Assembly (NCBI GenBank): GCA_964597575.1
Contig: CAZQXB010000001.1
Location: 64,964-128,963 of the forward strand
Reading direction: 5' to 3'
From: an uncultured Gammaproteobacteria bacterium
GTDB lineage: Bacteria > Patescibacteriota > Patescibacteriia > Magasanikbacterales > UBA922
DNA length: 64,000 nucleotides
Part shown: positions 1 through 64,000 of the stretch, piece by piece
How the letters are laid out: every line of letters begins with the position of its first letter
How positions within the stretch are numbered: the first letter of the stretch is position 1
The notes under the pieces: model-generated
What the model saw: the letters and a program-made list of their open reading frames with translations, nothing else
What the model was told of the DNA's origin: nothing
Databases searched by the model: none
Program-made: the position numbers and the translations under genes

Positions 1-639
1 CTTGATGACAGCGCCATTGCTGAAAAAATTCGTCGCGATCAAAAACATGGTATGTCGGTTGGTGTCGGCGGTACCCCTACGTTCTTCTTGAACGGCGCAG
101 CTATTCAAACACCGGGATCACTTCAAGAATTCAAAACGCTTATTGAAGCCGCACTTCAAAATGCTCCCACTCGAACGTTTACCGATGCAGATTTTGCCGG
201 AGCAGCAGTTGCGCACACAAGTGCCGACATCGCAATCATCGTAAACGGAAAAAACAGCATGCTCCCAGCTTCGAGTACAAGTGAGTACATTAAAACCGCA
301 GACAACGGCACGGTGCTTCATCGCCATAAAGAAGGGATCACACTCGGGTATGCGCTTGAAACACTCGGTGTTACCCTGACCGATACGTGTCTCACTATTT
401 CAGGCGTGGAATCTTGCACCAACAGTGAAAATTCACTCAAAGTATTTGTAAACGGAAAGAGGACCGTAAACGGAAGTCGGTATGTTTTCCAAACGGGTGA
501 TAAAATTTTAATCAGTTTTGGACCACTCACCGACAGCACACTCGAAACCCAACTCGCAAACATTCCCGATAACGCAAAAAAACACCAAGAAGAAGATCAT
601 GACAAAAACATGCAGGCTCACAGTGAAACAAGCTCATAA
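1..639 (+). CDS. DsbA-like thiol:disulfide oxidoreductase (thioredoxin fold) with ~150-aa C-terminal extension; 5'-partial
   Basis: Reading frame open from base 1. GTPTFFLNG motif and surrounding pattern typical of DsbA-family proteins. Extension contains two (I/V)xVNGK-type repeats. Stop at 637-639. Confidence 0.55.
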   Translation, partial: LDDSAIAEKIRRDQKHGMSVGVGGTPTFFLNGAAIQTPGSLQEFKTLIEAALQNAPTRTFTDADFAGAAVAHTSADIAIIVNGKNSMLPASSTSEYIKTADNGTVLHRHKEGITLGYALETLGVTLTDTCLTISGVESCTNSENSLKVFVNGKRTVNGSRYVFQTGDKILISFGPLTDSTLETQLANIPDNAKKHQEEDHDKNMQAHSETSS

Positions 640-641
640 TT

Positions 642-1916
642 ATGCCTCAAGCAAAAATAGAAAAACTCGTATTTGGGGGTCAGGGCTTAGCACACGTTGA
701 CGGAAACACCGCCTTTCTTTGGAACGCCCTTCCTGGCGAAGAAGTGGATTTTGAAATTCTCTCGAAGAGAAAAGGGGTCATCGAAGGAATCGTAACTGGT
801 GTCCTTAAACCCTCAAAGGATCGTCAGAAACCGCACGAAAAACAGTTTCTCTCGACAAGCCCTTGGCAAATGATGGATCCAAAGGCAGAGCTTCGTTTTA
901 AACAAGAAATTGCGGCCGAAACATACAGCAAACTTGGAAACCTCATTCTCTCGCCTGAACAACTTCCTATCGCCGGAAGTGAACGGATCACGGGGTATCG
1001 AAACAAGATGGAGTTTAGTTTTACGGTAGACACCGGTGGTGTAATCTCACTCGCCTTTTTCGAACGTGGCAGTAAAGTAAAAGTAGCGGTTGAAGGGTCA
1101 GTTCTCTGTGAAGACGTTATCAATACCACGGCCAAATCAATCCTACGCTGGATTCGTGAAATGGATATTCCGATTCGGAGTCTGAAGGCGCTTATTGTGC
1201 GAAGCAATGGTGAAGGGAAGGCTATCGCCGCTCTTTTCATTAAAGATAAACTTTCTTTCCCTACCTATCCATCACTATCTGAATCGTGCCTTGGGTTTGA
1301 ACTCTACTACTCAACACACAAGTCTCCAGCATCGGTTCCGACCGAATTGCTGTACCATGTAGGGCAGAACACATTGACCGCGACCATTAAGGGGGCCAAA
1401 CTTACCTTTGGAATTTTTAGTTTTTTTCAAATTAATATTCCGGTATTTGATGAAGCGCTCAGTGATATTGCGGCCTTTATTTCTCCAAAAGATGCTCTTC
1501 TCGATTTTTACGCAGGGGTTGGAGCCATTGGTATTCCTATCTCAAGAAATCGAAGTTCACTTACCATTGTCGAAAGCAACGAAGATGCAATTCACTTTGC
1601 CACGCAAAACGTTGCTGACAATGGACTTGAGAATGTGACCATTCAAGGGCTTCCGGCTGAGCATGCCACGAATGCGATTACGAGCGATGCAACGCTTATT
1701 GTTGACCCCCCTCGGGCTGGGCTTCACCCGAATGTTATCTCTAAAATTCTCCTCAAACGTCCACCAAAAATCATCTATCTCTCTTGTGGTCTCGACACTC
1801 AGGCACGGGACCTCCGTCTTCTCTCAGAAGCGTATCGCCCGGTCTTCTTTCGCCTGTACAACTTCTTCCCTCGAACTCCCCACATTGAGGGGCTGGTTGT
1901 ACTCGAACGCGTATAG
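642..1916 (+). CDS. RNA (uracil-5-)-methyltransferase, TrmA/RumA family (TRAM domain + class I SAM MTase)
   Basis: N-terminal TRAM-like segment (KIEKLVFGGQGLAHV...EVDFEI). C-terminal MTase with DPPRAGL motif diagnostic of the TrmA/RumA/RlmD family. No Fe-S cysteine cluster seen. Confidence 0.8.
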   Translation: MPQAKIEKLVFGGQGLAHVDGNTAFLWNALPGEEVDFEILSKRKGVIEGIVTGVLKPSKDRQKPHEKQFLSTSPWQMMDPKAELRFKQEIAAETYSKLGNLILSPEQLPIAGSERITGYRNKMEFSFTVDTGGVISLAFFERGSKVKVAVEGSVLCEDVINTTAKSILRWIREMDIPIRSLKALIVRSNGEGKAIAALFIKDKLSFPTYPSLSESCLGFELYYSTHKSPASVPTELLYHVGQNTLTATIKGAKLTFGIFSFFQINIPVFDEALSDIAAFISPKDALLDFYAGVGAIGIPISRNRSSLTIVESNEDAIHFATQNVADNGLENVTIQGLPAEHATNAITSDATLIVDPPRAGLHPNVISKILLKRPPKIIYLSCGLDTQARDLRLLSEAYRPVFFRLYNFFPRTPHIEGLVVLERV

Positions 1917-1938
1917 TGAACACACGAGAGGATAGCCA

Positions 1939-1968
1939 TTGACTTTTTTCCCTGTTTTTCGCTATACT
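1939..1968 (+). promoter_or_regulatory. sigma70-like promoter TTGACT-N18-TATACT
   Basis: TTGACT at 1939-1944 and TATACT at 1963-1968, about 120 nt upstream of the 2089 membrane-protein gene. Same architecture recurs at several other loci in the window. Confidence 0.4.
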
Positions 1969-2088
1969 TAAGCCATATATATCTCTATGTATAAAAAAAG
2001 AAAGCAAGCACTCCGAAAACGCAAGAAAAAAGCAGGCAAAAATGTTGGCTTGCGCTATCGCTAAACATACTTCCCGCGCAAGCGGGAT

Positions 2089-2667
2089 TTGTTTTCCATA
2101 TCATTCTCTATGTGGCCACGACAAGTACGAGAGTACCCATATACCCTCCTGTTCTTCGCCTCCATGCTCGTGGCGATCTTACTCTATATTTCGGGAACAC
2201 TCCACAGGTTTGCTGAACTGCTTCAACCGCTCAGTTACATCGGCATCCTTATCAATGGTTTTTTCTTTTCCTCTGCGTTTACCTCAAGCACTGCAACCCT
2301 TCTTTTTATTGAACTCGGGGAAAAGGTAAATCCACTTCTCGCAGCACCAGTTGGAGGAATAGGTGCCACCATTGCCGACACCTTCCTCTACCGCCTACTC
2401 AAAAATCATCTCTTAAAAGAAATGAAACATCTTGCACTGAGCATACATCGACACATTCACCCAAATCACCGACTCTTTTTTTCTCGTTCAAAAAAATTCC
2501 GCCCCTTTCTTTTTCTCTTAGGCGGAATAGTAATCTCTTCCCCATTTCCGGATGAACTTGGGGTAGCACTGTTTACCCTCGCCAATGTTCGTTTTCGCTA
2601 TTTTTCTTTGGTGGTATTTATATGTAACACCATCGGAATCGCCATTCTCCTTTCTCTCGGACACTAA
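2089..2667 (+). CDS. hypothetical polytopic membrane protein
   Basis: 192-aa ORF with 4-5 predicted hydrophobic helices, immediately upstream of the NUDIX gene. Start codon choice is uncertain. Confidence 0.5.
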   Translation: MFSISFSMWPRQVREYPYTLLFFASMLVAILLYISGTLHRFAELLQPLSYIGILINGFFFSSAFTSSTATLLFIELGEKVNPLLAAPVGGIGATIADTFLYRLLKNHLLKEMKHLALSIHRHIHPNHRLFFSRSKKFRPFLFLLGGIVISSPFPDELGVALFTLANVRFRYFSLVVFICNTIGIAILLSLGH

Positions 2668-2676
2668 CATGTACCT

Positions 2677-3234
2677 ATGAAAAAAATTACACTCAAAAAA
2701 GCCGGTCCGGTTCGAACGATGTATCGCGGAAAAATATTTTCTATTAAGGAACGCGATATTACTTTTTCCGACGGATCAAAAAAGGTGTACGAGTACTGCG
2801 AGCGCCCAGACAGCGTGAGTGTTTTAGCGTTTAACGACAAAGGTGAACTTCTTCTCATTAAAGAACGGCGCCAATATAATAAACCGCCGGTGTGGTTTTT
2901 ACCCGGAGGACGCATCGATAAAAAAGGAGATACACCGAAAAAAGCCGCGGTTCGTGAACTTCGCGAGGAAACAGGGTACAGTGCAAAAACACTCAAGTTA
3001 GCACACAAGAAAACTCCGAGCCAAACCCTGCTTTGGGATATTTATATCTTTGCTGCTAAGAATTTAGAATACAAACCTTTGCCGAATGAAGTAGGCGAAG
3101 ATACCGTGCCGCATTTTGTTCCATTTCAAGAAGCGGTGACCATGGCCTTAAATGGCACAATTGAAAATGAGTTTGTTGCCTACAACATTATTCGTTTTTC
3201 AGAAATGGTGAAACACGGTGAGTTTAGTTGGTAA
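2677..3234 (+). CDS. NUDIX hydrolase (ADP-ribose pyrophosphatase-like)
   Basis: Canonical Nudix box: GGRIDKKGDTPKKAAVRELREETGY (GX5EX7REUXEEXGU). Confidence 0.85.
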   Translation: MKKITLKKAGPVRTMYRGKIFSIKERDITFSDGSKKVYEYCERPDSVSVLAFNDKGELLLIKERRQYNKPPVWFLPGGRIDKKGDTPKKAAVRELREETGYSAKTLKLAHKKTPSQTLLWDIYIFAAKNLEYKPLPNEVGEDTVPHFVPFQEAVTMALNGTIENEFVAYNIIRFSEMVKHGEFSW

Positions 3235-3313
3235 GAAAAGGTAGTTCCTTTAGTTAAATTCAGCTTACCAAAGTTTAGACTCAGTTAATTTATAGCAATC
3301 TATATTTAAAAAA

Positions 3314-3616
3314 TTATTTAGTTTTATGTATTAGATTTAATCCAAATCTAATTCTACTTGCTTGAGATTTTCCAACTTCGTTTTTTTCATCTATTCCGGC
3401 CTTTAACTCTACCCCTAAAACTTTAATTCCCCCTCCCACCGCCCCATTCCCTCCGGTTTTTTCGTCAACGGTTATTGCTATATCAAAATCTATATCCCCG
3501 GCCTTTTCTCTACTGGTAATGCGAATAAGCTCTGATCCCCGCTTGCGACACTCTTCGACAGCATCAGCAATATCGCCTACTGTCTTGACAATAAAATCCT
3601 TAAGTTCCATAGCCAT
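3314..3616 (-). CDS. hypothetical small Gly-rich protein (100 aa), translationally coupled to upstream zinc-ribbon gene
   Basis: ATG overlaps the TAA of the preceding ORF by 1 nt (TAATG). Acidic N-terminal helix then a GGNGAVGGGIKVLGVELKAG Gly-rich segment. No confident family assignment. Confidence 0.55.
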   Translation of the reverse strand: MAMELKDFIVKTVGDIADAVEECRKRGSELIRITSREKAGDIDFDIAITVDEKTGGNGAVGGGIKVLGVELKAGIDEKNEVGKSQASRIRFGLNLIHKTK

Positions 3617-3801
3617 TAATTATAATCGGAAAAGCGACGACGCAGGCTTACAACTTTTACCAGCTGATCCTTTTTCATATCCCCAGCGAGTCCACAATTT
3701 TCACATTTTTGATCCTCAATTTTTTTCCCTTTTTCGAGACTTATCTCTCCTCTAAAATCACACCTTGTACACAACACTGTTATTTTATATACATTTTCCA
3801 T
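3616..3801 (-). CDS. small zinc-ribbon protein (61 aa)
   Basis: Two CxxC pairs (CTRC ... CENC) about 20 residues apart. First gene of a two-gene minus-strand operon. Confidence 0.55.
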   Translation of the reverse strand: MENVYKITVLCTRCDFRGEISLEKGKKIEDQKCENCGLAGDMKKDQLVKVVSLRRRFSDYN

Positions 3802-3821
3802 AATAAGTACAATAAAATTTT

Positions 3822-3850
3822 TACTAAAAACTGAGCTCTTAGCTCAGTCT
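3822..3850 (-). terminator. rho-independent terminator downstream of nrdJ
   Basis: Hairpin CTGAGCT-ctt-AGCTCAG followed on the minus strand by a U-run (TTTTTAGTAAAAATTTT). Confidence 0.45.
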
Positions 3851-3864
3851 TCAGAAAACCTTTT

Positions 3865-6800
3865 TTACGAGCACCCGAGGGAGTCCCCGCAGTTCAAACA
3901 CTTATAGCAGGCGCCATTTCGAACGGTAATGTGTCCGCACGTTGGGCAGGCTGGCGCGTCACCATCCATTTCACTAAGCGCCTGGGCCATCGCATCTGGC
4001 ACATCCCCAGCCACCGCTCCTGAAGTAGCCTCATCAGCAACTTCGCTTTTCGCTTTTCCAGCCACAGCTGGTGCTATTTTTGGTAATTGAAGGGTTTCTT
4101 GCCCGGCAGTGTTTTCAGCCAAGTTCACTAAGTTTTCAAATTTGTTTTTTTGAATTCCTTTTGGAGGCACCTGTACAAAATCAGTGCGACCAAGGTACTC
4201 CATGCCAAGAACACGGAAGACAAAGTCGATAATGGAAGTACAGATTTTTACATTTGGGTGGTCAGTCATTCCGGCTGGCTCAAAACGAGTAAAGGTAAAG
4301 TTCTCTACATATTTTTCGAGCGGCACGCCGTACTGAAGACCCATAGAAACGGAAATCGCGAACATGTTCAACATACTGCGGAAGGCTGCACCTTCTTTAT
4401 ACATGTCAACGAAAATCTCAGCTAATTTTCCATCTGGATATTCACCGGTACGAAGCCAGATCTGCTGATTTCCAATTTTTGCTGAAACCGTAATACCACT
4501 GCGTTTCGCTGGAACTTTTCGTTTTTCCCCATGCACATAAACACGATGGTCAGTAATCGACCCATCTTTACTATAACTTGGTATGGCATGGGTATCTGGC
4601 ATGTGCTGGCCCAAAATTTTACTTGCGGCTAGAATTGCCTGGCTCAAATCTGCTTGTTTTACCACTTCAACTTCTTTCGCTACTGGTTTCTCAACCACCG
4701 CCTTCACCTCTTCTTTTATCTCTTCCTTCTTTACTTCTTTCTTTGAAGAAGTAGAGAGGGCTTGAGAAAGTTTACTTCCATCACGATACAATGCTACCGC
4801 TTTCAAACCAACGCGCCACGATTCTTCATAGGCAAATTTCACGTCTTCTACGGTCACATCATTTGGCATGTTGATGGTCTTTGAAATCGCGCCAGACAAA
4901 AATGGCTGGGCTGCGGCCATCATTCTTACATGTCCCAAGTAATGAATGTACCGAACGCCTTTCTTTCCACATTTGTTTGCGCAATCGAAAATAGGATAAT
5001 GTTCTGCTTTCAAATGAGGCGCACCTTCAATCGTCATGAGACCACACACAAAGTCATTCGCTCGATCAATTTCCTCATCAGAAAAACCAAGCGCTTTCAA
5101 CATGTGAAAGTTCGAATCATTATATTCCGTCGCACTGAAGCCAGCGCGCTTCATACACTCTTCACCAAGCGTCCACACATTAAAGGCAAAGCGGATTTCA
5201 AAGGCACCTTTCAAAGCTTTGTTCACCTTCTCAAGGTCTTCTGTGCTAAATCCTTTTGCTTTCAAACTTTCTGCATTAATGAATGGAGCATTCGTAATGT
5301 CGGCAGTCCCTTTCATGTAATCCATTACTTCCCCTACTTCGTTTTCTGCGTATCCAAGCTGGCGAAGTGCAGCTGGCACCGCTTCGTTCACAATCTTGAA
5401 GTAGCCTCCACCGGCGAGTTTTTTAAACTTCACCAAGGCAAAATCTGGTTCTACACCGGTCGTCGCACAGTCCATGAGAAGCCCAATCGTTCCGGTCGGA
5501 GCAAGAAGTGTGGTTTGAGCGTTGCGGTATCCGTATTTTTCTCCCCAAGCTACGGCTTCGTTCCAACTTTCTCGCGCAGCCGCGAGCAAATATGCCGGAG
5601 CATATTCTGGGTTAATACCAACAGGCATGATCGTAATTTTTTCGTATTCACTTTCTGGTGCATTGAATGCAGCGCGACGATGATTACGCATCACGCGAAG
5701 CATATCTTCACGATTCAAAGCGAATTTAGGGAATGGCCCGAGGAAGCTCGCGATTTCAGCGCTTGTTCGATACGACTCACCGGTCATTAGCGCGGTTACT
5801 GCACCCGTAAACGCGTACGCTTCTTCTGATTCATACGGAATACCGGCAGTCATAAGAACTGAACCAATATTCGCATACCCTAACCCGAGGGTGCGGTATT
5901 CATAACTCATCTGAGCAATTTCCTTACTTGGGTATTGCGCCATGAGGACACTAATTTCGAGTACTACGGTCCACAAACGAACACTGTGTTTAAAATCGTC
6001 AACCAAGAACTCCTGACGTTCCACATTATAATAGTGTGCCAAGTTGAGCGAGGCCAAGTTACACGCAGTGTTATCGAGGAACATGTATTCACTGCATGGG
6101 TTCGAACCATTGATCCGGCCTGATTGAGGGCAGGTGTGCCAATCGTTAATCGTACCATCATACTGCACCCCTGGGTCAGCACAGCGCCATGCAGCATATG
6201 CAATCGCATCCCAAATTTCTCGAGCTTTATGGGTGCGCGCAATAGTGCCGTCGGTTCTCCAGGTCAAATTCCAAGAAGCATCACGTTTTATCGCATCCAT
6301 GAAGGTGTGTGGTACACGTACGGAATTGTTCGAATTCTGACCAGACACGGTTTGGTATGCTTCCCCTTCGTAATCTGAGCCGTATCCTGCGGTAATCAAG
6401 GCGGCAACCTTCTTTTCTTCTTCTACTTTCCAGTTAATAAATTCCAAAATATCGGGGTGATCTGCATTCAAGATAACCATTTTTGCGGCACGGCGTGTCG
6501 TACCACCAGATTTAATTGCACCAGCTGCGCGGTCACCAATTTTAAGGAAACTCATGAGGCCGCTTGACATACCACCACCAGAAAGAGCTTCACCTCGTCC
6601 GCGAAGTCCAGAAAAGTTGGTACCCGTACCAGAGCCGTACTTAAACAACCGAGCTTCGCGCACCCATAGATCCATAATTCCGCCTTCACCTACTAAGTCA
6701 TCTCGAACCGACTGGATAAAACACGCGTGTGGTTGTGGGTGAGAGTAAGAATCTTTTGATTTGGTCAAAACACCAGAATCAGGATCAACATAATAGTGCC

Positions 6801-7371
6801 CTTGTGACGGACCATTAATGCCGTATGCCCAATGGAGCCCGGTATTAAACCACTGTGGTGAGTTCGGTGCGACACGCTGCGTGAGGAGCATGTACGCAAG
6901 CTCATCGTAAAACACTTGTGCATCTTCAGGAGTTGCAAAGTATCCATATCGCTCCCCCCAGTACCGCCAAGTTCCGACCAATCGATGCACCGTTTGTTTC
7001 ACGCTGGTTTCAGGTCCAAGCATGGGAGACCCGTCTGCGTTCTTTTTCGGTGATCCATCAGCATTAAATTGTGGCACCCCGGCTTTGCGAAAATATTTTT
7101 GTGCAACAATATCTGTCGCAACCTGTGACCATGTTTTCGGAATCTCAATTTCTTTCATTTCAAACACCACCGTACCATCCGGTTCACGAATAACTGAGGT
7201 GCGTAGATCATATTCGATCATGTCATACGGACTCACGCCTTGTTTGGTATACAAACGCTGACACTTAAGCCCATTCGGGTGATACGTAAAACGAGCCGAG
7301 GCATCGGCTCCGAGCTGAATGCTTTCAATAAAACGGGAATCAGTTGGCCCCATAGAATGAAGATAAGGCAT
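3865..7371 (-). CDS. nrdJ: adenosylcobalamin-dependent ribonucleoside-diphosphate/triphosphate reductase, class II (NrdJ), long form
   Basis: Collinear class II RNR pattern along the whole 1168-aa protein. C-terminal Cys cluster CPTCGHITVRNGACYKCLNCG typical of NrdJ. Internal Lys/Glu-rich linker. No intein motifs. Confidence 0.93.
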   Translation of the reverse strand: MPYLHSMGPTDSRFIESIQLGADASARFTYHPNGLKCQRLYTKQGVSPYDMIEYDLRTSVIREPDGTVVFEMKEIEIPKTWSQVATDIVAQKYFRKAGVPQFNADGSPKKNADGSPMLGPETSVKQTVHRLVGTWRYWGERYGYFATPEDAQVFYDELAYMLLTQRVAPNSPQWFNTGLHWAYGINGPSQGHYYVDPDSGVLTKSKDSYSHPQPHACFIQSVRDDLVGEGGIMDLWVREARLFKYGSGTGTNFSGLRGRGEALSGGGMSSGLMSFLKIGDRAAGAIKSGGTTRRAAKMVILNADHPDILEFINWKVEEEKKVAALITAGYGSDYEGEAYQTVSGQNSNNSVRVPHTFMDAIKRDASWNLTWRTDGTIARTHKAREIWDAIAYAAWRCADPGVQYDGTINDWHTCPQSGRINGSNPCSEYMFLDNTACNLASLNLAHYYNVERQEFLVDDFKHSVRLWTVVLEISVLMAQYPSKEIAQMSYEYRTLGLGYANIGSVLMTAGIPYESEEAYAFTGAVTALMTGESYRTSAEIASFLGPFPKFALNREDMLRVMRNHRRAAFNAPESEYEKITIMPVGINPEYAPAYLLAAARESWNEAVAWGEKYGYRNAQTTLLAPTGTIGLLMDCATTGVEPDFALVKFKKLAGGGYFKIVNEAVPAALRQLGYAENEVGEVMDYMKGTADITNAPFINAESLKAKGFSTEDLEKVNKALKGAFEIRFAFNVWTLGEECMKRAGFSATEYNDSNFHMLKALGFSDEEIDRANDFVCGLMTIEGAPHLKAEHYPIFDCANKCGKKGVRYIHYLGHVRMMAAAQPFLSGAISKTINMPNDVTVEDVKFAYEESWRVGLKAVALYRDGSKLSQALSTSSKKEVKKEEIKEEVKAVVEKPVAKEVEVVKQADLSQAILAASKILGQHMPDTHAIPSYSKDGSITDHRVYVHGEKRKVPAKRSGITVSAKIGNQQIWLRTGEYPDGKLAEIFVDMYKEGAAFRSMLNMFAISVSMGLQYGVPLEKYVENFTFTRFEPAGMTDHPNVKICTSIIDFVFRVLGMEYLGRTDFVQVPPKGIQKNKFENLVNLAENTAGQETLQLPKIAPAVAGKAKSEVADEATSGAVAGDVPDAMAQALSEMDGDAPACPTCGHITVRNGACYKCLNCGDSLGCS

Positions 7372-7423
7372 TAGAGTGGCATCCGACGACTTTCCTACAG
7401 ATTGTGGTGCAAGTGAACTTGTA

Positions 7424-7439
7424 CCACTATAGGTAGTGT
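7424..7439 (-). promoter_or_regulatory. possible NrdR-box-like palindrome upstream of nrdJ
   Basis: CCACTATAGGTAGTGT matches 13/16 of the NrdR consensus acaCwAtATaTwGtgt and lies 55-70 nt upstream of the nrdJ ATG. No nrdR gene in the window. Confidence 0.2.
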
Positions 7440-7559
7440 TTTGTGAGACGCTTGGTCAGTATAACATAATTTCTAAATCAGACCAACTGTCGTGAAATTG
7501 CTCTCACTTTGGCGTAGTTTTTCTCTTTTCTGAATTTTCATAAGAACTTACCAACAATG

Positions 7560-7590
7560 TTATCCACAATTTTTTGAAATCAGTGGATAA
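7560..7590. promoter_or_regulatory. inverted pair of DnaA boxes between nrdJ and ruvB
   Basis: TTATCCACA at 7560-7568 and AGTGGATAA (reverse complement TTATCCACT) at 7582-7590, forming TGTTATCCACA-N13-TGGATAACA. Confidence 0.4.
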
Positions 7591-7664
7591 CACATGAACA
7601 AAACCATACCTCTCAGTGTCCTTGTGCCTTAAGAAAGAGAATCGTATACTACGCCTACTACTGT

Positions 7665-8702
7665 ATGTCATCTGAAATTCTTTTTGAAACAACAGAACCG
7701 GAACGGCTGATTGACCCGGACCAAGCCTCCCCCGAAGAAGAAACGATTGATCGGAGCCTTCGCCCCAAAACCTTGGCCGATTTTGTAGGCCAACACCACA
7801 TTAAGGATCCTCTCCTTATTGCTCTTCATGCAACGAAAAAACGCCAGGAACCTATGGAACACGTATTGTTATACGGGAACCCCGGCCTTGGAAAAACCAC
7901 GCTTGCAAGTATCATTGCGGGCGAAATGAATGCGCACATGACCATCACCTCTGGCCCAGCCCTAGAGCGCGTTGGGGATTTAGCAGCTATTTTAACCGGC
8001 CTTTCCCCTCACGACGTGCTATTTATCGATGAAATTCATCGCATGAATAAAACGATTGAAGAGGTGCTCTATAGCGCTATGGAGGATTTTGCGCTCGATA
8101 TTATTGTGGGCAAGGGCCCTGGTGCCAAAACCCTTCGGATGCCTGTTCCCCCCTTTACCTTGATTGGAGCCACTACCAAGTTAAACCTCCTCTCAAACCC
8201 CCTTCGCGATCGGTTTGGGCACGTCTTTCACCTCACGTTCTATACTCCCGAAGACATTGAAACCATTCTTCGCACCAACGCGAAACGGCTTGAAGTTGAA
8301 CTAAGCAAAGAAGCCGCTGAAATTATTGCTACTCGCGCAAGAAGAACTCCTCGGGTGGCCAATCGCCTCCTCAAACGAGTGCGGGATTTCGCAGAAGTCA
8401 AAGGAAATGGTATTATTTCTCTTGATATTGCCCATAGCGCCCTCCGTCTCCTTGAGGTAGATAAAGAGGGTCTCGACCATGTCGACCGTAAACTCCTTCA
8501 GGCAATTATCAAAACGTTCCAAGGAGGACCTGTGGGGCTCCAAACACTCGCTGCCACCATTGCGGAAGATATGGAGACGATCGAAACCGTGTACGAACCA
8601 TACCTTCTTCAAATTGGCATGTTAGAAAGAACCCCACGCGGGAGAAAAGCGACTCAAAACGCCTACCTTCACCTTGGACTCACACCACCCACTCTTTTAT
8701 GA
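7665..8702 (+). CDS. ruvB: Holliday junction branch-migration ATPase RuvB
   Basis: Walker [17 protein letters not shown] (Walker B/sensor) and full-length collinearity with RuvB. No ruvA adjacent. Confidence 0.95.
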
Positions 8703-8971
8703 TAAGCATCCCCCTCTTCGTTTTTCTCGTCATTTTCGCGATTGTCGTGCTTGCGAGTGTTACTCTTTGGTGCATCAACGTCTACCATATTATTGCGAGT
8801 GCCTCCATGACTCCGGCCGCCTTCTTTGTATCTGCCACAGTCGCTATTCTTGGAATTCTCGTCATTGGGGGTACGTGGCTCCTCGTAAGCGATGTCGACT
8901 GGAGCACCAACCTCCCCATTTTTGATTCTAACCCCCTTACTCAGGATAGCCTTTCTTATGACCGTCCGTGA
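8699..8971 (+). CDS. small membrane protein (2 TM, 90 aa)
   Basis: ATG overlaps the ruvB stop (ATGA at 8699-8702). Two hydrophobic helices. Overlaps the next gene by 14 nt. Confidence 0.4.
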
Positions 8972-9515
8972 GCTCATCCATCAAAAATCATACGAACACG
9001 TTGTGTTTGTTCTTCGCCGTCACTGGCTTACATTCCTTATGGAAGTGGCCTTTTTCGTCCTTCTTTTTGTCGTACCAACCGCAGTGTGGTTCTTACTAAG
9101 CTCCCTTAATCCGAACCTCTTTTCTGTAGAAGCTTGGAGAATTTTAGGTATTCTCGGCGGTGGGATCTACTACTTAGCGAGCCTCATGTTTCTCTTTACC
9201 CATTTCATCGACTTCTACCTCGATGTGTGGATTGTGACGAACGATCGTATTATTGATATGGAGCAGTTCGGGTTATTTTCCCGAACCATTTCTGAGCTTG
9301 ATCTCTTTCAAATCCAAGACGTCACCACTGAAATTCACGGGTTCCTCGCGACCATGTTTAACTACGGCGATGTTACTATTAAAACCGCTTCAAGTAATGT
9401 AGGCATCGTATTCCGAAAAGTTCCTAATCCAAATTTTGTACGCCGACGCCTCATTGAACTCTCACACGAAGACCGTCGATTCCACATAGCAGAGCCCGGG
9501 CACATGGGATCATAG
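8958..9515 (+). CDS. membrane protein with bacterial PH domain (YdbS/YdbT-like, DUF304)
   Basis: Internal ATG at 8958 chosen. Two N-terminal TM helices followed by a bPH-like beta-rich domain (LFQIQDVTTEIHGFLATMFNYGDVTIKT). Confidence 0.6.
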   Translation: MTVRELIHQKSYEHVVFVLRRHWLTFLMEVAFFVLLFVVPTAVWFLLSSLNPNLFSVEAWRILGILGGGIYYLASLMFLFTHFIDFYLDVWIVTNDRIIDMEQFGLFSRTISELDLFQIQDVTTEIHGFLATMFNYGDVTIKTASSNVGIVFRKVPNPNFVRRRLIELSHEDRRFHIAEPGHMGS

Positions 9516-9517
9516 GT

Positions 9518-9838
9518 ATGCCACTTCCCGTTCTTCTTGCCCTCGGCTACCTTCTCGCTATTTCAATTATTGGATTTCTGCTTTGCTTTATCGACAAACA
9601 TTCCTCACAGGTATTTCGTGCCAGACGAATTCCAGAAATGACCTTTTATATACTGTGTCTTATGGGTGGCACTCTCGGCGTTCTCCTTGGCATGTACACG
9701 TTTCGACACAAAACCAAAAAAGTATCGTTTCAAGCTGTCGTCATTATCATTCTCGCTATTCAAGCATTCCTGTTCTTTTTTCTTTATCCGGAACTCTCCT
9801 TACCACCTTCTGATACTTTTTTATATGATCTCCCTTAA
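9518..9838 (+). CDS. DUF1294-family small membrane protein
   Basis: DKHSSQVFRARRIPE motif followed by two TM helices, characteristic of DUF1294. Confidence 0.55.
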   Translation: MPLPVLLALGYLLAISIIGFLLCFIDKHSSQVFRARRIPEMTFYILCLMGGTLGVLLGMYTFRHKTKKVSFQAVVIIILAIQAFLFFFLYPELSLPPSDTFLYDLP

Positions 9839-11096
9839 TCTCAAACACCTCTCCACCATTCAGAGCACCCACGGTCTTTCTCCACTCGACCTCTTACCGA
9901 AAACCGAGGATATTCTTCGAGACACCGCATCGCTTCAAAAAAAGGAGCAGGGATTTATTGATATTCTCGATGACGAAAAAACCATCCGCTCTATTCAAAA
10001 ATTTGCCTCCGGAGTTAAAAATAAATATAGTCACATTGTAATTCTTGGAATTGGCGGCTCGGCTTTAGGGGCTACTGCTTTACACGACGCCTTAAAATTG
10101 AAAGTCAAAAAACAACCCAAACTTGTCGTCCTCGATAACATTGATCCGGCCATGATCGCGGAGGCAGAAAAGGAACTCCCTCTGAAAAAAACGCTTTTTC
10201 TTGTTATTACTAAATCGGGCACGACTCCAGAAACACTTGCGCAGTACTTCTTCTTTCAAAAGAAACTTGCAGCCGCAAAGCTCCCTTTAGTAAAACACAT
10301 CGTGGTTATTACCGATGAGCATGCGGGTTTCATGAGAGAAGAAGTGCAACGGCTCAAATTACCTTCTTTTTCAATTCCACAAAATGTCGGAGGGCGCTTC
10401 TCTCTATTTACCGCGGTCGGGCTTTTGCCTGCGGCCCTTCTTCAATACAACATTAAAGAATTAATTCACGGGGCCAAAACCATGCGTAAGTTGTTCTTAT
10501 CCCCGAACCCACTCCAAAACTTGCCGTATCAATTTGCCCATCTTCAAGCCGCGCTGTATAAGAAACAAAAAAATATTCACGTGCTCATGGTGTACAGCCA
10601 ACAACTTCTTCGCCTTGGCGATTGGTACCGACAACTTTTGGGCGAAAGCATTGGAAAAAAATCACAACAGAACAAAGAGTCCGTTGGCCTTACCCCACTT
10701 ACGGCTCTTGGGGTTACTGATCAGCACTCACAAATCCAACTCTTTAACGACGGGCCAAACGATAAGATATTCACAATTTTGCACACAGAAAAATCATTGG
10801 TTGATCAAAAAATTCCTGTAGTATCAAAACATGAGCATGTTCAATTTTTGCGTGGAGCAAGTTTTGCTTCTCTCTTTAATGCAGAGCGGAAAGCCACAAC
10901 AGACGCTCTCGTAGAAAATGATCGCCCAGTTATTTCGTTAGGAATCGATTACATCTCACCGTTTAGCTTTGGTGAACTCATCTTCTTTTTTGAAACGTCT
11001 GTCGCCTACCTTGGTGAACTTCTCGGGGTAAATGCATTTGATCAGCCAGGAGTTGAGCGCGGCAAGGTACTTACAAAAAAATACCTGAAGAATTGA
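9825..11096 (+). CDS. pgi: glucose-6-phosphate isomerase (short SIS-type PGI)
   Basis: ILGIGGSALGATAL phosphosugar-binding motif and PGI collinearity. Start moved to ATG 9825 because the longer ORF overlaps the DUF1294 gene. Confidence 0.88.
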   Translation: MISLNLKHLSTIQSTHGLSPLDLLPKTEDILRDTASLQKKEQGFIDILDDEKTIRSIQKFASGVKNKYSHIVILGIGGSALGATALHDALKLKVKKQPKLVVLDNIDPAMIAEAEKELPLKKTLFLVITKSGTTPETLAQYFFFQKKLAAAKLPLVKHIVVITDEHAGFMREEVQRLKLPSFSIPQNVGGRFSLFTAVGLLPAALLQYNIKELIHGAKTMRKLFLSPNPLQNLPYQFAHLQAALYKKQKNIHVLMVYSQQLLRLGDWYRQLLGESIGKKSQQNKESVGLTPLTALGVTDQHSQIQLFNDGPNDKIFTILHTEKSLVDQKIPVVSKHEHVQFLRGASFASLFNAERKATTDALVENDRPVISLGIDYISPFSFGELIFFFETSVAYLGELLGVNAFDQPGVERGKVLTKKYLKN

Positions 11097-11149
11097 AAAA
11101 GCCAGCCCCTCCTTCAAACGAAGGAAAGTCTGGCTTGAGGGAAGAGGCA

Positions 11150-11665
11150 TCACGCTTTCTTCTTTGCAGGGTTGTCTTCCGCATACCTTGCCACCACCCG
11201 GATCCCACCATCCCGGTCAGCACGAAGAGGAAGGCTCCCCACAGGCTGCTCCACAGTCTGACCATCATCCAAAGCAAAGAGTTCAGGTGTCGCGCCTGGT
11301 GGTAGACGTTCTGGCACGAGCCGACTACTCGTCAGAGGTGACCTTGACCCAACAGCCATTGACGGCTTCGGCTTAGGTGACGGGGAAGGCCTCGGCGGGG
11401 AAGGCACCGAATCTTCCTCACCCCGCAAATTTGTGCGTACAGGCGGGGGGCGCGGTGGAAATATTGACGCAGCAGATACAGGACTAGGTGGCGGAGAAAC
11501 CGCCGGCGCCACGTCTGGCTTCTTTCTCTCAGCGAGGAGGCTACTGATCTTGCCCACCTTCCTCCACAAGACTAGGGTCGCCGCAGCGAGCAAAAACGTG
11601 GCTACGACCAGGAACCACAGGACCTGTATGTGCACTTCGTGTATGTGCACTGTAGTACAACTCAT
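11150..11665 (-). CDS. hypothetical N-terminally anchored Pro/Ser/Ala-rich protein
   Basis: Single N-terminal TM (VLWFLVVATFLLAAATLVLW), then a PSPVS/PPRPSPSPKPKP low-complexity linker and an acidic C-terminal segment. The locally high GC is explained by amino-acid composition. Confidence 0.5.
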   Translation of the reverse strand: MSCTTVHIHEVHIQVLWFLVVATFLLAAATLVLWRKVGKISSLLAERKKPDVAPAVSPPPSPVSAASIFPPRPPPVRTNLRGEEDSVPSPPRPSPSPKPKPSMAVGSRSPLTSSRLVPERLPPGATPELFALDDGQTVEQPVGSLPLRADRDGGIRVVARYAEDNPAKKKA

Positions 11666-11782
11666 GAGTACCCCTCTTTCTTCTTTTACGCTATCACATA
11701 CTGAGCCATCTTACAAGCCCTGTCGCCTGTATTTCTTCTTCGTGGAAATCGAGGTATACTAAAGGTACTTTTCCCATTTTTT

Positions 11783-13687
11783 GTGTTTTTCTCTCGATTA
11801 TCTGCGCGTGATCGCGCTACGATTGTAGCACTCGCAAAAGCGTGCCGACAAAGCATCGTCACCATGACAACGAACGCCCGAAGTGGACACACTGGCGGTT
11901 CTTTAGGGTGCATTGATATCCTCGCCACCCTCTACGCAAAAGTAGTTAGTCAAACCAATGATCCGGTTGTTGTTTCGAATGGCCATGTATCCCCTGCGGT
12001 ATACGCGCTTTTAGCAGAACTTGGCGCTATTTCTAAAAACGATCTTCTTCAAAACTTTCGGCAGCATAATTCTATTTACGAAGGCCATGTCAGTCGGCAC
12101 GTTCCCGGGGTTTGGTATTCAACAGGCCCCCTTGGCACTGGTGTTTCGGCTGCCACAGGATTTGCACTCGCAAAAAAACTCCGCAATGAGCCAGGTCATG
12201 TATTTGCACTCCTCGGCGATGGCGAAGCCAACGAGGGCCAAGTATACGAAATGATGCATGTAGCAAAAAAATACGAACTCGATAACCTCACTATTCTTCT
12301 CGACCGAAACGGGGTACAGCTCTCGGGCGGAACAGAACGTATTCTTCCGGTCCAAATAGAATCCCACTTTGCGGCTGCAGAGTGGCGTGTGCTCTATGCC
12401 GATGGGCATAGCCCGAAAGATATATGGCACGCACTTTCGGCACCAAAAAGACCTGGCTTCCCTACCCTTATTTCATGTGCCACCGTTATGGGCAAAGGTG
12501 TGAGCTTTATGGAAAAAGAAGGCCGACTTTTCCATGCCACATGGCACGGTAAGGCACTCTCAGTTGAGGAAGCCAAACAAGCGCTTCAAGAATTGTCACT
12601 TACCCCGGCCGAAGCGAGCAGCCTTGATGCGTGGAAAAAAACACAACACTTCTCACCACCTGCTCCTACGTTCAAAAAAGTACTGGAACCGACTGCCATT
12701 GAGCCCGGTGCTCCACGCGTCTATGGTCCAGAAACTACTACTGACTGTCGTACAGCGTACGGAGTAGCCTTACTTGATTTGGCGACCAAAAATAGCCAGG
12801 TAGTTGCGCTGACCGCAGACCTTGCTGACTCTGTTAAAACTTCTTTTGTAGAAAAGCAACTCCCAAAACAGCACATTGACTGTGGAGTAGCCGAGCAGCA
12901 TATGGTTTCCATGGCCGGAGGGCTTTCCCTGTCTGGCTTTACTCCTTTTGTTTCAACATTTGGGGTATTTATGACGAGTCGAGCCAAAGACCAAGCTCGG
13001 GTAAACGATATTAATGGCACAAACGTAAAGATGGTTGCGACACATTGCGGGTTATCGGTTGGAGAAGATGGCACTACCCACCAGGCTATAGATGACATGG
13101 GTTCAATGCTCGGTTTATTAAATACACTCGTCATGGAACCGGTCGACCCAAACCATACCGATAGAATTATTCGCTATGCGGCGAACCATTACGGCAACAT
13201 GTATATCCGTATGGGTCGGCAAAAAATTCCTATCATTACCAAAGAAGATGGCATGCCTTTTTATGGTGCAGATTACGAATACACCTACGGAAGATGCGAC
13301 CTCATTCGTGAAGGTGCAGACCTTACGGTAGTAGCTTCTGGACCTATGGTTTTAGCAGCACTTACAGCGATAAACACTATAAAGAAGATGCTTCCAGAAA
13401 AATCGATTGCCCTTGTGGCGGTCAGTTCCATTAAGCAATTCGACGACACTCTTGTTCAAACCCTTCGAAAAAGTGAAAAAATCATTACTGTTGAAGATCA
13501 TAATACCCATTCTGGCCTTGGAAGTGCGGTTGGGAACATTATTGCCGATCTTGGCCTTACTCCAAAAAAGTTTGTAAAACTGGGGGTCGATACCTACATG
13601 CGCTCAGCAACAGCTGAGGAATTATATGAACTCGCCGGGCTTTCCCCGAAACAATTGGCAAATCGTTTCCATGAGCTCCTCTCTTGA
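11783..13687 (+). CDS. tkt: transketolase
   Basis: GHxGGxLG thiamine-diphosphate motif (GHTGGSLG), full-length collinearity covering the N-terminal, pyrimidine-binding and C-terminal domains. Confidence 0.9.
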   Translation: MFFSRLSARDRATIVALAKACRQSIVTMTTNARSGHTGGSLGCIDILATLYAKVVSQTNDPVVVSNGHVSPAVYALLAELGAISKNDLLQNFRQHNSIYEGHVSRHVPGVWYSTGPLGTGVSAATGFALAKKLRNEPGHVFALLGDGEANEGQVYEMMHVAKKYELDNLTILLDRNGVQLSGGTERILPVQIESHFAAAEWRVLYADGHSPKDIWHALSAPKRPGFPTLISCATVMGKGVSFMEKEGRLFHATWHGKALSVEEAKQALQELSLTPAEASSLDAWKKTQHFSPPAPTFKKVLEPTAIEPGAPRVYGPETTTDCRTAYGVALLDLATKNSQVVALTADLADSVKTSFVEKQLPKQHIDCGVAEQHMVSMAGGLSLSGFTPFVSTFGVFMTSRAKDQARVNDINGTNVKMVATHCGLSVGEDGTTHQAIDDMGSMLGLLNTLVMEPVDPNHTDRIIRYAANHYGNMYIRMGRQKIPIITKEDGMPFYGADYEYTYGRCDLIREGADLTVVASGPMVLAALTAINTIKKMLPEKSIALVAVSSIKQFDDTLVQTLRKSEKIITVEDHNTHSGLGSAVGNIIADLGLTPKKFVKLGVDTYMRSATAEELYELAGLSPKQLANRFHELLS

Positions 13688-13732
13688 TTTTCCCTGGAGT
13701 TTTTGATATATTCTTCCCACCACAATTGATAT

Positions 13733-13815
13733 GCCGCGGTGATGAAATGGTATACATGAGGGACTTAAAATCCCTTGACCGCAAGGTCGTGCGGGTTCGA
13801 GTCCCGCCCGCGGCA
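13733..13815 (+). tRNA. tRNA-Leu (anticodon TAA)
   Basis: Acceptor GCCGCGG/CCGCGGC+A. Anticodon loop CTTAAAA. Long variable arm TGACCGCAAGGTCGT. T-arm GGGTTCGAGTCCC. CCA not encoded. Confidence 0.85.
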
Positions 13816-13821
13816 CAAATA

Positions 13822-13856
13822 AAATAAACATCCGTACGGATGTTTATTTTATTTTG
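13822..13856 (+). terminator. rho-independent terminator after tRNA-Leu
   Basis: Hairpin AAACATCCG-tac-CGGATGTTT followed by TATTTTATTTT. Confidence 0.6.
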
Positions 13857-13867
13857 TACTGCCTAAA

Positions 13868-14001
13868 GGGACTCGAACCGAAAGGGTTTGGGAAAACTGT
13901 TTGGCGGTTTTCCCACCTCGTGCAGGGGGATGGTTGGGAAGGGGTGGAAACCTCTTCCCAAGAGGAGTGGGGCGACGAGTGAGATGTCCCCGCCCGCGGC
14001 A
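13868..14001 (+). repeat. tRNA-trailer structured element E1: inverted T-arm copy, two hairpins, direct copy of the tRNA-Leu 3' end
   Basis: Starts GGGACTCGAACC, the reverse complement of the tRNA-Leu T-arm GGTTCGAGTCCC. Ends GTCCCCGCCCGCGGCA, a copy of the tRNA 3' end. Internal hairpins GGGAAAAC..GTTTTCCC and GGAAGGGG-tggaaa-CCTCTTCC (with a G.U). Followed by its own terminator at 14004-14044. Confidence 0.5.
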
Positions 14002-14098
14002 CGAATAAAAATAACTCCTACATGTAGGGGTTATTTTTATTCGTGCAGAATGTGGGACGAAGTTAGAGTTTTCATTTTAGAATTAGACTAGCAGTCTA

Positions 14099-14866
14099 CT
14101 AAATTCTTCTTGCTAAGTACCCCTTCATTAAATTCATTATACCGATATTTATTGATTCTATCGTTTTTTGAAAAGCTTTGTGGTATTCCTCAGGGTTAGT
14201 TTTTCCAGCTATATAGTTTTTATGGAAACCCGCGATTGCTGCGTCACAATAGAAATATCTAGTATCTACCATGCGATCCCCCCTTGAGTAAAATGCGCTT
14301 TTGTTCGCTTCACCTTCATCTTGTCTAGAAAAGAAATGATTGGCAAAACCATTACGTAGTTGGCCCCCTGAATTGTAGTAATGGAAGGAGCCGTTGTTTC
14401 TGATATCTTCAAGTATTCTGATGAAAACAGCGCCTGTTTGAGTAAGATTTTTTTTGTTTGCAACATCTATCAGCTGGTCCCAAATTTTTTTACTATCAGC
14501 ATTTAGCCTACTAAGAAGCCCATTAAACTCTGAGGACTCTATAACTCTACTTTGTTTTTTAATCAATATAAAAATTTCATAAACTGTAGAAGTGATCAAT
14601 CTCTCTAAGTGATTTTTCATACCACCAGATTCTCCCGCATCACAGCTAATGTCGGTTATATTTTTGTCTTTAAAGTATTTTTTGTATTGAATAAGATAAA
14701 AAAGCAAGCTTTTAAGATCATTGTATGCTAAGCCTAAAATAAGAAAAAAGGTATCAAAATCGTTCTTTCTTTCGGGCTTGATAATTTTTTTTGGATCAAA
14801 TTTTCTTATGTGTCCAGAAAAACCTTCTGTTCGCATACAATCTAGTTTAGAGTATTTAAAAAACAC
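14099..14866 (-). CDS. hypothetical protein (255 aa) in AT-rich island; possible HEPN-like Rx5H motif
   Basis: Long ORF in about 33% GC DNA. C-terminal region contains RNGFANH (Rx4-6H). No confident homology recognised. Confidence 0.55.
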   Translation of the reverse strand: MFFKYSKLDCMRTEGFSGHIRKFDPKKIIKPERKNDFDTFFLILGLAYNDLKSLLFYLIQYKKYFKDKNITDISCDAGESGGMKNHLERLITSTVYEIFILIKKQSRVIESSEFNGLLSRLNADSKKIWDQLIDVANKKNLTQTGAVFIRILEDIRNNGSFHYYNSGGQLRNGFANHFFSRQDEGEANKSAFYSRGDRMVDTRYFYCDAAIAGFHKNYIAGKTNPEEYHKAFQKTIESINIGIMNLMKGYLARRI

Positions 14867-15137
14867 ACGGTGAAAATGCTATCTGAAAAGCACTGTTTGA
14901 CCATTATGTATAGAGCTGTGTGTTATTGATAAGGTGATCATTTTTGGCTAATGTGTATCAAACTAAAATGTGGACAACTTTGACCAATAAGAGAGATTAA
15001 TGATTAAATTTATCTATACTTAGCAAAAAATTAAATTTGTCGATCTCCCCAGCGAGGTATTTTTTTCTGTGAGATACTACTATTGTACAAAAGTTACATC
15101 CTTTTGTCTGTAAAATTTACAGGGTTGATATAAAACT

Positions 15138-16340
15138 ATGAAAGTATTCTTATTAGGGGCTATTTTGGATAATGTCTGCTTTGAGAAAGCCGCACAAGTG
15201 ATAGATGGTCTTATCTATAATGATCTTACAAAAAAGGCAAGCATCGAGGCAGGTCTAGCTGACAGTGATTTTTTGATTGCTGACATTGGAAATATAAATA
15301 ATGTGCCACTTGCGCAAACTCTCAATGATAGTTGCCACCATATTGGACAGAGAATTGAGGGCGGTGGGGTCTTACTGTGTTTTTCTGGTAGGGAATTTAA
15401 TGACGGGCTGAATTATACTTGGCTTAAAAATATTGGCTTGAATCTTCTACCTGAAAACCTTCAGGCCAACGATATCCTTTTTAAGGGTAATTACCCATTT
15501 ATTACAGATTTTACACGGTATGTAAAACTTTTTTTTCATTCCGTGATTTTTCGCAATCAGTTTCAACTGCCCGCATATTGTAGTCAGATAGCATTAAATA
15601 AGAGTGGTAACTGCGCTGGGGTTTATTGGAAGCTAGGGAAGGGTCACATTTTTATTGTTCCCGACTGTCGTGATAAAAATTATTTTACAAAATTTTTTAT
15701 AGATACAATAATTCCAAAAATAGAAACCATTTTTGTTGTTGATGGCGGTAGTAAGGAGATGGTACCTAAAGAGATAAGTGGTTTAAAGGTCAAAGGTCAA
15801 TCAGACCTTGAAGTGCAGATTGAATCTCAAAAGTTAAAGATTGAAGAGGAGCAAAAAAAGCTTGTTATCTTGGAGAAACAGTTTGAAGAATTAGACGAGT
15901 GGAAACAGCTTTTATGGCAAACTGGAACACCGCTGGAAAACATTGTTAAAAAATTTTTTGAAGCTTTTGCGGGTCTTACTTTGGAAAAAAAGGAAACCGA
16001 TTTAGTGGGTGAATATAATGGAAAAGAACTTTTTATTGAAGTGAAAGGGAATGTTGGATGCATAAATCACAAAAGCGATTTTAGGCAAATAGAAGAGCGA
16101 AAAAATTACGATGCCAAAGATCCTCAAAATACCATTGCTTTGCTTGTGGGCAACCCTTTTCGTCTTCATCCTTTGGAAAAACGTCCGCCAGAAGCCGAGC
16201 ACCTTTTTGCCCATACATCTATTCCTATTGCAGAAAGGCTTGGTATCGGTCTAATTTGGACAAAAGAGCTTTTTGATATAGTTAATGATTTGCTTTTAAG
16301 TTCAGACCCTGATCAAAAAAACTTATTATTGACAAACTGA
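15138..16340 (+). CDS. hypothetical protein (400 aa): flavodoxin-like N-domain, central coiled coil, C-terminal PD-(D/E)xK-like motif
   Basis: beta-alpha-beta pattern (KVFLLG..DFLIAD..GGGVLLCF), heptad-rich segment LEVQIESQKLKIEEEQKKLVILEKQFEELDEW, then TDLVGEYNGKELFIEVKG (D...ExK). Confidence 0.55.
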   Translation: MKVFLLGAILDNVCFEKAAQVIDGLIYNDLTKKASIEAGLADSDFLIADIGNINNVPLAQTLNDSCHHIGQRIEGGGVLLCFSGREFNDGLNYTWLKNIGLNLLPENLQANDILFKGNYPFITDFTRYVKLFFHSVIFRNQFQLPAYCSQIALNKSGNCAGVYWKLGKGHIFIVPDCRDKNYFTKFFIDTIIPKIETIFVVDGGSKEMVPKEISGLKVKGQSDLEVQIESQKLKIEEEQKKLVILEKQFEELDEWKQLLWQTGTPLENIVKKFFEAFAGLTLEKKETDLVGEYNGKELFIEVKGNVGCINHKSDFRQIEERKNYDAKDPQNTIALLVGNPFRLHPLEKRPPEAEHLFAHTSIPIAERLGIGLIWTKELFDIVNDLLLSSDPDQKNLLLTN

Positions 16341-16406
16341 TCAATTTTGCCGGTGTTTTTAAGTATAAAAAGTAATTTTAATTTAAATACTAACCTCGCT
16401 TTGTAT

Positions 16407-16691
16407 ATGTCTAAGCTCTCTAAACCCAGTGTTGTTCTTGGTCAGTGGATAGATGTCGGTAACGATCCTGCGATTGAGGCAGTTGTTTCTCGTATTAATA
16501 AATTTAGTGTATTTGGAGATATAGAAATTGTCTTTATGAGTGGAGGCAAACCAGTTAATATAGATATTTTTTGGATAAATGATTGTTGGAGTTTGGAAAA
16601 GTCTGGTGCTGGTGGCTATGCAGAAGACTACCCTCGGCTAAATGAATTTGTAATGATTCTGAAAGAACATAGAAGGTACAGTGTCTCCTAG
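16407..16691 (+). CDS. hypothetical small protein (about 94 aa)
   Basis: The ORF-track start at 16347 is a TTG; the first ATG is at 16407. No recognisable motifs. Confidence 0.35.
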   Translation: MSKLSKPSVVLGQWIDVGNDPAIEAVVSRINKFSVFGDIEIVFMSGGKPVNIDIFWINDCWSLEKSGAGGYAEDYPRLNEFVMILKEHRRYSVS

Positions 16692-16973
16692 ATAAATTAT
16701 TAATTTAATTTTGTTTTTCGCATATTTAATCAACCGGAACCCATCAATCAGCTCAATAAGCCTATCTTCACAAAATAACCTGCCTCAAGAGGGAAATTGT
16801 TTGTTGTAACGGAGCATCCTTTTCGATTTGATAGTTCATTCGCGGCTGCTTCACAAAAATTTGCGTAATTCCAGCGTAAATTTTTATCGCTCATACCCGG
16901 CCGTTAAGCGGGGTTTGGGTCATATAAATTGTTGGTATGACCGTGTCATACTTTTTGCATGATCGGTAGCGCC

Positions 16974-17002
16974 TTGACTTTTTTAACGAAAAACACTATA
17001 CT
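16974..17002 (+). promoter_or_regulatory. promoter TTGACT-N17-TATACT
   Basis: Perfect -35 and -10 with 17-nt spacer. Followed by a roughly 80-nt leader with mutually exclusive stems (CGTCGTCGAA/TTCGACGAG and CGACGA/TCGTCG) before the RBS at 17071. Confidence 0.45.
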
Positions 17003-17084
17003 TGAACGTCGTCGAAAATCCATAATTCGACGAGCTCTGCGACGAAAGGGTCGTCGTGATCTAGCATCCTGAGGAGGAGTTGTA

Positions 17085-17348
17085 ATGGTGTTCGTAGAAT
17101 TCTTCTGCCCAATACCCATTTATAAGGGGGGCGATAAACGCTATTTCGTTGGTCAGAGCATCGAGGCCGTGCTCGCCGACACCAGGGGAGGGACCGAGTT
17201 TGCCTTCGAGACTTTTTCCTCTCACCGGGTGATCACGGAGGAGGAAGCACGCTCTCTCGGTTTGGGATTCCTGGACGAGGGAATCGCTGCCGTGCAAAAA
17301 AGAGGGTGCAAAAGCTACGCGCTCAAATGCGCACCCACCGGAGACTAG
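17085..17348 (+). CDS. hypothetical small protein (87 aa)
   Basis: Strong RBS GAGGAGGAG 6 nt upstream of the ATG. The overlapping minus-strand ORF 17061-17435 has no RBS or promoter support. Confidence 0.5.
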   Translation: MVFVEFFCPIPIYKGGDKRYFVGQSIEAVLADTRGGTEFAFETFSSHRVITEEEARSLGLGFLDEGIAAVQKRGCKSYALKCAPTGD

Positions 17349-17498
17349 TTCCAGCTCAACGATCCACGAGCGCCTGGCGAATATTTCGCTGGGCGCTTCT
17401 CTGTTTTTATATGAATCCTGACGATACTCTGACAAAATTTACCCCCTTGACGCACTCTTCCGACCGACGTACAGTAAAATATACTCATTATTTTTCGT

Positions 17499-18740
17499 AT
17501 GTCTCAAAATCCATTTCAAAATGCTCGCGAACAACTTCGGCGCGCTGGGGAACTCATTAGTTTAAAAGATGAAGTGCGAAGTGTTCTTGAACACCCGAAG
17601 CGTATTATCGAAGTATCCATCCCCCTTCGAATGGACGATGGATCCGTAAAAATGTTTACCGGTTTTAGAAGCCAACACAATGATGCCTTGGGGCCATTCA
17701 AGGGTGGAATTCGCTTCCATCCGGGTGTTACGATTGATGAAGTGAAAGCACTTTCACTTTGGATGACCATGAAGTGTGCTGTGGTAGGCCTCCCACTCGG
17801 TGGCGGCAAAGGCGGCATTATCGTTGACCCAAAAACTCTTTCTGAAGCGGAGTTGGAAAGACTTTCTCGCGGCTACATTCGTGCACTCTATAAGTATCTT
17901 GGCCCCACACAAGATGTACCGGCGCCAGATGTGTACACGAACCCACAAATCATGGCTTGGATGCTTGATGAATACGAAAGCCTCGTTGGGCAAAAGGCGC
18001 CTGGAATGATTACCGGAAAACCCATTGCCCTTGGCGGCTCTTTGGGCCGCGGTACGGCCACGGCTCAGGGCGGCGTATTCGTTCTGCGGGAACTTATTAA
18101 AGAACTTGGTAAAAAACCAAATGAGCTTACGGTTGCAATTCAAGGGTTCGGAAATGCTGGAAGCATTGTGGCCAACCTCCTTCAGAAAGATGGGTACCGT
18201 ATTGTCGCAGTAAGTGATTCTCGAGGAGGAATTTACAATAAAGACGGGCTTAGTATTAGCGCAATCGAGGCACATAAAGAAAAAACCGAAAGTGTGGTCG
18301 CGTTTCCGGATAGTGAAACCATAACGAACGACCAACTTTTGGAACTTCCGGTTGATATTCTTATTCCCGCTGCACTTGAAAACGTAATTACCGCGGAAAA
18401 TGCACCTCGGATACAGGCGAAAATTATTCTTGAGCTCGCGAACGGCCCAGTAACCCCTGAAGCCGATGACATTCTTTTCCAAAAGGGTGTTCAGGATGTT
18501 CCGGACATATTGGCAAACGCCGGTGGGGTTACGGTCAGCTACTTCGAGCAAGTGCAAAATGCCTCAAACTACGCCTGGACCGAAGAAGAGGTTGCCAAAA
18601 AACTGGAAGCAAAGATGAAACAGGCGTTTGCCGATGTATGGAATGCTTCGAAAACCCTTAAAACCCCTCTTCGCCAAGGTGCTTATGCGGTTGCTTTGAA
18701 ACGGCTTGCTGAGGCAATTGAATTGCGAGGAAAACAATAA
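17499..18740 (+). CDS. gdhA: Glu/Leu/Phe/Val-family glutamate dehydrogenase
   Basis: [40 protein letters not shown] active-site region and a C-terminal Rossmann dinucleotide-binding domain. Confidence 0.92.
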
Positions 18741-18751
18741 ATACCCTAAAT

Positions 18752-18785
18752 AAAAAGATCCAGCGAAGTGCCGGATCTTTTTATT
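18752..18785. terminator. bidirectional terminator between convergent gdh and AI-2E transporter genes
   Basis: Hairpin AGATCCAGCG-aag-TGCCGGATCT flanked by A-run and T-run. Confidence 0.5.
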
Positions 18786-19888
18786 TATATCTCCTGCTCT
18801 AATTCCTTATGGTAATAGTATTCGTACATGGACATGGCTGCAAGAAAGAAGGACGCGATAATCGGACCCATAACAAAGCCAGAGATTCCAAAGGTGAAAA
18901 TTCCTCCAAGCGTTGAAAGAAGCACAATAAGTGGATGCATTTGGATATCTTTCCCGACTAAAGGAGGGCGAAGAAGGTTATCAATGGTACTAATGAGTAA
19001 AGCACCAACCACCAAAATCGTAATCCCCTGCCACACCTGACCTAAAAGAATCATTACAATTCCGGCCGGCACCCAAACCACGAACGCTCCAATGGCCGGA
19101 AGAATGGAGAGTGCCATCATAATAACACCCCACACAAATGGACCCTGAACACCCGTTAACCAAAACAGTAAACCACCGATGGAACCTTGGATACCGCCAA
19201 TAATGATCGTAGTTTTAAGAGTCGCCACACTTGTGGAACGAAACTTCTCGTAAAACATTTCTTCATATCCGTTTCCAAGTGGAGATAAGAATTTCATTCG
19301 CTCTAAAATTCTCTTTCCATCTTTAAAGAAGTAGTAAAGCGAGTAAAGCATGATAAAAATCAGGAAGAGGAACCAGAGAGAATTCTGAGTCAGACTCTTT
19401 AGATTGTCAAAAACACCCGCAATGGCTTTCGTGTTCTGGAACAGAAACGAGGAAACGGTTTTAGTTGCATCATTGACATAGGAAACCCAAAGCTCGTTAA
19501 TGCGAACCACATCCACATAAGGCGCGAACGGAGACCCCTCTAAAAATCTTGCTAAATTCTCAGCAGAAATAAACTTCCCCTCTGCCACAAGCGCATACAA
19601 ATCAACCGACTGTTGTACGAGCAGAAGTCCAAAAACTGCAACCGGAGCAAGGACGACACAAAAGACCAAAATTACGGAGATAGCCGACGAAACAGAAGGT
19701 ATGCCGATCCGTTTGTTAATATGAACATAAAACGGATGAAAAAGAACTGCGAAAATAACCGCCCAGAACATAGGGTACGCAAAAGGGCGGATGATGTACA
19801 AAAACATGATCGATAACGCACCGATAAGGCCGAAGAAAAACCAAGAACGGACTTTGGCAAAACTCGTCTTTTTAGGTACAAGTGGCAT
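18785..19888 (-). CDS. AI-2E family transporter (PerM/UPF0118)
   Basis: Eight predicted TM helices with an arrangement typical of the AI-2E family. Confidence 0.8.
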   Translation of the reverse strand: MPLVPKKTSFAKVRSWFFFGLIGALSIMFLYIIRPFAYPMFWAVIFAVLFHPFYVHINKRIGIPSVSSAISVILVFCVVLAPVAVFGLLLVQQSVDLYALVAEGKFISAENLARFLEGSPFAPYVDVVRINELWVSYVNDATKTVSSFLFQNTKAIAGVFDNLKSLTQNSLWFLFLIFIMLYSLYYFFKDGKRILERMKFLSPLGNGYEEMFYEKFRSTSVATLKTTIIIGGIQGSIGGLLFWLTGVQGPFVWGVIMMALSILPAIGAFVVWVPAGIVMILLGQVWQGITILVVGALLISTIDNLLRPPLVGKDIQMHPLIVLLSTLGGIFTFGISGFVMGPIIASFFLAAMSMYEYYYHKELEQEI

Positions 19889-20005
19889 AGAAAATTGATA
19901 TGGATTTAGTATAGCACAGCCAACACACCGGCGACAGGTCTCTGTCTTTACAATTTGATTGAAATATGGCTAAATACCCACCGAACCACAACCGAGGAGG
20001 TTTTC

Positions 20006-20374
20006 ATGACAGGGCAGCACAGAGAAACTGGATGGCTGGCTTTTGGAGAATTTATTAAGAAGAACCCCATTCCAGCCCGGATAATGGTTTTGAAAAGTAT
20101 TCTCAAAAGGAAGAGGGGTCAACACAAAAAAAAGACCACCTGCATCACCCTCGTATACACATGGGTGCAAGGAGAAACAATACATACCACCATCGTTCCC
20201 ACTTTAGTGGTTTTTCGCGAAATAAGAAAAATATCAGGAGACAACATCGGAGTAATCATTTCGACAAAACGGGAAAAAGATTCTCCCGTTCAAGTTGGCA
20301 CGTTCACGCTTGCTGTAGCAGAAAATGGGGTATGCTACCAGCCACCAAGGGAGATGTTCTGTATCTCGCCGTAA
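20006..20374 (+). CDS. hypothetical protein (122 aa)
   Basis: Start moved to the ATG at 20006, preceded by GAGGAGG at a 6-nt spacing. No motifs recognised. Confidence 0.45.
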   Translation: MTGQHRETGWLAFGEFIKKNPIPARIMVLKSILKRKRGQHKKKTTCITLVYTWVQGETIHTTIVPTLVVFREIRKISGDNIGVIISTKREKDSPVQVGTFTLAVAENGVCYQPPREMFCISP

Positions 20375-20539
20375 GCACCCCGACCCCATGCTCAAGAGCT
20401 GGGGTTTATCATTTCTTTCTTCTTTTCACCAAATACTCGGGTACCGAGTTTTTCACTCATGCTATAGCGAATCACCTCTTCCCTTTCACACATTACCACC
20501 CTATACTAGTATAATTCGAGACATTAAATCAGAAAATTT

Positions 20540-21094
20540 ATGAAAATTTACACAAAAACTGGAGACAAAGGTGAAACCGGGTTACTTGGTGGTATCCGCA
20601 TTTCCAAAACAAGTGACATTATTCATGCAATCGGGGAAATTGATGAACTCAATGCCTCTTTAGGCATTCTTATTACCCTCTCAAAGGAATGCGAGCATAC
20701 AGAACACACTGACCGGCTTCTTCATGTACAGCACACCCTGTTTGTTCTCGGGGCAACTTTAGCGCAAGTAAAAACGGACATTCCCTTTGCTACGCCCTTG
20801 TCAGAAAAAGAAGTATTTGCCCTCGAAGAGTGGATCGACGAAATGGATGGGGTGCTTTCCCCTCTTACTCAGTTTATTCTCCCTGGAGGAAATACCTTAG
20901 CTTCTGAGGCCTTTTACATACGTGCAGTATGTCGGAGAGCAGAGAGAGCGGTGATAAAAACCGTTTCTTCTGAAAACGAACACACTTTTAGTTCAAGTAT
21001 TATGTATCTAAACCGGTTAAGTGACACCCTCTTTACGTTGGGACGCTGGTACAATGCTAATGACCGAACACCGGAAACATATTGGGTTAAATAA
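20540..21094 (+). CDS. pduO: ATP:cob(I)alamin adenosyltransferase, PduO type
   Basis: N-terminal YTKTGDKGETGLLGG motif characteristic of the PduO/MMAB family. 184 aa. Confidence 0.85.
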   Translation: MKIYTKTGDKGETGLLGGIRISKTSDIIHAIGEIDELNASLGILITLSKECEHTEHTDRLLHVQHTLFVLGATLAQVKTDIPFATPLSEKEVFALEEWIDEMDGVLSPLTQFILPGGNTLASEAFYIRAVCRRAERAVIKTVSSENEHTFSSSIMYLNRLSDTLFTLGRWYNANDRTPETYWVK

Positions 21095-21193
21095 TTGTAC
21101 GACATATAAATACTTTTTATTGCTTATATATTCAGGCAATTATCCATTTACAGGGCAACTATCCCTTTACAACAAGTAACAAAAAAGGTAACC
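21095..21193 (+). repeat. left copy (R1) of about 100-bp direct repeat with two tandem 20-nt iterons GGCAAYTATCCMTTTACARC
   Basis: Starts immediately after the pduO stop with TTGTACGACATATAAATAC. Contains GGCAATTATCCATTTACAG GGCAACTATCCCTTTACAAC AAGTAACAAAAAAGGTAACC. Second copy is at 24001-24133. Confidence 0.6.
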
Positions 21194-21201
21194 TTATAAA
21201 C

Positions 21202-21320
21202 GACTACCCACAATTCGCGGAATAACCGAAGATTCGACTCCCTATCTCTTGTTTGCGTATAAGAATAGGTAGTCAATCGTCCACAAACAGAACCTTCGGG
21301 TTCTGCGAACGTGGGTAGTC
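21202..21320 (+). promoter_or_regulatory. structured leader whose closing stem pairs with the GTG start of the downstream gene
   Basis: GACTACCCAC (21202-21211) pairs with GTGGGTAGTC (21311-21320, the start codon region). Internal hairpins CCTAT..ATAGG and CAGAACC-UUCG-GGUUCUG (UUCG tetraloop). Confidence 0.3.
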
Positions 21321-21622
21321 CGGTTGGCTACCTTTTTTTGTTTTTATATATGTTTTCAGAGAAACCTGGAGAAAAGAAAAATGACCCATACGCTGTAATG
21401 GGAATCATACTTTCGTTTATGGGTATGGGAATAACGTATAACTTCTTTGCCTATCTTGGCCTCTTATGTGGACTTGTAGCTCTCAGGAGATTGCACGAAC
21501 GCACTGACATTTACAGAAAGGGGGCCGGATACGCCAAGGCTGCCATTACCTACGGGATTGTCTTTGGGCCAATAGTTGATATTGTTTTCTGGTACTTAAT
21601 TGATATTCGTTGGGCTCAGTAA
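21311..21622 (+). CDS. small membrane protein (103 aa; start uncertain, GTG 21311 or ATG 21350)
   Basis: Two to three hydrophobic helices (GIILSFMGMGITYNFFAYLGLLCGLVAL; ITYGIVFGPIVDIVFWYLI). No SD sequence at either candidate start. Confidence 0.5.
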   Translation: MGSPVGYLFLFLYMFSEKPGEKKNDPYAVMGIILSFMGMGITYNFFAYLGLLCGLVALRRLHERTDIYRKGAGYAKAAITYGIVFGPIVDIVFWYLIDIRWAQ

Positions 21623-21658
21623 AAAAACAAAATAGCTCTTTAAGAGCTATTTTGAAAT

Positions 21659-22081
21659 TCATTTAGGCGGAAGGGCAATTAACTGGGCAATTTTATTAAC
21701 CGGATCTACTTCTAGTTTTACATTCCATGCCTCTAACATTTTTTGTCCAATTAAAATTCCGCAATCTGGTGAATTTGTAGGTGAATTCACAACTGCAAAA
21801 GATTTTCTACCAACCAACGAAACATTTCCGGCCGTATCGATTGAGCTTATGGTGGTACCATCTGCCAAAGTCCAGGTCCCAAAACTAGCCATTAACTCAA
21901 GTCCATTTTGCTGAACACTTTTAAATGGCATCATTAAGAAACCACTAAAACCCGTATCGATTTGACCTTCCCAGATATATCCTATGTGATTGGGGTCACC
22001 ATTGGGTACCAGATTCTCCAAGAGAAAAGGAAGTAAAATTTGTGTTCCTTCAAAACGACAGTTCGCAACTATTACCCTCAT
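21659..22081 (-). CDS. retropepsin-like (clan AA) aspartic protease
   Basis: QIDTGFSG active-site DTG motif plus a C-terminal GILIGQKML flap-like motif. 140 aa. Overlaps the upstream gene by ATGA. Confidence 0.55.
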   Translation of the reverse strand: MRVIVANCRFEGTQILLPFLLENLVPNGDPNHIGYIWEGQIDTGFSGFLMMPFKSVQQNGLELMASFGTWTLADGTTISSIDTAGNVSLVGRKSFAVVNSPTNSPDCGILIGQKMLEAWNVKLEVDPVNKIAQLIALPPK

Positions 22082-22293
22082 AAATTAAAAACAAAAGATA
22101 CCGCTTTCTGGTATTCTGGTCTGGATGTAATTTCATTCAATTTTGCAGGGTTATCTACCACTTCATGTCTTTTTAAATACGGAAAAACCACCACAGTTTT
22201 TCCTCTGTTTCGATCTTTGAAATTACCTCCCAAATCATCGAGGTATTGTTGAGAATCTCTTTGAGTTTTTATTGCTTCGTCTAAAATTGTCAT
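22078..22293 (-). CDS. hypothetical small protein (71 aa), translationally coupled to the aspartic protease gene
   Basis: 4-nt ATGA overlap with 21659-22081. No motifs recognised. Confidence 0.45.
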   Translation of the reverse strand: MTILDEAIKTQRDSQQYLDDLGGNFKDRNRGKTVVVFPYLKRHEVVDNPAKLNEITSRPEYQKAVSFVFNL

Positions 22294-22398
22294 ATAATTT
22301 TAATGGCTCAGCTCTTTTCCCAATATACTCTTAAAGAATCAAAAAAGCAACATGTGTAAAGACAGCCTCCTATGATTCATTAAGTCATTTTTCACACC

Positions 22399-22785
22399 CT
22401 ACTTTAAAAGTGCCCTTTGCATATACTCCTGCCTTTCTTCAATTCTATTCATATCGCGTGAAAAATCTATCCTTAATTCTGCATTATTTTCGATAACTTC
22501 ATTTATTTTGTCGTTTACTGAATCTTGTGTTTGATAATATGAAGCTTTCATCCCTGCCATGAAGATAACAACAGCAACTATTAAAGAAATAAATAAAAAT
22601 AACCCACCAATAATAACACCTATAAGAAGGTTATTCATTTTTCCAGAAAAACCTTCCACTTCTTTCCTAATATCTTCAAATTTTTTTTGAAAGACAGCTT
22701 CTGCAACATCGCCTGTTTTGGTTGCAGTATTCAAATCAATCATCGACTGCACCTCCTCCTGAGTTAGCTTTTTTCTAGGGGCCAT
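22399..22785 (-). CDS. small single-pass membrane protein with coiled-coil regions (128 aa)
   Basis: Central TM (LLIGVIIGGLFLFISLIVAVVIFMAG) flanked by charged helical segments. Confidence 0.5.
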   Translation of the reverse strand: MAPRKKLTQEEVQSMIDLNTATKTGDVAEAVFQKKFEDIRKEVEGFSGKMNNLLIGVIIGGLFLFISLIVAVVIFMAGMKASYYQTQDSVNDKINEVIENNAELRIDFSRDMNRIEERQEYMQRALLK

Positions 22786-22789
22786 ACAC

Positions 22790-23047
22790 TTACTTTCCTT
22801 GCGAAATTACCCCCACTATTTTATAGACAGTGTCATTATCTTCTAACTGCACAACTAAATCCAAGTAACGTAAAACATGAAAATCTATTCCTTCAATTTT
22901 CTCACCCTGACAAAATCTAGTATCTTTTTCTATTACACCATTGTTTCCTATTTTTATTTTTTCTTTAGTAATTAAAACATCATTCTTCTCTTCAGAAAAA
23001 ATATCTAGGAACCTCATTTTTATTTTCGTCTCTGTCGTTTCTGGCAT
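22790..23047 (-). CDS. hypothetical small protein (85 aa)
   Basis: The ORF-track start at 23089 is a TTG lying inside the 23065-23087 palindrome. First ATG at 23047 used instead. Confidence 0.4.
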   Translation of the reverse strand: MPETTETKIKMRFLDIFSEEKNDVLITKEKIKIGNNGVIEKDTRFCQGEKIEGIDFHVLRYLDLVVQLEDNDTVYKIVGVISQGK

Positions 23048-23064
23048 AGAAAAAACTAAATTTT

Positions 23065-23087
23065 GAGTGTATACTCTGTATACACTC
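23065..23087. repeat. palindrome GAGTGTATAC-TCT-GTATACACTC (variant of the dispersed GTATACAC palindrome family)
   Basis: 10-nt arms in perfect inverted orientation, between the transposase stop and the 22790 gene. Confidence 0.5.
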
Positions 23088-23151
23088 AAGTATACTCAAA
23101 CTATGAAAAAAATCAACCCGCAATCCACCTTTCACTCCCTCCTCCACAAAG

Positions 23152-23994
23152 CTATCTCACCACCCGCGAAAGCAAAGCCGGGAAAATTGGGATCCCCGAC
23201 CGCAGGCAGTTATACCGGAAAACAGCCTCGTTCACGTACCACTGGAGCCACTTCCCGGAAATCCAATGGTGGCACCGGTAAAGCTTCTTAAGCTGAGACC
23301 AAAATCCCTCAATACCATTCGTAGATACGTTCCCCCGAACGTATTCTCTTTTACTGTGGCATACTGAAAAATGGTTATATCGCCTACCTAAGTCATCATA
23401 TGAATGGCTTTCATCGGTCATAACATCGGACGCCCAATCAATAACCGAAAAGATATACTTCGATAAGGTAAGTTTCTGAATGTCCCGCACCACCACAGCA
23501 AACACCTTTCCCTCTCGTTTCAGAATCCCGAACACAGGGATTTTGTTTTTTCTCCAGCCACACCCACCTGCTCTGCGGGTTTTCCCTCCAATAAACGTTT
23601 CATCCGCCTCAAACACCCCTTCTGATTTCTCCATATCCTGCTCCATAAGCTCACGAATCTTGTGACCCATACGCCAGGCGGTCTTATAAGTTACCCCTAA
23701 CACCCTCTGCAACTCCTTTGCCGGGACACCCCGGCGCGTTTGTGAGAATAGGTATATACTAAGAAACCACAGTTTTAGGGATGTAGAGGACTTATTGAAA
23801 ATCGTGTCGGAGAGTGGATCTATCTGGTAGCCACAAGCACAGGCATAGGTCTTACGACCCTCTACCCTATAGAACTTGTTCTTGAGACACTTTGGACAGA
23901 GGTGACCTTCCCCATATTTATACTTAAAAACGTACTCTAGGCAGGCATCATCGTCCGGAAATTGTTTATTAAATTGAGAGATAGAATACTTCAT
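23152..23994 (-). CDS. IS1595-family (ISXO2-like) transposase
   Basis: N-terminal transposase zinc ribbon (HLCPKC...CACGYQ) and the DDE_Tnp_IS1595 domain. C-terminal ...WYVNEAVFRYN motif typical of the family. Confidence 0.9.
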   Translation of the reverse strand: MKYSISQFNKQFPDDDACLEYVFKYKYGEGHLCPKCLKNKFYRVEGRKTYACACGYQIDPLSDTIFNKSSTSLKLWFLSIYLFSQTRRGVPAKELQRVLGVTYKTAWRMGHKIRELMEQDMEKSEGVFEADETFIGGKTRRAGGCGWRKNKIPVFGILKREGKVFAVVVRDIQKLTLSKYIFSVIDWASDVMTDESHSYDDLGRRYNHFSVCHSKREYVRGNVSTNGIEGFWSQLKKLYRCHHWISGKWLQWYVNEAVFRYNCLRSGIPIFPALLSRVVR

Positions 23995-24000
23995 AAATTA

Positions 24001-24133
24001 TTGTACGACGTATATATTGCCTTATTTTATACAATAATTTATACTTGTTGTAAAGGGATACAGGCGATTTACAGGGCAACTATCCCTTTACAACGGCAAT
24101 TATCCCTTTACAACAAGTAGCAAAAAGTAACTC
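24001..24133 (+). repeat. right copy (R2) of about 100-bp direct repeat; two direct iterons plus one inverted copy
   Basis: TTGTACGACGTATATAT at 24001. Inverted unit CTTGTTGTAAAGGGATA at 24044-24060. Direct units GGCAACTATCCCTTTACAAC (24075-24094) and GGCAATTATCCCTTTACAAC (24095-24114). Then AAGTAGCAAAAAGTAACTC. Confidence 0.6.
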
Positions 24134-24389
24134 TAATTTTACCTGTGTTTCACATGAAACGAGCCACCAAAAATGACTGCTCCAAAAGAATGACTAAGTA
24201 ACCTGGCTCTTCCTTTTTTGTTTGGTCTTTTTCATAATAGAATGTTTCACAAGAAACATTCTATTTATTTTGAGTAGCAAATAAGATATTTCCGTGCAAG
24301 TGACCGAGCTGAACCTGTGGATGAATTGGTGCATAAGAAACAATTTTTGTGGATTACCTGTTTACATGGTATGACCAAAATGTCTCCAG

Positions 24390-24412
24390 TTGTATACACT
24401 AGTGTATACAAA
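24390..24412. repeat. 24-bp perfect palindrome TTGTATACACTAGTGTATACAA (copy A)
   Basis: Exact inverted repeat in intergenic DNA. Same motif is at 25002-25025 and 33430-33452. Confidence 0.6.
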
Positions 24413-24804
24413 TGAGTTATTCACAGGCTAAAAAAGTTATTCACTCACATGTGGACAAATCTGTGCATAAAATACACCGACAATAAGTACTACAAAGTAG
24501 GCTGTTTCATGTGAAACACTCCATGAGGGGAATCTCGGAAAAAGACTCATACGCAATCTGCTATCTCTTTTAGAGATTAGGGTGAGAGTATGTACTTAGT
24601 GGAAAACCAAAGTCAGTGTTCAATTCTGCTTTACCCAAAAATCATTATCTACACTGCCGCCCCAAGGATAAACTGTATAGGCGTAGTGTCCATCTTTAGA
24701 AAGCCGAAAAAATGCAAAGTACGCTACAAATCTAAAAACCAAAAAAACCTCACACCGGGGCACGGGCAGGTAGTGTTCCAAGCAAAAGAAAACGATGTAC
24801 AGTG

Positions 24805-24876
24805 TGGCCTCACCACGAATCGAACGTGGATTTAGACGTTAGGAGTGTCTCGTTCTATCCATTGAACTATGGGGCC
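24805..24876 (-). tRNA. tRNA-Arg (anticodon CCT), with C5-A68 and A31-C39 mismatches
   Basis: Minus-strand cloverleaf GGCCCCA...TGAGGCCA. Anticodon loop CTCCTAA. T-arm CCACGTTCGATTCGTGG. Two stem mismatches, so possibly a degenerating copy. Confidence 0.55.
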
Positions 24877-25001
24877 TTATTTTACATAAATAATATATGT
24901 CGTACATTATTTATGTCACTTTCTTTGCCGATAAATGAGTAGGCAGTGAAACACTTGGGTGTTTTCTTGCCAAAAATCAGTATTCACTATTTCTGCTTTC
25001 A

Positions 25002-25025
25002 TTTGTATACACAAGTGTATACAAA
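25002..25025. repeat. 24-bp palindrome TTTGTATACACAAGTGTATACAAA (copy B), about 75 nt upstream of rmuC
   Basis: Near-perfect inverted repeat. A TATACT -10-like hexamer follows at 25043-25048. Confidence 0.6.
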
Positions 25026-25098
25026 TATACTGATTATGGGTATATACTCATTTCTCTTTTTCCGATATAATAGCCCTACCAACCTATAAAATCAAGTT

Positions 25099-26199
25099 AT
25101 GACACCTCTCCTTATCGCAATTGCCGGACTTCTTATTGTGGGTTTAGTTGTTATTTGCCTCATTCTTCTTAAAAAAATGCAATCCCTCGAGGCACTCCAG
25201 GCAAACCCACAAAACCAGGAACAGCTCTTCGTTATGCTTCAGAGCCAAATTCAGGATTTGGGAAGAAATGTGGATCAGCGGCTCACTGACACTCACAAAA
25301 CCATGAATCAAACGACGGAGCACCTTCACAGAACCATTCAGTCGCAGTTTGGCCAGAGTGCAAAAATAATCACTGAGGTAACGGAAAAATTGGCAAAGCT
25401 TGATGAAACAAACCGCCAGGTAGTCTCCTTTACTGATCAGCTCCAGAACCTTGAAAAGGTCCTAACAAACTCAAAAAATCGAGGTTCACTTGGTGAAGCT
25501 GGGCTTGAATTGATTCTCACCAATATCCTTCCTCCAGGCAGCTTTACCCTTCAGCACAAATTTCAGGATGGGGACACCGTGGACGCCGCCATTCATATTA
25601 AAGACCAAATTCTTCCTGTAGACGCGAAGTTTTCCCTCGACAACTACCGCCGTATTCTCGATGAGAACGATCCTACCCGTCGTGAAGCACTCGAAAAGGA
25701 GTTTAAGGCGGACCTTAAGAAGAGGATTGATGAAACTTCGAAGTACATTAAACCAAAAGAGGGGACATTTGATTTTGCCTTCATGTTTATCCCCGCTGAA
25801 GGAATCTACTATGACCTGCTTATCAACGAAATTGGGGCGGTCAAAATGAATACCCGAAGCCTCATTGACTACGCATTTAAGGAAAAGAAAGTCATCATCG
25901 TTTCACCGACCACCTTTACCGCCTATCTCCAGACCGTTCTCCAGGGGCTGCGCGCACTTCAGGTAGAAGAGTCTGCTAAGGAGATCCAGAAACGAGTAGA
26001 GCAGTTAGGGGCTCACTTGGCAGCCTACGAGACGTATATGCAGAAACTGGGTAATAACCTTGGCACAACGGTAAATATGTATAACCAAGCCTACAAGGAG
26101 CTTGCGAAGATCGATAAGGACGTCGTAAAAATTACCGAAGGGGAGAGGGTTATCGAGGCTTTGATCGTAGAAAAACCGCAAAGCATCCTTGATGCGTAG
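25099..26199 (+). CDS. rmuC: DNA recombination protein RmuC
   Basis: N-terminal TM, long coiled coil, C-terminal RmuC nuclease-like domain (DFAFMFIPAEGIYYDLL...VIIVSPTTFTAYL). Confidence 0.85.
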   Translation: MTPLLIAIAGLLIVGLVVICLILLKKMQSLEALQANPQNQEQLFVMLQSQIQDLGRNVDQRLTDTHKTMNQTTEHLHRTIQSQFGQSAKIITEVTEKLAKLDETNRQVVSFTDQLQNLEKVLTNSKNRGSLGEAGLELILTNILPPGSFTLQHKFQDGDTVDAAIHIKDQILPVDAKFSLDNYRRILDENDPTRREALEKEFKADLKKRIDETSKYIKPKEGTFDFAFMFIPAEGIYYDLLINEIGAVKMNTRSLIDYAFKEKKVIIVSPTTFTAYLQTVLQGLRALQVEESAKEIQKRVEQLGAHLAAYETYMQKLGNNLGTTVNMYNQAYKELAKIDKDVVKITEGERVIEALIVEKPQSILDA

Positions 26200-26225
26200 A
26201 TCCCTACGCTCGGTACAGCCAAAAG

Positions 26226-26254
26226 TTGACAGAATCCAAGAGAATATGTATACT
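26226..26254 (+). promoter_or_regulatory. rpmH promoter TTGACA-N17-TATACT
   Basis: Perfect consensus hexamers 20 nt upstream of the rpmH ATG. Confidence 0.5.
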
Positions 26255-26273
26255 ATTCGTACTAATCTAGTTT

Positions 26274-26450
26274 ATGCCTAAACGAACGTATCAGCCAAAG
26301 AAGCGGAAGCGCGCAAAGTCCCATGGCTTTCTCTCTCGCATGGCCACGAAAAATGGCCGCAATGTACTTGCCCGTCGCCGAGCTAAGGGACGCAAGAAGC
26401 TCACCGTGAGCGACGAACGAAGCGGAAAAAGACTTCGCAAAACTCGTTAA
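26274..26450 (+). CDS. rpmH: 50S ribosomal protein L34
   Basis: 58-aa [48 protein letters not shown]... Unmistakable L34. Absent from the ORF track because it is under 60 aa. Confidence 0.88.
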
Positions 26451-26451
26451 A

Positions 26452-26480
26452 AGAATCCTCGCTTCGGCGAGGTTCTTTTG
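26452..26480 (+). terminator. hairpin/attenuator between rpmH and rnpA
   Basis: CCTCGC-ttcg-GCGAGG followed by TTCTTTTGTT. Confidence 0.4.
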
Positions 26481-26495
26481 TTATAGTAGACAGAT

Positions 26496-26873
26496 ATGTT
26501 TCCTGCCAAGTATCGCCTTACTCATGATCGAGATTTTACCACCCTTTTTAAAGAAGGGGTGATGATTCATGGCGACCATGTGAGTTTAAAAATCTGGAAT
26601 ATTATCCCTGAAAAATTTCCTCGACGAGCATACACGAAAGATTTATTGCGGATTGCCTGTGTCGTTGGAGTAAAAATTGATAAACGTGCAGTTGTTCGAA
26701 ATAAAGTAAAACGACAGCTTCGTGAAATTGTTCGCCCACTCTTGGTTGAACAGAAAATTCGCCCGGGTTTTCTTCTTGCGATTATTGCCAAACCAAAGGC
26801 GGTGAACGAAGATTTCAAAATCCTAACCGAAAGTGTGCAGCGCACACTTTCAAAAGCTCGTCTTCTTGTATGA
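26496..26873 (+). CDS. rnpA: ribonuclease P protein component
   Basis: Conserved position after rpmH. Basic 125-aa protein with an RnpA-like pattern (KYRLTHDRDF...KRAVVRNKVKRQLRE). Confidence 0.85.
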   Translation: MFPAKYRLTHDRDFTTLFKEGVMIHGDHVSLKIWNIIPEKFPRRAYTKDLLRIACVVGVKIDKRAVVRNKVKRQLREIVRPLLVEQKIRPGFLLAIIAKPKAVNEDFKILTESVQRTLSKARLLV

Positions 26874-27124
26874 ACATGCTCCATCTTCCACGCCTCACTG
26901 GCATGTTTGTTATTCGCGTGTACCAAAAAGTACTTTCTCCTGACCATAGTTTTTGGGGAAAACAAATATGGCCCGAAGGGTACTGTCGATTTTTACCGAC
27001 CTGCAGTGACTATGGGTATGAGAGCCTCAAAAAACATGGGCTGATTAAAGGGGGTTTGAAAACGGTATGGCGAATTTGCCGATGTAACCCGTGGAACCCA
27101 GGCGGCCATGACCCAGCACACTAA
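26870..27124 (+). CDS. yidD: membrane protein insertion efficiency factor YidD
   Basis: CRFLPTCSDYGYESLKKHG motif (PF01809). ATGA overlap with rnpA. No yidC follows. Confidence 0.85.
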   Translation: MNMLHLPRLTGMFVIRVYQKVLSPDHSFWGKQIWPEGYCRFLPTCSDYGYESLKKHGLIKGGLKTVWRICRCNPWNPGGHDPAH

Positions 27125-27360
27125 TCGTTTATTTGAATGAGTTTCTTTCGGCTCGTTTGCCCATGAAGAATAGTAATCGCGTGTTTTGAAACTCCAAAAT
27201 ATTCTGACAACAGTTCAATCAGTGCCTGGTTAGCCTTCCCTTGAATGGGAGGAGCGGCTAAACGCACTTTCAGCACCCCGTCTTCCCCGTACCCAACGAC
27301 TACATTTACCTTCGCCCGGGGCAAAACACGTACAGCAATTTTTTTCATAGAAATAAACAA
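27121..27360 (-). CDS. DUF167 (YggU) family protein
   Basis: 79 aa. VRLAAPPIQGKANQALIELLSEYFGV pattern typical of UPF0235/DUF167. Confidence 0.7.
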   Translation of the reverse strand: MFISMKKIAVRVLPRAKVNVVVGYGEDGVLKVRLAAPPIQGKANQALIELLSEYFGVSKHAITILHGQTSRKKLIQIND

Positions 27361-27383
27361 GCACCTTGCGGTGCTCGTTTTTG

Positions 27384-28679
27384 TTATTTCTTCGCTTTAT
27401 CTTCGATGATTTTCTCTTTAAGAAATTCCATAACCTTTCGATTTTGAATTGCCGAAGCAATCGTATCGCGAACCTCAGGGCGATCCAATTTCTTTATTGA
27501 TTCAGGATCTTTTTTATATGTTTCCTTCATAAGCGCCACCTCACTCGCAATGTCTTCATCGCTCACGATGATCTTTTCTTCAATCGCTACCTGGCGAGAA
27601 ACAAGGGCCGCCTTCGCACGGCTCAATGCTGTGGCAGCGAAGCCGGCGAGTACTTCGGCCTCATTCTTTTTAATATCAGACAAATACTGTTCGATGGTTA
27701 CTCCATGACGCTCAAGATCACGCTTTAGTTCATAAAACATTTTTTCTTTTTCTGCATCAAGAATCACTTCTGGAACTTCTTCAAATGTGGTTTTCTCCAC
27801 AATCGTATTTAACATTTCAATTTCAGCTTCTTGATCAGCACGTTGAGCTGCTTCGCGTAACGTATTTTCGATCAAAAGCTTTTTCAAATCTTCTAAAGAA
27901 TCTTTCCCAAGTTTTTTCGCAAAAGCATCGTTCGCTTCTGGAAGCTCACGAGTAAAGACGCTCTTTACTGTTACCAAGAAATCAATATTTGCTCCAGCGA
28001 GTTGTTTCTGATAATGATCTTTTGGAAATGCCAAAGAAAATTCTTTTTTATCTCCGGCTTTCAGCCCAAAAAGTTTTTCATTAAAACCTGGAATATAGTG
28101 ATCTTCGCTCAAATACACCTGGTAGTCTTTTGCCTGTCCGCCATCGACCGACACTCCATCGCGCTTCATATCCATATCAATCACGAGCTTGTCGGTTTTT
28201 TCGGCCGCGCCATCTTTAGGCACTTCAACGGCATGCATACCACGAAGAGCATCGAGCGTTTCTTCTGCTTTCTTTTCATCGGCCTTTGCTTCTTTCTTTG
28301 TTACTTTTATTTTGGAAATATCAGGCAAAGTCACCTTTGGCATGAGGGCAACTTTCGCGGTGTACTCAACATCGTTCCCCGGAGCAAGCTTCTTCACCTC
28401 TACCTGAGGCATACCGATTGTTTGAAGCTCCTCGGCTGTTACGGCTGCGTAAAATGATTCCTTCACAATGCTCTCAAGAGCTTCATGCAAAATAGCGAGT
28501 TCACCGACTTCGCGAACAAGCATTTCGTAAGGAACTTTCCCTGGGCGGAAACCTTTAATATTCGCGCGGGTAGCAATGCGTTCCGCTGCTGGTTTAAGAT
28601 GTTTTTCGTACTCAGTTAAGGGAACAGCGATAGAAAGCTCTACTTCTGAACCAGGAAGACGTTTCAAAGTGTGGGGCAT
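27384..28679 (-). CDS. tig: trigger factor
   Basis: N-terminal ribosome-binding domain with a GFRPGKVP signature, central PPIase-like and C-terminal helical arm. 431 aa. Confidence 0.9.
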   Translation of the reverse strand: MPHTLKRLPGSEVELSIAVPLTEYEKHLKPAAERIATRANIKGFRPGKVPYEMLVREVGELAILHEALESIVKESFYAAVTAEELQTIGMPQVEVKKLAPGNDVEYTAKVALMPKVTLPDISKIKVTKKEAKADEKKAEETLDALRGMHAVEVPKDGAAEKTDKLVIDMDMKRDGVSVDGGQAKDYQVYLSEDHYIPGFNEKLFGLKAGDKKEFSLAFPKDHYQKQLAGANIDFLVTVKSVFTRELPEANDAFAKKLGKDSLEDLKKLLIENTLREAAQRADQEAEIEMLNTIVEKTTFEEVPEVILDAEKEKMFYELKRDLERHGVTIEQYLSDIKKNEAEVLAGFAATALSRAKAALVSRQVAIEEKIIVSDEDIASEVALMKETYKKDPESIKKLDRPEVRDTIASAIQNRKVMEFLKEKIIEDKAKK

Positions 28680-28847
28680 AGCAATAATTTAGTAGGCGTA
28701 GCATACTCCGCTCAGTTCATCTTGTCAACCCGACAAACGAAATAAAAAAGGGGTAAAAAATGTATAAATAATAGCGTATTTTAGCCAAAAAATAAACATA
28801 GGGGGTTGAAAAATACCCTCTGTTACGGTAGGCTATGAAGTACTCGT

Positions 28848-30209
28848 ATGAGACGGATCTTTTATCCAGCCCTCCTTGCCCTCCTCCGTTTAGCCGTATA
28901 TATAAAACGGATGCTTTTGGCCTTTTCTGGGTTACTTCTTCAGGGGGTGCGGTTTTGTAAAAAAATATACCGACAAACAGTCGGTTTTCACGTCTATAAG
29001 GGCGGTCTTTTTATTTATAAACAGCTTGGGCGCCCATTTAGTGGTAATTTTGCAGAAATTATTGGGTCTCGCCGCACCCTTGAAGTACTTCTTTTGCTTA
29101 CAGCCACCCTTTTTACGATTCCAAAAAGCAACTTCATTCGCTACGACAGCACGGCTACTCCGGGGAAACAGACACTTCTCTTTACCTTAGCAGGGCCTGG
29201 TGACCAAGACTTTACTATGGAGGAGATTCGGGTAGATGTTACAGCTACGGCTGCACCTGATGAACGTTCTTGGCGCTTTAGCGGGGTGCGTTCAGAGCTT
29301 TCGGGGCGACTTCCAGGAGAAGAGAGCGAGAAAACCGGGCCGCATCGCGATGTACTTACTCGTGGCGGAGCAACGGCACTTCTCAAACAAACCATCATGC
29401 CTTGGGCTACTATTGAAAACAATACCCCAACGGCAAGGCGCACCATTGTCTATCATGAAGTTGTTCCAGGAGACGTCCTCGGAGCCATTGCTGCCAACTA
29501 CGGCCTTCAACTCGAAACAATTCTGGCGGCTAATAACCTCAATATTCGCTCTCCCATCCGACCAGGGGATAAATTAGCGATTCTGCCGGTTGACGGGGTA
29601 ACCTATACAATCAAAAAAGGAGATACGCTATCAAAAATTGCTCAAACCTACGACGCGAAAGTGGAAGACATTATTGCGTTTAATGCTTTACCGGAAGATG
29701 GCGGGGCGATTGCCCAGGGAGATTTCCTCATTCTCCCAGGCGGACGCTTACCGACATCAGCACGACCAACCGTAATTGTATCGCGACCAAGCACAGCGAA
29801 CCCTTCACGCGTTCAACCAGCATCTATTTCTGCTCCGGGATCAGGTGGATATATTTGGCCAACAAATGTTCGTCGTGTTACGCAGTACTACGGGTTACGC
29901 CATACTGGGGTTGATATTGCCGGACCAGTGGGTTCTCCGCTATACGCGGCTAAAGGAGGTAAGGTCATTCGCTCACAATGTGGTTGGAATGGCGGATACG
30001 GATGCCATGTTATTCTTGATCATGGCGGCGGTATTACCACACTCTACGGCCACGCTTCTCAACTCTTTGTTAAAGTCGGAGATACGGTTGAGCAAGGCGA
30101 AATTATTGCTTTCATGGGTTCGACAGGTCGTTCAACCGGCCCACATATTCATTTTGAAGTTCGATTAAGCGGGCGTAAAGCGAACCCGCTCCAGTATGTA
30201 ACTCGGTAA
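28848..30209 (+). CDS. LysM-domain M23 family metallopeptidase
   Basis: Two LysM motifs (YTIKKGDTLSKIAQTYDAKVEDIIAFNAL). C-terminal M23 motifs HTGVDIAGPVGSP and HGGGITTLYGH...GSTGRSTGPHIHFEV. Confidence 0.85.
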   Translation: MRRIFYPALLALLRLAVYIKRMLLAFSGLLLQGVRFCKKIYRQTVGFHVYKGGLFIYKQLGRPFSGNFAEIIGSRRTLEVLLLLTATLFTIPKSNFIRYDSTATPGKQTLLFTLAGPGDQDFTMEEIRVDVTATAAPDERSWRFSGVRSELSGRLPGEESEKTGPHRDVLTRGGATALLKQTIMPWATIENNTPTARRTIVYHEVVPGDVLGAIAANYGLQLETILAANNLNIRSPIRPGDKLAILPVDGVTYTIKKGDTLSKIAQTYDAKVEDIIAFNALPEDGGAIAQGDFLILPGGRLPTSARPTVIVSRPSTANPSRVQPASISAPGSGGYIWPTNVRRVTQYYGLRHTGVDIAGPVGSPLYAAKGGKVIRSQCGWNGGYGCHVILDHGGGITTLYGHASQLFVKVGDTVEQGEIIAFMGSTGRSTGPHIHFEVRLSGRKANPLQYVTR

Positions 30210-30228
30210 AACAAAGTAGTACCCTTCT

Positions 30229-31779
30229 TTAGAAGGAATTTTCCTCGGCCAAACGATATTGAAGTGCTTCAGCAACATGCGAAACTGAAATTTTTTCAGC
30301 GCGAGAAAGATCTGCAATGGTTCTTGCTACTTTTATCACCCGTTCATAAGAACGGGCCGAGAGTTTGAGCCGCATGACTGCGGATTGAAGTAGAGTCATG
30401 GTCGAATCATCAAGTGGGCAAAATTGTTTTAACTCCCGACCTCGCATTTCAGCGTTACACACGAAAGACGTCCCCTCAAAACGTTCGAGCTGACGAAGAC
30501 GAGCTTGCACCACACGTTCCCGAACTGATTCTGACGATTCTTCTTCTGCAGCATCAAGCATAGCAAATGTGGTTCGAGGCATTTCGACATGCAAATCAAT
30601 CCGATCAAACAATGGGCCGCTAATTTTTTTCTGATACCGAAGCAATTGCCCGGGCGGACACAAACACCGACGCTCTTTATCTCCTAAAAATCCACAAGGG
30701 CAAGGATTTCTACTTGCCACAAACATAAATCGTGCCGGGTAACTTGCCGTACCTTCAGCCCGTGAGACGGTGACAGCTCCATCTTCAAGCGGTTGACGAA
30801 GCATTTCAATAACGCTTCGAGGAAATTCTGGAAGCTCATCGAGAAACAGCACACCTCGATGAGCAAGTGATACCTCGCCGGGTTTAGGAATTTTTCCACC
30901 ACCCACCAGTGCGATGCCGCTCGTACTATGGTGAGGCGAACGAAACGGACGCGCAGTGATGAGTGGGTTGTCGGGAGTAAGAAGCCCTGCAACCGAATAT
31001 ATTTTCGTTACCTGGAGCACCTCAGCTGGTGAAAGGGGTGGTAAAATAGAGGGAATGGTACGAGCCAGTAATGTTTTTCCGGAACCAGGGGGACCCGAAA
31101 GAAAAAGGTTGTGGCCACCAGCGGCAGCAATTTCTGCAGCTCGCTTCGCCACTGCCTGCCCTTTAATATGCATCATGTCGTTTGCATAGTTTTCCTTTTT
31201 TTCTTCTGAAAAAAGCGGCGTGGGAAGAAGGGGTGGGCACAGCGTTTTTCCAAGCACATGGGAAATAAGCTCTGACAGAGAATGAACGGGATAGAGCGTG
31301 ATATCTTCAATAAAAGAAACCTCGGCACGGTTGGCAGCAGGAAAGAAAAAGTGTTGAACGCCTCTTGCACGAGCATCTACGACCATAGGAAGAATTCCGG
31401 TTACCCCTCTCGTGCTTCCATCGAGTGCGAGTTCCCCAACAACCCACGTACGCGACAAATCAATTGTGGTCAGATCAATTTTTTCTGCGGCCAAAAACAT
31501 CCCGAGGGCAATCGGAAGGTCGTACCCGGTGCCGACTTTAGGCAAATCGGCTGGCGCTAAGTTCACTACCACTCGCTGGTTATTCGGAAATTCTAAATTG
31601 GTATTCTTCCATGCGGTGCGAATACGCTCTTTTGCTTCTTGTATAGACGTGTCGGGCAATCCAACCACCTGAAAGGCTGGCCACGAACCAGAAACATCAA
31701 CCTCAATCGTAATAGGAACGGCCTCAAGACCAAGAAGTGCTCCGGTCGTAAGACGAACAAACATACTCCTTCCCTCCAA
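30229..31779 (-). CDS. comM: YifB/ComM family Mg-chelatase-like AAA+ ATPase
   Basis: N-terminal Lon-like substrate domain, Walker A GPPGSGKT, C-terminal ChlI-like region. 516 aa (start may be at MFVRL). Confidence 0.88.
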   Translation of the reverse strand: MEGRSMFVRLTTGALLGLEAVPITIEVDVSGSWPAFQVVGLPDTSIQEAKERIRTAWKNTNLEFPNNQRVVVNLAPADLPKVGTGYDLPIALGMFLAAEKIDLTTIDLSRTWVVGELALDGSTRGVTGILPMVVDARARGVQHFFFPAANRAEVSFIEDITLYPVHSLSELISHVLGKTLCPPLLPTPLFSEEKKENYANDMMHIKGQAVAKRAAEIAAAGGHNLFLSGPPGSGKTLLARTIPSILPPLSPAEVLQVTKIYSVAGLLTPDNPLITARPFRSPHHSTSGIALVGGGKIPKPGEVSLAHRGVLFLDELPEFPRSVIEMLRQPLEDGAVTVSRAEGTASYPARFMFVASRNPCPCGFLGDKERRCLCPPGQLLRYQKKISGPLFDRIDLHVEMPRTTFAMLDAAEEESSESVRERVVQARLRQLERFEGTSFVCNAEMRGRELKQFCPLDDSTMTLLQSAVMRLKLSARSYERVIKVARTIADLSRAEKISVSHVAEALQYRLAEENSF

Positions 31780-31798
31780 GAATAATATGTTTAGTATA

Positions 31799-32248
31799 TC
31801 ACACGGGTAACGGGCGAGATTTCTTCATCAAAAGAAGGATGCCGATGACTACTGCGATGTCGGCTAAGTTAATTACTCCGGTTAGTATGCGAATATAGTC
31901 AATGGTATACCCAAAGAGAACTCGGTCAACATAATTCGAGACTGCACCGGCGATAAAAAGGCTTGCTCCAAAGCAGGCGTACACTGTTTTCTCCATGTAT
32001 CCAAACCAAATAACAAAGAGAAGAAGAATAAGCGGCGTTAGCCCGATAACAATACTATTTGGTAAAGGCAAGCTAAAGGCAATACCGGCATTTTCAAAAT
32101 ACTCGAGACCAAAGTAGTGCGAACCAAAATAATATGGAGTAGCTAAACTGGTTCGTGCGAACCATTTACATAATTGATCCGCAAAAATAATCACCCCTCC
32201 AAGGAGAGAAGGGGTGATTAGGGGGTGGAAAAACGTACGCATACGCAT
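31799..32248 (-). CDS. lspA: lipoprotein signal peptidase II
   Basis: Four TM helices with conserved NxGxAF and FNxAD-like regions (YFENAGIAFSL, SNYVDRVLFGYTIDYI). Confidence 0.8.
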   Translation of the reverse strand: MRMRTFFHPLITPSLLGGVIIFADQLCKWFARTSLATPYYFGSHYFGLEYFENAGIAFSLPLPNSIVIGLTPLILLLFVIWFGYMEKTVYACFGASLFIAGAVSNYVDRVLFGYTIDYIRILTGVINLADIAVVIGILLLMKKSRPLPV

Positions 32249-32256
32249 TCCGATTT

Positions 32257-32637
32257 TTACGCTTCGTCCGTTAACGTTTTCTTGCAGGTAATACAGGAAC
32301 TTGAAGTGGGGCGAGCACGCAAACGGTCTTCTTCAATAAGCGCATCGCAGTATTTGCAAATACCGTAGAGACCTTCTTCAACACGTTCCAGAGCTTTATG
32401 AACATCGCGAAGTTCCTTTTCAAGAGCAGTCTTCAAAGACAACTGAACAGAACTTGTGGTTAAACTGTCCACCAAGTCTTCTTCGGTTTCATCACCAACA
32501 TTCGCATGCTCGTTTCCATTTTTCGCTATCGACAACAAATTACCTTCAAGTCGCTCGAGCTCCTTATGGAGGCCGCCTGTCATTTCTTCAACAAAAGGGT
32601 CGGCGTGAGCCGCTTTTTTCGTAAATGCTTTAGCCAT
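32257..32637 (-). CDS. DksA/TraR-family C4 zinc-finger protein
   Basis: C-terminal CKYCDALIEEDRLRARPTSSSCITC (CxxC-X17-CxxC) preceded by a coiled-coil region. Confidence 0.7.
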   Translation of the reverse strand: MAKAFTKKAAHADPFVEEMTGGLHKELERLEGNLLSIAKNGNEHANVGDETEEDLVDSLTTSSVQLSLKTALEKELRDVHKALERVEEGLYGICKYCDALIEEDRLRARPTSSSCITCKKTLTDEA

Positions 32638-32645
32638 AAAAAAAA

Positions 32646-32888
32646 TTAGCTGAGTGTTTCGAGTTCTAAGTTGATTGATTCCAGTCGGTCGATAAGCACT
32701 TGTACGACACCCACATCAACTTCGGTTTCTGCAACCTCGTGAGCATTATCATCAAGTTCGTTCCCTTGATCAACAAATACAGCAGCTACCATACCACGCA
32801 CTTGAGGGTCTGCTTTCGCATGACTCTTCAATTCTTCAATAATAGTTGCTTTCTCTTGAAGCAGGGCTTGCATGTGTTCGTCGGTCAT
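32646..32888 (-). CDS. hypothetical acidic small protein (80 aa)
   Basis: Immediately upstream of the DksA-like gene and co-oriented. No motifs recognised. Confidence 0.4.
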   Translation of the reverse strand: MTDEHMQALLQEKATIIEELKSHAKADPQVRGMVAAVFVDQGNELDDNAHEVAETEVDVGVVQVLIDRLESINLELETLS

Positions 32889-33429
32889 ACGGGGTCAGAG
32901 TTTGAATAAACCACCTTAATGGTATACCAAAAATAAAAATTTTCGTCAAAAAAACGAAAAGCGGCGTGCCGAAGCCCATAGATAATAATATATGGCTGGC
33001 ACGCCGCAAACATCCTCGTGGCCATGCCTTCAGCACTCTTTTGCCATTGCTATAGCAAGACAGTGCCGAAGACTTGAGTCCAAGAAGGACGGTAGTACCC
33101 CTACCACCGCGAATGTGGTTGATGCTCCCGACAACACTCTGCCGAAGCAGGGGATGTTGCATAGGTGGAAGCGCACCGGGCTAAGTCCGTTTTTTGTTTG
33201 TTTATTTGAGTTTCATACGCCTGATGAGCTAAGAAGCTTCGAATCAAGCAAAGAATGGACTTGGCCGAACCGCAGTAGATGGGGATAGAGTTGCCTTACA
33301 CAACGAGGTGTAGGGCAGTTCTAAAGTGACTTTTTAATGATCACAAATACAGTATAGCACAAAAAACGAGTTTTGTCAAGTTTCTGGCTTTGTACAGGTA
33401 AGAATAGGCATTTTTGGCTTAAATTAGTA

Positions 33430-33452
33430 TTTGTATACACTAGTGTATACAA
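33430..33452. repeat. palindrome TTTGTATACACTAGTGTATACAA (copy C) plus degenerate half-sites at 33608-33653
   Basis: Exact copy of the 24390 motif. AGTGTATACAAAT half-site at 33640-33653 and TTATACACAT x2 at 33610-33630. Confidence 0.55.
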
Positions 33453-33737
33453 TAGAGTTTCAAAAAGATATCCCCAAAGAGAACAAATGTTCCACAGTAT
33501 TGTCCCCAGAAAATTATGAATCGCAATGCGAAGAGGCTTTTGCTCTTTCTCTTTTTCATAGAACTTTAAAATGCTCGTGCCTTCGATTCTATCCCCATAT
33601 TCACAAAGTTATACACATACTTATACACATGTATAGAATAGTGTATACAAATAATTTTTTTTAAACATCCAGAGGATTGGACCGGTGTATTTATTAGGGG
33701 GGGTTGGTGTAGGTATGCAGCCGGGGCATACCCCTCC

Positions 33738-33766
33738 TTGACTTTTTTAGCAAAATCCTCTATACT
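33738..33766 (+). promoter_or_regulatory. promoter TTGACT-N17-TATACT driving a GC-rich roughly 370-nt transcription unit
   Basis: Perfect hexamers. The unit ends at GGTCCGG..CCGGACC long-range complementarity followed by TTTTTT at 34141-34146. Confidence 0.45.
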
Positions 33767-33836
33767 CATTCCCATCTATCCACTGTCGCCTGCTCAAAAA
33801 ACAAAATTGCGCAGTGGAAAGAGGGGGAAAGTCTAA

Positions 33837-34055
33837 ATGCAGAATCCGAAGGGCCCACCCAAGAGCATGGCACGGTACGCTGGTCCGGTCTCCCCGGCAA
33901 TGCGGCGTCGCCGCGAGAACCGCGACGATCGGCGGCAGTCTCGGGGGCAGCTCGCGCCCCTGATCGGACGTCCGAGCTTCGTGGCCGAAGAGGCCTTCGG
34001 CCACTACGACCGGAACTCGTACAAAAACGGGGTCATCCGGGAGGACAGCAACTAG
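33837..34055 (+). CDS. possible small Arg-rich basic protein (72 aa), or non-coding RNA
   Basis: ORF preceded by AGAGGGGGAAAG about 9 nt upstream. Very Arg/Pro/Gly-rich. Coding status uncertain. Confidence 0.3.
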   Translation: MQNPKGPPKSMARYAGPVSPAMRRRRENRDDRRQSRGQLAPLIGRPSFVAEEAFGHYDRNSYKNGVIREDSN

Positions 34056-34199
34056 GGGTCATCTGGCCCTCGTAAGGCCGGTGGGCGGTGCGCATACGTA
34101 CGTTTAGGGCGACGAACGTGTGTGCACTGCCTGCCGGACCTTTTTTAATTTCTTAAACTTTTGTATACTGTTTCTATTCATAGCTTTAAGGAGGGAGTT

Positions 34200-37100
34200 A
34201 TGCATACACAAAAACGAAAAGTTTTCTTTTTTTCGACGCTTTTCTTTGGCGTTTTTCTTTTTTATAAGACTGGGATTGCCTTTGCCCAAGTGGTCATAAG
34301 TGAAATCGGAGCATATGGAGGAACAAATGAAGAGTGGGTTGAGATCGCTAATATTGGCACTGAACCAATCGACCTTACGGGGTATCGCTTTTGGGAAAGC
34401 ACAGGGCTCGAGGGGAACAATCACACGCTAAGCACGACGACTAATTCAAATTTTATTCTTCTACCGAACACCTACGCGGTCATTGTTCAGCAAGAAGAAG
34501 GATTTCGCCGAACACACCCAAATTTCTTAGGCCAAATTTTTGATAGTAGTTGGGGAAGTCTGAACGAAGGCGGGGAAGAGATTGGATTAAAAGACGCAAC
34601 AGGCGCATTCGTGGAGCGGTTCACCTATGTAAGTGCCCCGAACCGGAGCTTAGAGCGCGACACTCTTTCTTTGGCCAACTATACAGGAACAAACTGGCAC
34701 GAACACGCAAGCGGCGACACCGCCGGGCAACAAAATAGTGAACGATCCGAAACATCTGAGGAGGGAAATCCGGCATCAGAAACACCTGCAGAAAACGAAA
34801 CAGTCCCAACTACTACCTCTGGAGGAGCGCCCGCCCCTGAACTTCTTCTCAGTGAGTTTCTCTCGAACCCGAATACCGGAGAAAGTGAGTGGATAGAAAT
34901 TGAAAATGTGGGAAGCGCAGCGGTCGACCTTTCGCGTATTCGCTTAAAAGATGGCGGAAGTACAATCGCGGTTAGCACAACCACACTCGAAGCACACGCA
35001 TTTTTTGTCTTTACGATTTCAGGAAGCCGTTTGAATAATGATGGCGATATTATAATTCTTGAAACAACGGATGGCACACCTATTCAAACCATTGCGTATG
35101 GCACATGGGATGACGGCGATAGGGCAAATAACGTTTCAGCACCGGCTCGCGGGCAAACACTCTCGTATCGTAATACGGTGTGGCAAGAAACTCTCCCTAC
35201 TCGAGGAGAAAGAAATAGTGAGACGGCTCTCACGCCTCGAGCAGAGGAAACACCCGCACCTGCGCCGACTCCATCGGCTATAAATTCCAATACGGGTACA
35301 CCACCCCCAATAAGTGCACGGGCAGGCGATATTGTTATTTCAGAATTTGTCTCTGACCCCACAGATGGGGAAGTCGAATTTATTGAACTGCAAAACCGCT
35401 CCAGCCAAACCATTGATATTACGGGTTGGTATATTGAAGAAGGAAGTAGAGCAAAAACAACATTGACCGGAAGTATTCGGCCCATGCAATTTTTCGTTAT
35501 TGAAAAACCCAAAGGGGGCCTAAACAATAGCGGCGACAGCATCACCCTCTTCACAAAAAACATACAGGAAATTGACCGGGTCGTTTACGGAGTGTGGAGC
35601 GACGGAAACACAAGCGATAATGCCGACACACCGACCGACCCAACAAGTGCCGCAAGAATTGACGGACGGGATACTGGCTACGATAAAGATGATTTCCGTA
35701 CAACGTCGCTTATCACCAAAGGGACTCAAAATCGCTTTCCTGATCAGTCAGCCGTGGCAAACACGAATCTACCTACACCAGGGGCGAGTGGAATAGTAAT
35801 AAATGAACTGTACCCAAACCCACCTGGCGCAGATGAAGAAGAATTTATTGAACTCTACCACAGCGGAAAAACGCATGTCCGTTTAGAAGGTTGGGGACTC
35901 CGCGACGAATCTCTCCGTATATTTCCTTTCCTAGATACTGTTTTCTATCCGGGTAAGTATCTTCTTTTACCAAAAAAAGTAACTGGTATTAGCTTGAATA
36001 ACACTTCAGATTCACTGGAGTTGCTTGATCCGCAAAAACGAGTCGTTGAACGTGTCAGCTACACGCATGTTCCAGAAGGAGAAAGCTACGTACGAAACGC
36101 AAGCAATGCATTTGTGTGGACCACGACCATCACTCCGGAAAAAGAAAATATCCTCACTCAAAAAAATCGCCCGCCTGAAATTTCCGTAGAAATTCCTGAA
36201 GATATATTAGTTGAAAAAACTTATTTCTTTGATGCGAGTGATACGAGTGACCCAGAACATGACCCACTTTCATATGTATGGAAATTTCCAAACAAAGAAA
36301 GTGCCACGACAGTAACAACCACATATACATTTACCAAAACGGGCACAAGCACGGTCACATTACTCGTAAAGGATAATCGCGGGAATGAAGCCAAACAATC
36401 TTTTTCTTTCTTCGTTCAAGCACAAGTTTCTGAAGGGGAAGAAAAAACTTCTGAAACAGAAACGAGTACGCATACAGAAACCCCACGAATTATTCTGAGC
36501 GAACTTGCTCCCAACCCAGAAGGAAGTGATGAGGCGGAATTCATTGAACTCTATAATGAAGAAGAACAGGCAGCGGATATTTCTGGCTGGACCGTCACCG
36601 ATGGATCAGGAAAGAAATACCGCATTCCTGATCAAACCATAGTATTGCCCGAGCAATACTTTCTACTTCAAAGAAAAGACACGTCTATTGCTTTAAATAA
36701 TAGTAACGACACCATTACACTAAAAAATGCAGCCGAAAAAACGATTGATACCGTACACTATAGTGGGAGTAAAGAAGGTCTGGTATATATTCGCACGGAA
36801 AAAGGAGCGTGGGTGTGGTCGGGCACTGCGACACCGGGAAAACAAAATATATTTGTGCAAAAAAATTCTTTTGTTTCTGCAGGGGTGGGGCAATTTCGAT
36901 CTTTTACCGAAGCAAAGGAGCTCGCCAAAGGTTCTGCGGTTACAGTCACCGGTATCGCCATAGTACTTCCAAACACCTGGAGCACCCAGATGTTTACCAT
37001 TATCGAAAAAGATACGGGGCAGACCATGCCGATCTTTCTCTCGAATAAACAGTTTCCGCCACTCGCCCTGGGCGACCTGGTTACTGTTTCTGGAGTCATG

Positions 37101-37637
37101 TCTGAAGCGCAGGGGGTAAAACGAGTAAATGCTAAAAATAAAATGAGTATCGCGGCAAAGAAACGGAATGAACGTATTCAACCAAAAGAAATTTCTCTAG
37201 CAGATGTGGGCGAACTTGATCAGATTTTCGTAACCGTGACTGGCACAGTTACTGACGTAAGCACTAAAGGGTTCTACCTCGAAAATGAAGGTGAAGTGTT
37301 TGTGAAATTTCGCGGAGAGCTTATGAAGGATCCACCAGACGTGGCAGTTGGTGACAGGGGAAAAATAACAGGTATTGTAAGCATCATTGAAGATGAAGCG
37401 ACACTCACGCCACGGACAAAAACAGATATTCAAATACTTGGCGAAGCATCGGAGAAATTATCTGAAGCTGTTTTAGAAGAAACGCCTGATGTCGACCCTA
37501 AAAAAATGGCAACTGGGGCGGGTGTAATGACATTCCTCGCAGCAGCTTTTGGCCGGGCGAGAATGGTCATGGTGCTCGGGAGCATGAAACGAACAGCGAC
37601 TCGGGTTATACTCCGCAAAAAACCACCTCTCGGCTAA
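34200..37637 (+). CDS. large surface protein with five lamin-tail domains, a PKD-like domain, two OB-fold-like domains and a C-terminal TM anchor
   Basis: Signal peptide, then LTD repeats (SE(F/L)xxNP...EWIEIxN...DLxGW motifs at five positions), PKD-like FFDASDTSDPEHDPLSYVW, OB-like segments (AVTVTGIAIVL..., VFVTVTGTVTDV...) and a C-terminal hydrophobic helix. RBS AGGAGGG before ATG 34200. Confidence 0.8.
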   Translation: MHTQKRKVFFFSTLFFGVFLFYKTGIAFAQVVISEIGAYGGTNEEWVEIANIGTEPIDLTGYRFWESTGLEGNNHTLSTTTNSNFILLPNTYAVIVQQEEGFRRTHPNFLGQIFDSSWGSLNEGGEEIGLKDATGAFVERFTYVSAPNRSLERDTLSLANYTGTNWHEHASGDTAGQQNSERSETSEEGNPASETPAENETVPTTTSGGAPAPELLLSEFLSNPNTGESEWIEIENVGSAAVDLSRIRLKDGGSTIAVSTTTLEAHAFFVFTISGSRLNNDGDIIILETTDGTPIQTIAYGTWDDGDRANNVSAPARGQTLSYRNTVWQETLPTRGERNSETALTPRAEETPAPAPTPSAINSNTGTPPPISARAGDIVISEFVSDPTDGEVEFIELQNRSSQTIDITGWYIEEGSRAKTTLTGSIRPMQFFVIEKPKGGLNNSGDSITLFTKNIQEIDRVVYGVWSDGNTSDNADTPTDPTSAARIDGRDTGYDKDDFRTTSLITKGTQNRFPDQSAVANTNLPTPGASGIVINELYPNPPGADEEEFIELYHSGKTHVRLEGWGLRDESLRIFPFLDTVFYPGKYLLLPKKVTGISLNNTSDSLELLDPQKRVVERVSYTHVPEGESYVRNASNAFVWTTTITPEKENILTQKNRPPEISVEIPEDILVEKTYFFDASDTSDPEHDPLSYVWKFPNKESATTVTTTYTFTKTGTSTVTLLVKDNRGNEAKQSFSFFVQAQVSEGEEKTSETETSTHTETPRIILSELAPNPEGSDEAEFIELYNEEEQAADISGWTVTDGSGKKYRIPDQTIVLPEQYFLLQRKDTSIALNNSNDTITLKNAAEKTIDTVHYSGSKEGLVYIRTEKGAWVWSGTATPGKQNIFVQKNSFVSAGVGQFRSFTEAKELAKGSAVTVTGIAIVLPNTWSTQMFTIIEKDTGQTMPIFLSNKQFPPLALGDLVTVSGVMSEAQGVKRVNAKNKMSIAAKKRNERIQPKEISLADVGELDQIFVTVTGTVTDVSTKGFYLENEGEVFVKFRGELMKDPPDVAVGDRGKITGIVSIIEDEATLTPRTKTDIQILGEASEKLSEAVLEETPDVDPKKMATGAGVMTFLAAAFGRARMVMVLGSMKRTATRVILRKKPPLG

Positions 37638-37747
37638 AGGAGCCGGATGGATAGAATCCATGTACATACTTGATTTTTTTTGTTTTTTGTAGTATCCTCT
37701 TCATGTTAACAGACCTGGGTGGTCTGTTACGCAGAGAGGACAGAACA

Positions 37748-39214
37748 ATGAGCAAAATTGCATTCGTGTTTAGCGTGTTCATGTGGCTCATAGCTGGGTG
37801 CACGGCCCAGCCGACCACTTCTACCAAGGAGTACGAGATCCCGCCACCGCCGGTGGCGAGCGCATCCCTCAATGTGGGGGCGCCGACTCCGGACGGACTC
37901 CTCACCAGCACATCGTCGGAGAGCGAACACATCGCACGGACGCTGCAGTACTACAAGAACATCGACGCACCTGCGTCGTTTTCTTTGTGGAAAGAGCGGT
38001 TTCAGTTCCCCCCTCAGGAAGAGGGAGAGTCTCTCGAGGCATGGAGGGTGCGAGTCGGCGTAGGAGTCTACTACAACAAGCGCGAGCTTGGTCTTGGCAG
38101 AGAACTTGCTTGCACCTGGACAACGGAACGCAATGACGCTGACGAGGAGTTTGTCGTCAAAGCCTGTTTTGTCACAAACTACGGGGATGCGTTCAGCGAC
38201 GAAGAACGATCCCTCGCCCTTGCGAAAGAAGGAAAGAGGCCAAAGAATACGGTCTGTATTTCCGAAAGGATGATGCTGCCAGAAGGCGAGCGGACACAGT
38301 TTTATGTGTATGGGCCGGAAGGAAAACTGCAGCCATGGGCGCAACTTGATTCTCGCGGACCACGATCCGTTCCCCATGTATGCACGGTCTGTCATGGTGG
38401 ATATGTTGACTCCGCTAAAAATATAGCGATCTGGGCCCGGTTTTTACCCCTCGACGAAACCATGGTGGTTTTCGACAAAGAGGGGCCTGCTTCTCTTATG
38501 GCCCAAAGAGAAGCAATTAGAAAAATGAATCTACTGGCGCTACAGACGGGCTTGACCCAATTCCAGTTCAATCAATTTCATGGCATCTACCAGGGAAAAG
38601 TCGAGGTTGAACACGCACCTGTTACACCGAACGTTGTGATCGGTGAGTGGAGTTGGAGCGAAGAACGAACGAACTTCTACAACCAGGTGCTTAAGCCCTA
38701 CTGCCTTACCTGCCATTGGGCTGCCGAAAAAGGGAGGGGTGGGGCAAAAAGCTGGGTGTACGAGGCGTTTCAGACTCCAGAGTTGCTCGCCCAGGCACCG
38801 ATGCTCAATTGGGTCTGTGGACAGTTCTCGATGCCTAATGCACAGGCCACAATGTTTCACTTCTGGACGGAACCAAGAGTGATACACTGGAACGGGAAAA
38901 TCCACAACACGGCCGCAGACGCATTTCTTGGATTCTACGGGATAACGCGTGAACAGTGTGTTGGGTACGCAGAGAAAAGTAATTGCTCACGTAGTGAAAA
39001 TCTCTGCGGGAATAATGAGAGTGGACAAGTGTGTGATGGGGCGACGGGAGAGTGCGCGCCACTGCTTAGCCGCAAGGCACTGACCGAGCCGAGCACACCT
39101 GCAGGCTACTGCAAAGCCGACGTGATGGGGTGCCCAGGAAAGACAGTCTGCCTCCCAAGTGAGGCCGCAACGGAAGGTTATGACGGCGTCTGCACACTCA
39201 CGACCGCGGACTGA
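37748..39214 (+). CDS. Cys-rich lipoprotein with two CXXCH motifs
   Basis: Lipobox LIAGC after a signal peptide. CTVCH and CLTCH motifs plus about 20 further Cys. No family assigned. Start moved to ATG 37748. Confidence 0.65.
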   Translation: MSKIAFVFSVFMWLIAGCTAQPTTSTKEYEIPPPPVASASLNVGAPTPDGLLTSTSSESEHIARTLQYYKNIDAPASFSLWKERFQFPPQEEGESLEAWRVRVGVGVYYNKRELGLGRELACTWTTERNDADEEFVVKACFVTNYGDAFSDEERSLALAKEGKRPKNTVCISERMMLPEGERTQFYVYGPEGKLQPWAQLDSRGPRSVPHVCTVCHGGYVDSAKNIAIWARFLPLDETMVVFDKEGPASLMAQREAIRKMNLLALQTGLTQFQFNQFHGIYQGKVEVEHAPVTPNVVIGEWSWSEERTNFYNQVLKPYCLTCHWAAEKGRGGAKSWVYEAFQTPELLAQAPMLNWVCGQFSMPNAQATMFHFWTEPRVIHWNGKIHNTAADAFLGFYGITREQCVGYAEKSNCSRSENLCGNNESGQVCDGATGECAPLLSRKALTEPSTPAGYCKADVMGCPGKTVCLPSEAATEGYDGVCTLTTAD

Positions 39215-39407
39215 TGTAGAGGGGGCTGACAAAGGGGAAAGGGCCTGTCAGTAATTTCTTCGATGTGCGAGAGAGCGCTCCCGCACATCGAAGGTCATTT
39301 CTGAAAAGAAATACAATCAAATTAGCGCACGTTACAATAAAATTTTTTACGCAAACAGATAATTCTTTCTCAACTCCATACGGGATTTCTGATATACTAC
39401 CCTCCGT

Positions 39408-41123
39408 ATGAATTCTCTTTTTTTAGAACTCAGTGGCATTCTTGGGCTCACGGTCGTTGTCTCATTTATTATTCGACTCCTCCGACAACCACTCATCGTT
39501 GCATATATTATTTCTGGCCTTCTGGCTGGCCCACTTCTTTTTAACCTTCTTGACGGAGATGCACACACCTATAGCGCATTCGGAGAATTTGGCGTCGTCC
39601 TTCTTCTGTATGTCGTCGGCCTCAACCTCCATTTTGATTTTCTCAAAAGAATTGGCAAAAGCGCGGTTCTGATTGGAGTGGGGCAAGTGGCGCTATCGAC
39701 CCTGCTTGGATTTGGCATTCTTTCTTTTTTTCCACTCACGACAAGCAGTAAATGGTACCTAGCTATTGCTGTCACATTTTCGAGCACCATTATTTTAACC
39801 AAACTTTTGGCCGAAAAAAAGGATACGGAATCCATGTATGGCCGCCGAACAATGGGGCTTATGGTGGTGCAGGATCTTATTGCGGTCGCACTCATGGTTA
39901 TCCTCTCGAGCGGTACCGAGGGAAACATTACAGAAACGATCGGACTTCTTTTGTTTAAGGGGGCACTTCTTATTGCTTCCATTTATTTCTTGGCAAAGTT
40001 TCTTTTGCCGACAATTCTTGATCGCGTGGCCAAAAATGGAGAATTTTTATTTCTTTTCACCATTGCTTGGTGTTTTGGCGTGGCGAGCTTAGTCGCTTGG
40101 GCAGGCTTCTCTCTTGAAATCGGCGCGCTTTTAGCTGGCATCTCGCTTGGCTCATCGCCGTATCAAGCAGAAATAGCAAGCCGTATCCGCCCACTTCGTG
40201 ATTTTTTTATCGTCATCTTCTTTCTCATGCTCGGAAGTGAAATGCATGTGACTGGCTTAGCCACAGCCCTGCCAATCGGGCTTGCCCTTACCGCCGTGGT
40301 TCTTATCGGGCACCCACTTATTTTATATCTCCTCTACCGAACTCAAGCATGCACACGGCGCACGAGTTTTTTAGGAGCAACTGTTGCAGCACAAGTAAGC
40401 GAGTTTGGTTTTATTCTTTTATTCACCGGGCGCTCACTGGGGCATCTTCAAGGTATTGAGCTCCAAATTTTTACAGTCGTAGCCCTCATTACCATTTGCA
40501 TTTCTTCCTACATTATTACCTACAATGAACAGCTCTATCGCTTTTGCCTGCCATTCTTTGCGCTATTTGGAAAAGATAAGTATCGCAATCACCCAGAAAT
40601 AATTCCAACCTACGAAGCGTGGGTGTTTGGGTATCATCGGGTCGGTATGCGTATTTGTTCAGCTCTTCAGGAAAAAGGGGTACCGTTTGCAGTGGTCGAC
40701 TTTAACCCGGACTCTATTCGCCATGCACGGCAAAATGGCATTCCAGCGTATTTCGGTGATGCGGCTGACGTAGAGTTTTTACACGAACTCCCTATTGAGG
40801 TCGCAAAACTTGTTATCTCCACACTCCCTGAAACAGACGATCAAAAAACTCTTATTCATCATGTCAGAAGTCGGAGTAGTAAAACAAAGGTTATTGCAAA
40901 CACCTACGACACGGCTGCGACCGAAGAACTCTACACTGCTGGGGCACATTACGTACTTGTCCCTCATTTGGTTGGGGGAGCATGGATGGCTCACATTCTT
41001 GAAGAAAAGGCCTGGACAGACCGAACATTCCTTAAGCTAAAAGAGGACCAAAAAAGCGAACTAGCAAGACGCTTTACTGACAGGGGAATACTGAGGCACA
41101 CACGCCTTGACAAGCATGCGTAA
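39408..41123 (+). CDS. CPA2-family cation:proton antiporter (Kef-type) with C-terminal RCK/TrkA-N domain
   Basis: About 12 TM helices followed by a Rossmann-type domain (FAVVDFNPDSIRHARQNGIPAYFGDAAD). Confidence 0.85.
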   Translation: MNSLFLELSGILGLTVVVSFIIRLLRQPLIVAYIISGLLAGPLLFNLLDGDAHTYSAFGEFGVVLLLYVVGLNLHFDFLKRIGKSAVLIGVGQVALSTLLGFGILSFFPLTTSSKWYLAIAVTFSSTIILTKLLAEKKDTESMYGRRTMGLMVVQDLIAVALMVILSSGTEGNITETIGLLLFKGALLIASIYFLAKFLLPTILDRVAKNGEFLFLFTIAWCFGVASLVAWAGFSLEIGALLAGISLGSSPYQAEIASRIRPLRDFFIVIFFLMLGSEMHVTGLATALPIGLALTAVVLIGHPLILYLLYRTQACTRRTSFLGATVAAQVSEFGFILLFTGRSLGHLQGIELQIFTVVALITICISSYIITYNEQLYRFCLPFFALFGKDKYRNHPEIIPTYEAWVFGYHRVGMRICSALQEKGVPFAVVDFNPDSIRHARQNGIPAYFGDAADVEFLHELPIEVAKLVISTLPETDDQKTLIHHVRSRSSKTKVIANTYDTAATEELYTAGAHYVLVPHLVGGAWMAHILEEKAWTDRTFLKLKEDQKSELARRFTDRGILRHTRLDKHA

Positions 41124-41135
41124 CGTTGGTATACT
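41107..41135 (+). promoter_or_regulatory. tRNA-Ala promoter TTGACA-N17-TATACT (inside the 3' end of the antiporter gene)
   Basis: Perfect hexamers about 22 nt upstream of tRNA-Ala. Confidence 0.5.
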
Positions 41136-41157
41136 CGTGTCATTGTGGAAAATATAT

Positions 41158-41230
41158 GGGCCGGTAGCTTAGTTGGTAGAGCGCCTCGTTTGCACCGAGG
41201 AGGTCGGGGGTTCGATTCCTCTCCGGTCCA
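41158..41230 (+). tRNA. tRNA-Ala (anticodon TGC)
   Basis: GGGCCGG acceptor with G3.U70 identity pair. Anticodon loop TTTGCAC. T-loop TTCGATT. Discriminator A. CCA not encoded. Confidence 0.9.
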
Positions 41231-41235
41231 CGAAA

Positions 41236-41268
41236 AATGCTACGCCTTCGTGGCGTAGTGTTTTTTAG
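41236..41268 (+). terminator. terminator after tRNA-Ala
   Basis: CTACGCC-ttcgt-GGCGTAG followed by TGTTTTTT. Confidence 0.55.
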
Positions 41269-41282
41269 AAAAAAATACCGTT

Positions 41283-41357
<75 letters not shown>

Positions 41358-41406
41358 TAAAATAAGTACTCTCCCTTGTGGGGAGTATTTATTTTATTCG
41401 TGTTAC

Positions 41407-41541
41407 GGCCAGGATTGAACTAAGGGAAAGTTTGAAAACCGATAGGTTTTCACTTCTGCTAGGGGAAGGTTAGGAAGGGGTGGAAACCCCTTCCTAAGAG
41501 TCTGAATTTTATTCAGAGGAGTGAAATCCTGGCCCGCGGCA
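41407..41541 (+). repeat. tRNA-trailer structured element E2 (tRNA-Phe): inverted T-arm copy, two hairpins, direct 3'-end copy
   Basis: Starts GGCCAGGATTGAACT, the exact reverse complement of tRNA-Phe AGTTCAATCCTGGCC. Ends ATCCTGGCCCGCGGCA, a copy of the tRNA 3' end. Hairpins GAAAACC-gata-GGTTTTC and GGAAGGGG-tggaaa-CCCCTTCC. Own terminator at 41545-41578. Confidence 0.5.
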
Positions 41542-41616
41542 CTGACAAACAAGACTGTTACGGTCTTGTTTTGTTTTACGGAAAAGAAGCTTGTAAACAG
41601 AAAGGGGGCTTGCCCC

Positions 41617-41645
41617 TTGAAATAAATTTGGATATCATATATACT
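41617..41645 (+). promoter_or_regulatory. tRNA-Pro promoter TTGAAA-N17-TATACT
   Basis: Hexamers with 17-nt spacer about 15 nt upstream of tRNA-Pro. Confidence 0.45.
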
Positions 41646-41660
41646 CCCTGCAGTAAAAAA

Positions 41661-41734
41661 CGGGCTGTGGCTCAATTGGCTAGAGTGCCTGGTTTGGGAC
41701 CAGGAGGTTGTGGGTTCAAGTCCCACCAGCCCGA
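41661..41734 (+). tRNA. tRNA-Pro (anticodon TGG)
   Basis: C1-G72 first pair (CGGGCTG/CAGCCCG) typical of bacterial tRNA-Pro. Anticodon loop TTTGGGA with G37. T-arm GTGGGTTCAAGTCCCAC. Confidence 0.85.
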
Positions 41735-41790
41735 CACAATAAATAAGTCCTTCTTAACCGAGAGGGACTTATTTATTTTTTTTGGATTGA

Positions 41791-41901
41791 GGACTTGAAC
41801 CCAGAAGGGGGTCGGGGAAACAGTTGCTTCCCCGTGGCGGATTCTTGAAACCGAGGGGTTTCAAAAGGAGCGAAGCGACGTGTGAAAGTCCCCAGCCCGA
41901 C
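41791..41901 (+). repeat. tRNA-trailer structured element E3 (tRNA-Pro, proximal copy)
   Basis: Starts GGACTTGAACCC (reverse complement of the tRNA-Pro T-arm). 66-nt core 41801-41866 matches 54048-54113 with only 2 mismatches. Ends AGTCCCCAGCCCGAC (copy of the tRNA 3' end). Own terminator at 41908-41940. Confidence 0.5.
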
Positions 41902-41979
41902 TAACATAAAACTTCTCTTGCGAGAAGTTTTATATTTTATTTGGAGAGCCGAGCGACCTAATAGTTTAGGTCTCGAGTA

Positions 41980-42098
41980 GGACTTGAACGCCGGAGCGAT
42001 GTTTTGCGAACACGTTGGTGAGCAAAACCACGAGGCGATGGCCAGCCCGAGGAGGAGGAAACCGACAGGGGCAAGACCAAGGACCACAGAGCCCGACA
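41980..42098 (+). repeat. tRNA-trailer structured element E4 (tRNA-Pro, distal copy)
   Basis: Starts GGACTTGAACG. Internal hairpin GTTTTGC..GCAAAAC. Ends CAGAGCCCGACA followed by AGATAAATAAGTCCTTCT, matching the tRNA-Pro 3' end plus the 5' half of its terminator. Confidence 0.45.
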
Positions 42099-42318
42099 AG
42101 ATAAATAAGTCCTTCTCATTGAGGAGGAGGCTTATTTATCTTGTTGAATTGAGAGCTTTGAATCGGAATAAGGAGGGCGAAATAGTTGTTTGGTTTTAAA
42201 CTCTTACAAAAGGGAAATTCTTGCCGGACATGTCTGTGATTTATCTATCCACATCTTCGTTGGAAAAGGCATACTTATGAAGTACACTAAATAAAAGTTC
42301 ATTTTAGCATTCGTTTCT

Positions 42319-42720
42319 ATGGAAAAGGAGGCCAGAGAAATAATTCTTGTAGTCCACGATGATGTCGTACTACGAAACGTACTCGTAAAAAAGTGCCGAG
42401 ATGCGGGCTTCGAAGTACTCGAAGCTCAGAATGGCGAAGAGGGGCTTGATCTCGCACTTCGGCACCACCCAAACTTAATCGTGTCCAACATCAACATGCC
42501 CAAAAAAACCGGACTCGACATGATTGACGCTCTCAGAAAAGATACTTGGGGGAAAGGGGTCAATATTATGCTCCTGACCAATTCAACCGACAGTCGGTAT
42601 GTGGCTGAGGCCCTCAAAAATAAAGTCTACGACTACCTAATTACAGTTAACTGGACCATTAACGACGTGATAAATCTGATTAAAAAAAGACTTGATGTTC
42701 GCCAAGGTCGGTCAGCATAG
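42319..42720 (+). CDS. single-domain response-regulator receiver with Asn at the phospho-acceptor position
   Basis: CheY-like fold (LVVHDD acidic pocket, T in LLTNST, K in KNKVYDYL). The conserved Asp of the D-x-x-M-P motif is Asn (IVSNINMP). Confidence 0.7.
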   Translation: MEKEAREIILVVHDDVVLRNVLVKKCRDAGFEVLEAQNGEEGLDLALRHHPNLIVSNINMPKKTGLDMIDALRKDTWGKGVNIMLLTNSTDSRYVAEALKNKVYDYLITVNWTINDVINLIKKRLDVRQGRSA

Positions 42721-42776
42721 CCCTTTTTAACAAAAAGACCCGGCAGCATGCCGAGTCTTTTTGTTTATGTCTGGCC

Positions 42777-43235
42777 TTATTTACACTCCCACCATTGTGG
42801 GTATTTTGGATACCAGATCATGAATTGCTTAATGTTTTCTTTATAATCGAACTGGTGCCCTTCGGCCCCGATCCATTTCCACGTACCATTAATGAACTGG
42901 AACACGCCTTTCGCAGTACTCGTACCGTTTTTCGCGTTGTATACGTATCCGCTCTCACAACGTGCGATACGAAGTGCGTTATTGACGCTTACCCCGTAAA
43001 GGTTGGCTTGGCGAATGATCTCCGCCTTCACCTGTTCCGGAGTAGGGGCGGTAATTTCTACCACGTCCTCTGCTACCGGCAAAATTGGGGTGGTTTCAGC
43101 GGCCACGGCTACCTCCGCAAAGGCGGTTGAGGTATACACGGCGTTTGTTACTTGAGCCTGTGTAAGAGACGGGAGCATGGCCAAAGTACTCATCAAAACT
43201 ACCATTGTTTTTGCCTTATTTAAGGTAAATTTCAT
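42777..43235 (-). CDS. secreted transglycosylase-like (SLT/Rpf-like) protein
   Basis: Signal peptide. ARCESGYVYNAKNGTSTAKGVFQFINGTW resembles the lysozyme-like transglycosylase-like domain. Confidence 0.65.
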   Translation of the reverse strand: MKFTLNKAKTMVVLMSTLAMLPSLTQAQVTNAVYTSTAFAEVAVAAETTPILPVAEDVVEITAPTPEQVKAEIIRQANLYGVSVNNALRIARCESGYVYNAKNGTSTAKGVFQFINGTWKWIGAEGHQFDYKENIKQFMIWYPKYPQWWECK

Positions 43236-43299
43236 ATAGTATAGGTGTGTCCCAAAGGTTGATTTTTAGGACCGCATATAGTACCATAAAATCACCTTT

Positions 43300-46224
43300 T
43301 TGTCAACCCCCGTAAGGGTATTTTCTCTGAAAGACCAGCCACCAAAAAAACGCTCGTACGGCTATGTCGGCGAGCCAAAAAAACGCACCTTTATTAGTGT
43401 AAAGGCCGGCGGGACGCCCAAACGGGTCGGACCTGGTCGTTTTTGGCACGGAAAAAAAGGAAAAGTAGGGCGTTTTGTGTTCTTAGGTGTTGTTACGGTG
43501 GGAATCATTGGGCTTGTTGGTGGGGTTGGATTTGTGGCCTGGGTAAGCAAAGACCTTCCAGATCCTGACCGATTAACCGACCGTGAAGTGGCGCAGAGCA
43601 CAAAAATTTTTGACCGCACCGGCACAGTACTATTGTATGAAATTTATGGGGATGAAAAACGCACCCTTATTCCGTACGACCAGATTCCGTTAAAATTACG
43701 CCAAGCCCTCATTGCCACCGAAGACACCACATTTTACGAACATCATGGTGTTCGCCCTTTGAGTATTGCTCGATCGGTCATTTTCGGACTCATGGGGCGG
43801 AACCGCATTGGCGGAGGGGCTTCCACCCTAACACAACAATTAGTAAAAAATGCGATTCTAGACAATGAAGCGCCCTGGAGTCGCAAACCAAAGGAACTTA
43901 TTTTATCGGTACGGTTAGAACAAAAATATACTAAGGACCAAATTCTTCAGATTTATTTTAATGAGATCCCATACGGCGGAACAAACTACGGCGTTGAGGC
44001 AGCAGCACAAAGTTACTACAACAAACGGACCGCCGATTTAAATTTAGAACAGATTGCCACCTTAGCCGGCTTTCCGAAACAACCTTCACGGTATTTAAAC
44101 GATCTTCCATTCTTAAAAGAACGTCGCAACTTTGTGTTACGCCGCATGAAAGAAGAGGGGTATATTACGGAAGAGGAAATGAAAGAAACACAGGCCATGG
44201 AATTATCGTTTAAGCCAAAAGAGTATACTGACATTAAAGCACCGCACTTTGTATTATACGTAAAAGAACTTCTGGAAGAAGAATTTGGTGGGCGGGCTGT
44301 AAATACGGGCGGGCTCAAAGTTATCACGTCTCTTGATTGGGAAAAACAACAGATGGCTGAGGCCACGATTAACGGACAGAAAGATAAAGTATTAAAAGAT
44401 GCAAAGGCCGACAATGCGGCCATGGTTGCCGTTGACCCAAAAACTGGACAGATTTTAGCCATGGTCGGATCACTCGATTTCTTTAACACCTCAAGTGGAC
44501 AATTTAATGTTATTACCAGTGGCAAACGCCAACCCGGCTCTTCGATAAAACCTATTATTTATACGGCTGCCTTTGAAAAGGGGTATACCCCAGACACTCT
44601 TCTGTTTGATGTCGAAACAAATTTTGCGGTCGGCGACAGCAAGCCCTACACCCCAAGAAACTACGATCTGAAAGAGTACGGGCCAGTAACCATGCGCCAA
44701 GCACTTCAGGGGTCGCTAAACATCGCGGCGGTACAGACACTCTATTTGGTGGGGCTTCCTACCGCAGCGAATTTTGCCGAACGGCTCGGATACACCACGC
44801 TTGGCAACTTTGATGATTACGGGCTAACCCTAGTATTGGGCGGAGCCGTGGTCAGCCCTCTTGAACATGTTGGAGCCTACAGTGTGTTTGCGGCCGAAGG
44901 CAAGCGGCGACCTCCCGTTAGCATTCTCCGGGTAGAAAATAGTAAGGGCGATGTGCTCAAGTCAGAAAAAACTCCAGACGAAGAAGAAGTGATTTCAAAA
45001 GAATTAGCCGCAACAATTTCAAGTGTTCTCTCAGACGATGCTGCTCGTGCGTATATTTTTGGTACAAACGGTATTTTGACCTTACCCGACCGACCAGTAG
45101 CCGCAAAAACCGGAACAACCCAAGAATACCGTGATGCTTGGGCAATGGGCTACACTCCTGGACTCGTCACAGGGGTATGGGTAGGAAATTCTGACGGAAG
45201 CTCAATGAAAGGTGGTTACGGTGGAAGCAGGCTCGCTGGTGTTATTTGGAATGACTTCATGAAAAAGGCCACGAAAACCATGCCGATTGAAAAATTTCCT
45301 GACCCACCGCCAAACGATGCCGAGAAGGCGATTCTCCGCGGATCCCAGGGCGGAGTTACGCTCGACATTGATCGCGTGACCGGAAAACGAGCGACGAGCT
45401 CAACCCCAAAAGAATATATTGTGGCACGCACCTATGTACCGCCGCACTCTATTCTTCACTATGTTTCAAAAGATGATCCACGCGGACCCATTCCAGAAAA
45501 CCCTGCCGCGGATTCCCAATATCCCATTTGGGAAGAAGCCATCCGCGCCTGGACTGCACGGAAACAAGCGGCTGACCCGAATTGGTCTATAAGTTTTGAA
45601 GAACCCCCAACAGAATACGATGACCTTCATTCTTTGGAACTTATTCCATCGCTCACCATTTTTTCTCCGACCGCTTCAAGCACACTCACCAGTCGACGTA
45701 TCACGAGTTCTATTCGGGTGAGTGCTCCTCGCGGAGTTTCACGAGTTTCCTACAAACTCGACAATCGTTTGGTCGGCACATATACCAATACTCCGTTCGC
45801 GCTCGATTACGTGGCTCGAGGAATCCAGAATGGACCGCACACCTTAACCATTATTGTGGAAGATGATGTGGGAAATCGATTGGAAGAAACAGTCCCCTTT
45901 GATCTGCAAGCAGGGCTTGAGGCTCCGGGAGTTGGATTTGTTGACCGCGGCCTCACCGTTCCAGCCGGAAGTTTTCCAAGAGTCTTTTTTCTTGAACCCT
46001 ACCGTTTGGGTGATATTCGAGAAGTGATCGTTAGCGCGAGAAACACCAACGGAAGCACTATGCCGATTGTTTCTATCACAGACTTTTCTAATCTCTTTAA
46101 TAATCAGCTCGTTGTTACGTGGATTGACCCACCAAATTCTGGTACATGGGATCTCGTTGCAGAAGTCGTCGATAACCTGGGAAACAGAGCTGAAACTGAT
46201 CGTATTCGAGTCACCGTTGAGTAG
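43300..46224 (+). CDS. class A penicillin-binding protein (PBP1A; GT51 transglycosylase + transpeptidase) with about 300-aa C-terminal Ig-like extension
   Basis: GT51 motifs (EDTTFYEHHG, GASTLTQQL). Transpeptidase SxxK/SxN/KTG context (PGSSIKP; KTGTTQ). N-terminal TM anchor. Confidence 0.9.
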   Translation: MSTPVRVFSLKDQPPKKRSYGYVGEPKKRTFISVKAGGTPKRVGPGRFWHGKKGKVGRFVFLGVVTVGIIGLVGGVGFVAWVSKDLPDPDRLTDREVAQSTKIFDRTGTVLLYEIYGDEKRTLIPYDQIPLKLRQALIATEDTTFYEHHGVRPLSIARSVIFGLMGRNRIGGGASTLTQQLVKNAILDNEAPWSRKPKELILSVRLEQKYTKDQILQIYFNEIPYGGTNYGVEAAAQSYYNKRTADLNLEQIATLAGFPKQPSRYLNDLPFLKERRNFVLRRMKEEGYITEEEMKETQAMELSFKPKEYTDIKAPHFVLYVKELLEEEFGGRAVNTGGLKVITSLDWEKQQMAEATINGQKDKVLKDAKADNAAMVAVDPKTGQILAMVGSLDFFNTSSGQFNVITSGKRQPGSSIKPIIYTAAFEKGYTPDTLLFDVETNFAVGDSKPYTPRNYDLKEYGPVTMRQALQGSLNIAAVQTLYLVGLPTAANFAERLGYTTLGNFDDYGLTLVLGGAVVSPLEHVGAYSVFAAEGKRRPPVSILRVENSKGDVLKSEKTPDEEEVISKELAATISSVLSDDAARAYIFGTNGILTLPDRPVAAKTGTTQEYRDAWAMGYTPGLVTGVWVGNSDGSSMKGGYGGSRLAGVIWNDFMKKATKTMPIEKFPDPPPNDAEKAILRGSQGGVTLDIDRVTGKRATSSTPKEYIVARTYVPPHSILHYVSKDDPRGPIPENPAADSQYPIWEEAIRAWTARKQAADPNWSISFEEPPTEYDDLHSLELIPSLTIFSPTASSTLTSRRITSSIRVSAPRGVSRVSYKLDNRLVGTYTNTPFALDYVARGIQNGPHTLTIIVEDDVGNRLEETVPFDLQAGLEAPGVGFVDRGLTVPAGSFPRVFFLEPYRLGDIREVIVSARNTNGSTMPIVSITDFSNLFNNQLVVTWIDPPNSGTWDLVAEVVDNLGNRAETDRIRVTVE

Positions 46225-46294
46225 GAATTCCGCGAAAAGGGCGAGCACAACTCAAATCAAAATATAAAATACGGCCCGAAGCCGTATTTTATAT

Positions 46295-46624
46295 TTACAT
46301 CTCATTTCTTTTTAAATCCCAAAGTATTTCATTAAAATTTTCGATACGATCATTTTTTCCAATCTTAATTTTTTCTTTTTTGTATAACCTCAATCGTTTC
46401 TCGCGGTATTCTGGATTCATCCACACACGTCCATTGACATAGACGATTCTGTGAAACGGAATGTCTTTTACACCATTGTCGTATGCACGCCCTAAAATTC
46501 CCGTAATGCTTTGCGAAGACATCGTTCCGCCACCCGCCGCACGAGCAATCCGCCCATAGGTAGTTACTTTTCCAAAAGGGATTGCACGTGCAATGAGAAT
46601 CACACGCTCGCTGAAACCTTTCAT
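46295..46624 (-). CDS. alkyltransferase-like protein (MGMT/Ogt DNA-binding domain with PFHR instead of PCHR)
   Basis: Helix-turn-helix and Asn-hinge region of the Ogt C-domain present (TTYGRIARAAGGG...). The active-site Cys of PCHRV is Phe (DIPFHRIVYVNG). Start moved to ATG 46624. Confidence 0.65.
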   Translation of the reverse strand: MKGFSERVILIARAIPFGKVTTYGRIARAAGGGTMSSQSITGILGRAYDNGVKDIPFHRIVYVNGRVWMNPEYREKRLRLYKKEKIKIGKNDRIENFNEILWDLKRNEM

Positions 46625-46665
46625 AGGAACTCCTAAATGAATACTGGTATGGGCCCTAGACGCAT

Positions 46666-47781
46666 TTATTGCCTGATAGGCATGACGATATACACATAAC
46701 CATCCTTTCCTTCTTCTTTGAAGATACACGGCGCCTCAGGGCTATTAACACCAATGAAGATGTTGTTATCCATGTGTGCAACCCCATCGAGCACATACCG
46801 GTAATTTAAAAGAATGGAATTATCTGCGCCCTCAAGATCTGCTTCAACACTTGCGGTATGTTCTCCGGCGGCAGTGCTCACCGAAGACAATGTTACATTT
46901 TTTTCTGGCACATGAAACTCAAAAGAAACACCATTTACTCCCTGAGCACTGAATAAACTTGCCGTCTTTATACTTTTTACAAACTCATCTGCAGAAAGCG
47001 AAACCCTCGTCGCAAACTCCTTGGGGATAATTTGTGCATAGTCGGGATAACTTCCTTGAATGAGGCGAGAAGTCAGTTCTACCTCGCCAACCTGCATAGT
47101 AATTTGGTTTTGGGTGACCCACCAACGTGCGCGGGCACCACCTTCTTTTACCCCACCAAGAAGGCGAATCATTTCATACACCGTTCTTGAAGGAACAACA
47201 CAGGTTACCTGCCCGTCGCCTGAAAGAAGCGGAACTTGTTTTTCTGCTAACCGATACGAATCAGTAGCCGCAACGGTGAGCCCACTAAAGCGTTCCGTTC
47301 CAATATGAACACACACCCCAGAAAGTTCGGGGCGGATTTCATTTTTCGATACTGCCACCACCACTCGTTCAAGAGCTTGTTTGAGCGGTGCTGATTCAAA
47401 AACAAATTCATGATCGCGCTCTACCTCTGGCATACCCGGAAACTCCTCCGGCGGAGATCCTTTCATCTTGGTATTATTTCGACCGCACTTTACACGTAAC
47501 TCATCACCTTCTAATGAAAATTGAATTTGGTCATCCGGTAGAAGGTGAATATACTCGGAAAGCATTTTGGCTGGGACCGTAAACGAACCGGTTGTTTCTA
47601 CTTTCGCACGGATCGTGGTTCGGATTGCCACCTCAAGGTTTGTTGTGAGAAGTGATACACCCGATTCGGTCGCAACCAAAAGAACATGCGATAAAATTGG
47701 TAAATGTGTTTGTTTTCCCGCTAACCCACCTACTTGAGTAAGTGCTTGAGCGATGTTGTCTTTAGTACATGTGAATTTCAT
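46666..47781 (-). CDS. dnaN: DNA polymerase III beta sliding clamp
   Basis: 371 aa, three-domain beta-clamp collinearity. Conserved position downstream of dnaA. Confidence 0.92.
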   Translation of the reverse strand: MKFTCTKDNIAQALTQVGGLAGKQTHLPILSHVLLVATESGVSLLTTNLEVAIRTTIRAKVETTGSFTVPAKMLSEYIHLLPDDQIQFSLEGDELRVKCGRNNTKMKGSPPEEFPGMPEVERDHEFVFESAPLKQALERVVVAVSKNEIRPELSGVCVHIGTERFSGLTVAATDSYRLAEKQVPLLSGDGQVTCVVPSRTVYEMIRLLGGVKEGGARARWWVTQNQITMQVGEVELTSRLIQGSYPDYAQIIPKEFATRVSLSADEFVKSIKTASLFSAQGVNGVSFEFHVPEKNVTLSSVSTAAGEHTASVEADLEGADNSILLNYRYVLDGVAHMDNNIFIGVNSPEAPCIFKEEGKDGYVYIVMPIRQ

Positions 47782-48023
47782 AGGCTCAATTGGTATATAT
47801 ACATATATATTTATATCGTAGTAATAGTAGTAAGGGGGACAGCGGGGATAACCGGTATTCTATTCTACGCGTAGCGCTTATTTCTTCGACAGGGGGTGTG
47901 GAGAAAACAGTGGAAACTTTTGCGTGCTGTGGGTAGTTTTTTGGGCGGTGGGGATATGTTTTGCTTGTCCCCATCGGTATCCACAATCATTTTGGGTACT
48001 TATCCGCATCTTTACCCCCGAGG
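47782..48023. promoter_or_regulatory. dnaA-dnaN intergenic oriC-like region: AT-rich unwinding element plus DnaA boxes
   Basis: TATATATACATATATATTTATAT at 47793-47816. DnaA-box-like 9-mers at 47844-47852 (reverse complement GTTATCCCC), 47977-47985 (GTATCCACA) and 48000-48008 (TTATCCGCA). Confidence 0.45.
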
Positions 48024-49505
48024 TTATACACCGTGGGAGTACAGACGCTGCTTAATGGAATCAATCTCGCCTTTTAACTTTGGATCATTGTCGACATCAC
48101 GGGAAATTTTGGTGTGCGCATGCATGGCCGTGGTATGGTCTCGCCCCCCAAGCTCTTCACCAATAGCCGGGTACGACATTTTGAGCTCGTTTCGAAGGAG
48201 AAACATGATAATTTGTCGTGGATGAGCGAGGCGCTTCTCGCGGCTTTTCCCTGTAATATCGTCGAGGGTAATATCGTAAAACTTGCCAACCTCGTGAATA
48301 ATATCTTTCGGAGTAACCGATTTTTTAAAGGGCTGCGCTTCGAGGGTAACGAGGACGGCTTTAATGCTCTCTGGGGTTGGGGGTGTATTTTTGAGTTGGT
48401 GGAAAGCAATAATTTTATTTAACACTCCTTCGAGTTCACGAATATTGTTTTGGATACTGACCGCAATCATGTTGGCGGTTTTTTCGTCGACAGGGAAACG
48501 TTTTTCCTGACATTTTGCCTGTACAATCGCAATTCTGGTTTCAAGGTCAGGGGCTGCAATGTCAACAATCATGCCCCATTCAAGCCGGCTGCGAAGACGA
48601 TCTTCAAGGCCGGGGATTGCTTTCGGCGGCCGGTCTGAAGTGAGTACGATTTGCTTCCCTTGCTGATGAAGTTCATTAAAGGTATGAAAAAATTCTTCTT
48701 GGGTTTGTTCTTTTCCCCCAATAAATTGGATATCGTCGATAAGAAGAAGGTCAACGTTGCGGTAACGATCCTTAAATTCTTTGGCCCGACCTTCCTTTAC
48801 TGAAGAAATAAAGTCGTTGGTAAATTTCTCTGAGTTAACGTATAAAATTTTGGTATTAGCATTTCTTTGAAGCATGGCGTTTCCAATACCTTGGATCAAA
48901 TGGGTTTTACCCAAACCTACGCCACCATAAATAAAGAGCGGATTGTAGGCTTCCCCTGGGCGATTCGCTACCGCCTGGGCGGCTGCATGGGCCAGTTCAT
49001 TGCCTTTTCCAACAATGAAGGTTTCAAAGGTGTATTTTGGATTCAAACCAAAAGGGTTTTGTGCTGGTTCGCGACGGTAGACTTCCTGTTGTTGAATTTG
49101 TTGAGGTTGTGCTGTTGGGTATTGAGGCATTGGTTGAACCGGAGACGGCTGTGTTTGGGGTCCGGAAGAAGGAGGTGGGGTAGGAGCAGGTTGAAGCTGA
49201 CACTCCTGTTCTTGGATGTTCTTGATATTCTCGACTGTATAGTCCAGTTTTTTAACAGGCTTTCCAGTTACCCGTTCGATCGCTTTAATAATGTTTGTGT
49301 GATATTTTTTTTCAAACCATCCCTTCGCAAATGTGCTTGGCACGCACACCACCACACGACCGTTGTCGTATGTTGATATGCCGGTGCCTTGGAACCATGC
49401 ATTGAAATTGGCTTTGGATATAGTGAGTTCGATTTCGCCGAGGACGGCCTGCCAAATTTCATGATTGGTCATAGAGAAACGTATTCTAGGGGCATTGTAC
49501 CACAA
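48024..49505 (-). CDS. dnaA: chromosomal replication initiator DnaA
   Basis: AAA+ Walker A GGVGLGKTHL, domain IV DNA-binding signature and full collinearity. Gln/Pro-rich linker in domain II. Confidence 0.95.
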   Translation of the reverse strand: MWYNAPRIRFSMTNHEIWQAVLGEIELTISKANFNAWFQGTGISTYDNGRVVVCVPSTFAKGWFEKKYHTNIIKAIERVTGKPVKKLDYTVENIKNIQEQECQLQPAPTPPPSSGPQTQPSPVQPMPQYPTAQPQQIQQQEVYRREPAQNPFGLNPKYTFETFIVGKGNELAHAAAQAVANRPGEAYNPLFIYGGVGLGKTHLIQGIGNAMLQRNANTKILYVNSEKFTNDFISSVKEGRAKEFKDRYRNVDLLLIDDIQFIGGKEQTQEEFFHTFNELHQQGKQIVLTSDRPPKAIPGLEDRLRSRLEWGMIVDIAAPDLETRIAIVQAKCQEKRFPVDEKTANMIAVSIQNNIRELEGVLNKIIAFHQLKNTPPTPESIKAVLVTLEAQPFKKSVTPKDIIHEVGKFYDITLDDITGKSREKRLAHPRQIIMFLLRNELKMSYPAIGEELGGRDHTTAMHAHTKISRDVDNDPKLKGEIDSIKQRLYSHGV

Positions 49506-49574
49506 GGGAGAGAAAGCAAAAATGGCCTTAGCTTAGCAAAGAAGATGGTTGTGGGTTGATAATCTGTACACATT

Positions 49575-49603
49575 GGGGATAACCTGTGGATAGTGGGGAT
49601 AAC
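49575..49603. promoter_or_regulatory. cluster of three DnaA boxes upstream of dnaA
   Basis: GGGGATAAC, TGTGGATAG and GGGGATAAC in tandem (reverse complements GTTATCCCC, CTATCCACA, GTTATCCCC). Confidence 0.45.
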
Positions 49604-49751
49604 TTTCCGTCTTCTTTTCAGAGTTGAGCCATAAAAGATTGTGCACATGCATGTGTACAATGAAAGATCCATTGGTTCGGATTGACAAAATAGTAGTTCC
49701 GCTTGCCTCGTGTGTTTTGGAGCCCTTCTTTTTATAAAGAAAATGGCTGTG

Positions 49752-49780
49752 TTGACAAAATAAAAAAAATTCGCTATACT
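49752..49780 (+). promoter_or_regulatory. rpsT promoter TTGACA-N17-TATACT
   Basis: Perfect hexamers 38 nt upstream of the rpsT ATG. Confidence 0.5.
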
Positions 49781-49818
49781 CATCCTATTATATTTTCGTC
49801 CATTTTCCTTAGAATTTT

Positions 49819-50100
49819 ATGCCAATCAAGCAAAATGCTAAAAAAGCCTTGCGCCAGGCAAAAAAGCGCGCGATTCAGAACAAAGTGGTAAAGAATGCGT
49901 ACAAGGAAGCCATGAAGCAAGCTCAGAAAGCAATTGACGGCGGTAAAGACGTGCTCGAAGCCGCTCGTTTGGCACAGCAAAAGCTTGCGAAGGCGGCAAA
50001 GAAGGGTGTGATTAAATCAAACACTGCTTCTCGCAAACTTTCTCGCCTTATGAAAAAGGTGAACCAAGCTGCGAAACCTGCTGCTTCAAAAAAGAAATAA
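49819..50100 (+). CDS. rpsT: 30S ribosomal protein S20
   Basis: 93-aa basic helical protein. N-terminal AKKALRQAKKRAIQNKVVKN pattern typical of S20. Confidence 0.85.
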   Translation: MPIKQNAKKALRQAKKRAIQNKVVKNAYKEAMKQAQKAIDGGKDVLEAARLAQQKLAKAAKKGVIKSNTASRKLSRLMKKVNQAAKPAASKKK

Positions 50101-50114
50101 TTATCCCCAAATAC

Positions 50115-50150
50115 AAAAAATATCCCCAAGACCTGGGGATATTTTTGTTT
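50115..50150 (+). terminator. terminator after rpsT
   Basis: TATCCCCA-agac-CTGGGGATA followed by TTTTTGTTTT. Confidence 0.5.
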
Positions 50151-50164
50151 TCCCGTCCAGACTG

Positions 50165-51133
50165 CTAATTCCCAAAACGAACAATAATGTACTCAAGGGT
50201 ACTGGCCATGTCCGTTTTTCCTGTTTTTACCCCGATATCAGCCTCAAGGAGCAGGCGATGGAGTTCTTGAAATTTTTCAGGCGGAGTTTGTTTAATTAAC
50301 CCCAATGATTTTTTGACCACGAACGGATGGGCCCCAATCTTGCGAGCAAGAGAATCGGAAGAAGCCCCTGGATCTCGTTTTAAGGCATCGGAGAGTTCAA
50401 GTAAAATTTTGGTCTGTCGGATAAGCATGGCAAGCACATAGCCGTCCTCGCCCCCATGGCTCCGCTCCATGGCAAGGTGCTCAAAAGCTTGCTTGGTTTT
50501 TTGGGCCACAATGCTATCAACGAGTGCAAAAATAACATCCTCGGTTCCGCCATCGAGAAAAAGAAGGACATCAGCTTCTGTAATAGCAGTATTTTGTCCG
50601 CTATAGGCGGTAAGTACTTCAAAAAGATTTTTTGCCTGCCAAGAATCTACCCCAGCAATACGCACGAGTTCAGGAAGTGCGTGAGCATCAACAGTCTTTC
50701 CTCGTTCTTTAAAATATTCCTTGACCCAGGTGCCAGCTTCAGAAGAAGTAAGTTTGGCAAATTCTTGAGCATAGGGTGTCGCTTTAAGTGTGTCCCACAG
50801 CGCCTTTGCTTCTTTGTGTTTTTCAGGAGCAGCTTCTTCAAAAAAAATAGTAACATTGGTTGGTGGAAGTTTATTCGCCGTGATTTTTTCCTGAATGGCT
50901 AATTGCAGCTCTTTGTTTTTTGTTTTCATGAGCCGCTCAACGACAATCATTCTTTTTTCTGCGAGAAAAGGGGAGGCGCTTATTTCTTCAAGAATATTTA
51001 CCTTGCTCGAGGCGGCATCAAGCACGACAACATTAAGCCCTTGAGGGTCACGTTCTGCCTTGAAGCGCTCAATCAGTTTTTTTAAACGCTCACGGCTTCG
51101 GAATGTATCTTCCCCGTAGAGAAAAATAACCAT
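50165..51133 (-). CDS. holA: DNA polymerase III delta subunit
   Basis: 322 aa. N-terminal delta-subunit AAA+-like lid pattern (VIFLYGEDTF...). Co-oriented and adjacent to polA. Confidence 0.75.
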   Translation of the reverse strand: MVIFLYGEDTFRSRERLKKLIERFKAERDPQGLNVVVLDAASSKVNILEEISASPFLAEKRMIVVERLMKTKNKELQLAIQEKITANKLPPTNVTIFFEEAAPEKHKEAKALWDTLKATPYAQEFAKLTSSEAGTWVKEYFKERGKTVDAHALPELVRIAGVDSWQAKNLFEVLTAYSGQNTAITEADVLLFLDGGTEDVIFALVDSIVAQKTKQAFEHLAMERSHGGEDGYVLAMLIRQTKILLELSDALKRDPGASSDSLARKIGAHPFVVKKSLGLIKQTPPEKFQELHRLLLEADIGVKTGKTDMASTLEYIIVRFGN

Positions 51134-51134
51134 A

Positions 51135-53828
51135 TTATTTTAACTCGCCCCAACGATCACCAATCGCTACATGAACCTCAACAGGAACTTTCAATTTTAC
51201 CACCTCAACCATTTTTTGTTTCGCGAGCTCGGCCACTTCTTCTGCAATACCTTCTTTGCATTCGAGCACCAATTCGTCGTGAACTTGGAGTGTAATGCGC
51301 GCATCTTCTAAAGAGTACCGTTTCAGGAGTTCATCATGAAGTGAGATCATCGCAAGCTTAATAATATCGGCATTTGTTCCCTGAATGGGCATGTTGACCG
51401 CCATGCGTTCGCCCGCACTTCGGAGTTGGTGGTTGTCGGATGCAAGTTCAGGAATATACCGACGTCGACCATACAGCGTTTCAACATACCCTGTTTCTTT
51501 GGCAAACGCGATGGTGTTTTCAATATACTTTTTTACGCCCGCGTATTCTTTGAAATACGCCTCAATAAATGCTTTTGCTTGCCACTGAGGAATCTGTGTT
51601 CGCCAGGCAAGCCCGAACGAGCCCATACCATAGAGAATACCAAAGTTAACGGCCTTTGCAGCGTAGCGCATTTCTTTCGTTACTTCAGATTCTTTGACGC
51701 CGTGAATGGCGGCTGCCGCAGAGGTGTGAATGTCTTTGCCTTCCTTAAAAATCTCCATCATGCGTTTGTCTTCGGCGAGCGAGGCGACAATACGAAGTTC
51801 GATTTGGGAGTAGTCGGCAGAAATAAGTTTGTACCCCTTCGCCGCAATAAACGTATTTCGTACCTGTGAGCCAAGCTCGGTTCGAATCGGAATGTTTTGC
51901 AAATTGGGGTCAACGCTCGACAGGCGGCCGGTTGCAGCCACGGCCTGGTTAAAGTGCGTATGAATTCTCCCGGTGCTCGGATTAACGAGAGTGGGTAAGA
52001 CATCAATATAGGTATTTTGAAGTTTGGAAAGTTCGCGATGTTCTTCGATGAGAGGAATAATGGCATGCTCTTCACGAAGCTTTTCTAATTCTGACGCGGC
52101 CGTGGAATATCCAGTTTTGCCTTTTTTAATTCCGTCAGTTGGAAGGGCTAACGTATCAAACAAAATATCGCGAAGCTGCGTGCTCGAGGCCACATTGAAT
52201 TCAGTTCCTGCTTCTTTCCAGATTTGTTTGGTGAGTCGGTCAAGGCTCGCTGCTACCGTTTCAGATAATTCACCGAGCACCTTCAGGTCAACTTCTACCC
52301 CAACAAGTTCCATGGCCGAAAGAACCGGAATAAGTTTCATCTCCATGTTTTTGAACAACCCCGCGTCAGTCATTTTTTGGAGTGCGGTATCAAAAATAGA
52401 AAAGAGAGGAAAGAATACGGAAATCTGTTCCGCGGTTTCTTCGACCGTTGGGCGAAAGAGTGAGGCCTGAGCATTTTTTTCTGGAAGTGTGAAGTGGAGT
52501 TCGCGTTCTACTATGCTTTCCAGATCGTGGGCCCGCGTGCTTGAGTTCACCACATACGACGCAATCATGAGATCAAACAGCGGAGCCGTGATTGTAAGAT
52601 TTTTATGGAGCAATGCACGGTAGGTTTCTTTTAAATTATGGCCCACAATATGCTCTGCGCTGTTTATTGTTTTCAGAAATACTTTTTGGTGTGTTTCTAA
52701 ATCTTTCCAAGAAAAAATGAGTGTTTTTTCTGGAGTTCCTAAAATAATGTGAGTGAGGGAGCCGGTTAAAATATCACCTGTGGTCACCTCTTCTTTCATG
52801 GCAAGAATGGGCGCGTTCTCTAAAGAAAGAAGCGTTTCTTTTATTTGTTCCGAAGAAATAATTTCGATAGGGGTCTTTTTCTCTGTGAAAGGTTTTTTCG
52901 TTTTTGGTGCAGGAGCCTCGCCACGAAGTCGTTTCAAAAGTGAGAAAAATTCAAACTTTTGAAAAAGGGGTTCAAGCACCTCAAGGTTAAAAGGTTTAAT
53001 GGCCGTCTTTGAAAGAGAAAAATCTAAATCCGGAACATCGCGTTTAATGGTTGCGAGGGCTCGGCTCATTTTAGCGGACTCGTACCCACCCTCAAGCTTC
53101 GCAATAACACCTTTGGGAAACGTTTCTCGAATAACACTCTTCTCTTTTTTGAGATCCCTGTACATGTCGTCCACGCCACCAATTTTCGTAATGAGTTCCG
53201 TTGCTGTTTTTTCACCAATGCCTTTAATGCCCGGAATATTATCTGAGGTATCTCCGCGGAGAGATTTATAATCGATAATTCGTTCGGGTCCAAAACCGTA
53301 TTTTTCTTTTACTTTCTCCGCGTCGAAAATAACCACATCTGAAAGACCTTTCCGAAGTTCGTAGACTCGTGTGTTTTCGTCGATGAGCTGTAAAATATCC
53401 ATATCACCTGTCACGATGAGGGTTTGGATACCATTTTTAAGTATATTTTTGTCGGCAGAAATCGTGCCGATCACATCGTCGGCTTCATATCCTTCTTTTT
53501 CAAAAATCTCGATTCCCATGGCTCGGACCACGTCGTGAATAAGCGGTATTTGGTTATATAGAGCGTCGTCGGCTTTGACGCGTTTGGCTTTGTATTCCGT
53601 AAAAATTTCATCGCGAAATGTACCGCCTGCCACATCAAATGAAACGGCAATGTGGCTCGGTGCAATTTCTTGAATCACCCGAAGGAGGGTGGAAACAAAG
53701 CCATAGACCGCGTTTACGACCATGCCATCTTTGGTCGTCAGTGGGGGAACGGCATGGTATGCACGGTGAATAATGGCGTTGCCATCGATAAGAACTAAGG
53801 TCTTTTGTGGAGGGGTATTTTTAGCCAT
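51135..53828 (-). CDS. polA: DNA polymerase I (5'-3' exonuclease + 3'-5' exo-like + polymerase domains)
   Basis: N-terminal 5'-nuclease motifs, family A polymerase motifs A (DYSQIELR), B (RRxAKxxNFGxxYG) and C (HDE). Confidence 0.95.
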   Translation of the reverse strand: MAKNTPPQKTLVLIDGNAIIHRAYHAVPPLTTKDGMVVNAVYGFVSTLLRVIQEIAPSHIAVSFDVAGGTFRDEIFTEYKAKRVKADDALYNQIPLIHDVVRAMGIEIFEKEGYEADDVIGTISADKNILKNGIQTLIVTGDMDILQLIDENTRVYELRKGLSDVVIFDAEKVKEKYGFGPERIIDYKSLRGDTSDNIPGIKGIGEKTATELITKIGGVDDMYRDLKKEKSVIRETFPKGVIAKLEGGYESAKMSRALATIKRDVPDLDFSLSKTAIKPFNLEVLEPLFQKFEFFSLLKRLRGEAPAPKTKKPFTEKKTPIEIISSEQIKETLLSLENAPILAMKEEVTTGDILTGSLTHIILGTPEKTLIFSWKDLETHQKVFLKTINSAEHIVGHNLKETYRALLHKNLTITAPLFDLMIASYVVNSSTRAHDLESIVERELHFTLPEKNAQASLFRPTVEETAEQISVFFPLFSIFDTALQKMTDAGLFKNMEMKLIPVLSAMELVGVEVDLKVLGELSETVAASLDRLTKQIWKEAGTEFNVASSTQLRDILFDTLALPTDGIKKGKTGYSTAASELEKLREEHAIIPLIEEHRELSKLQNTYIDVLPTLVNPSTGRIHTHFNQAVAATGRLSSVDPNLQNIPIRTELGSQVRNTFIAAKGYKLISADYSQIELRIVASLAEDKRMMEIFKEGKDIHTSAAAAIHGVKESEVTKEMRYAAKAVNFGILYGMGSFGLAWRTQIPQWQAKAFIEAYFKEYAGVKKYIENTIAFAKETGYVETLYGRRRYIPELASDNHQLRSAGERMAVNMPIQGTNADIIKLAMISLHDELLKRYSLEDARITLQVHDELVLECKEGIAEEVAELAKQKMVEVVKLKVPVEVHVAIGDRWGELK

Positions 53829-53857
53829 AGTAGGCTCATGGTATCACACTTTCACTC

Positions 53858-53886
53858 TTGAAAAAAAGGGCGGTGCGTGTTATGCT
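53858..53886 (+). promoter_or_regulatory. tRNA-Cys promoter TTGAAA-N17-TATGCT
   Basis: Hexamers with 17-nt spacer 22 nt upstream of tRNA-Cys. Confidence 0.4.
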
Positions 53887-53908
53887 CTATGCGTTCGAAA
53901 GGTGCCAC

Positions 53909-53980
<72 letters not shown>

Positions 53981-54035
53981 CAAATATAAAATACTACCTC
54001 TAGAGGTAGTATTTTATTATTGGTTTGGTTTCGAT

Positions 54036-54159
54036 GTGGGAATTGAACCAGAAGGGGGTCGGGGAAACAGTTGTTTCCCCGTGGCGGATTATTGAAACCG
54101 AGGGGTTTCAAAACGCAGCGAACGAAGTGGGCGAGTAGTGAAATTACCCACCCGTACCT
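54036..54159 (+). repeat. tRNA-trailer structured element E5 (tRNA-Cys); core near-identical to E3
   Basis: Starts GTGGGAATTGAACC, the exact reverse complement of tRNA-Cys GGTTCAATTCCCAC. Core 54048-54113 matches 41801-41866. Ends AATTACCCACCCGTACCT, then CAAATATAAAA and a new hairpin, mirroring the tRNA-Cys 3' flank. Confidence 0.5.
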
Positions 54160-54211
54160 CAAATATAAAAGAGAGCTTCAAGCTCTCTTTTATATTTGGT
54201 CTCGAGGGTCG

Positions 54212-54691
54212 TTATTTTTTTGAAGGTTTTTTCTTCTTTTTTGCAGGTGATTTTTCTTCATGAACTTCCTCCTCTTCAGAAAAGTCTTCTTCAAAAGAAG
54301 GTGCGCTCAGTGCTTTTACCATTTGGATAAGAGTCTCGATTTTTTTGTTCAACATTTCAATTTGATTCTGCACATCGTTTCCACGTCGTTCACCGCCATC
54401 TGCTTGGTATGTTGGACGTTCTGACTGAAATGAAGGGCGAAACGATGTTTCTGGTTTACTGCTTTTAAAGCAGTCCTTACAAAATACTGGTTTTTTGCCA
54501 TTCGGACGGAAAGGAACTTCACACATTTTGCCACAGCGAGCACAGGTTGCCTGGTGCATTTCACCACCGCGAGAAAAATCTCTCCCTGGGCCACCACTAC
54601 CCCCTCTAAATCCGCCTCTGTCTCGAAAACCACCACGGCTTTCTCCGCGATCCCCACCCCCAAAACGACGTTCCTTTTTGAAATCTCTCAT
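54212..54691 (-). CDS. RGG-repeat / zinc-ribbon protein (159 aa)
   Basis: N-terminal GGGDRGESRGGFRDRGGFRGG repeats. CARCGK...FCKDC (CxxC-X16-CxxC). Acidic-then-Lys-rich tail. Confidence 0.5.
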   Translation of the reverse strand: MRDFKKERRFGGGDRGESRGGFRDRGGFRGGSGGPGRDFSRGGEMHQATCARCGKMCEVPFRPNGKKPVFCKDCFKSSKPETSFRPSFQSERPTYQADGGERRGNDVQNQIEMLNKKIETLIQMVKALSAPSFEEDFSEEEEVHEEKSPAKKKKKPSKK

Positions 54692-54725
54692 ATGCTGAAG
54701 TTAGTTTAGGAATGGTAAAATAAAT

Positions 54726-55295
54726 TTATTTTTCACTTACGCGTCCACCGTATTCTCCGGTGTCGGTGTTCACGATAACCTCCTCACCTTCTTTAATAAA
54801 GATCGGTGCGTGAACCGTAAGACCGTTGTGAAGTTTAATTTCTTTTGTAACGTTTCCACCAGCACTGTCTCCGCGAACTGCAGGAGGTGCTTCAGCAACA
54901 GTATAAGTCACTTTCTTTGGAAGTTCGATCGCGACTACGCGTCCCTCGTGCATAACCGCAATGACTTCAAGCCCTTCTTTGAGATATTTTGATTCATCGC
55001 CAATAATGTCAGTCCCAATATCTACGGTTTCAAAGGTGCTCTGATTCATGAAAGAGAATTTGCCACCACTTCCGTATAAGTACTGCATGTTCTGGTATTC
55101 CACCTGAACAGTGTCCACTTTTTCACTGCTCTTATAGGTAATATCCATTGATTTGCCAGAAGAAATGCTCTTCATTTTTGTTTTCGTAAACGCAGAACCT
55201 TTTCCTGGATTTACAAATTGAGCCAAGGTCACCACGTATAAGTCATTGTTGTGGCGGATTACTGCGCCTTTGCGGATGTCTGCTGTGTCGCCCAT
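54726..55295 (-). CDS. efp: elongation factor P
   Basis: KOW-like N-domain with the modified-lysine loop (VNPGKGSAF) and two OB domains. Start moved to ATG 55295 (ORF-track start lies inside the PadR operator region). Confidence 0.9.
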   Translation of the reverse strand: MGDTADIRKGAVIRHNNDLYVVTLAQFVNPGKGSAFTKTKMKSISSGKSMDITYKSSEKVDTVQVEYQNMQYLYGSGGKFSFMNQSTFETVDIGTDIIGDESKYLKEGLEVIAVMHEGRVVAIELPKKVTYTVAEAPPAVRGDSAGGNVTKEIKLHNGLTVHAPIFIKEGEEVIVNTDTGEYGGRVSEK

Positions 55296-55394
55296 AGGAA
55301 TGCTATTAAATTTTGATTGGCTGAAAGTGCTCCCAGTGTAGCCAAAAAGTAGGGAAGTGTCAAGAAAGTGACATTTTATATACTTATCCACATA

Positions 55395-55415
55395 GTACCT
55401 TGTATAACAAGGTAC
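55395..55415. promoter_or_regulatory. palindromic operator GTACCTTG-TATAA-CAAGGTAC in the padR promoter
   Basis: Perfect 8-bp arms. Overlaps the putative -35 (TTGTAT 55400-55405), 17 nt from -10 TATACT (55423-55428), 30 nt upstream of padR. Confidence 0.4.
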
Positions 55416-55457
55416 CTTTGTATATACTACTGCCATAGACATCCTTTTTCTTCCTGT

Positions 55458-55796
55458 ATGAAGACTTTAGATATTGAAAAAACGAAAAGTGATATGCGCC
55501 GGGGTATCCTCGAGTACTGTGTTCTCCTGACGATTTCTCGCGGAAAGATCTATGCAAGCGATATGCTAAAGAAATTGAAAGATGCTGACCTGCTCGTCGT
55601 CGAGGGGACGCTGTATCCGCTCCTTAACCGGCTGCGCACTGAAGAGCTTTTGGAATACACCTGGGAAGAATCGAAATCCGGCCCCCCTAGAAAATACTAT
55701 ATGCTGACCGCTCTTGGAAAAGAAAATCTTGATCAGCTCAGCCGCACCTGGAAATCACTCGTTGAATCTGTTCACAACCTTACTTCTCTTGAATAA
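55458..55796 (+). CDS. PadR-family transcriptional regulator
   Basis: Winged-helix region with the PadR signature (EYCVLLTISRGKIYASDMLKKL...GTLYPLLNRLRTEELLEYTWEE...PRKYY). Confidence 0.85.
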   Translation: MKTLDIEKTKSDMRRGILEYCVLLTISRGKIYASDMLKKLKDADLLVVEGTLYPLLNRLRTEELLEYTWEESKSGPPRKYYMLTALGKENLDQLSRTWKSLVESVHNLTSLE

Positions 55797-55800
55797 CTGT

Positions 55801-57564
55801 ATGAAAAAAGCACTCACGATAAGCATTGCCCAAACCCTCTTTACCATTGAAGAAGATGCCTACCAAAAACTGGATGGATATTTACGTTCGGTTCGAGCCC
55901 ACTTTTCAGCTACTGAGGGCGGCGAAGAAGTGGTGGCGGATATTGAAAGTCGTATTGCCGAATTATTTCTTGCTTCGAAACGCGCTATTATTACGCTTGT
56001 CGAAGTAGATGCAGTAATGGTTTCTATGGGAGGTGTTGAAGATTTTGACGATGAAAAATCTTCTGGGCCAGAAATGAAAGAAAAAAAGACTGAAGAAGAG
56101 CGTGGGGGAACAAAACGATTATTCCGTGATACAGAAAACGGTATTGTGGCGGGTGTTTCGTCTGGGTTGGCCGCATACACCGGTGTTGATGCGCTTTGGA
56201 TTCGGATTCTTTTCATCGTGCTCGTTCTTTCAAGTGGAATCGGTATCCTGATTTATATTATTTTGTGGTTAGCGGTACCAGAAGCCAAAACTGCGGCCCA
56301 GAAACTCGAAATGCAGGGGAGCCCCGTCACCATTGAAAATCTTACCGAGAATGTAAAGGAAAAAATTGAAGACGTGAAGAAAAATCCCTCTACCTATTTC
56401 CGAAGAATTATCGAGGGAATTGTGGCAGTGATCGGGAACGTGGCTCGTGCTTTTGTGACTGTGGTTGGTCCTATTATGCGCTACGGTGTCGGTTTTTTCC
56501 TTGCGTTGTTTGGATTGTTTGCCATCATGGGTATTTCAATTGTTTCGGTTGGGTTTATTTCGGATGCCTTTGGTCCGTATGTCAATCCTTCGTTTCGTGA
56601 TCTTGTCTCACAAGGTTGGTTAGTGTTTGTGTACTTTACTTTTCTTGTTCCGGCCGTGTTTCTCTTCCTCTTTGCCATTGGTATTTTAAGAAAAAAACAA
56701 TTCTTTACTCCCGCACTTGGGTTTGGTCTCCTTGGGATTTGGTGTGTTTCAGTAGTCGGGATGACCGTATGGGGAATTACTTTTTCTGGGGAGTATCAGA
56801 AAATTTTGCGCGAGAGTCCTGAATACGCTCCCGTGTCCACGACATACAGTATAAGTACAAGCACCACCGGTCTTTTTCTTTCGGGGAATGAGCAGGTAAA
56901 AGTGATTCAGGGCGACGAGCGGAGCGTGCAAATTTCTGGACGCGCGTATGATATGAAAGGTCTAGAGATAGAAGAAAAAGACGGTCTTCTTCATGTGAAA
57001 AGAAAGCATTTTTCCGAAATCTGTTTCCTTTGTGGTACAAAAGAGATTGAAGTGGTGATCACCATGCCACGCCTTGAAACCATTGTGGCGGAAAGTGGTG
57101 CTGAAGTGATGATTGATTCCTGGAAAAGCGAAACACTTCTTTCTACCTCATTTCGTCTTGGTGCCGACGGGGTTTTACGAGGAATTGAGGCTCCCGAAAT
57201 TCTTCTTGGCGCAGAGCGGGGTTCAGATGTACAAGCGACGGTGTCAACCACACACGCAACACTTACCGCTGCCCATGGTTCAGACATTCAAATGACAGGC
57301 AGAGCGCAGATGTTGGAGGTAAGCGCCGTGCAAGGGAGTGATATTGAAGTGAGTCGTGTGGTCGCAGAAGAGGCAAATGCAACTGCAACGTATGGCGCGC
57401 AAATTGAGTTAGGGGAACTGAAAGTGCTTCATGCCTTGGCTGAAGATGGTGGAAGTGTAGAGTACGTAGGCGAACCCATTTTAACGACGGATGGAGATCG
57501 TTCTGGGAATATCTACCAGAGAGAAAAAATGGAAATTATTCGGGAATCGGAGAATGTGGAATAA
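55801..57564 (+). CDS. PspC-domain membrane protein with C-terminal beta-helix-like (DUF4097-like) region
   Basis: PspC motif LFRDTENGIVAGVSSGLAAYTGVDALWIRILFIVL. Multiple TM helices. C-terminal repetitive G(S/A)D(I/V)-containing beta-strand repeats. Downstream of padR. Confidence 0.75.
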   Translation: MKKALTISIAQTLFTIEEDAYQKLDGYLRSVRAHFSATEGGEEVVADIESRIAELFLASKRAIITLVEVDAVMVSMGGVEDFDDEKSSGPEMKEKKTEEERGGTKRLFRDTENGIVAGVSSGLAAYTGVDALWIRILFIVLVLSSGIGILIYIILWLAVPEAKTAAQKLEMQGSPVTIENLTENVKEKIEDVKKNPSTYFRRIIEGIVAVIGNVARAFVTVVGPIMRYGVGFFLALFGLFAIMGISIVSVGFISDAFGPYVNPSFRDLVSQGWLVFVYFTFLVPAVFLFLFAIGILRKKQFFTPALGFGLLGIWCVSVVGMTVWGITFSGEYQKILRESPEYAPVSTTYSISTSTTGLFLSGNEQVKVIQGDERSVQISGRAYDMKGLEIEEKDGLLHVKRKHFSEICFLCGTKEIEVVITMPRLETIVAESGAEVMIDSWKSETLLSTSFRLGADGVLRGIEAPEILLGAERGSDVQATVSTTHATLTAAHGSDIQMTGRAQMLEVSAVQGSDIEVSRVVAEEANATATYGAQIELGELKVLHALAEDGGSVEYVGEPILTTDGDRSGNIYQREKMEIIRESENVE

Positions 57565-57573
57565 AAAATAAGA

Positions 57574-57600
57574 AAGAGTCCCTGGCCGGGACTCTTTTTG
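57574..57600. terminator. bidirectional terminator between the pspC-like gene and 57632 gene
   Basis: GAGTCCC-tggcc-GGGACTC followed by TTTTTGTT. Confidence 0.55.
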
Positions 57601-57631
57601 TTGCGTGAGATTTTTTCCTTCAGTTTTCTAA

Positions 57632-58186
57632 TCAATTTTTTTTCTGTGGAGTAAGTCGATAAGCGACAACAATAAGGATGATTCCGGCTAGGGCCACACC
57701 TCCTACCATAAGAGCACTTGTTTTTGAAGTCTTATCTTCACTCGCTTTTGTTCCGTTTGTGGGCGAGTTCCCTGCACCAAGTATTTCCAAATCTTCCGTT
57801 GCGTTTTCGAGAAGGGCGGTACGTCCACACAAATATACTGCCAGATTTTTATCTTCTGTTTCTGAAGCATACACAAGATATGCACCTCCCTCGGAGAAGC
57901 TGTAACCGCAAGCTGCGCTATCACCCGGTGTCGTAAGACTCAACGTTTTTTGATCTGCCCCTTTCCAGACCGTTCGCACATCAAAAGAAATTTTTTGATC
58001 TCGCGAAAGCGCCGACTGTTCAATGTGCGTTACTGTTCCGGAAAACACTGCTGCCGATTGAGCTAAAGATTCTTGCGGAGGTTGTGGGGGAATACAAGAG
58101 CATGCTTTCGCGTATGTGGGAAAAATCGCAAAAATAAAAAAAGGTATGAGGAGAAGAGTGATGTATCGTGAGGATATTTTTTTCAT
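57632..58186 (-). CDS. hypothetical secreted protein with C-terminal TM anchor
   Basis: Signal peptide, CSC...C...C cysteines, Ser/Thr/Lys-rich linker and terminal hydrophobic helix followed by basic residues. Confidence 0.5.
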   Translation of the reverse strand: MKKISSRYITLLLIPFFIFAIFPTYAKACSCIPPQPPQESLAQSAAVFSGTVTHIEQSALSRDQKISFDVRTVWKGADQKTLSLTTPGDSAACGYSFSEGGAYLVYASETEDKNLAVYLCGRTALLENATEDLEILGAGNSPTNGTKASEDKTSKTSALMVGGVALAGIILIVVAYRLTPQKKN

Positions 58187-58394
58187 AGAGAGGTGTGAGA
58201 AGTATTATTGTACTCGCTGCTTTATGTACTTTAGCAAGAAGTGTTCGCTGTCGTCTACTCAAAATTAATATAAAACAAAACACACCCGGGGTAGGGTGTG
58301 TTTTGTGATCCCGCGAGACAAGCTGTCCGCAGAGTCGTGCCATACAGTATCATTGGTATCATGATACCGAAACACCACAGTATACGGTGTTTCG

Positions 58395-58467
58395 AGCGGT
58401 GAACCAGATTCGAACTGGCGACCTCTTCCTTGGCAAGGAAGCGTTCTACCAACTGAACTACCACCGC
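58395..58467 (-). tRNA. tRNA-Gly (anticodon GCC)
   Basis: GCGGTGG acceptor. Anticodon stem-loop CTTCC-TTGCCAA-GGAAG. T-arm GCCAGTTCGAATCTGGT. Discriminator U. Confidence 0.85.
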
Positions 58468-58520
58468 GTGCCAAAATCGGTCATAGAAATCGGCGTTCTC
58501 GTTGGTAAAGAGAAGCCTTG

Positions 58521-58593
58521 TTGCGAGACCCGGACTCGAACCGGGAACCTTCGGGTTATGGGCCCGACGAGCTGCCAATTGCTCTATCTCGCG
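58521..58593 (-). tRNA. initiator tRNA-fMet (anticodon CAT)
   Basis: C1.A72 mismatch, A11:U24, three consecutive G-C pairs in the anticodon stem (GGG/CCC). Anticodon loop CCCATAA. T-arm CCCGGTTCGAGTCCGGG. Confidence 0.75.
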
Positions 58594-58689
58594 ATATAGT
58601 AGGGAAATTGTTGTGAACACACAATATCACAGAAGCCTACAGTTGTCAAAGCAATTGAGGGGTTTAAGGCTCTAATGGAGAAAACAAGA

Positions 58690-58735
58690 GAAGCCAAAAT
58701 ATAAAATATCACCCCTGAAGGGCGATATTTTATAT
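58690..58735 (-). terminator. terminator downstream of tRNA-Gly(TCC)
   Basis: Hairpin ATATCACCCC-tgaa-GGGCGATAT flanked by A/T runs. Confidence 0.45.
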
Positions 58736-58738
58736 TTG

Positions 58739-58811
58739 AGCGGGTGATGGGAATCGAACCCACTTCTCCAGCTTGGAAGGCTAGCATAATAAGCCATTAT
58801 ACTACACCCGC
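58739..58811 (-). tRNA. tRNA-Gly (anticodon TCC)
   Basis: GCGGGTG acceptor. Anticodon stem CTAGC/GCTGG with loop CTTCCAA. T-arm GTGGGTTCGATTCCCAT. D-stem only 3 bp. Confidence 0.65.
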
Positions 58812-58855
58812 ATTCATTGTTGTGGAGAGAGTTTACCCTAGAAAACCCTACCTTG

Positions 58856-59332
58856 TCAACGCTTGTCGTCAATATTCGCTAAACGGTGGTCATCGGCAAA
58901 GAGAACAACGCAAATTAATACGGTGGCCGCGACTGCGGGTAAAAACCAACCAACACCCACCATCATGCCAACCGCAGTGACTGCCCAGAGGCCAGCTGCT
59001 GTGGTAAGCCCCTCAATGCCACCTTCTTTGTGAAGAATTGTTCCTGCGCCAATGAACCCAATACCCACGAGAACTTGGGCTGCAATACGGGCAGTATCTG
59101 CGCCAGGGAAGCCATAGAGCGACACAAGGGTAAAAAGTGTAGCTGCAAATGCCACTAATGCATGGGTGCGGATACCAGCCTTTTTGCCAACGTGCTCACG
59201 CTGCCACCCCGTGACACCGCCCAAAATGAGTGATAAGATCATTTGGCCTAAGAAAAATGAGAAAGGCATAAGAAAAGGAAAACCAAAATAATCATTTCGA
59301 TTTCTGTAGTATACTATAGTTCTCTTCTTCAT
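58856..59332 (-). CDS. MgtC/SapB-family membrane protein
   Basis: MgtC N-domain pattern (LILGGVTGWQREHVGKKAGIRTHALVAFAATLFT...GFIGAGTIL). Start uncertain (no SD). Confidence 0.7.
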   Translation of the reverse strand: MKKRTIVYYRNRNDYFGFPFLMPFSFFLGQMILSLILGGVTGWQREHVGKKAGIRTHALVAFAATLFTLVSLYGFPGADTARIAAQVLVGIGFIGAGTILHKEGGIEGLTTAAGLWAVTAVGMMVGVGWFLPAVAATVLICVVLFADDHRLANIDDKR

Positions 59333-59336
59333 TGTA

Positions 59337-60347
59337 GTGTGTATGTCGCATGTTCAGCATATTGCCAAACACAAAGATACGTTAACCGCCCGAGCACATA
59401 TTCTTCGGTATATTCGTGAATTTTTTTGGCAGGAAGGTTTTTTAGAAATGGAGACACCCCTTCTTCTCGCACTTCCGGGCCAAGAGCCTTACCTTTCACC
59501 AATGAAGGTGGCGCTTCACAATGAAGCAAGGGTTGCCTTTACTGGTTTTTTGCATACCTCGCCTGAATACGCCCTAAAAAAAATGCTAGGAGCGGGATTT
59601 GAAAAGATTTTTTCCCTTACCAAAACATTTCGTGACTATGAAAGTTTTGGCGGCACGCATAATCCAGAGTTTACGATGATCGAGTGGTACCGGGCCAACC
59701 AAACGTTCGACTCTTTGATGGACGACTGTGAAGCGCTGTGGAAATATATTGCTGAGAAATTAGAGGATCAAAAGAAAAAAGAATTACCTTGGGAGCGCCT
59801 CCACATGCGCGAGGCTTGGAAAAAATACGCAGAGGTAGATTTAGACATCACCCTTACTCGAGACGCCATGGCCGACGCATGTACAAAGAAGGGGTACCCT
59901 GTAGCTGAAAGTGATACCTACGATGATTTATTTTTTAAGATATTTTTAAACGAAATCGAGCCAAAGCTGGGGCAGGGGAAAGCGACCATTTTACACCATT
60001 ACCCACTTTCTATGGCCGCGCTTTCCCGAGTTTCCAAAGAAGACTCGCGTTATGCGGAGCGTTTCGAGCTCTATATTGGTGGTATGGAAATCGCGAATGC
60101 ATTTGGCGAACTCACTGACGCGACAGAACAAAAAAAGCGTTTAGAAGAAGAACAGAACTTCCGTAAACGTACTGGTAAGGACGTCTATGCTCTTGATGAA
60201 GAGTTTATTGAAGCGCTTCGCACGATGCCAGAGTCTTCCGGTATTGCACTCGGGGTCGATCGCCTCATTCAGATATTTCTTGAAAAACGAAATATTGACG
60301 AAGTACTAGCGCTTCCTGCTTCGCTTTTATTCAGTAGCCAAGCTTGA
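59337..60347 (+). CDS. epmA: EF-P lysine34 lysyltransferase (EpmA/PoxA/GenX), class II aaRS-core paralogue
   Basis: Class II synthetase motifs 1-3 with no anticodon-binding domain (FTMIEWYRA, GGMEIANAFGEL). Length 336 aa. Confidence 0.82.
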   Translation: MCMSHVQHIAKHKDTLTARAHILRYIREFFWQEGFLEMETPLLLALPGQEPYLSPMKVALHNEARVAFTGFLHTSPEYALKKMLGAGFEKIFSLTKTFRDYESFGGTHNPEFTMIEWYRANQTFDSLMDDCEALWKYIAEKLEDQKKKELPWERLHMREAWKKYAEVDLDITLTRDAMADACTKKGYPVAESDTYDDLFFKIFLNEIEPKLGQGKATILHHYPLSMAALSRVSKEDSRYAERFELYIGGMEIANAFGELTDATEQKKRLEEEQNFRKRTGKDVYALDEEFIEALRTMPESSGIALGVDRLIQIFLEKRNIDEVLALPASLLFSSQA

Positions 60348-60398
60348 CGAATGGGCTAAAAAACCCTACAATGGGCTGATTCATTTTGTATCTCTGTT

Positions 60399-61469
60399 AT
60401 GGCCTTATCTCTTGGAATTGTCGGACTCCCCAATGTGGGAAAATCAACGTTATTTAACGCACTCACCCGGAGCAAGCAAGCAAATGCACAAAATTATCCA
60501 TTCTGTACGATTGACCCGAATGTGGGTGTAGTCGAGGTACCAGATGCACGTTTGGCCGAACTCGCTCGTGTTTCTAGTTCAGCAAAAATTATTCCGACGA
60601 CCATTGAATTTGTTGATATTGCAGGCTTGGTCAAAGGAGCTTCAGTCGGGGAGGGCTTAGGAAATAAGTTTTTGTCACATATTCGTGAAGTTGATGCGAT
60701 TGTTCAGGTTGTTCGTGCGTTTTCTGGTGGAAACGTCATTCATGTTCATAACAAAGTAGATCCAACCAATGATGCTGAAATTATTAATCTTGAACTCGTT
60801 TTGGCTGACTTACAAACCGTATCGAAGAAATTAGACACCGTGAAGAAAAACGCCAAAGGTACTGCAGCGAAAGATGCTGAAGTGGAAATCACCGTTCTTA
60901 CTCGTGTGGAAGCCGCACTTTCCAGTGGAAAACCAGCCCGGAGTGTTGATATGGCAGAAGACGAAAAAATATTTGTGAAGCAGCTTCACCTTCTTACCTC
61001 AAAACCTATGATGTATGTGGTGAATGTTGATGAGCCAGGACAAGTACATAGTGTGCCAAAATTGTCTGACGCGCCTCAAGTGGAGGTGTGTGCGAAACTT
61101 GAAGCTGAACTCGCAGAGTTATCGATAGAAGAAGGAAAAGAGTATATGAAATCTCTTGGCATGAATGAAAGCGGACTTGATAAAATAATTGTTGCAGGGT
61201 ATTCACTCCTTAATTTGCTCACCTATCTTACCTCAGGCCCGGAAGAAACTCGTGCCTGGACGATCCCGAAAGGAACGCTCGCGCCTGAGGCGGCCGGCGT
61301 TATTCATACGGATTTTGTTAAAGGGTTTGTGAAGGCCGATGTAACCCCGTTTGATGCGTTTGTTGAGTTTGGTGGCTGGGCAGGGGTACGAAATGCTGGT
61401 AAACTACAGCTCGTTGGCCGAGATTATGAGGTGAAGGATGGTGATGTGTGCTACTTTCATATCGCCTAA
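60399..61469 (+). CDS. ychF: redox-regulated ATPase YchF (Obg-family GTPase-like)
   Basis: GLPNVGKSTLFNALT P-loop, TGS C-terminal domain. 356 aa. Confidence 0.92.
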   Translation: MALSLGIVGLPNVGKSTLFNALTRSKQANAQNYPFCTIDPNVGVVEVPDARLAELARVSSSAKIIPTTIEFVDIAGLVKGASVGEGLGNKFLSHIREVDAIVQVVRAFSGGNVIHVHNKVDPTNDAEIINLELVLADLQTVSKKLDTVKKNAKGTAAKDAEVEITVLTRVEAALSSGKPARSVDMAEDEKIFVKQLHLLTSKPMMYVVNVDEPGQVHSVPKLSDAPQVEVCAKLEAELAELSIEEGKEYMKSLGMNESGLDKIIVAGYSLLNLLTYLTSGPEETRAWTIPKGTLAPEAAGVIHTDFVKGFVKADVTPFDAFVEFGGWAGVRNAGKLQLVGRDYEVKDGDVCYFHIA

Positions 61470-61625
61470 AACGCATAGTTTTGACACATTTTTTCGTCAT
61501 CACTTCCGTTCCTCACTCGCCGTAGGTTTAACTACGCCTTGCTCCCGTACTCATTGCCCACTCGAATTGCATTCAAAATTATGCGTTTTTAATAGCATAG
61601 CGCACTACCGACTTTTTTATTTTCT

Positions 61626-62354
61626 ATGGTTCGTGAACAATACAATCCGAATTACATTCATCATCATCCAGAAAAAAAAAGCGCTTCAACCATTCGAGAA
61701 CTAGTATTTGGAATGGAAGATGGAATGGTTTCAACGCTTGGATCCATAACTGGTATCGCAGCGGCCACAAAAGATCCATTTACTACTATTTTGGCCGGAC
61801 TTGTTATTATCGCGGTTGAGTCAATTTCCATGGCCGTAGGCTCTTATTTGTCGAGCAAGTCGGTTAAGGACGTGGAGGAAAGAAAACTCATGGAGGAACG
61901 GCAAGAGCTCAAAGATCATCCTGAAGGGGAAAAGAAAGAATTGGTAGCCCTTTATGTAAAGTCGGGCTGGACTCAAAAAACAGCGAAACTCATGGCTGAA
62001 GAAGCATCGGAAAATCCGAAATTATTTCTTCAAGAAATGTCGTTTCGCGAGCTTGGAATTATTCCGAGTCAAGAGGAGAATCCGGTAAAAAACGGAATCG
62101 TCATGTTATTTTCGTATGTTGCTGGTGGATGTATTCCGCTCACTGCTTTTTTCTTTCTCCCTATCCTGTATGCTATCCCTGTTGCGATTGGAATAACCCT
62201 TATTGGTTTGTTTTCACTGGGAATGTATACCGCTTCTTTTTCCAAGCGATCATGGTGGAAGGCCGGAATTGAAATGGTTGTACTTGCGTCTGCTGCAGCA
62301 GCAGTCGGCTACGGCGTTGGTCAGTTTGTTGATCGCCTGTGGCTTCACGGATAA
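61626..62354 (+). CDS. VIT1/CCC1-family Fe/Mn transporter
   Basis: FGMEDGMVSTLGSITG motif and five TM helices typical of the VIT family. Confidence 0.75.
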   Translation: MVREQYNPNYIHHHPEKKSASTIRELVFGMEDGMVSTLGSITGIAAATKDPFTTILAGLVIIAVESISMAVGSYLSSKSVKDVEERKLMEERQELKDHPEGEKKELVALYVKSGWTQKTAKLMAEEASENPKLFLQEMSFRELGIIPSQEENPVKNGIVMLFSYVAGGCIPLTAFFFLPILYAIPVAIGITLIGLFSLGMYTASFSKRSWWKAGIEMVVLASAAAAVGYGVGQFVDRLWLHG

Positions 62355-62426
62355 AGAAAAAGTGAGGATAAAAAAGAATCACGCAATCGCGTGATTCTTT
62401 TTAGTTCATTTGAAAAAAATTTATTT

Positions 62427-63596
62427 TTATCGCGCCTTTTGTAAAAGGTACAATCTTCGTCCTACATGCTGATCAGGTCGGCGATAGAGGAGCGATTTTT
62501 TTCCAGGCAGCAATTCTTGAAGAGAAAAACCAGCTTGAGTGATTTCTGCTTCTGTTATGGAGTGAACTACGCCTTGCCGGTGAATGAACTCAGGAAAAAC
62601 AATAGCGATAAATGCTTTCTCTTTAAGAACGTTGCGGAGGGCTTGAAGTGCATCAACATATAGGCTTTGTAATTCCTTCGCTTGTTTCCGTAATTCCACC
62701 ATAGTTTCGTGGCCTCGGAGAGGCTCCCCGAGAAATGGTTCAGTAACGACAGCATCAATTGTGCCCGGAGGAATTTGTTTTTGAATTGCTCGAACATCGC
62801 TTTTGAATATTTCACAAGTCGCGCCAATGCCCTGCTGTTCTTTGACCCATGCTGTGTTTATTTTGGTGTCTTCAACTGCTTTTGAAGAAAGGTCGGCTCC
62901 AAAAATTCGCTGAACCCCAAGAGTGAGGGCTTCCATAAGGATGGTGCCGGAACCACAAAAGGGATCGAGAAGGAAAGAGCTTTTTTCTACCCTTCCGAGG
63001 TTTAACATCATGCGCGCAAGTTTTGGAGGGAGCATTCCAGAAGTAGCATCGCTTTGTGGGCGGCCAAAATCACGTGTCCCAAAAGCCTCAAATGGTTGAA
63101 GAGCGACCGTGCGGTACACCTTTTTTTGAAACACCGTAAAGTCGGTGCCAGATTCAACGAGTTTATTGTACGCAATGGAGGCGCTATTTTTTATTTCTAC
63201 TGCTCGAACAGAACGGCCAAGTGTTCTGAGGTGCTTTTTTATGGTGAGGGCGGTCGGAGGAGGGAGTTCGCCGCTAATTGCAAAGCTGAGTTTGCTTTCT
63301 TTCTTATGGGTGAGCAGGGCTTCGCTGATCGTCTCCTCAGGAGACATAGTAGAATCAATTCCCTCACTTATTTTTACAATACCACCCAGTCGATTCATAA
63401 GTTCTGCGGCTGGAAGCATTTTTTGGGTAGTAAGGAGGGCAAAAGAAGAGCCTGCGAGGGTGGGTGTTTCTGAAATATCAAAAAGACCGAGTACGGCAAT
63501 AAGTTCCGCTAGCGATATTTCCGGCTCGCGACCAAGAGAAAATAAGTATTGCATATGGTGAAGGGCAACTGTAGTCGCTTTCTGGTGTTCTGTCAA
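62427..63596 (-). CDS. SAM-dependent RNA methyltransferase, UPF0020 family (THUMP-like N-terminal region)
   Basis: Motif I DPFCGSGT and motif IV TEPFLG (NPPY-like) in the C-terminal half. N-terminal about 150-aa ferredoxin-like/THUMP-like region. Confidence 0.7.
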   Translation of the reverse strand: MTEHQKATTVALHHMQYLFSLGREPEISLAELIAVLGLFDISETPTLAGSSFALLTTQKMLPAAELMNRLGGIVKISEGIDSTMSPEETISEALLTHKKESKLSFAISGELPPPTALTIKKHLRTLGRSVRAVEIKNSASIAYNKLVESGTDFTVFQKKVYRTVALQPFEAFGTRDFGRPQSDATSGMLPPKLARMMLNLGRVEKSSFLLDPFCGSGTILMEALTLGVQRIFGADLSSKAVEDTKINTAWVKEQQGIGATCEIFKSDVRAIQKQIPPGTIDAVVTEPFLGEPLRGHETMVELRKQAKELQSLYVDALQALRNVLKEKAFIAIVFPEFIHRQGVVHSITEAEITQAGFSLQELLPGKKSLLYRRPDQHVGRRLYLLQKAR

Positions 63597-63608
63597 TCTA
63601 AAACTATA

Positions 63609-64000
63609 CTATATTTCGGGATTCACACTTGGTTGGGGGCTTACTGGGGTCGGAGGTCGGGGATTTGAAACCCCACTTGTTGCTTGAGGGGTGATGGATG
63701 GAGGGGCGTTTTGGGGGGCTGTAGTTGTAATAAGCATAGCCGACGTTGATGTGCTTGCTGGGTAAAAAGGGTCGTGGCTTGGCATTTTTGTTTGGGCCGC
63801 TGCTTTTTCTCGCCATGCTTTTTCCGCATTATCAAGGCCGCGAAAATCAATCACCTGAACTTGGAGAGGTTCGGTAATATCGAGGTTTTCGGTGGTTCCA
63901 ATAGGAATGTAGACATTTCGGTACAAAAAGAAAAGGGTAAAAATGGAGCCGAGAATAAAAAGAGTCCCAGCTCCAATACCGATCCATTTAAGTGTTTGGA
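63609..64000 (-). CDS. hypothetical membrane-anchored protein with Pro/Thr-rich tail (5'-partial; continues beyond window)
   Basis: Frame is open to the window edge (…KWIGIGAGTLFILGSIFTLFFLYRNV…). The ORF-track M at 63926 is a TTG. Confidence 0.45.
   Translation of the reverse strand, partial: QTLKWIGIGAGTLFILGSIFTLFFLYRNVYIPIGTTENLDITEPLQVQVIDFRGLDNAEKAWREKAAAQTKMPSHDPFYPASTSTSAMLITTTAPQNAPPSITPQATSGVSNPRPPTPVSPQPSVNPEI

Follow-up and report, generated by a model that had tools for sequence, protein, structure and literature searches.

The described systems closest to the locus analyzed here include tDNA islands, in which an intact tRNA gene is accompanied by a second, displaced copy of its 3´ part that begins in the T-loop (PMC4383910). 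The classical logic of these islands is a crossover in the T-loop, with the 3´ end supplied by the element (PMC4383910). We examined a tRNA-Leu gene that is followed by a copy of its own 3´ end, in a window of 64 kb (by which we mean the whole stretch of DNA that was analyzed). The window comes from a CPR/Patescibacteria genome; its next relatives, as judged by transketolase (Tkt), are only 65-66% identical, and more distant Tkt relatives carry the labels Magasanik-, Peregrini- or Gracilibacteria. Genome size in CPR bacteria is ~0.9 Mb, of which very little is non-coding. The notable result of the analysis is a family of ~170-190-bp structured, tRNA-tail-duplicating modules behind CPR tRNA and tmRNA genes.

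The tRNA-Leu(UAA) gene is intact (ARAGORN; Rfam, 59.6 bits), and its sequence is identical across L005, L006, L007, L008 and L047. The insert behind it, denoted E1, is ~190 nt long and non-coding, with no ORF inside, and the order across the locus is tRNA, P1, L1, a ~100-nt core, R1 and P2. The last 21 nt of tRNA-Leu (13796-13816), from T54 to the base past the discriminator, are denoted R0. The features are as follows.

11783-13687, directly 5´ of tRNA-Leu: tkt, encoding transketolase (Pfam)
13684-13712, plus strand: promoter-like site of tRNA-Leu, TTGATT and TATATT spaced by 17 nt (consensus scan)
13733-13816, plus strand: tRNA-Leu(UAA) gene (ARAGORN, Rfam)
13817-13854, no strand: P1, an AT-rich perfect palindrome with 18-bp arms, an A tract and a T tract (sequence reading)
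13856-13879, plus strand: L1 (inverted match to the tRNA at +52)
13880-13979, plus strand: E1 core, consisting of a purine-rich linker, hairpin 1, hairpin 2 and the motif AGAGGAG...GCGACG (folding, covariation)
13889-13915, plus strand: hairpin 1 of the E1 core
13934-13961, plus strand: hairpin 2 of the E1 core (GGAAGGGGTGGAAACC...)
13980-14002, plus strand: R1, repeating the tRNA in direct orientation from its T-loop to the base past the discriminator (repeat search)
14003-14042, no strand: P2, a second palindromic terminator (palindrome search)
14043-14064, plus strand: L2, a decayed second L segment (GTGCAGAATGTGGGACGAAGTT; sequence reading; aligns with L1 of L033)

The initial annotation had an E-type element following tRNA-Leu(TAA), and ARAGORN, Rfam and the repeat match confirm this order. 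The interval that it gave for the pair, 13868-14044, does hold the element (the inner part of L, the core, R1 and P2) but not the tRNA, which lies further upstream at 13733-13816 on the plus strand. The promoter-like site of the tRNA is unchanged in position and sequence in relatives L006 and L007. P1 has the form of a bidirectional intrinsic terminator, to judge from its letters, and hairpins of the same style are also present 3´ of other tRNAs in the window. The assemblies of the source organism and of a related one (L005, L047) break at the tRNA-Leu 3´ end or inside P1.

Two segments of E1 are related to the T-arm of the adjacent tRNA. The inner part of L1 (13868-13879, GGGACTCGAACC) is antisense to the T-loop and to the bases that open the T-stem 3´ strand, while the outer part bears no relation to the acceptor stem. 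From the tRNA-Leu 3´ end, the 14-mer CCCGCCCGCGGCAC recurs without mismatch at 13989-14002, and the displaced tRNA 3´ end thus lies within E1, 186 bp downstream; the T-loop of this R1 reads TGAGATGT, where tRNA-Leu has TTCGAGT. This tRNA-derived duplication is part of E1 and not of the AT-rich island further downstream. The core of E1 is 83% identical over 59 nt to the core of a copy behind tRNA-Phe, and this match, together with the recurrence of the 14-mer, identifies E1 as a repeated element. E1 scores 86.7 bits with the covariance model of the family and has a predicted fold of -66.5 kcal/mol (z = -3.1). The full palindrome around P2 spans 13999-14046 and is 96% complementary. P2 and L2 (14003-14064) form the beginning of a second, decayed unit between E1 and the island, and L2 would mark the start of an older truncated unit abutting the island.

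Four of the nine tRNA genes in the window (Leu, Phe, Pro and Cys) carry one or two such units, in the order tRNA-P-L-core-R-P. In addition to E1, these are as follows.

41400-41543, plus strand: E-type copy behind tRNA-Phe (41283-41357; covariance model, 92.8 bits)
41786-41901, plus strand: D2-type copy behind tRNA-Pro (41661-41735; repeat family D2; 31 bits)
41975-42097, plus strand: unit of a third type (F), in tandem behind the Pro D2 copy (repeat search)
54030-54160, plus strand: D2-type copy behind tRNA-Cys (53909-53981), 91% identical to the Pro copy

In the initial annotation it went unnoticed that the several types, E1 among them, share a single architecture tied to tRNA and tmRNA 3´ ends. 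The same order is found in other CPR contigs behind tRNA-Leu(CAA), tRNA-Leu(CAG), tRNA-Asp, tRNA-Ser, tRNA-Arg, tRNA-Ala and tmRNA. A scan of one genome per species with a 22-nt core pattern gave three true matches, behind tRNA-Leu(CAA) in Falkowbacteria, tRNA-Asp in Magasanikbacteria and tmRNA on a CPR-like contig. Further copies were added by a metagenome scan: one at tRNA-Ser, two at orthologous tRNA-Arg(CCG) genes, a tandem pair, and one beside a tRNA pseudogene. All true matches of these two scans of public collections were behind a t(m)RNA gene, a tRNA pseudogene or another unit. The covariance model recovered all 11 E-type training copies at 87-145 bits, scored the D2 type at 26-31 bits, and also found a tandem array behind another tRNA-Asp. 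In a scan blind to the core, which used the last 16 nt of each t(m)RNA gene with up to 2 edits within 700 nt, the tail repeat was detected 152-168 nt downstream in 14 of 32 genes and upstream in none of the 32. It also brought to light two more copies, both within a tRNA cluster, one of which has an AT-rich core of a fourth type. Across this sample of ~16 copies, several of them near-identical, there are at least four unrelated core types with one common unit length. No description of such elements was found in full-text literature searches, so the family is apparently undescribed, and its modules have so far been found only in CPR/Patescibacteria. They are absent from phage and plasmid collections (blastn) and from viral collections including IMG/VR.

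The relation of L and R to the local tRNA holds across copies. R1 copies the gene from T54 to the discriminator and at times a few bases into the flank, with 0-3 edits relative to the tRNA over the last 16 nt; in the tRNA-Cys copy, R1 matches the tRNA end without a difference, and the identity continues for 10 nt into the flank. The T-loop of R1 is systematically altered, with TTC changed to TGA in the window-type copies, and the Falkowbacteria-type R1 has G53 changed to A and one extra base at the loop/stem junction. Over 13 copies, L is complementary to the segment from T54 through about C63 at 83%, compared to 19%, the level of chance, for the acceptor-stem part. L and R can pair into a closing stem that includes either a tandem G.A/A.G mismatch or a bulged base; in the tRNA-Phe copy this stem is 17 bp long and has the tandem G.A/A.G mismatch. 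The cores are ~95% identical behind five different tRNAs, where P and the outer L segment have nothing in common. P2-L2 of the Leu locus is ~85% identical to P1-L1 of tRNA-Asp in L033, with an entirely different R adjoining. This sharing suggests that P-L modules travel and that R is locus-specific. Since the P-L modules are common to the tRNA-Asp and tRNA-Leu loci and R is always locus-specific, we lean towards R being copied from the host.

Tandem arrays show a gradient of decay, the outermost R being the most decayed (R2 of Pro; L041). In the F unit behind tRNA-Pro, whose type has a relative in L041, R2 (42079-42097) is the most decayed repeat and is followed by P3, homologous to the P1 of that locus, and by a decayed L3 at ~42144-42166. 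Arrays end in R-P-L with the following core decayed or missing, as seen for L2 of Leu, L3 of Pro, L001 and L003.

The tkt-tRNA-Leu-gdh neighborhood is kept in relatives, with different contents. L006 (Tkt 66%) has tkt, an identical tRNA-Leu, one terminator, a DUF2164 gene, gdh and AI-2E, and carries neither an E element nor the island between tRNA-Leu and gdh. L007 and L008 (Tkt 65%) have an identical tRNA-Leu, a terminator, a 50-nt E relic and a DUF4256 gene on the opposite strand. The relic consists of L and a decayed R (GTCCCGTACCGCAGCAC), the core being deleted, and the island is again absent. The small ORF directly 5´ of gdh is non-homologous among all three genomes. With relatives that lack the island and differ in both the state of the E element and the genes, the interval from tRNA-Leu to gdh is a hypervariable hot spot. 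The suggestion in the initial annotation that this integration site has been used repeatedly is borne out by the differing contents of L006 and L007/L008 and by the decayed second unit P2-L2 in the window; the outcome that would have spoken against it, the same three island genes at this position with native composition, was not found in these relatives. No empty/occupied pair was seen between close strains, and loss of E1 is inseparable from gain because the sole empty site, L006, is in a relative at 66% Tkt identity.

The DNA between the decayed second unit and the region of gdh is an AT-rich block with three ORFs.

14065-16950, no strand: AT-rich foreign block (composition; absent in L006, L007 and L008)
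14099-14866, minus strand: ORF of 255 aa (245 aa in public data), all-alpha, no family match
15138-16340, plus strand: ORF of 400 aa, no family match (AlphaFold pLDDT 87.6)
16410-16691, plus strand: ORF of ~94 aa (114 aa from a TTG at 16347), no significant family match

The contrast in composition that had been noted for this block is real. The GC content of 14099-16691 is 34.8%, compared to 45.2% (sd 2.4%) in all other 2.6-kb windows (z = -4.25), the lowest for any 2.6-kb window of the 64 kb, and the tetranucleotide distance is likewise extreme (z = 7.4). GC3 is 29-31% for the three ORFs, compared to 42-46% for tkt, gdh and pgi. The left edge of the block lies between 14065 and 14099, and the right edge between 16691 and ~16950, where the GC content climbs and a terminator-like hairpin is found at 16934-16952.

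The description of the ORFs as three unrelated hypothetical genes was fair. None has a match above noise in Pfam, NCBIfam, PHROGs or PADLOC; the lone PADLOC match is at noise level (E = 0.025), and no known defence-system protein was detected. Homologs are rare, with 17 clusters among 5.8 billion for the 400-aa ORF and six for the 255-aa ORF, and homologs of the two never co-occur elsewhere. In the AlphaFold model, the 400-aa protein has an N-terminal glutamine-amidotransferase-like (flavodoxin-like) domain, to which all of its Foldseek matches are confined, a long coiled coil at about residues 221-278, and a C-terminal alpha/beta domain in which E301-V-K303 is invariant. No structural match was obtained for the 255-aa protein with AlphaFold and Foldseek or with a PDB profile search. 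Homologs of the 400-aa protein are found in an insertion in a pur operon beside HATPase_c, near RadC/HNH/Vsr and near Bro-N, and the 255-aa homolog in L052 adjoins Eco57I and T5orf172-ResIII genes. Given these neighbors elsewhere, which include restriction-modification, HNH, Vsr and helicase genes, the island genes are probably conflict- or defence-type cargo. No tRNA or E element was found near the homologs at the loci examined.

The initial annotation had also proposed that the island entered by tRNA-directed integration, with a direct repeat of the tRNA-Leu 3´ end expected near 16.7-17.0 kb. That repeat is absent at up to 3-4 mismatches or edits, and no copy of the tRNA-Leu 3´ end was found at the far side of the island or anywhere downstream at up to 4 edits. 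No E remnant was detected at the far side by blastn-short, no terminal repeats mark the island itself, and searches of Pfam, NCBIfam, PHROGs and PADLOC gave no integrase in it. In that form the proposal is unsupported, and the island is best read as a horizontal acquisition of three rare accessory genes, separate from E1.

Taking these data together, we favor with moderate confidence a reading in which the tRNA-Leu 3´ flank has been hit repeatedly, E1 is a small non-autonomous module that inserts at t(m)RNA 3´ ends, and the island is a separate acquisition. Repeated insertion beside the tRNA is suggested by the shared modules, the decay gradient, the R-P-L array ends, the assembly breaks, and the empty and relic sites. 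The unit is a non-coding segment of ~170-190 bp composed of P, a 10-12-nt antisense L, a ~100-nt folding core and an R of ~20 nt, and would land at the 3´ end of a tRNA or tmRNA gene, leaving the tRNA intact. Newcomers would enter beside the tRNA, and older units would be displaced outward, where they decay. As the units encode nothing, they would have to be mobilized in trans, presumably by an enzyme absent from the window. No recombinase, HUH, RT or Cas1-type gene was found near any copy in the 64-kb window (26 other ORFs scanned), and no autonomous partner of the E units was found. The sole transposase of the window, of the IS1595 family (23152-23994), is unrelated to the element ends. Entry could follow either of two routes: recombination in the T-loop, with the unit bringing a replacement 3´ end, or insertion just past the discriminator with a target duplication of ~20 nt.

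We know of no precedent in transposition for an L segment that tracks the local tRNA while the cores remain near-identical. This gap counts against reading the units as insertion modules, as does the single length over at least four core types. The lack of a mobilizing gene near the copies in the window and the absence of the units from phage, plasmid and viral collections weigh in the same direction, and the stronger conservation of cores than of flanks would be equally explained by selection in situ on a functional RNA.

The best-surviving alternative, which we nevertheless consider rather unlikely, is that the E elements have a function as structured RNAs, transcribed by read-through from the tRNA promoter or within tRNA operons, in which the L:R stem or pairing of L with the T-arm serves tRNA maturation, quality control or a decoy function, so that the match to the tRNA is kept by selection. 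Much of the evidence on folding is compatible with such a role. Hairpin pairing is intact in 91.4% of cells, compared to 83.2% after shuffling, with none of 500 shuffles reaching the observed value; ten hairpin pairs are changed on both sides, and five of the seven pairs of hairpin 1 are compensatory. The tRNA-Phe copy folds far better than shuffled sequence, into a four-hairpin junction of -68.5 kcal/mol (z = -7.2). The unpaired linkers of the core are conserved as well, and between the orthologous Arg(CCG) loci L035 and L046 the core is more conserved than the flanks. From the covariation of the hairpins, the core appears to act as a folded single strand, and the wobble-pair counts single out neither strand, nor RNA over DNA, which does not help the case for a particular RNA. 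Other features are also as a functional RNA would have them: all of the copies are co-oriented with their tRNA, the L041 units lie inside a tRNA cluster without a second terminator, R1 is exact in most intact copies and decayed in L007, where the core is deleted, and the inner part of L fits its cognate tRNA better than other tRNAs (10.0 compared to 7.9 of 12 positions; permutation p < 5e-5). In most copies, however, a strong palindromic terminator separates the tRNA from the element, and scanning both strands revealed no promoter-like site for the element itself. Rfam is equally silent. With Rfam 15 the element matches no family and the window gives only tRNAs at the gathering score, and a search of 13700-14100 at E up to 10 gave nothing beyond noise for the element. 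R1 has decayed beside an intact core in L035 and L041x, and a copy is retained beside a dead tRNA in L031. The element is also dispensable, since it is missing from L006 despite the identical tRNA. Finally, tandem stacks of differing core types with a gradient of decay resemble accretion rather than a gene.

A more far-reaching version of the insertion-module reading, which we regard as doubtful, is that L is a programmable antisense guide that, together with the folded core (as RNA or ssDNA), directs an enzyme acting in trans to the T-arm of a chosen tRNA or tmRNA gene, with the ~20-nt tail of that gene copied at each insertion. If so, CPR bacteria would possess an insertion system of a new type, guided by a nucleic acid and specific for tRNA ends, with proximal growth as in CRISPR arrays, a prospect to which we attach the same doubt.

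It is still less probable that a single tyrosine-integrase island in the T-loop, having lost its integrase and far att site, left E1, P2-L2 and the AT-rich block behind, and that E elements generally arose by deletion from larger islands, retaining the attL arm plus the attR arm. Classical tDNA islands are recognized by an intact tRNA with a displaced 3´ fragment that extends from the T-loop to the gene end (PMC4383910), tmRNA also serves as a site, and variable genes adjoin the element. Random deletions, however, would be expected to vary in size, and the repeat lies at a constant 152-168 nt in the 14 copies with at least four core types; moreover, no larger version with genes between R0 and the core was seen at any of the loci. 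The AT-rich block lies outside the R0-R1 interval and comes with neither a distal repeat nor an integrase, and the covariation of the cores as folded hairpins sets them apart from double-stranded arm sites. It is highly improbable that the AT-rich block is native, with a composition that reflects what it does or how it is expressed, and that E1 is nothing more than a local duplication of a terminator region: there are further AT-rich stretches at 21.6-23.2 kb, and AT-rich palindromic terminators are common in the source genome (repeat family D6), but the block is missing in all relatives with shared flanking genes and is the strongest compositional outlier of the window, and other phylum-level CPR lineages have the E1 architecture too, with one core match exact over 22 nt.

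Other identities were tried and rejected. Against a minus-strand tRNA-like gene, the reverse complement of L has a 3´ acceptor part with no relation to the 5´ part, and in three of four copies folding is poorer on the minus strand. Hammerhead-like motifs gave no support for a ribozyme, by eye or with Rfam. For a phage or plasmid origin, the 16-mer matches in IMG/VR are chance matches inside genes, and other viral, phage and plasmid scans were empty.

If the units are mobile, as the insertion-module reading has it, they would be the smallest known elements targeting tRNA-gene 3´ ends without damage to the tRNA, and the target-matched antisense segment would suggest a reprogrammable targeting principle. 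If they are RNAs, they would form a new tRNA-linked class. In either case, they break assemblies at tRNA genes (as in L005 and L047), yield false "tRNA fragments" in annotation, and mark sites of foreign-gene accumulation in streamlined genomes.

Compared to known systems, the units resemble MITEs and CIMEs in being short, non-coding, multi-copy and structured, in having imperfect inverted termini (the inner parts of L and R), and in needing mobilization in trans. They differ in that the termini copy the target and are not transposase inverted repeats: the inverted segments are local T-arm copies, and the IS1595 transposase of the window does not correspond to them. No autonomous partner is known, the direct repeat of ~20 bp exceeds the usual target duplications, and the units are strictly at t(m)RNA 3´ ends.

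With integron attC sites and the attP(+) of CTX phage, the units would share an imperfect hairpin whose L:R stem imitates a double-stranded target, with a fixed G.A/A.G mismatch or a single additional bulged base. All units of an array point the same way, growth would be proximal, and sequence varies with structure kept. The E boxes, which read YYGAAC...GTGARA or GATTCGA, are only similar to those of attC (YYGAAC/GTKRRA compared to RYYYAAC/GTTRRRY). In contrast to attC arrays, there are no cassette ORFs between the units and no IntI or Xer beside them in the window, and the core is a multi-hairpin junction.

Elements that recognize their target by base pairing, namely group II introns (EBS/IBS), IS110 (bridge RNA) and IS200/IS605 (guide tetranucleotides), have a parallel in the 10-12 nt of the inner part of L, which are complementary to the target and depend on it. 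These systems come with a ribozyme, recombinase or TnpA/TnpB gene, and the E units do not; nor does the element match guide-element RNAs, IS605-orfB RNAs, HEARO, T-box, tRNA-like RNAs or ribozymes in Rfam. The junctions are compatible with insertion past the GTTC of the T-loop, a fixed tetranucleotide of the kind that IS200/IS605-type elements would use. A 20-nt direct repeat would be unexpected for IS200/IS605 or IS91-type elements, however, and no HUH or TnpB was seen in the 64-kb window.

A further comparison is that with tyrosine-integrase tDNA islands (the Islander paradigm, with its T-loop sublocation). An E unit differs from these in spanning only ~170-190 bp, coding for nothing and having no integrase nearby, in its single-strand-folding core and short antisense T-arm copy, and in an R that is seemingly host-derived while the P-L modules travel; the 2.6-kb island, for its part, has neither a flanking repeat nor an integrase. 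Of what characterizes tDNA islands, E1 lacks the integrase but has the intact tRNA, the 3´ repeat and, in the distant relative L006, an empty site. As in tDNA islands, the t(m)RNA gene is left intact with a direct repeat of its 3´ part at the other boundary, and the units also use tmRNA, stack in tandem with the older ones outermost, and vary between relatives.

Public short-read contigs from the same organism and from a relative at 66% terminate within the palindromic terminator P1 or within the 3´ end of tRNA-Leu, at the following positions:

7953-7983, end of contig L005 (same organism)
3454-3532, end of contig L047 (relative with an identical tRNA-Leu)

Such breaks are the effect that a repeated tRNA tail would have on assembly. 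A homologue of the 400-aa gene of the AT-rich island was detected on L050, a contig of ~0.95 Mb (952,420 bp), where it is inserted together with a 350-aa gene between purH and guaA (4930-7233). The 350-aa gene has weak matches to HATPase_c and DUF4325, and the two genes may constitute an accessory module.

Units of the E1 family, the non-coding modules found 3´ of tRNA and tmRNA genes, were also observed in other CPR contigs. On L031 (3925-4179), an E-type unit adjoins a decayed tRNA pseudogene, at which ARAGORN detects no tRNA. R1, the direct copy of the tRNA 3´ end, still resembles a good tRNA 3´ end and is matched by the antisense segment L. A tandem array 3´ of tRNA-Asp on L033 (7725-8198) consists of a long core variant followed by an E-type unit, and its first terminator is ~85% identical to terminator P2 at the tRNA-Leu locus of the window. 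On L041 (1758-2713), a tRNA cluster reads Pro-Val-Ala-[unit]-Gly-Leu-[unit]-Pro. For the unit 3´ of tRNA-Ala, the AT-rich core bears no relation to the core types E, D2 and F, though the L/R layout and the length are the same as for those types.

Around the tRNA-Leu neighborhood, the GC content rises locally to 0.55-0.60 between pgi and tkt (11000-11700). Two ORFs were noted:

11150-11665, minus strand, proline-rich ORF of 171 aa without a Pfam match, within the GC-rich segment
17085-17348, ORF of 87 aa directly upstream of gdh

The same gene call as for the 171-aa ORF is present on L005. For the 87-aa ORF, both GC (0.55) and GC3 (0.66) are well above the genome average, and the ORFs that occupy this position in the relatives L006 (DUF2164) and L007 are not homologous to it.

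In the region 21600-23994, a second AT-rich patch (GC 0.32-0.39) contains two small ORFs with a GC3 of 0.29-0.31 and is associated with two features:

23152-23994, minus strand, IS1595-family DDE transposase gene adjoining the patch
24804-24876, tRNA-Arg(CCT), with the patch situated downstream

Neither a repeat of the tRNA-Arg 3´ end nor an E-type unit was found for this patch. A palindromic box, TTGTATACAC(T/A)AGTGTATACAA, occurs four times in the window, as two pairs:

24390-24418, palindromic box
25003-25031, palindromic box
33431-33459, palindromic box
33629-33657, palindromic box

One of these pairs flanks tRNA-Arg and the start of an RmuC gene. The boxes look like operator sites for a putative dimeric regulator.

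Follow-up and report, generated by a model that had tools for sequence, protein, structure and literature searches.

The segment at 21154-24066 of the window (the whole stretch of 64,000 nucleotides that was analysed, from a Candidatus Magasanikbacteria genome) is in all likelihood a single IS1595-family insertion sequence (IS) of 2,913 bp. It would belong to the passenger-carrying "transporter IS" type, with iterons that are copies of its own end and with an insertion targeted by the motif ATTGTACGAC. Concerning the class of object, the annotation of the region is settled, as it is an ordinary IS1595-family element carrying passenger genes. The positions of all features are presented in Table 1.

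Table 1. Features of the element and of its surroundings in the window.
Feature	Position	Strand	Basis or remark
Host-flank ATTGTACGAC copy	21094..21103	+	Within repeat copy 1 (21088-21108), 42 nt from target duplication
TIR-like unit in host flank, GGCAATTATCCATTTACAG	21135..21153	+	Ends in left ATTTACAG copy
Target duplication, left copy, ATTTACAG	21146..21153	+	Last 8 nt of the 21135 unit
Insertion sequence, IS1595 family with passenger genes	21154..24066	- (transposase strand)	TIRs 21/25 and flanking 8-bp ATTTACAG
IRR, transposase-distal TIR, GGCAACTATCCCTTTACAACAAGTA	21154..21178	+	End comparison
Long hairpin ending in T-run	21187..21341	+	Kept in both sister elements
Small membrane protein, DUF4190-like	21350..21622	+	PF13828, E = 4.5e-8, just under cut-off
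Bidirectional terminator-like hairpin, between convergent passenger genes	21628..21654	.	
Candidate retropepsin-like (clan AA, DTGF) aspartic protease, 140 aa	21659..22081	-	TIGR03698
Passenger gene, 71 aa, 4-nt overlap with protease gene	22078..22293	-	No family match
Single-pass membrane protein, 128 aa	22399..22785	-	No family match
Passenger gene, 85 aa	22790..23047	-	No family match
GTATAC palindrome	23063..23089	.	63-89 nt past transposase stop
IS1595-family transposase, 280 aa	23152..23994	-	PF12762, PF12760, NF033547
Internal ATTGTACGAC copy	24000..24009	+	Within repeat copy 2 (23994-24014)
IRL, TIR adjoining transposase, inward reading CGCCTGTATCCCTTTACAACAAGTA	24042..24066	-	End comparison
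Target duplication, right copy, ATTTACAG	24067..24074	+	Abuts IRL tip
Two solo IRR-type units (24075-24094, 24095-24119) and about 15 nt of IS-interior-like sequence	24075..24133	+	
Densest DnaA-box-like cluster of the window	24316..24653	.	Palindromes around: 24145, 24243, 24391, 24503
tRNA-Arg(CCT)	24804..24876	-	Conserved neighbour of the region in relatives
Third motif copy, inverted	24899..24906	-	Between tRNA-Arg and RmuC, as in relatives

Structure and content of the element

Both TIRs are 25 nt long and consist of a 6-nt tip and the core TATCCCTTTACAACAAGTA; 21/25 positions are identical between them, and all 19/19 within the core. Directly outside both tips the same 8 bp are found, representing the target duplication. 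Fifteen other elements, all with perfect 8/8 duplications, served to calibrate the position of the tip, a comparison of family copies of the kind that had been proposed. In the window, the 8-bp duplication forms part of a longer direct repeat of 28 nt, made up of the duplication and an end copy, and for this reason is not independent evidence.

The transposase matched DDE_Tnp_IS1595 (PF12762, E = 9.9e-31, 107 bits vs a cut-off of 27), the N-terminal Zn-ribbon (PF12760, E = 1e-8, 35.2 bits vs 25.4) and NF033547 (E = 2e-51, 174.7 bits vs 75). The Zn-ribbon is a feature of all IS1595 groups except IS1016, and its four cysteines are invariant in the transposase alignment. Residues D131, D194 (in TDE), N226 and K236 are also invariant among the nine aligned sequences, with N as the third catalytic residue (DDNK-type), the triad being assigned by position and not by structure. 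The TIRs, the 8-bp target duplication, both transposase domains and the conserved catalytic residues place the element in the IS1595 family, for which target duplications of 8 bp and a transposase combining a Zn-ribbon with a DDE domain have been published (PMC8101967; PMC12561309). Passenger-carrying members of the family are documented as "transporter IS" (Siguier, Gagnevin and Chandler 2009, cited by PMC3129680 and PMC8101967). The original prediction had considered an IS1595 with passenger genes, and this is what the region holds, since five passenger ORFs (21350-23047), unrelated to transposition, all lie within 21154-24066.

Four small genes share the orientation of the transposase gene, while one membrane-protein gene is opposed to it; a hairpin of about 150 nt completes the content between the TIRs. 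Gene calling on another, independent assembly of this strain, which is identical, also returned the small genes. The retropepsin-like label of the 140-aa protein is weakly supported by a TIGR03698 match below the cut-off (E = 7.9e-7, 29 bits), by the motif IDTGFSG and by 31 representative relatives, several of which match PF13975/PF13650. The AT-richness described earlier applies to 22100-23150 (31-35% GC vs about 45%), whereas the transposase gene is at 44-50% GC.

End copies and composite repeats

The 20-nt iterons are real and non-random. Specifically, GGCAAYTATCCMTTTACA is located on the + strand at 21135, 21154, 24075 and 24095, with no further copy in the 64 kb at up to 3 mismatches; 0.17 matches were expected from shuffled sequences, and four were reached in 0/100 shuffles. 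The inverted iteron of the second repeat was also recovered, at 24042-24060, complementary at 19/19 positions to 21160-21178. Comparison with other loci revealed the nature of these units. The 19-nt core is found about 40-80 nt upstream of transposase homologues at many unrelated loci (L007, L026, L027, L030 and L020/L022 among them), including 49 core matches on the transposase strand of 80 viral-contig loci. Inverted core partners lie 1.4-3.4 kb apart, and perfect 8/8 target duplications were identified in 15/27 end pairs, the tip being located exactly 6 nt outside the core in all 15. Additionally, L020 and L022 share the same transposase and their sequences part just outside the core. By this comparison the core is the TIR of a widespread IS1595-family clade; the iterons repeat the sequence of the element's own ends, and thus are presumably transposase-binding sites. 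The original prediction had held that iterons occurring only here, with relatives sharing the whole block, would speak against mobility; the core, however, accompanies transposase homologues at dozens of loci unrelated to one another, which favours mobility instead. The tip GGnnAYTAT may correspond to that of the ISNwi1 group. The transposase-side tips (CG/CA) of the window element and of its two sister elements, L007 and L026, lack the GG seen in most family members. Concerning plasmid-borne homologues (up to 42% identity), two single-copy examples presented no clear ends.

The repeats, which had been described as units of about 100 bp, proved to be interrupted and imperfect composites, each containing one ATTGTACGAC copy plus TIR copies, the latter being the real right-hand end and solo ends from an earlier insertion. 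Copies 1 and 2 are alike from TAAAT(A/T)ATTGTACGAC through to ACAACAAGTARCAAAAA, with TTGTACGAC belonging to the host flank in copy 1 and to the element interior in copy 2. Copy 1 does abut the stop codon (21092-21094) of the Cob_adeno_trans (pduO-type) gene and copy 2 does lie upstream of the transposase, starting 7 nt from the ATG at 23994. The boundaries of the cassette, however, are 21154 and 24066 rather than 21095 and 24133, and GGCGATTTACAG at 24063-24074 represents the left-hand TIR tip plus the target duplication instead of a degenerate iteron.

The iteron at 21154 is accordingly the true distal end and the inverted iteron the true transposase-proximal end. The left-hand unit (21135) is most likely the target itself. 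The units to the right of the element are most likely a stub, left by an older copy which had been inserted at this same 8-bp target. The order of new end, ATTTACAG and old end is the one that two successive insertions at a single site would give. A search for a longer remnant of the older copy found no similarity to the IS interior above shuffles to the right of 24133. Two other arrangements were considered and rejected. Copy 1 as a tandem-dimer junction or a decayed IRL would require offsets that do not fit (34 nt vs 57 nt), and a composite transposon is contradicted by the single transposase gene and by right-hand units that amount to a stub of about 60 nt.

Placement beside the host motif

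The sequence TGTACGACRTATA is located at 21096(+) and 24002(+), and inverted at 24894-24906. The reverse complement of ATTGTACGAC is GTCGTACAAT, which includes a -10-like TACAAT. The internal copy is separated by 5 nt from the ATG of the transposase gene and by 32 nt from the TIR, and the host copies sit at the edges of a DnaA-box-rich non-coding region upstream of RmuC, overlapping promoter-like sequence. The loci L004 and L005 are IS-free, and there too the tRNA-Arg/RmuC region is bracketed by the pair of host motifs, the motif being positioned at the equivalent edge of the non-coding region (2129-2138 in L004, 8864-8873 in L005). The proposed search for an empty site thus gave IS-free versions in other species only; none was found in the same species, where exact look-ups of L34 and of the transposase returned the same arrangement only, and the exact PduO protein was not on record.

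Two sister elements were identified in other metagenomic assemblies, namely L007 (2,233 bp, duplication GTTTAAAC; named Magasanikbacteria by its source) and L026 (2,382 bp, duplication TTGCTGTT). The hairpin and the internal motif are present in each of them, and in both GTCGTACAAT is located 43 nt beyond the duplication. The distance from the distal end to the host motif is therefore 42, 43 and 43 nt for the window and the two sisters, with constant orientation and with duplicated 8-mers that all differ, so that targeted insertion at a fixed distance is most likely. Cargo differs among them, as L007 carries DUF3467 and a tRNA, and L026 carries Peptidase_M78 and a 100-aa protein. The near-constant distance with differing duplications points to targeted re-insertion, probably by a site-specific variant, at one fixed spot beside the DnaA-box cluster; the transposase or a motif-bound host protein would serve as the ruler. 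By such insertion the element could be maintained at a single site that is close to the origin and harmless. We propose only tentatively the fuller picture of a homing IS that is placed 42-43 bp from ATTGTACGAC at the edge of the origin-proximal DnaA-box region, re-inserts there and has co-diverged with its Magasanikbacteria hosts.

The fixed-distance rule rests on three elements, and all three may occupy an orthologous host locus. Searches for further members covered hairpin-bearing elements in a metagenome scan (only L017, near-identical to the L007 end), the hairpin arm and end-plus-motif combinations in viral contigs (only matches without a transposase), and a second protein search with context look-up, which added no new member; L121 has the TIR but not the motif, on a contig that ends too early. 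As a separate observation, the TIR-like unit at 21135 falls inside the 42-nt spacer, and a simple ruler model leaves this unit unexplained.

The subterminal hairpin (-60.5 kcal/mol, z = -6.3) has homologues just inside the IRR of L007 and L026. The three-way consensus comprises 49 pairs, with compensatory changes in 10. Hairpin and internal motif are both missing from 13 other verified family members. Rfam 15 gave no hairpin match in the window at gathering score or E <= 5 and none for the two homologues, and G-U pairs did not decide the transcribed strand. The most likely role of the hairpin is to terminate transcription that enters via the distal end. RNA-guided targeting was also considered and rejected, as the longest matches between the hairpin (both strands) and the reconstructed empty sites were no better than in shuffles. 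Past the transposase gene, the sister elements carry a perfect DnaA box where the window has the GTATAC palindrome; if the element homes, this feature and the hairpin would belong to a site-bound lifestyle.

Identity between window and L007 is 60% for the transposase, 60% for RmuC and 64% for YchF; divergence of the transposase thus equals that of host genes, and pure vertical descent fits too. On that reading the element would be an old, immobile and possibly domesticated IS1595 relic of one ancestral Magasanikbacteria insertion, and the constant distance would reflect shared ancestry. We regard this as unlikely. It agrees with the matching neighbourhoods of window and L007, in both of which the element lies between the motif and the tRNA-Arg and RmuC genes, with the atypical transposase-side tips and with an exact transposase on record at a single genomic place (3 contigs, same context). 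Each element, however, has a perfect 8/8 duplication, yet the three 8-mers are wholly different and the 42-43-nt spacers cannot be aligned; at 60% protein identity neutral 8-mer pairs should not remain identical in three lineages. The catalytic residues are also intact, and the succession of new end, duplication and old end in the window is the mark of a second insertion at the same target.

Other readings of the repeats and known systems

The original prediction had also suggested att or iteron sites of a larger integrated element. A circular element integrated by recombination at ATTGTACGAC, with the motif copies as attL and attR, would account for the two direct TAAATWATTGTACGACRTATA copies (19/21 identical) that bracket the genes, for the motif at the same host position in IS-free relatives and for sister elements that likewise have one motif copy per side. 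It is nevertheless very unlikely, as no cassette ORF contains a tyrosine or serine recombinase domain, of the two motif copies only one is enclosed by the TIRs, the other being located outside, past the target duplication, and the boundary rule of TIR plus 8-bp duplication was verified in 15 other, motif-less elements. A locally duplicated regulatory module (promoter and operator array bound by a host transcription factor), unrelated to mobility, is extremely unlikely. The motif does overlap promoter-like hexamers, and the unit spacing of 19-20 nt is frequent for operators. A tandem-unit scan of species-representative genomes found just one other locus (L001, Chthoniobacterales), with no transposase among its ORFs, which is probably a chance tandem repeat. 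Yet dozens of unrelated metagenomic loci present the core next to IS1595-type transposases, together with inverted partners and target duplications, and the core is found nowhere else in the 64-kb window. Finally, the reading of iterons and hairpin as the origin of an integrated replicon of plasmid or phage type, suggested by direct repeats adjoining an AT-rich region and a long inverted repeat, and by five tandem 27-nt repeats beside the hairpin on an L007-related contig, can practically be dismissed, since no Rep/initiator gene exists among the cassette ORFs, the units are identical to the family TIR and, in three elements, the position of the hairpin is internal to the IS.

As an IS1595-family element, the one presented here resembles the known transporter IS in its Zn-ribbon and DDE_Tnp_IS1595 transposase, its TIRs, its 8-bp duplication and the non-transposition genes between its ends. 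It differs in that its subgroup has a conserved 150-nt subterminal hairpin and a promoter-like motif common to element and target region, in an insertion that seems to keep a fixed distance to this motif, and in its occurrence as one copy per genome at one locus, unlike scattered multicopy transporter IS. Tn7 performs safe-site homing, in which TnsD recognises a sequence and directs insertion to a fixed distance from it. In outline the present element would work alike, with a conserved host sequence that sets distance and orientation, no disruption of genes and reuse of the site, the targeting being judged from three cases, although the element encodes a single DDE transposase without TnsABCD-like proteins and the recognised sequence would be a 10-nt promoter-like motif rather than a gene end. 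Tn7 also shows target immunity, which would block a second copy at the same site, whereas here a second copy appears to have been inserted. IS30 and IS21 target their own inverted repeats and form tandem (IS)2 structures. Their likeness to the present case lies in the stacked ends, the end of the new copy abutting that of the resident one; however, the abutting ends are parted here by the duplicated 8-mer, the IS family is different and the sister elements are inserted beside DNA unlike any end.

What goes beyond an ordinary IS1595 element is the conserved subterminal hairpin, the motif shared by element and target, and three independent duplications at the same 42-43-nt offset. If the targeting is real, a simple one-gene DDE IS would have reached a safe-site homing like that of Tn7, and this in Patescibacteria, with small genomes in which insertion at random is costly. 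It would also offer a testable case of a DDE transposase that measures distance from a recognition sequence, and would point out, in these uncultured bacteria, a region of regulatory or origin-like nature that is conserved but unannotated.

Terminal repeats and boundaries of the element

The genes in and around the cassette are arranged as originally predicted. A Cob_adeno_trans (PduO-type) gene ends at 21094, the enclosed ORFs encode a DUF4190-like membrane protein and proteins of 140, 71, 128 and 85 aa, and the IS1595 transposase gene is located at 23152-23994 on the minus strand. The transposase keeps all positions that are invariant among nine homologues, including D131, D194, N226 and K236. 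The cassette shows 100% identity to its counterpart in L002, an independently assembled sequence of this strain, and by the source names of RmuC homologues the window belongs to Candidatus Magasanikbacteria (Patescibacteria). The repeats with iterons described around these genes are real, as confirmed by unit counts against shuffles and by alignment of both repeat regions. The 18-nt unit GGCAAYTATCCMTTTACA has four copies, all on the plus strand (21135, 21154, 24075 and 24095), and no fifth copy was found in the 64 kb at up to three mismatches (shuffle expectation 0.17). An inverted copy of the unit at 24042-24060 is complementary to 21160-21178 at 19 of 19 positions. Additionally, TGTACGACRTATA occurs at 21096 and 24002, with an inverted copy at 24894-24906. 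The two regions are similar from TAAAT(A/T)ATTGTACGAC to ACAACAAGTARCAAAAA, with an insertion and unrelated sequence between.

A conserved TATCCCTTGACAnCAAGTA was located upstream of the transposase gene in close and distant homologues, namely in L007 and L026 (sister elements in other metagenomic assemblies, the former named Magasanikbacteria by its source) and in the homologue loci L020, L022, L027 and L030. L020 and L022 carry the same transposase in different left-hand contexts, which diverge just outside TATCCCTTGACAnCAAGTA, and therefore this core marks an end of a mobile unit. We surveyed the ends of 80 further loci retrieved from viral contigs; the core was present on the transposase strand 49 times (≤3 mismatches), with an inverted partner in 27 loci. 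Perfect 8/8 direct repeats flank 15 of these 27 end pairs; in these 15, the two ends are 1.4-3.4 kb apart and the repeat starts exactly 6 nt outside the core, the tips being mostly GGYRNN. Because the core recurs at transposase loci together with inverted partners and 8/8 repeats, a large clade of the IS1595 family has the iteron as its terminal inverted repeat (TIR), and its members as a rule hold additional DNA between the two ends. Published features of the family include an 8-bp duplication and a transposase with Zn-ribbon and DDE domains (PMC8101967; PMC12561309), and members with passenger genes are documented (PMC3129680). In the loci L020-L025, a 49%-identical transposase (P0138) always adjoins the same Eco57I-type restriction-modification gene, while the left flank varies by contig.

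The 6-nt tip rule sets the boundaries in the window (table below). The element is 2,913 bp long, its two ends match at 21 of 25 positions, and the transposase and all five small genes are enclosed within 21154-24066. An IS1595 element with passenger genes, one of the readings in the original prediction, is thus correct in view of the TIRs, the 8-bp duplication and the enclosed genes; its bounds are set by these ends rather than by the outer limits of the 100-bp repeats. Interpretation of the repeats as att sites was rejected, as the units are the family TIR and the 8-bp duplication lies outside the ends. An iteron origin fails on the same identity of the units, and a local regulatory duplication on the presence of the same core at transposase homologue loci elsewhere.

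Coordinates of the element ends, target duplications and compared neighbouring features
Feature	Position	Sequence
Distal end (IRR)	21154-21178	GGCAACTATCCCTTTACAACAAGTA
Transposase-side end (IRL)	24042-24066	CGCCTGTATCCCTTTACAACAAGTA (read inward)
Target duplication, left	21146-21153	ATTTACAG
Target duplication, right	24067-24074	ATTTACAG
Inverted motif pair, window	24002/24899	ATTGTACGAC
Inverted motif pair, L004	2129-2138, 3104-3113	ATTGTACGAC
Inverted motif pair, L005	8864-8873, 9962-9971	ATTGTACGAC
RmuC-neighbourhood comparison, window	25099-26199 vs 46666-53828	

Directly after the right-hand duplication, at 24075-24119, there are two IRR-type units followed by approximately 15 nt resembling the IS interior, beyond which no further similarity to that interior was found. 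New end, ATTTACAG and old end thus follow one another in the order expected when a second copy enters the same 8-mer that a first copy had used; of this first copy, deletion has left only a stub. The target itself is the unit at 21135-21153, its last 8 nt being the duplication. One possibility for such an end-like target is that each cycle of insertion and deletion would leave an extra 19-20-nt unit as a footprint, the deletion joining the 8-mer to positions 12-19 of the new end, which are homologous to it. Stacked ends are found again in the family: the locus L052 has one IRL and then four perfect IRR copies, 0.8-1.1 kb apart. Specifically, these distal-type ends lie at 5395, 6306, 7397 and 8194 of an array (3959-8212) of cassettes, each closed by an identical 25-nt end sequence.

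Cargo and genomic surroundings

The GC content is 31-35% over 22100-23150, compared with approximately 45% around it. The profile TIGR03698 (clan AA aspartic protease, DTGF type) hits the 140-aa protein with an E-value of 7.9e-7, below its cut-off, and the protein contains IDTGFSG. It has only 31 representative relatives; several match retropepsin-like families in Pfam, and three of these matches exceed the gathering score. The retropepsin-like label is reasonable given these relatives and IDTGFSG, but the sub-threshold profile match keeps it from being firm. No match was found for the 71-, 128- and 85-aa proteins in family profile searches. Cargo varies among the sisters, with DUF3467 and tRNA-Thr in L007 and an ImmA/IrrE-type Peptidase_M78 with a 100-aa protein in L026. 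As regards tRNA genes, that of L007 is a 92-nt tRNA-Thr(AGT) at 4577-4668, and tRNA-Glu and tRNA-Ser are carried in L027 at 1875-2117.

To the right of the cassette, a 1-kb non-coding stretch with several palindromes is followed by tRNA-Arg(CCT), RmuC and then rpmH-rnpA-yidD. This stretch harbors the densest cluster of DnaA-box-like sequences of the window (24316-24653; eight in 700 nt against a background of 0.8). Such sequences occur in three non-coding regions (24134-24800, 33400-33660 and 49570-49660), the second-densest being the dnaA-rpsT spacer (49574-49652). Two perfect TTATACACA boxes lie at 33597-33629, the palindrome TGTATACACTAGTGTATACA occurs at 24391, 25004, 33432 and 33630, and cumulative GC skew reaches its minimum at about 32-34 kb; the replication origin is probably located within the window. 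Concerning gene order, relatives have rpsT, holA and polA directly after RmuC and dnaN-dnaA about 10 kb off, whereas in the window rpmH-rnpA-yidD follows RmuC and the rpsT-holA-polA and dnaA-dnaN blocks are 21-28 kb further on, which points to a rearrangement beside the element. The non-coding stretches at 33815-34140 and 32950-33190 are GC-rich and strongly folded, with terminator-like hairpins at the end, and had no Rfam match even at E ≤ 1. The former contains GGAAAGUC, which recalls the core conserved in RNase P RNA, and could encode a divergent housekeeping RNA.

A hairpin-bearing subgroup

Downstream of the distal end, a 150-nt hairpin was detected at 21187-21341 (-60.5 kcal/mol, z = -6.3; no Rfam match). 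L007 and L026 carry homologous hairpins just inside their distal ends, and the three-way consensus has 49 pairs, 10 of them with compensatory changes; the T-run (21335-21341 in the window) is kept on the strand read inward from the end. A comparable hairpin was absent from all 13 other family members with verified duplications. The same three elements share (G/T)TCGTACAAT, which is missing from those 13 members as well; it lies within the element, 24-32 nt from the transposase-side end, and precedes the called transposase start codon by a few nt. Past the transposase stop, L007 and L026 each have a perfect DnaA box (TTATCCACA), at a distance of 59 nt (3941-3949) and 67 nt (1115-1123), respectively, and at this position the window has a GTATAC palindrome formed by two 7/9 DnaA-box-like halves (23063-23089). 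No complementarity between hairpin and target was found, so an RNA guide is not supported.

Two other contigs are of note. L017, a marine metagenome contig, matches L007 at 99.5% identity over its positions 1-510, a segment that comprises the hairpin, distal end, motif and tRNA-Ala. It differs on both sides: inside the element it has five tandem 27-nt repeats against a single copy, and the identity stops within the last 7 nt of tRNA-Ala, next to an AAA_5/CbbQ_C ATPase gene. Either a further element has integrated at the tRNA, or the contig could be an assembly chimera. L001, a Chthoniobacterales MAG, has tandem TATCCATTTACA with a 20-nt period (7051-7262) overlapping a folC-like gene start, and then a 150-nt hairpin (z = -5.0) without Rfam match; the repeat is probably unrelated to the window element, because no transposase was found nearby.

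Host motif and position of insertion

Beyond the distal end of all three elements lies GTCGTACAAT, in the same orientation, at 42 nt from the duplication in the window and at 43 nt in both L007 and L026. The three spacers show no sequence relationship, and each element has its own duplication (ATTTACAG, GTTTAAAC and TTGCTGTT, respectively). In three Magasanikbacteria, an inverted ATTGTACGAC pair 0.9-1.1 kb apart brackets the conserved non-coding region upstream of RmuC, whose 16-bp palindromes read TGTTCCACATGGAACA in the relatives and TGTTTCACATGAAACA in the window. This motif is otherwise rare, with four CGTACAWT in the 64 kb. Two of these genomes, L004 and L005, belong to related species and have no transposase at the site; they present palindromes comparable to those of the window, tRNA-Arg next to RmuC and, in L004, a perfect DnaA box. 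Since the pair surrounds the same region in these transposase-free genomes, the motif belongs to the host, and the site is thus seen without the IS in L004 and L005, albeit in other species. The right-hand copy precedes RmuC by about 30-190 nt in each of the three genomes, and the left-hand copy points to tRNA-Ala(GGC) in L004 and L007. In the window, the first host copy now abuts the pduO stop codon, because the tRNA cluster has been relocated within this genome.

The window and L007 share 60% identity in the transposase, 60% in RmuC and 64% in YchF. As the transposase has diverged as far as the host proteins, the element lineage has probably co-diverged with its hosts. A single ancient and static insertion cannot account for three perfect 8/8 duplications that differ between lineages, for spacers diverged beyond alignment, or for the tandem stub in the window. 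Taking the element to be an IS, the best reading, which we favor by a modest margin of confidence, is that it persists in the lineage and inserts anew at a site set by its distance from the motif; as the sample is three elements, such targeting is put forward as a suggestion. The element belongs to a known class, of which it is probably a new, site-specific variant in view of its hairpin, the motif it shares with the host and the constant offset of insertion.

Follow-up and report, generated by a model that had tools for sequence, protein, structure and literature searches.

What are the two short units that stand in tandem behind a tRNA-Pro gene in this DNA, both ending in a copy of the 3′ end of that gene, and in which way did they come to lie there? 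A first-pass annotation had read them as the outcome of repeated integration at one att site. We analysed them within the window, by which we mean the whole 64-kb stretch of DNA, part of a genome of ~0.9 Mb. In our best reading the two units, here named E3 and E4, belong to a mobile structured element that is new and non-autonomous and that probably spreads by target-templated synthesis, a copying mechanism that we infer. The element family is apparently undescribed so far.

The units behind tRNA-Pro

As had been annotated, two tandem units are present behind tRNA-Pro and both end in a copy of its 3′ end (Table 1). The segment copied by E3 and E4, which we call X, extends from the T-loop to the 3′ end of tRNA-Pro, starting from the G at ~41712. 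It had been overlooked that both units also open with the reverse complement of the tRNA-Pro T-arm. Precisely, the exact match between the E3 5′ arm and tRNA-Pro is 13 nt long, vs 4.2 in shuffles, and the 5′ and 3′ arms of E3 pair as a helix, P1. E3 starts with AGGACTTGAAC (41790-41800) and the start of E4 carries the same sequence (41979-41989), which is confined to these two unit starts, with a chance expectation of 0.10. AGCCCGAC has three copies on the + strand inside this 370-nt stretch.

The E3 core consists, from 5′ to 3′, of the joiner CAGAAGGGGGTC, hairpin 1 (GGGGAAAC/GCTTCCCC), the joiner GTGGCGGATTC and hairpin 2 (TTGAAACC-GAGG-GGTTTCAA), followed by AAGGAGCGAAGCGACGT. In the 3′ repeat of E3, compared with tRNA-Pro AAGTCCCACCAGCCCGAC, GTTC is replaced by GTGA and 2 nt are deleted. 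The E4 core can still be recognised as type A by its hairpin GTTTTGC/GCAAAAC and its joiner ...GGCGATGG; its hairpin 2 is disrupted and the covariance model R1 gave no match to it even at E<=10.

Terminator A, which follows tRNA-Pro, is kept in the alignment with a relative (L023) and is therefore older than E3. E4 continues past CAAGGACCACAGAGCCCGACA into AGATAAATAAGTCCTTCT, running into a copy of this terminator: the 16-mer ATAAATAAGTCCTTCT is found exactly twice in the + strand, at positions 41739 and 42101, with a chance expectation of 0.01. The flank match is thus carried by the distal unit alone, as the first-pass annotation had it. The same annotation assigned a different terminator hairpin to each unit and this did not hold for E4, whose terminator was copied from terminator A and has since diverged; the E3 terminator may be a strongly diverged copy too, although not an obvious one when compared by eye. 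Also by eye, the E3 terminator and terminator A share the end ...TTTGGA.

The stack exceeds the extent originally annotated, with extra fragments at 41943-41957 and 42153-42193. The first lies in a stretch (41943..41972) that, from its sequence, is probably the leftover of another element copy, a likeness judged by eye and not by statistics. The second is missing from L023.

Table 1. Features behind tRNA-Pro and further element copies in the window.
Feature	Position	Strand	Basis or remark
tRNA-Pro(TGG), intact target gene	41661..41735	+	ARAGORN; Rfam tRNA model, 69.8 bits
Terminator A of tRNA-Pro: 18-bp A/T-flanked hairpin, then T8	41738..41783	+	terminator scan; L023 alignment
E3, whole unit	41791-41901	+	behind tRNA-Pro
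E3 5′ arm (TGGGTTCAAGTCC), exact reverse complement of tRNA-Pro 41711-41723	41791..41803	+	inverted repeat
E3 core, type B	41802..41881	+	covariance model R1 match 41802-41870, 74.1 bits, E=1e-17; both hairpins covary
E3 3′ arm / direct repeat GTGAAAGTCC-CCAGCCCGAC	41882..41901	+	copy of tRNA-Pro T-loop through discriminator base
Terminator after E3: 12-bp hairpin and T-rich tail	41904..41942	+	terminator scan
Core-end-like GGAGAGCCGAGCGAC (compare core 3′ end GGAGCGAAGCGAC), then small hairpin GACCTAA/TTAGGTC	41943..41972	+	by eye
E4, whole unit	41977-42098	+	behind tRNA-Pro, distal to E3
E4 5′ arm GTAGGACTTGAAC, reverse-complementary to tRNA-Pro GTTCAAGTCC(CAC)	41977..41989	+	inverted repeat
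E4 core, decayed	41990..42077	+	fold z=-2.5; alignment to L023 tRNA-Pro element
E4 direct repeat of tRNA-Pro 3′ end, CAAGGACCACAGAGCCCGACA	42078..42098	+	T-stem part diverged
E4 terminator, diverged copy of terminator A	42099..42145	+	shares ATAAATAAGTCCTTCT ... CTTATTTAT; inverted and direct repeats, alignment
Decayed element-5′-like fragment: GAGCTTTGAATC GGAATAAGGAGGGCG AAATAGTTGTTTGG vs TTGAAC CAGAAGGGGGTCGGGGAAACAGTTG	42153..42193	+	by eye, below model threshold
Element behind tRNA-Leu, type A	13868..14002	+	model R1, 30.0 bits
Element behind tRNA-Phe, type A	41407..41542	+	inverted/direct repeats; fold z=-6.3; model R1, 18.3 bits
Element behind tRNA-Cys, type B	54036..54170	+	model R1, 80.4 bits; 14-nt exact arm

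This layout is not peculiar to tRNA-Pro and is found in the window also behind tRNA-Leu, tRNA-Phe and tRNA-Cys. Model R1 has exactly 4 matches in the 64 kb, every one behind a tRNA, and 4 of the 9 window tRNAs have an element. The units are ~110-140 nt long and encode nothing; each is preceded by a strong terminator and, in the terminator scan, by no promoter-like site. The core behind tRNA-Cys is ~identical to that of E3, 12 kb apart, and the arms of each fit their own tRNA. The element behind tRNA-Phe (5′ arm 41407-41420, core 41421-41520, 3′ arm/repeat 41521-41542) is present at the same position in L023, with compensatory changes in the hairpins; the two species that share it have 76% identity in the Na+/H+ exchanger protein of the flank. 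Among the 25 of 78 Pfam families listed for the 51 ORFs of the window, the genes look housekeeping and no mobilising enzyme or reverse transcriptase was seen. The downstream response regulator had no exact protein match on record.

Distribution, layout and structure of the family

By using the core model we found 87 copies in contigs of Patescibacteria (CPR bacteria), from at least Saccharibacteria, Paceibacteria, Magasanikbacteria, Yanofskybacteria and Liptonbacteria. Each copy has the layout X-rc(X1..n)-core-X′: in every well-preserved one a gene end (X) is followed by its own first 6-24 nt in reverse complement, by a core of ~70-100 nt and by X′, in which X is repeated. X comprises the last 20-95 nt of a gene, so that the length of the duplication is variable (~20 to 95 nt). 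In tRNAs and tmRNA it starts at G53 of the T-loop and extends past the 3′ end, in many cases with the terminator included; in protein genes (gyrB, clpP, an EF-G-like gene) it is the gene end. The gene survives the insertion because the upstream copy of X is left intact.

A same-strand tRNA or tmRNA ended <=120 nt upstream in 51 of 77 copies, an opposite-strand one in 0 of 77, and a census of 71 cores gave 18 tRNA species plus tmRNA as upstream genes. In most copies the 3′ arm is where the repeat of the tRNA 3′ end starts. As for protein genes, the end of gyrB (L038) shows an exact repeat of 85 nt with an inverted copy of 17 nt, and that of clpP (L084) an exact repeat of 62 nt with an inverted copy of 9 nt; the same layout is present in L097, L148, L074, L002 and L018. 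Between the two X copies of L002, of L018 and of L074 the differences are mainly synonymous. Tandem stacks occur elsewhere too, in L117 (three copies), L016 and L035, and a terminator stands behind most copies.

The core is made of two covarying hairpins and conserved purine-rich joiners. In the hairpins, 97.4% of the cells are paired, compensatory changes are 113 vs 27.7 in shuffles (0 of 500 reach this value) and 9 of the 13 pairs of hairpins 1 and 2 covary. The inverted copy and the start of X′ pair as P1, which closes a three- or four-way junction, the joiners of which are purine-rich and conserved across phyla. The P1 arms have 29% identity between copies, yet 92% are paired, a value that falls to 46% when arms are swapped between copies. 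As expected of a structured RNA, therefore, hairpin 1, hairpin 2 and P1 are all backed by compensatory changes across diverged copies. From G53 on, the upstream tRNA is matched in reverse complement by the 5′ arm without any mismatch for a mean of 11.8 nt (max 20), vs 4.8 when shuffled. P1 of the tRNA-associated subfamily is formed by the box TYGAAC...GTGARA and includes a tandem G.A pair; the 3′ arm of most tRNA copies reads GTGARA, the target GTTCRA.

The GNRA-like loops and the tandem G.A pair sit on the + strand, and terminators stand after the unit. These pointers, together with the co-orientation with tRNAs, suggest indirectly that the element may be transcribed as RNA from the modelled strand. 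As to a G.U bias in the arms, such as an RNA-level constraint would leave, the pairs count 39 G.U over 6 A.C, a comparison biased by the scoring; the unbiased one gives 4 C>T vs 6 G>A. We rejected an acceptor-stem-like helix in the spacer that precedes the 5′ arm, this spacer being simply the outer portion of the inverted copy after decay.

No Rfam family was found for the element in the window at gathering thresholds, in the region 41100-42300 at E<=10 or in eight related loci at E<=1, the matches being tRNAs and tmRNA, plus one sub-threshold match of a permuted-tmRNA model. An all-against-all comparison of the ORFs within 3 kb of the elements at 67 loci gave no recurrent neighbour protein; the recurring neighbour ORFs were spurious and overlapped the element itself. 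Small GIY-YIG proteins were observed at 4 of the 67 loci and a serine-recombinase-like ORF at one (L125), numbers too low to suggest a partner. The consensus element had no BLAST match in annotated phages and plasmids. Against viral contigs, matches were either zero or GC-rich look-alikes at 21-23 bits, which we dismissed. In a literature of incomplete coverage we found no account of such an element, including by sequence motif.

Insertion history and competing explanations

At the orthologous locus of the distant relatives L024 and L027, tRNA-Ala, tRNA-Phe and tRNA-Pro are all without an element; in L023, which is more closely related, a single element follows tRNA-Pro, compared with two and additional fragments in the window. 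Insertion differs among related loci, as anticipated by the first-pass annotation, and this supports that E3 and E4 are separate insertions and not one block. E4 and the single tRNA-Pro element of L023 share type-A features and the terminator copy. Since E4 is decayed beyond the reach of the model and the E3 core is fresh (74 bits), the older copy is the outermost. The data thus support serial insertion, in which a new copy lands beside the gene and the older ones shift outward, and this accounts for the graded series behind tRNA-Pro, with an old decayed E4 keeping the longer flank copy, inclusive of the terminator, and a young E3. That the oldest copy is pushed outward had been correctly read. 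We interpret differently the idea that the outer unit retains the original flank as an attR: the graded match reflects the extent of the target duplication and the age of the copy. Repeated integration at one att site, as originally proposed, is supported as regards the successive insertions (empty, one and two-plus sites) and is not supported as regards the att site and an integrase.

The relatives of L084 at clpP are without the element, and at 94% amino-acid identity they are too diverged for a base-by-base junction. No near-identical pair of filled and empty sites was recovered, also via these ClpP relatives, and we therefore infer the exact pre-insertion sequence. A length polymorphism of 130 nt at the clpP relatives is an unrelated intergenic difference.

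With a confidence only somewhat above even, mechanism included, we consider E3, E4 and at least two fragments as successive insertions of a small, structured, non-coding repeat family specific to Patescibacteria. It is unlikely, in our judgement, that the units are instead host small-RNA genes acting with the neighbouring tRNA (as decoy, chaperone, processing/stability element or antisense/anti-antisense switch), the 5′ arm pairing either with the T-arm of the tRNA or with the 3′ arm of the element itself, spread being mainly by local duplication or gene conversion and mobility being secondary. This would agree with a core structure and joiners conserved across phyla, with an orientation that is always that of the tRNA (51 same-strand and 0 opposite among 77), with the terminator behind most copies and with a 5′ arm perfectly complementary to the real tRNA and not to its own 3′ arm. 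The tRNA-Phe element, kept at one site in two species with compensatory, structure-preserving changes, speaks against our main reading in that it fits a host function too. However, the same core and flank layout is found at the ends of gyrB, clpP and the EF-G-like gene, where a tRNA-linked role would be senseless. Moreover, the element is present at 4 of 9 window tRNAs and absent from the same tRNAs in relatives, decay of a copy, as in E4, is tolerated, and what precedes each window unit is a strong terminator, with nothing promoter-like. We give even less credit to a core that acts as a small self-cleaving ribozyme or as a signal for RNA processing, setting the 3′ ends of tRNA and mRNA transcripts or the ends of the element's own RNA, which would be compatible with mobility. 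The compact three- or four-way junction, the invariant purine-rich joiners and the tandem G.A next to the junction are in favour of it, as is the fact that the core begins directly behind a tRNA 3′ end in L016 and that its end is the exact 5′ end of the next tRNA in L005, L049 and L085; HDV-like ribozymes flank phage tRNAs. Against it, no Rfam ribozyme matched (41100-42300 at E<=10; eight related loci at E<=1), and in the window terminators stand between tRNA and unit. Mapping to the hammerhead by hand fails, since the Y/R position covaries as a base pair, whereas in the hammerhead H17 has to be unpaired and A14 invariant.

Tyrosine integrases usually leave direct repeats of tRNA 3′ ends that start in the T-loop, and such repeats are what E3 and E4 show. 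Together with the tandem accretion known for such elements, and with gene-end copies in L002, L018 and L074 that differ synonymously as if from another lineage, they could point to remnants of integrase-borne islands or prophages, integrated serially at a tRNA-Pro attB, with attL/attR left and the cargo lost. We hold this very improbable and largely refuted: apart from the one serine-recombinase-like ORF, no integrase lies beside the 67 loci, the copies are all ~100-140 nt long with one conserved covarying core, and dozens of unrelated targets are used with no single att sequence. Furthermore, the repeat length goes from 20 to 95 nt, and the inverted target copy, which an integrase crossover does not make, is always present. 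There is also hardly any chance, in our view, that no insertion took place and that the tRNA-Pro 3′ region diverged after local tandem duplication or unequal crossing-over. The direct repeats around each unit would permit the latter, and L117 contains whole-unit tandem repeats inclusive of a 60-nt spacer. For the E3/E4 pair, this origin is already contradicted by cores that differ (type B with 74 bits in E3, type-A-like and undetectable by the model in E4), by the near identity of the E3 core to the tRNA-Cys copy 12 kb away and by sites that are empty in relatives; it is still valid for the amplification of an existing copy.

A candidate copying route and known systems

The element encodes nothing, and for this reason the core would be mobilised in trans. 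In the mechanism that we propose, a polymerase primed at the target would copy the core into the new site; the two ends of the core would meet at the junction, and the polymerase could then run on along the adjacent target strand. This continued copying would give the inverted arm, and a staggered or recombinational join would give the duplication of X. In the most economical version, a reverse transcriptase would act on an RNA intermediate, through target-primed copying or through a small circular cDNA integrating by homologous recombination within X. Several observations count against our main reading: no reverse transcriptase or other mobilising enzyme was seen among the Pfam families listed for the window, the GTGARA of most tRNA copies is unexplained by plain copying of a GTTCRA target, the E3 terminator is no obvious copy of terminator A, and the synonymous differences in L002, L018 and L074 need an extra step (such as import from another lineage or allele replacement). 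We regard as a tentative, rather doubtful possibility a protein-free mobile bacterial RNA, either a SINE analogue or a self-inserting/guide-like RNA, whose TYGAAC box would home to GTTCRA, a universal sequence of the T-loop, with the direct and inverted target copies arising via copy-back, and which would persist in the tiny genomes of Patescibacteria, the host gene being never broken.

We know of no transposase, integrase or intron mechanism that yields a long target duplication together with a target-derived inverted arm by which a conserved junction is closed. An insertion signature without a known mechanism therefore suggests either an unrecognised copying pathway, which could possibly be a bacterial retroposition without a self-encoded enzyme, or a new RNA function linked to tRNAs. 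Confirmation would place the element in a class, mobile or structured, that is so far undescribed. Such elements are abundant, with four copies detected by the model plus decayed ones in the window. Their pseudo-tRNA 3′ ends and fake 'att' repeats may be mis-annotated as borders of prophages or islands, and metagenome assemblies break at element loci, being fragmented at tRNA genes. They also represent a clean marker of strain and lineage history in unculturable organisms.

CIMEs are integrase-less cis-mobilisable derivatives of tyrosine-integrase islands, accreting in tandem. The element shares with both a target in the 3′ part of tRNA/tmRNA from the T-loop, a duplicated end that keeps the gene intact and tandem stacks with the older copies distal. 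Unlike them, it is 100-140 nt long, with no integrase nearby and many unrelated targets, including protein-gene ends, and it has a repeat of variable length and a target-derived inverted arm. Integrative elements have arm-type protein-binding sites, whereas here there is a covarying RNA-like core; flanking direct repeats were found, a recurrent recombinase gene beside the 67 loci and one att core were not. Like MITEs, the element is small, non-coding, multi-copy and non-autonomous, with foldable inverted termini. MITEs, however, have inverted repeats of their own that are the same in all copies and a short target duplication of fixed length, whereas here the arms differ per copy (29% identity), being copied from the target, and the duplicated stretch varies from 20 to 95 nt. 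The variable-length target duplication around a non-coding unit is that of a retroposon. As in SINE/LINE retroposition, the unit is non-autonomous, structured and RNA-like, it is co-oriented with transcribed genes and its junctions are best explained by polymerase template jumps. It differs in lacking an A-rich tail, an internal promoter or a reverse transcriptase that we could find, and the inverted target copy on the 5′ side is a feature of the element and not of SINEs. To our knowledge, nothing of this kind is known from bacteria.

In group II and group I introns, too, an internal segment pairs with the flanking 'exon' (EBS/IBS or P1/P10, compared with P1 here), and class C group II introns have preferred sites just behind terminator hairpins. 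In contrast to introns, the element is 5-20 times smaller, its flank is duplicated and not split, it has no intron domains and its pairing segment, up to 24 nt, is fitted to each new target; no Rfam intron match indicated a catalytic core in the region at E<=10 or in the eight related loci. The retron msr-msd is likewise a structured ncRNA closed by an end stem of arbitrary sequence (a1/a2 vs P1), but retrons are single-copy defence loci with an adjacent reverse transcriptase, no target duplication and no link to tRNA ends, and no reverse transcriptase gene lies beside the elements at the 67 loci.

Other candidates were rejected. The repeats of diversity-generating retroelements differ only at template adenines, with an RT/Avd pair adjacent; here the repeats of L038 and L084 are identical over 62-85 nt with no adjacent reverse transcriptase, and in L002 the differences include, by eye, C/T and A/T in both directions. 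In integrons, the attC R''/R' boxes are RYYYAAC ... GTTRRRY, in arrays next to the integron integrase. Judged by this consensus, the tRNA-type ends (TYGAAC ... GTTCRA/GTGARA) are off and target-derived; the protein-gene copies are without these ends, and there are no ORF-cassette arrays and no IntI. Known ribozymes (hammerhead, HDV-like, twister, hatchet, pistol, hairpin) were rejected, having no Rfam family match, and hairpin-ribozyme, K-turn and primer-binding-site readings were dropped by hand for a specific mismatch each.

Finally, as in the tRNA-like domain of tmRNA and in viral tRNA-like structures, the 3′ part of the element contains the T-arm 3′ strand and the acceptor 3′ strand. It differs from them in having no complete acceptor stem, a T-loop altered (GTGARA) in most copies and a 3′ part that varies with the neighbour gene and can be a protein-gene fragment. 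The 5′ box of the element (GGAUUCGAAC GGGA) resembles the 5′ region of tmRNA (GGAUUCGAC GGGA), and in L011 the Rfam permuted-tmRNA model weakly spans the tmRNA 3′ end and the element, with a sub-threshold score of 33 bits.

Units behind tRNA-Pro and other tRNAs of the window

Homologues of the flanking Na+/H+ exchanger assign the window to a Magasanikbacteria-like member of the Patescibacteria. In the window, whose G+C content is 44.8%, AGGACTTGAAC opened both units behind tRNA-Pro, the proximal E3 and the distal E4 (2 copies in the whole window against 0.10 expected by chance). Both units terminated in a copy of the tRNA-Pro 3′ end, AGCCCGAC, and ATAAATAAGTCCTTCT was present directly after tRNA-Pro and continuing from E4 only (0.01 expected by chance). 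From these repeat positions and chance expectations, we considered correct the first-pass annotation, which had described two tandem units ending in tRNA-Pro 3′-end copies, the distal one alone matching the flank. Its attribution of a different terminator to each unit did not hold for E4, whose terminator is a diverged copy of the tRNA-Pro terminator. This origin had been missed, as had the fact that E3 and E4 both start at the 5′ end with the reverse complement of the tRNA-Pro T-arm, and the further fragments in the stack.

Coordinates of the features at the tRNA-Pro locus, counted within the window
Feature	Position	Remark
Good sigma-70-like promoter	41107-41135	TTGACA-17-TATACT, ahead of tRNA-Ala
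Good sigma-70-like promoter	41617-41645	TTGAAA-17-TATACT, ahead of tRNA-Pro
tRNA-Pro(TGG)	41661-41735	
Strong terminator	41738-41783	directly after tRNA-Pro
E3	41791-41901	type B core
E4	41977-42098	
AGGACTTGAAC	41790, 41979	
AGCCCGAC	41728, 41894, 42090	
Further element fragment	41943-41957	
Further element fragment	42153-42193	

We inspected the 400 nt behind each tRNA of the window, and the construction seen at tRNA-Pro recurred behind tRNA-Leu, tRNA-Phe and tRNA-Cys. Precisely, the order was tRNA, terminator, short spacer, reverse complement of the T-loop and T-stem of the same tRNA, a hairpin core of about 80-100 nt, GTGA(A/G)A, the T-stem 3′ strand, acceptor 3′ strand and discriminator base of that tRNA, and a second terminator. 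No element was found in the 400 nt behind tRNA-Arg, tRNA-Ala, tRNA-Met and both tRNA-Gly. The core of E3 was almost identical to that of the tRNA-Cys element, the ends of each fitting its own tRNA; the tRNA-Leu and tRNA-Phe elements formed the second core subtype, type A. A search of the window with R1, the covariance model of the core, returned only four copies, all behind tRNAs (80.4, 74.1, 30.0 and 18.3 bits), and did not detect E4. No promoter-like site was found upstream of any window element, every one of which sits behind a strong terminator.

Target relation and conservation of the family

R1 detected 87 copies in the fetched loci. The end of a tRNA or tmRNA lay at most 120 nt upstream on the same strand in 51 of 77 copies, and on the opposite strand in none of the 77; in an earlier census of 71 cores the upstream genes comprised 18 tRNA species and tmRNA. 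The 5′ arm is the exact reverse complement of the upstream tRNA from G53 (GTTCRA...), with an exact length of 11.8 nt on average and 20 nt at most, against 4.8 nt in shuffles, and 3′ of the core the tRNA is repeated from the T-loop onward, sometimes reaching the terminator. At the end of gyrB (L038) the first bases of an exact 85-nt repeat were also present as a 17-nt inverted copy, and at the end of clpP (L084) the corresponding lengths were 62 and 9 nt. Three other loci (L097, L148 and L074) had a similar layout; in L002 the last 18 codons of a gene were repeated, and in L018 codons 1 to 20 of an EF-G-like gene lying on the other strand. Since this layout is common to tRNA and protein-gene sites, the sequences compared follow a general rule, [X][rc(X1..n)][core][X′], in which X is the terminal stretch of the target gene, rc(X1..n) the reverse complement of its first n nt and X′ a second copy of X.

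The core is closed by a helix, P1, in which the inverted piece pairs with the beginning of X′. In 34 distinct copies the P1 arms were unrelated in sequence (29% identity), yet 92% paired, compared with 46% when arms were swapped between copies. P1 of tRNA-type copies contains TYGAAC/GTGARA, which includes a tandem G.A pair and a Y-R pair that covaries; one subfamily retains GTTCGA in place of GTGARA. Within the core, hairpins 1 and 2 had 97.4% of cells paired and together 113 compensatory double changes, against 27.7 in shuffles (0 of 500 as high). The flanks of the third hairpin and of the optional hairpin in the second joiner were conserved, but these hairpins themselves ranged from absent to about 40 nt long, and the joiners GGGAAAGGGGTC, CCGTGGCGGAAGTA and GGAGCGAAGCGACG were kept across phyla.

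A 20-mer from hairpin 2 matched 20 genome contigs, nearly all from Patescibacteria, and a gapped core pattern matched over 120 metagenome contigs, of which roughly half were genuine. There was no family for the element in Rfam, no copy in searches of phage, plasmid and viral sequences, and no match in the literature. The units belong to a family of small structured elements that is widespread among Patescibacteria, apparently undescribed and marked by a distinctive insertion signature.

Some contexts were unusual. In four loci (L005, L049, L085 and L098), outside the rule, the core end (...CGACG) falls exactly at base 1 of the tRNA that follows (Ala, Met or Arg), and neither a P1 helix nor a direct repeat is obvious; an example lies between tRNA-Ile and tRNA-Ala. 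Elements also lie downstream of tmRNA genes beside smpB (L011, 7037-7301; L010, L138 and L009). The Rfam permuted-tmRNA model weakly covers the tmRNA 3′ end plus the element in L011 (33.3 bits, threshold 47), and the 5′ box of the element is similar to the tmRNA 5′ region. The two arms of the L138 element fit different tmRNA alleles, the 5′ arm the resident one and the 3′ arm another. Between tRNA-Ala and tRNA-Phe of a distant relative, L027 (4376-4455), ARAGORN reported an odd tRNA-like gene ('tRNA-???'), to which it assigned the 4-base anticodon gtcc. The 3′ half of this gene (GGTCAGGAGTTCGAATCTCCTCGGGTCCACCA) does not differ from that of the neighbouring tRNA-Ala, so we considered it a partially duplicated tRNA 3′ end that lacks the element core.

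Homologous loci and order of insertion

Relatives share the tRNA-Ala/Phe/Pro cluster that follows the exchanger gene, and differ in its element content. The clusters of L024 and L027 (exchanger 58% identical) had no elements, that of L023 (76%) had one element behind tRNA-Phe and a single one, of type A, behind tRNA-Pro, and the window has E3, E4 and fragments at the latter site. This presence and absence supports the serial insertion previously claimed. E4 has in common with the L023 tRNA-Pro element the type-A joiner (...GATGG), the arm and the downstream copy of the tRNA-Pro terminator, and its core has decayed below R1 detection, whereas E3, adjoining the tRNA, is intact; the distal copy is therefore the older one and the proximal copy the newer, in agreement with the suggestion that the oldest copy was pushed outward. 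Stacks were also found in L016, L035 and L117, the last with three copies behind a tRNA-Gly, the whole unit being repeated including a 60-nt spacer.

The L084 element was absent from clpP relatives with 94% amino-acid identity. Among contigs with identical ClpP, the intergenic segment that follows clpP differed in length by about 130 nt between L168 and the group of L166, L167, L169 and L170. Its longer form contains a repeated CGTAATAATTCGTAATTCGTA tract as well as a long hairpin, and is unrelated to the element.

Short-read assemblies break repeatedly at element loci, as expected of dispersed repeats. Five contigs (L021, L022, L025, L026 and L028), from independent short-read assemblies of the source organism and relatives, stop about 80-190 nt past the Na+/H+ exchanger gene, at the tRNA/element cluster, which suggests that element repeats systematically fragment Patescibacteria assemblies. 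Element contigs (L007, L015 and L023, MAG CAZYEQ01; L001; L005) were also filed in MAGs labelled 'Gammaproteobacteria', 'Parabacteroides' and 'Bathyarchaeia'. Because gene content and synteny of CAZYEQ01 agree with the Patescibacteria window, we take the labels as apparent errors of binning or taxonomy.

Alternative identities and a possible mechanism

Overall, serial insertion of structured elements is supported, with a mechanism that we infer, and the att-site or integrase reading is not. Repeated integration at one att site, as first proposed, and an integrase island remnant were both rejected, as no recombinase recurred among the ORFs neighbouring 67 loci, the targets are many and unrelated, the arm is inverted and the core is conserved. 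A MITE was discarded on the arms, which are target-derived and different in every copy, and on the long and variable duplication; an intron, a known ribozyme, a retron, a DGR and an attC site each lacked a defining feature. In L125 (425-2101) a large ORF resembling a serine recombinase is located a few kb away from the element, and small GIY-YIG-type ORFs lie within 3 kb of the element in four loci (L067, L069, L086 and L106); these are too rare as partners and may be other mobile genes of the same neighbourhoods.

Since the element encodes nothing, we infer that it is mobilised in trans. In young insertions the target is copied perfectly in both direct and inverted orientation, and the copies are different for every target, so they would be templated by the target during insertion. 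In the simplest scheme, a polymerase primed at a target point p (G53 of the T-loop in tRNAs) would copy the core and, because folding brings both core ends together at the junction, could make a copy-back jump and continue along the adjacent target strand, giving rc(X1..n). A join at a second point i past the gene end, by a staggered break or by a small circular copy recombining within X, would then duplicate X (p to i). Point i tends to lie behind terminators or right at gene ends, which could reflect selection, since insertions survive only with the upstream gene copy left whole, or the use of transcript 3′ ends. Strict tRNA co-orientation and the RNA-like features of the core favour an RNA intermediate and a reverse transcriptase; no reverse transcriptase was identified.

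Three features are not accounted for by this scheme. The GTGARA box stands where the target has GTTCRA. In L002, L018 and L074 the two copies of X show divergence of synonymous type, which may come from import from another lineage or from allele replacement. Finally, two species retain the tRNA-Phe element and show compensatory changes in it, a pattern that would also allow for a host function.
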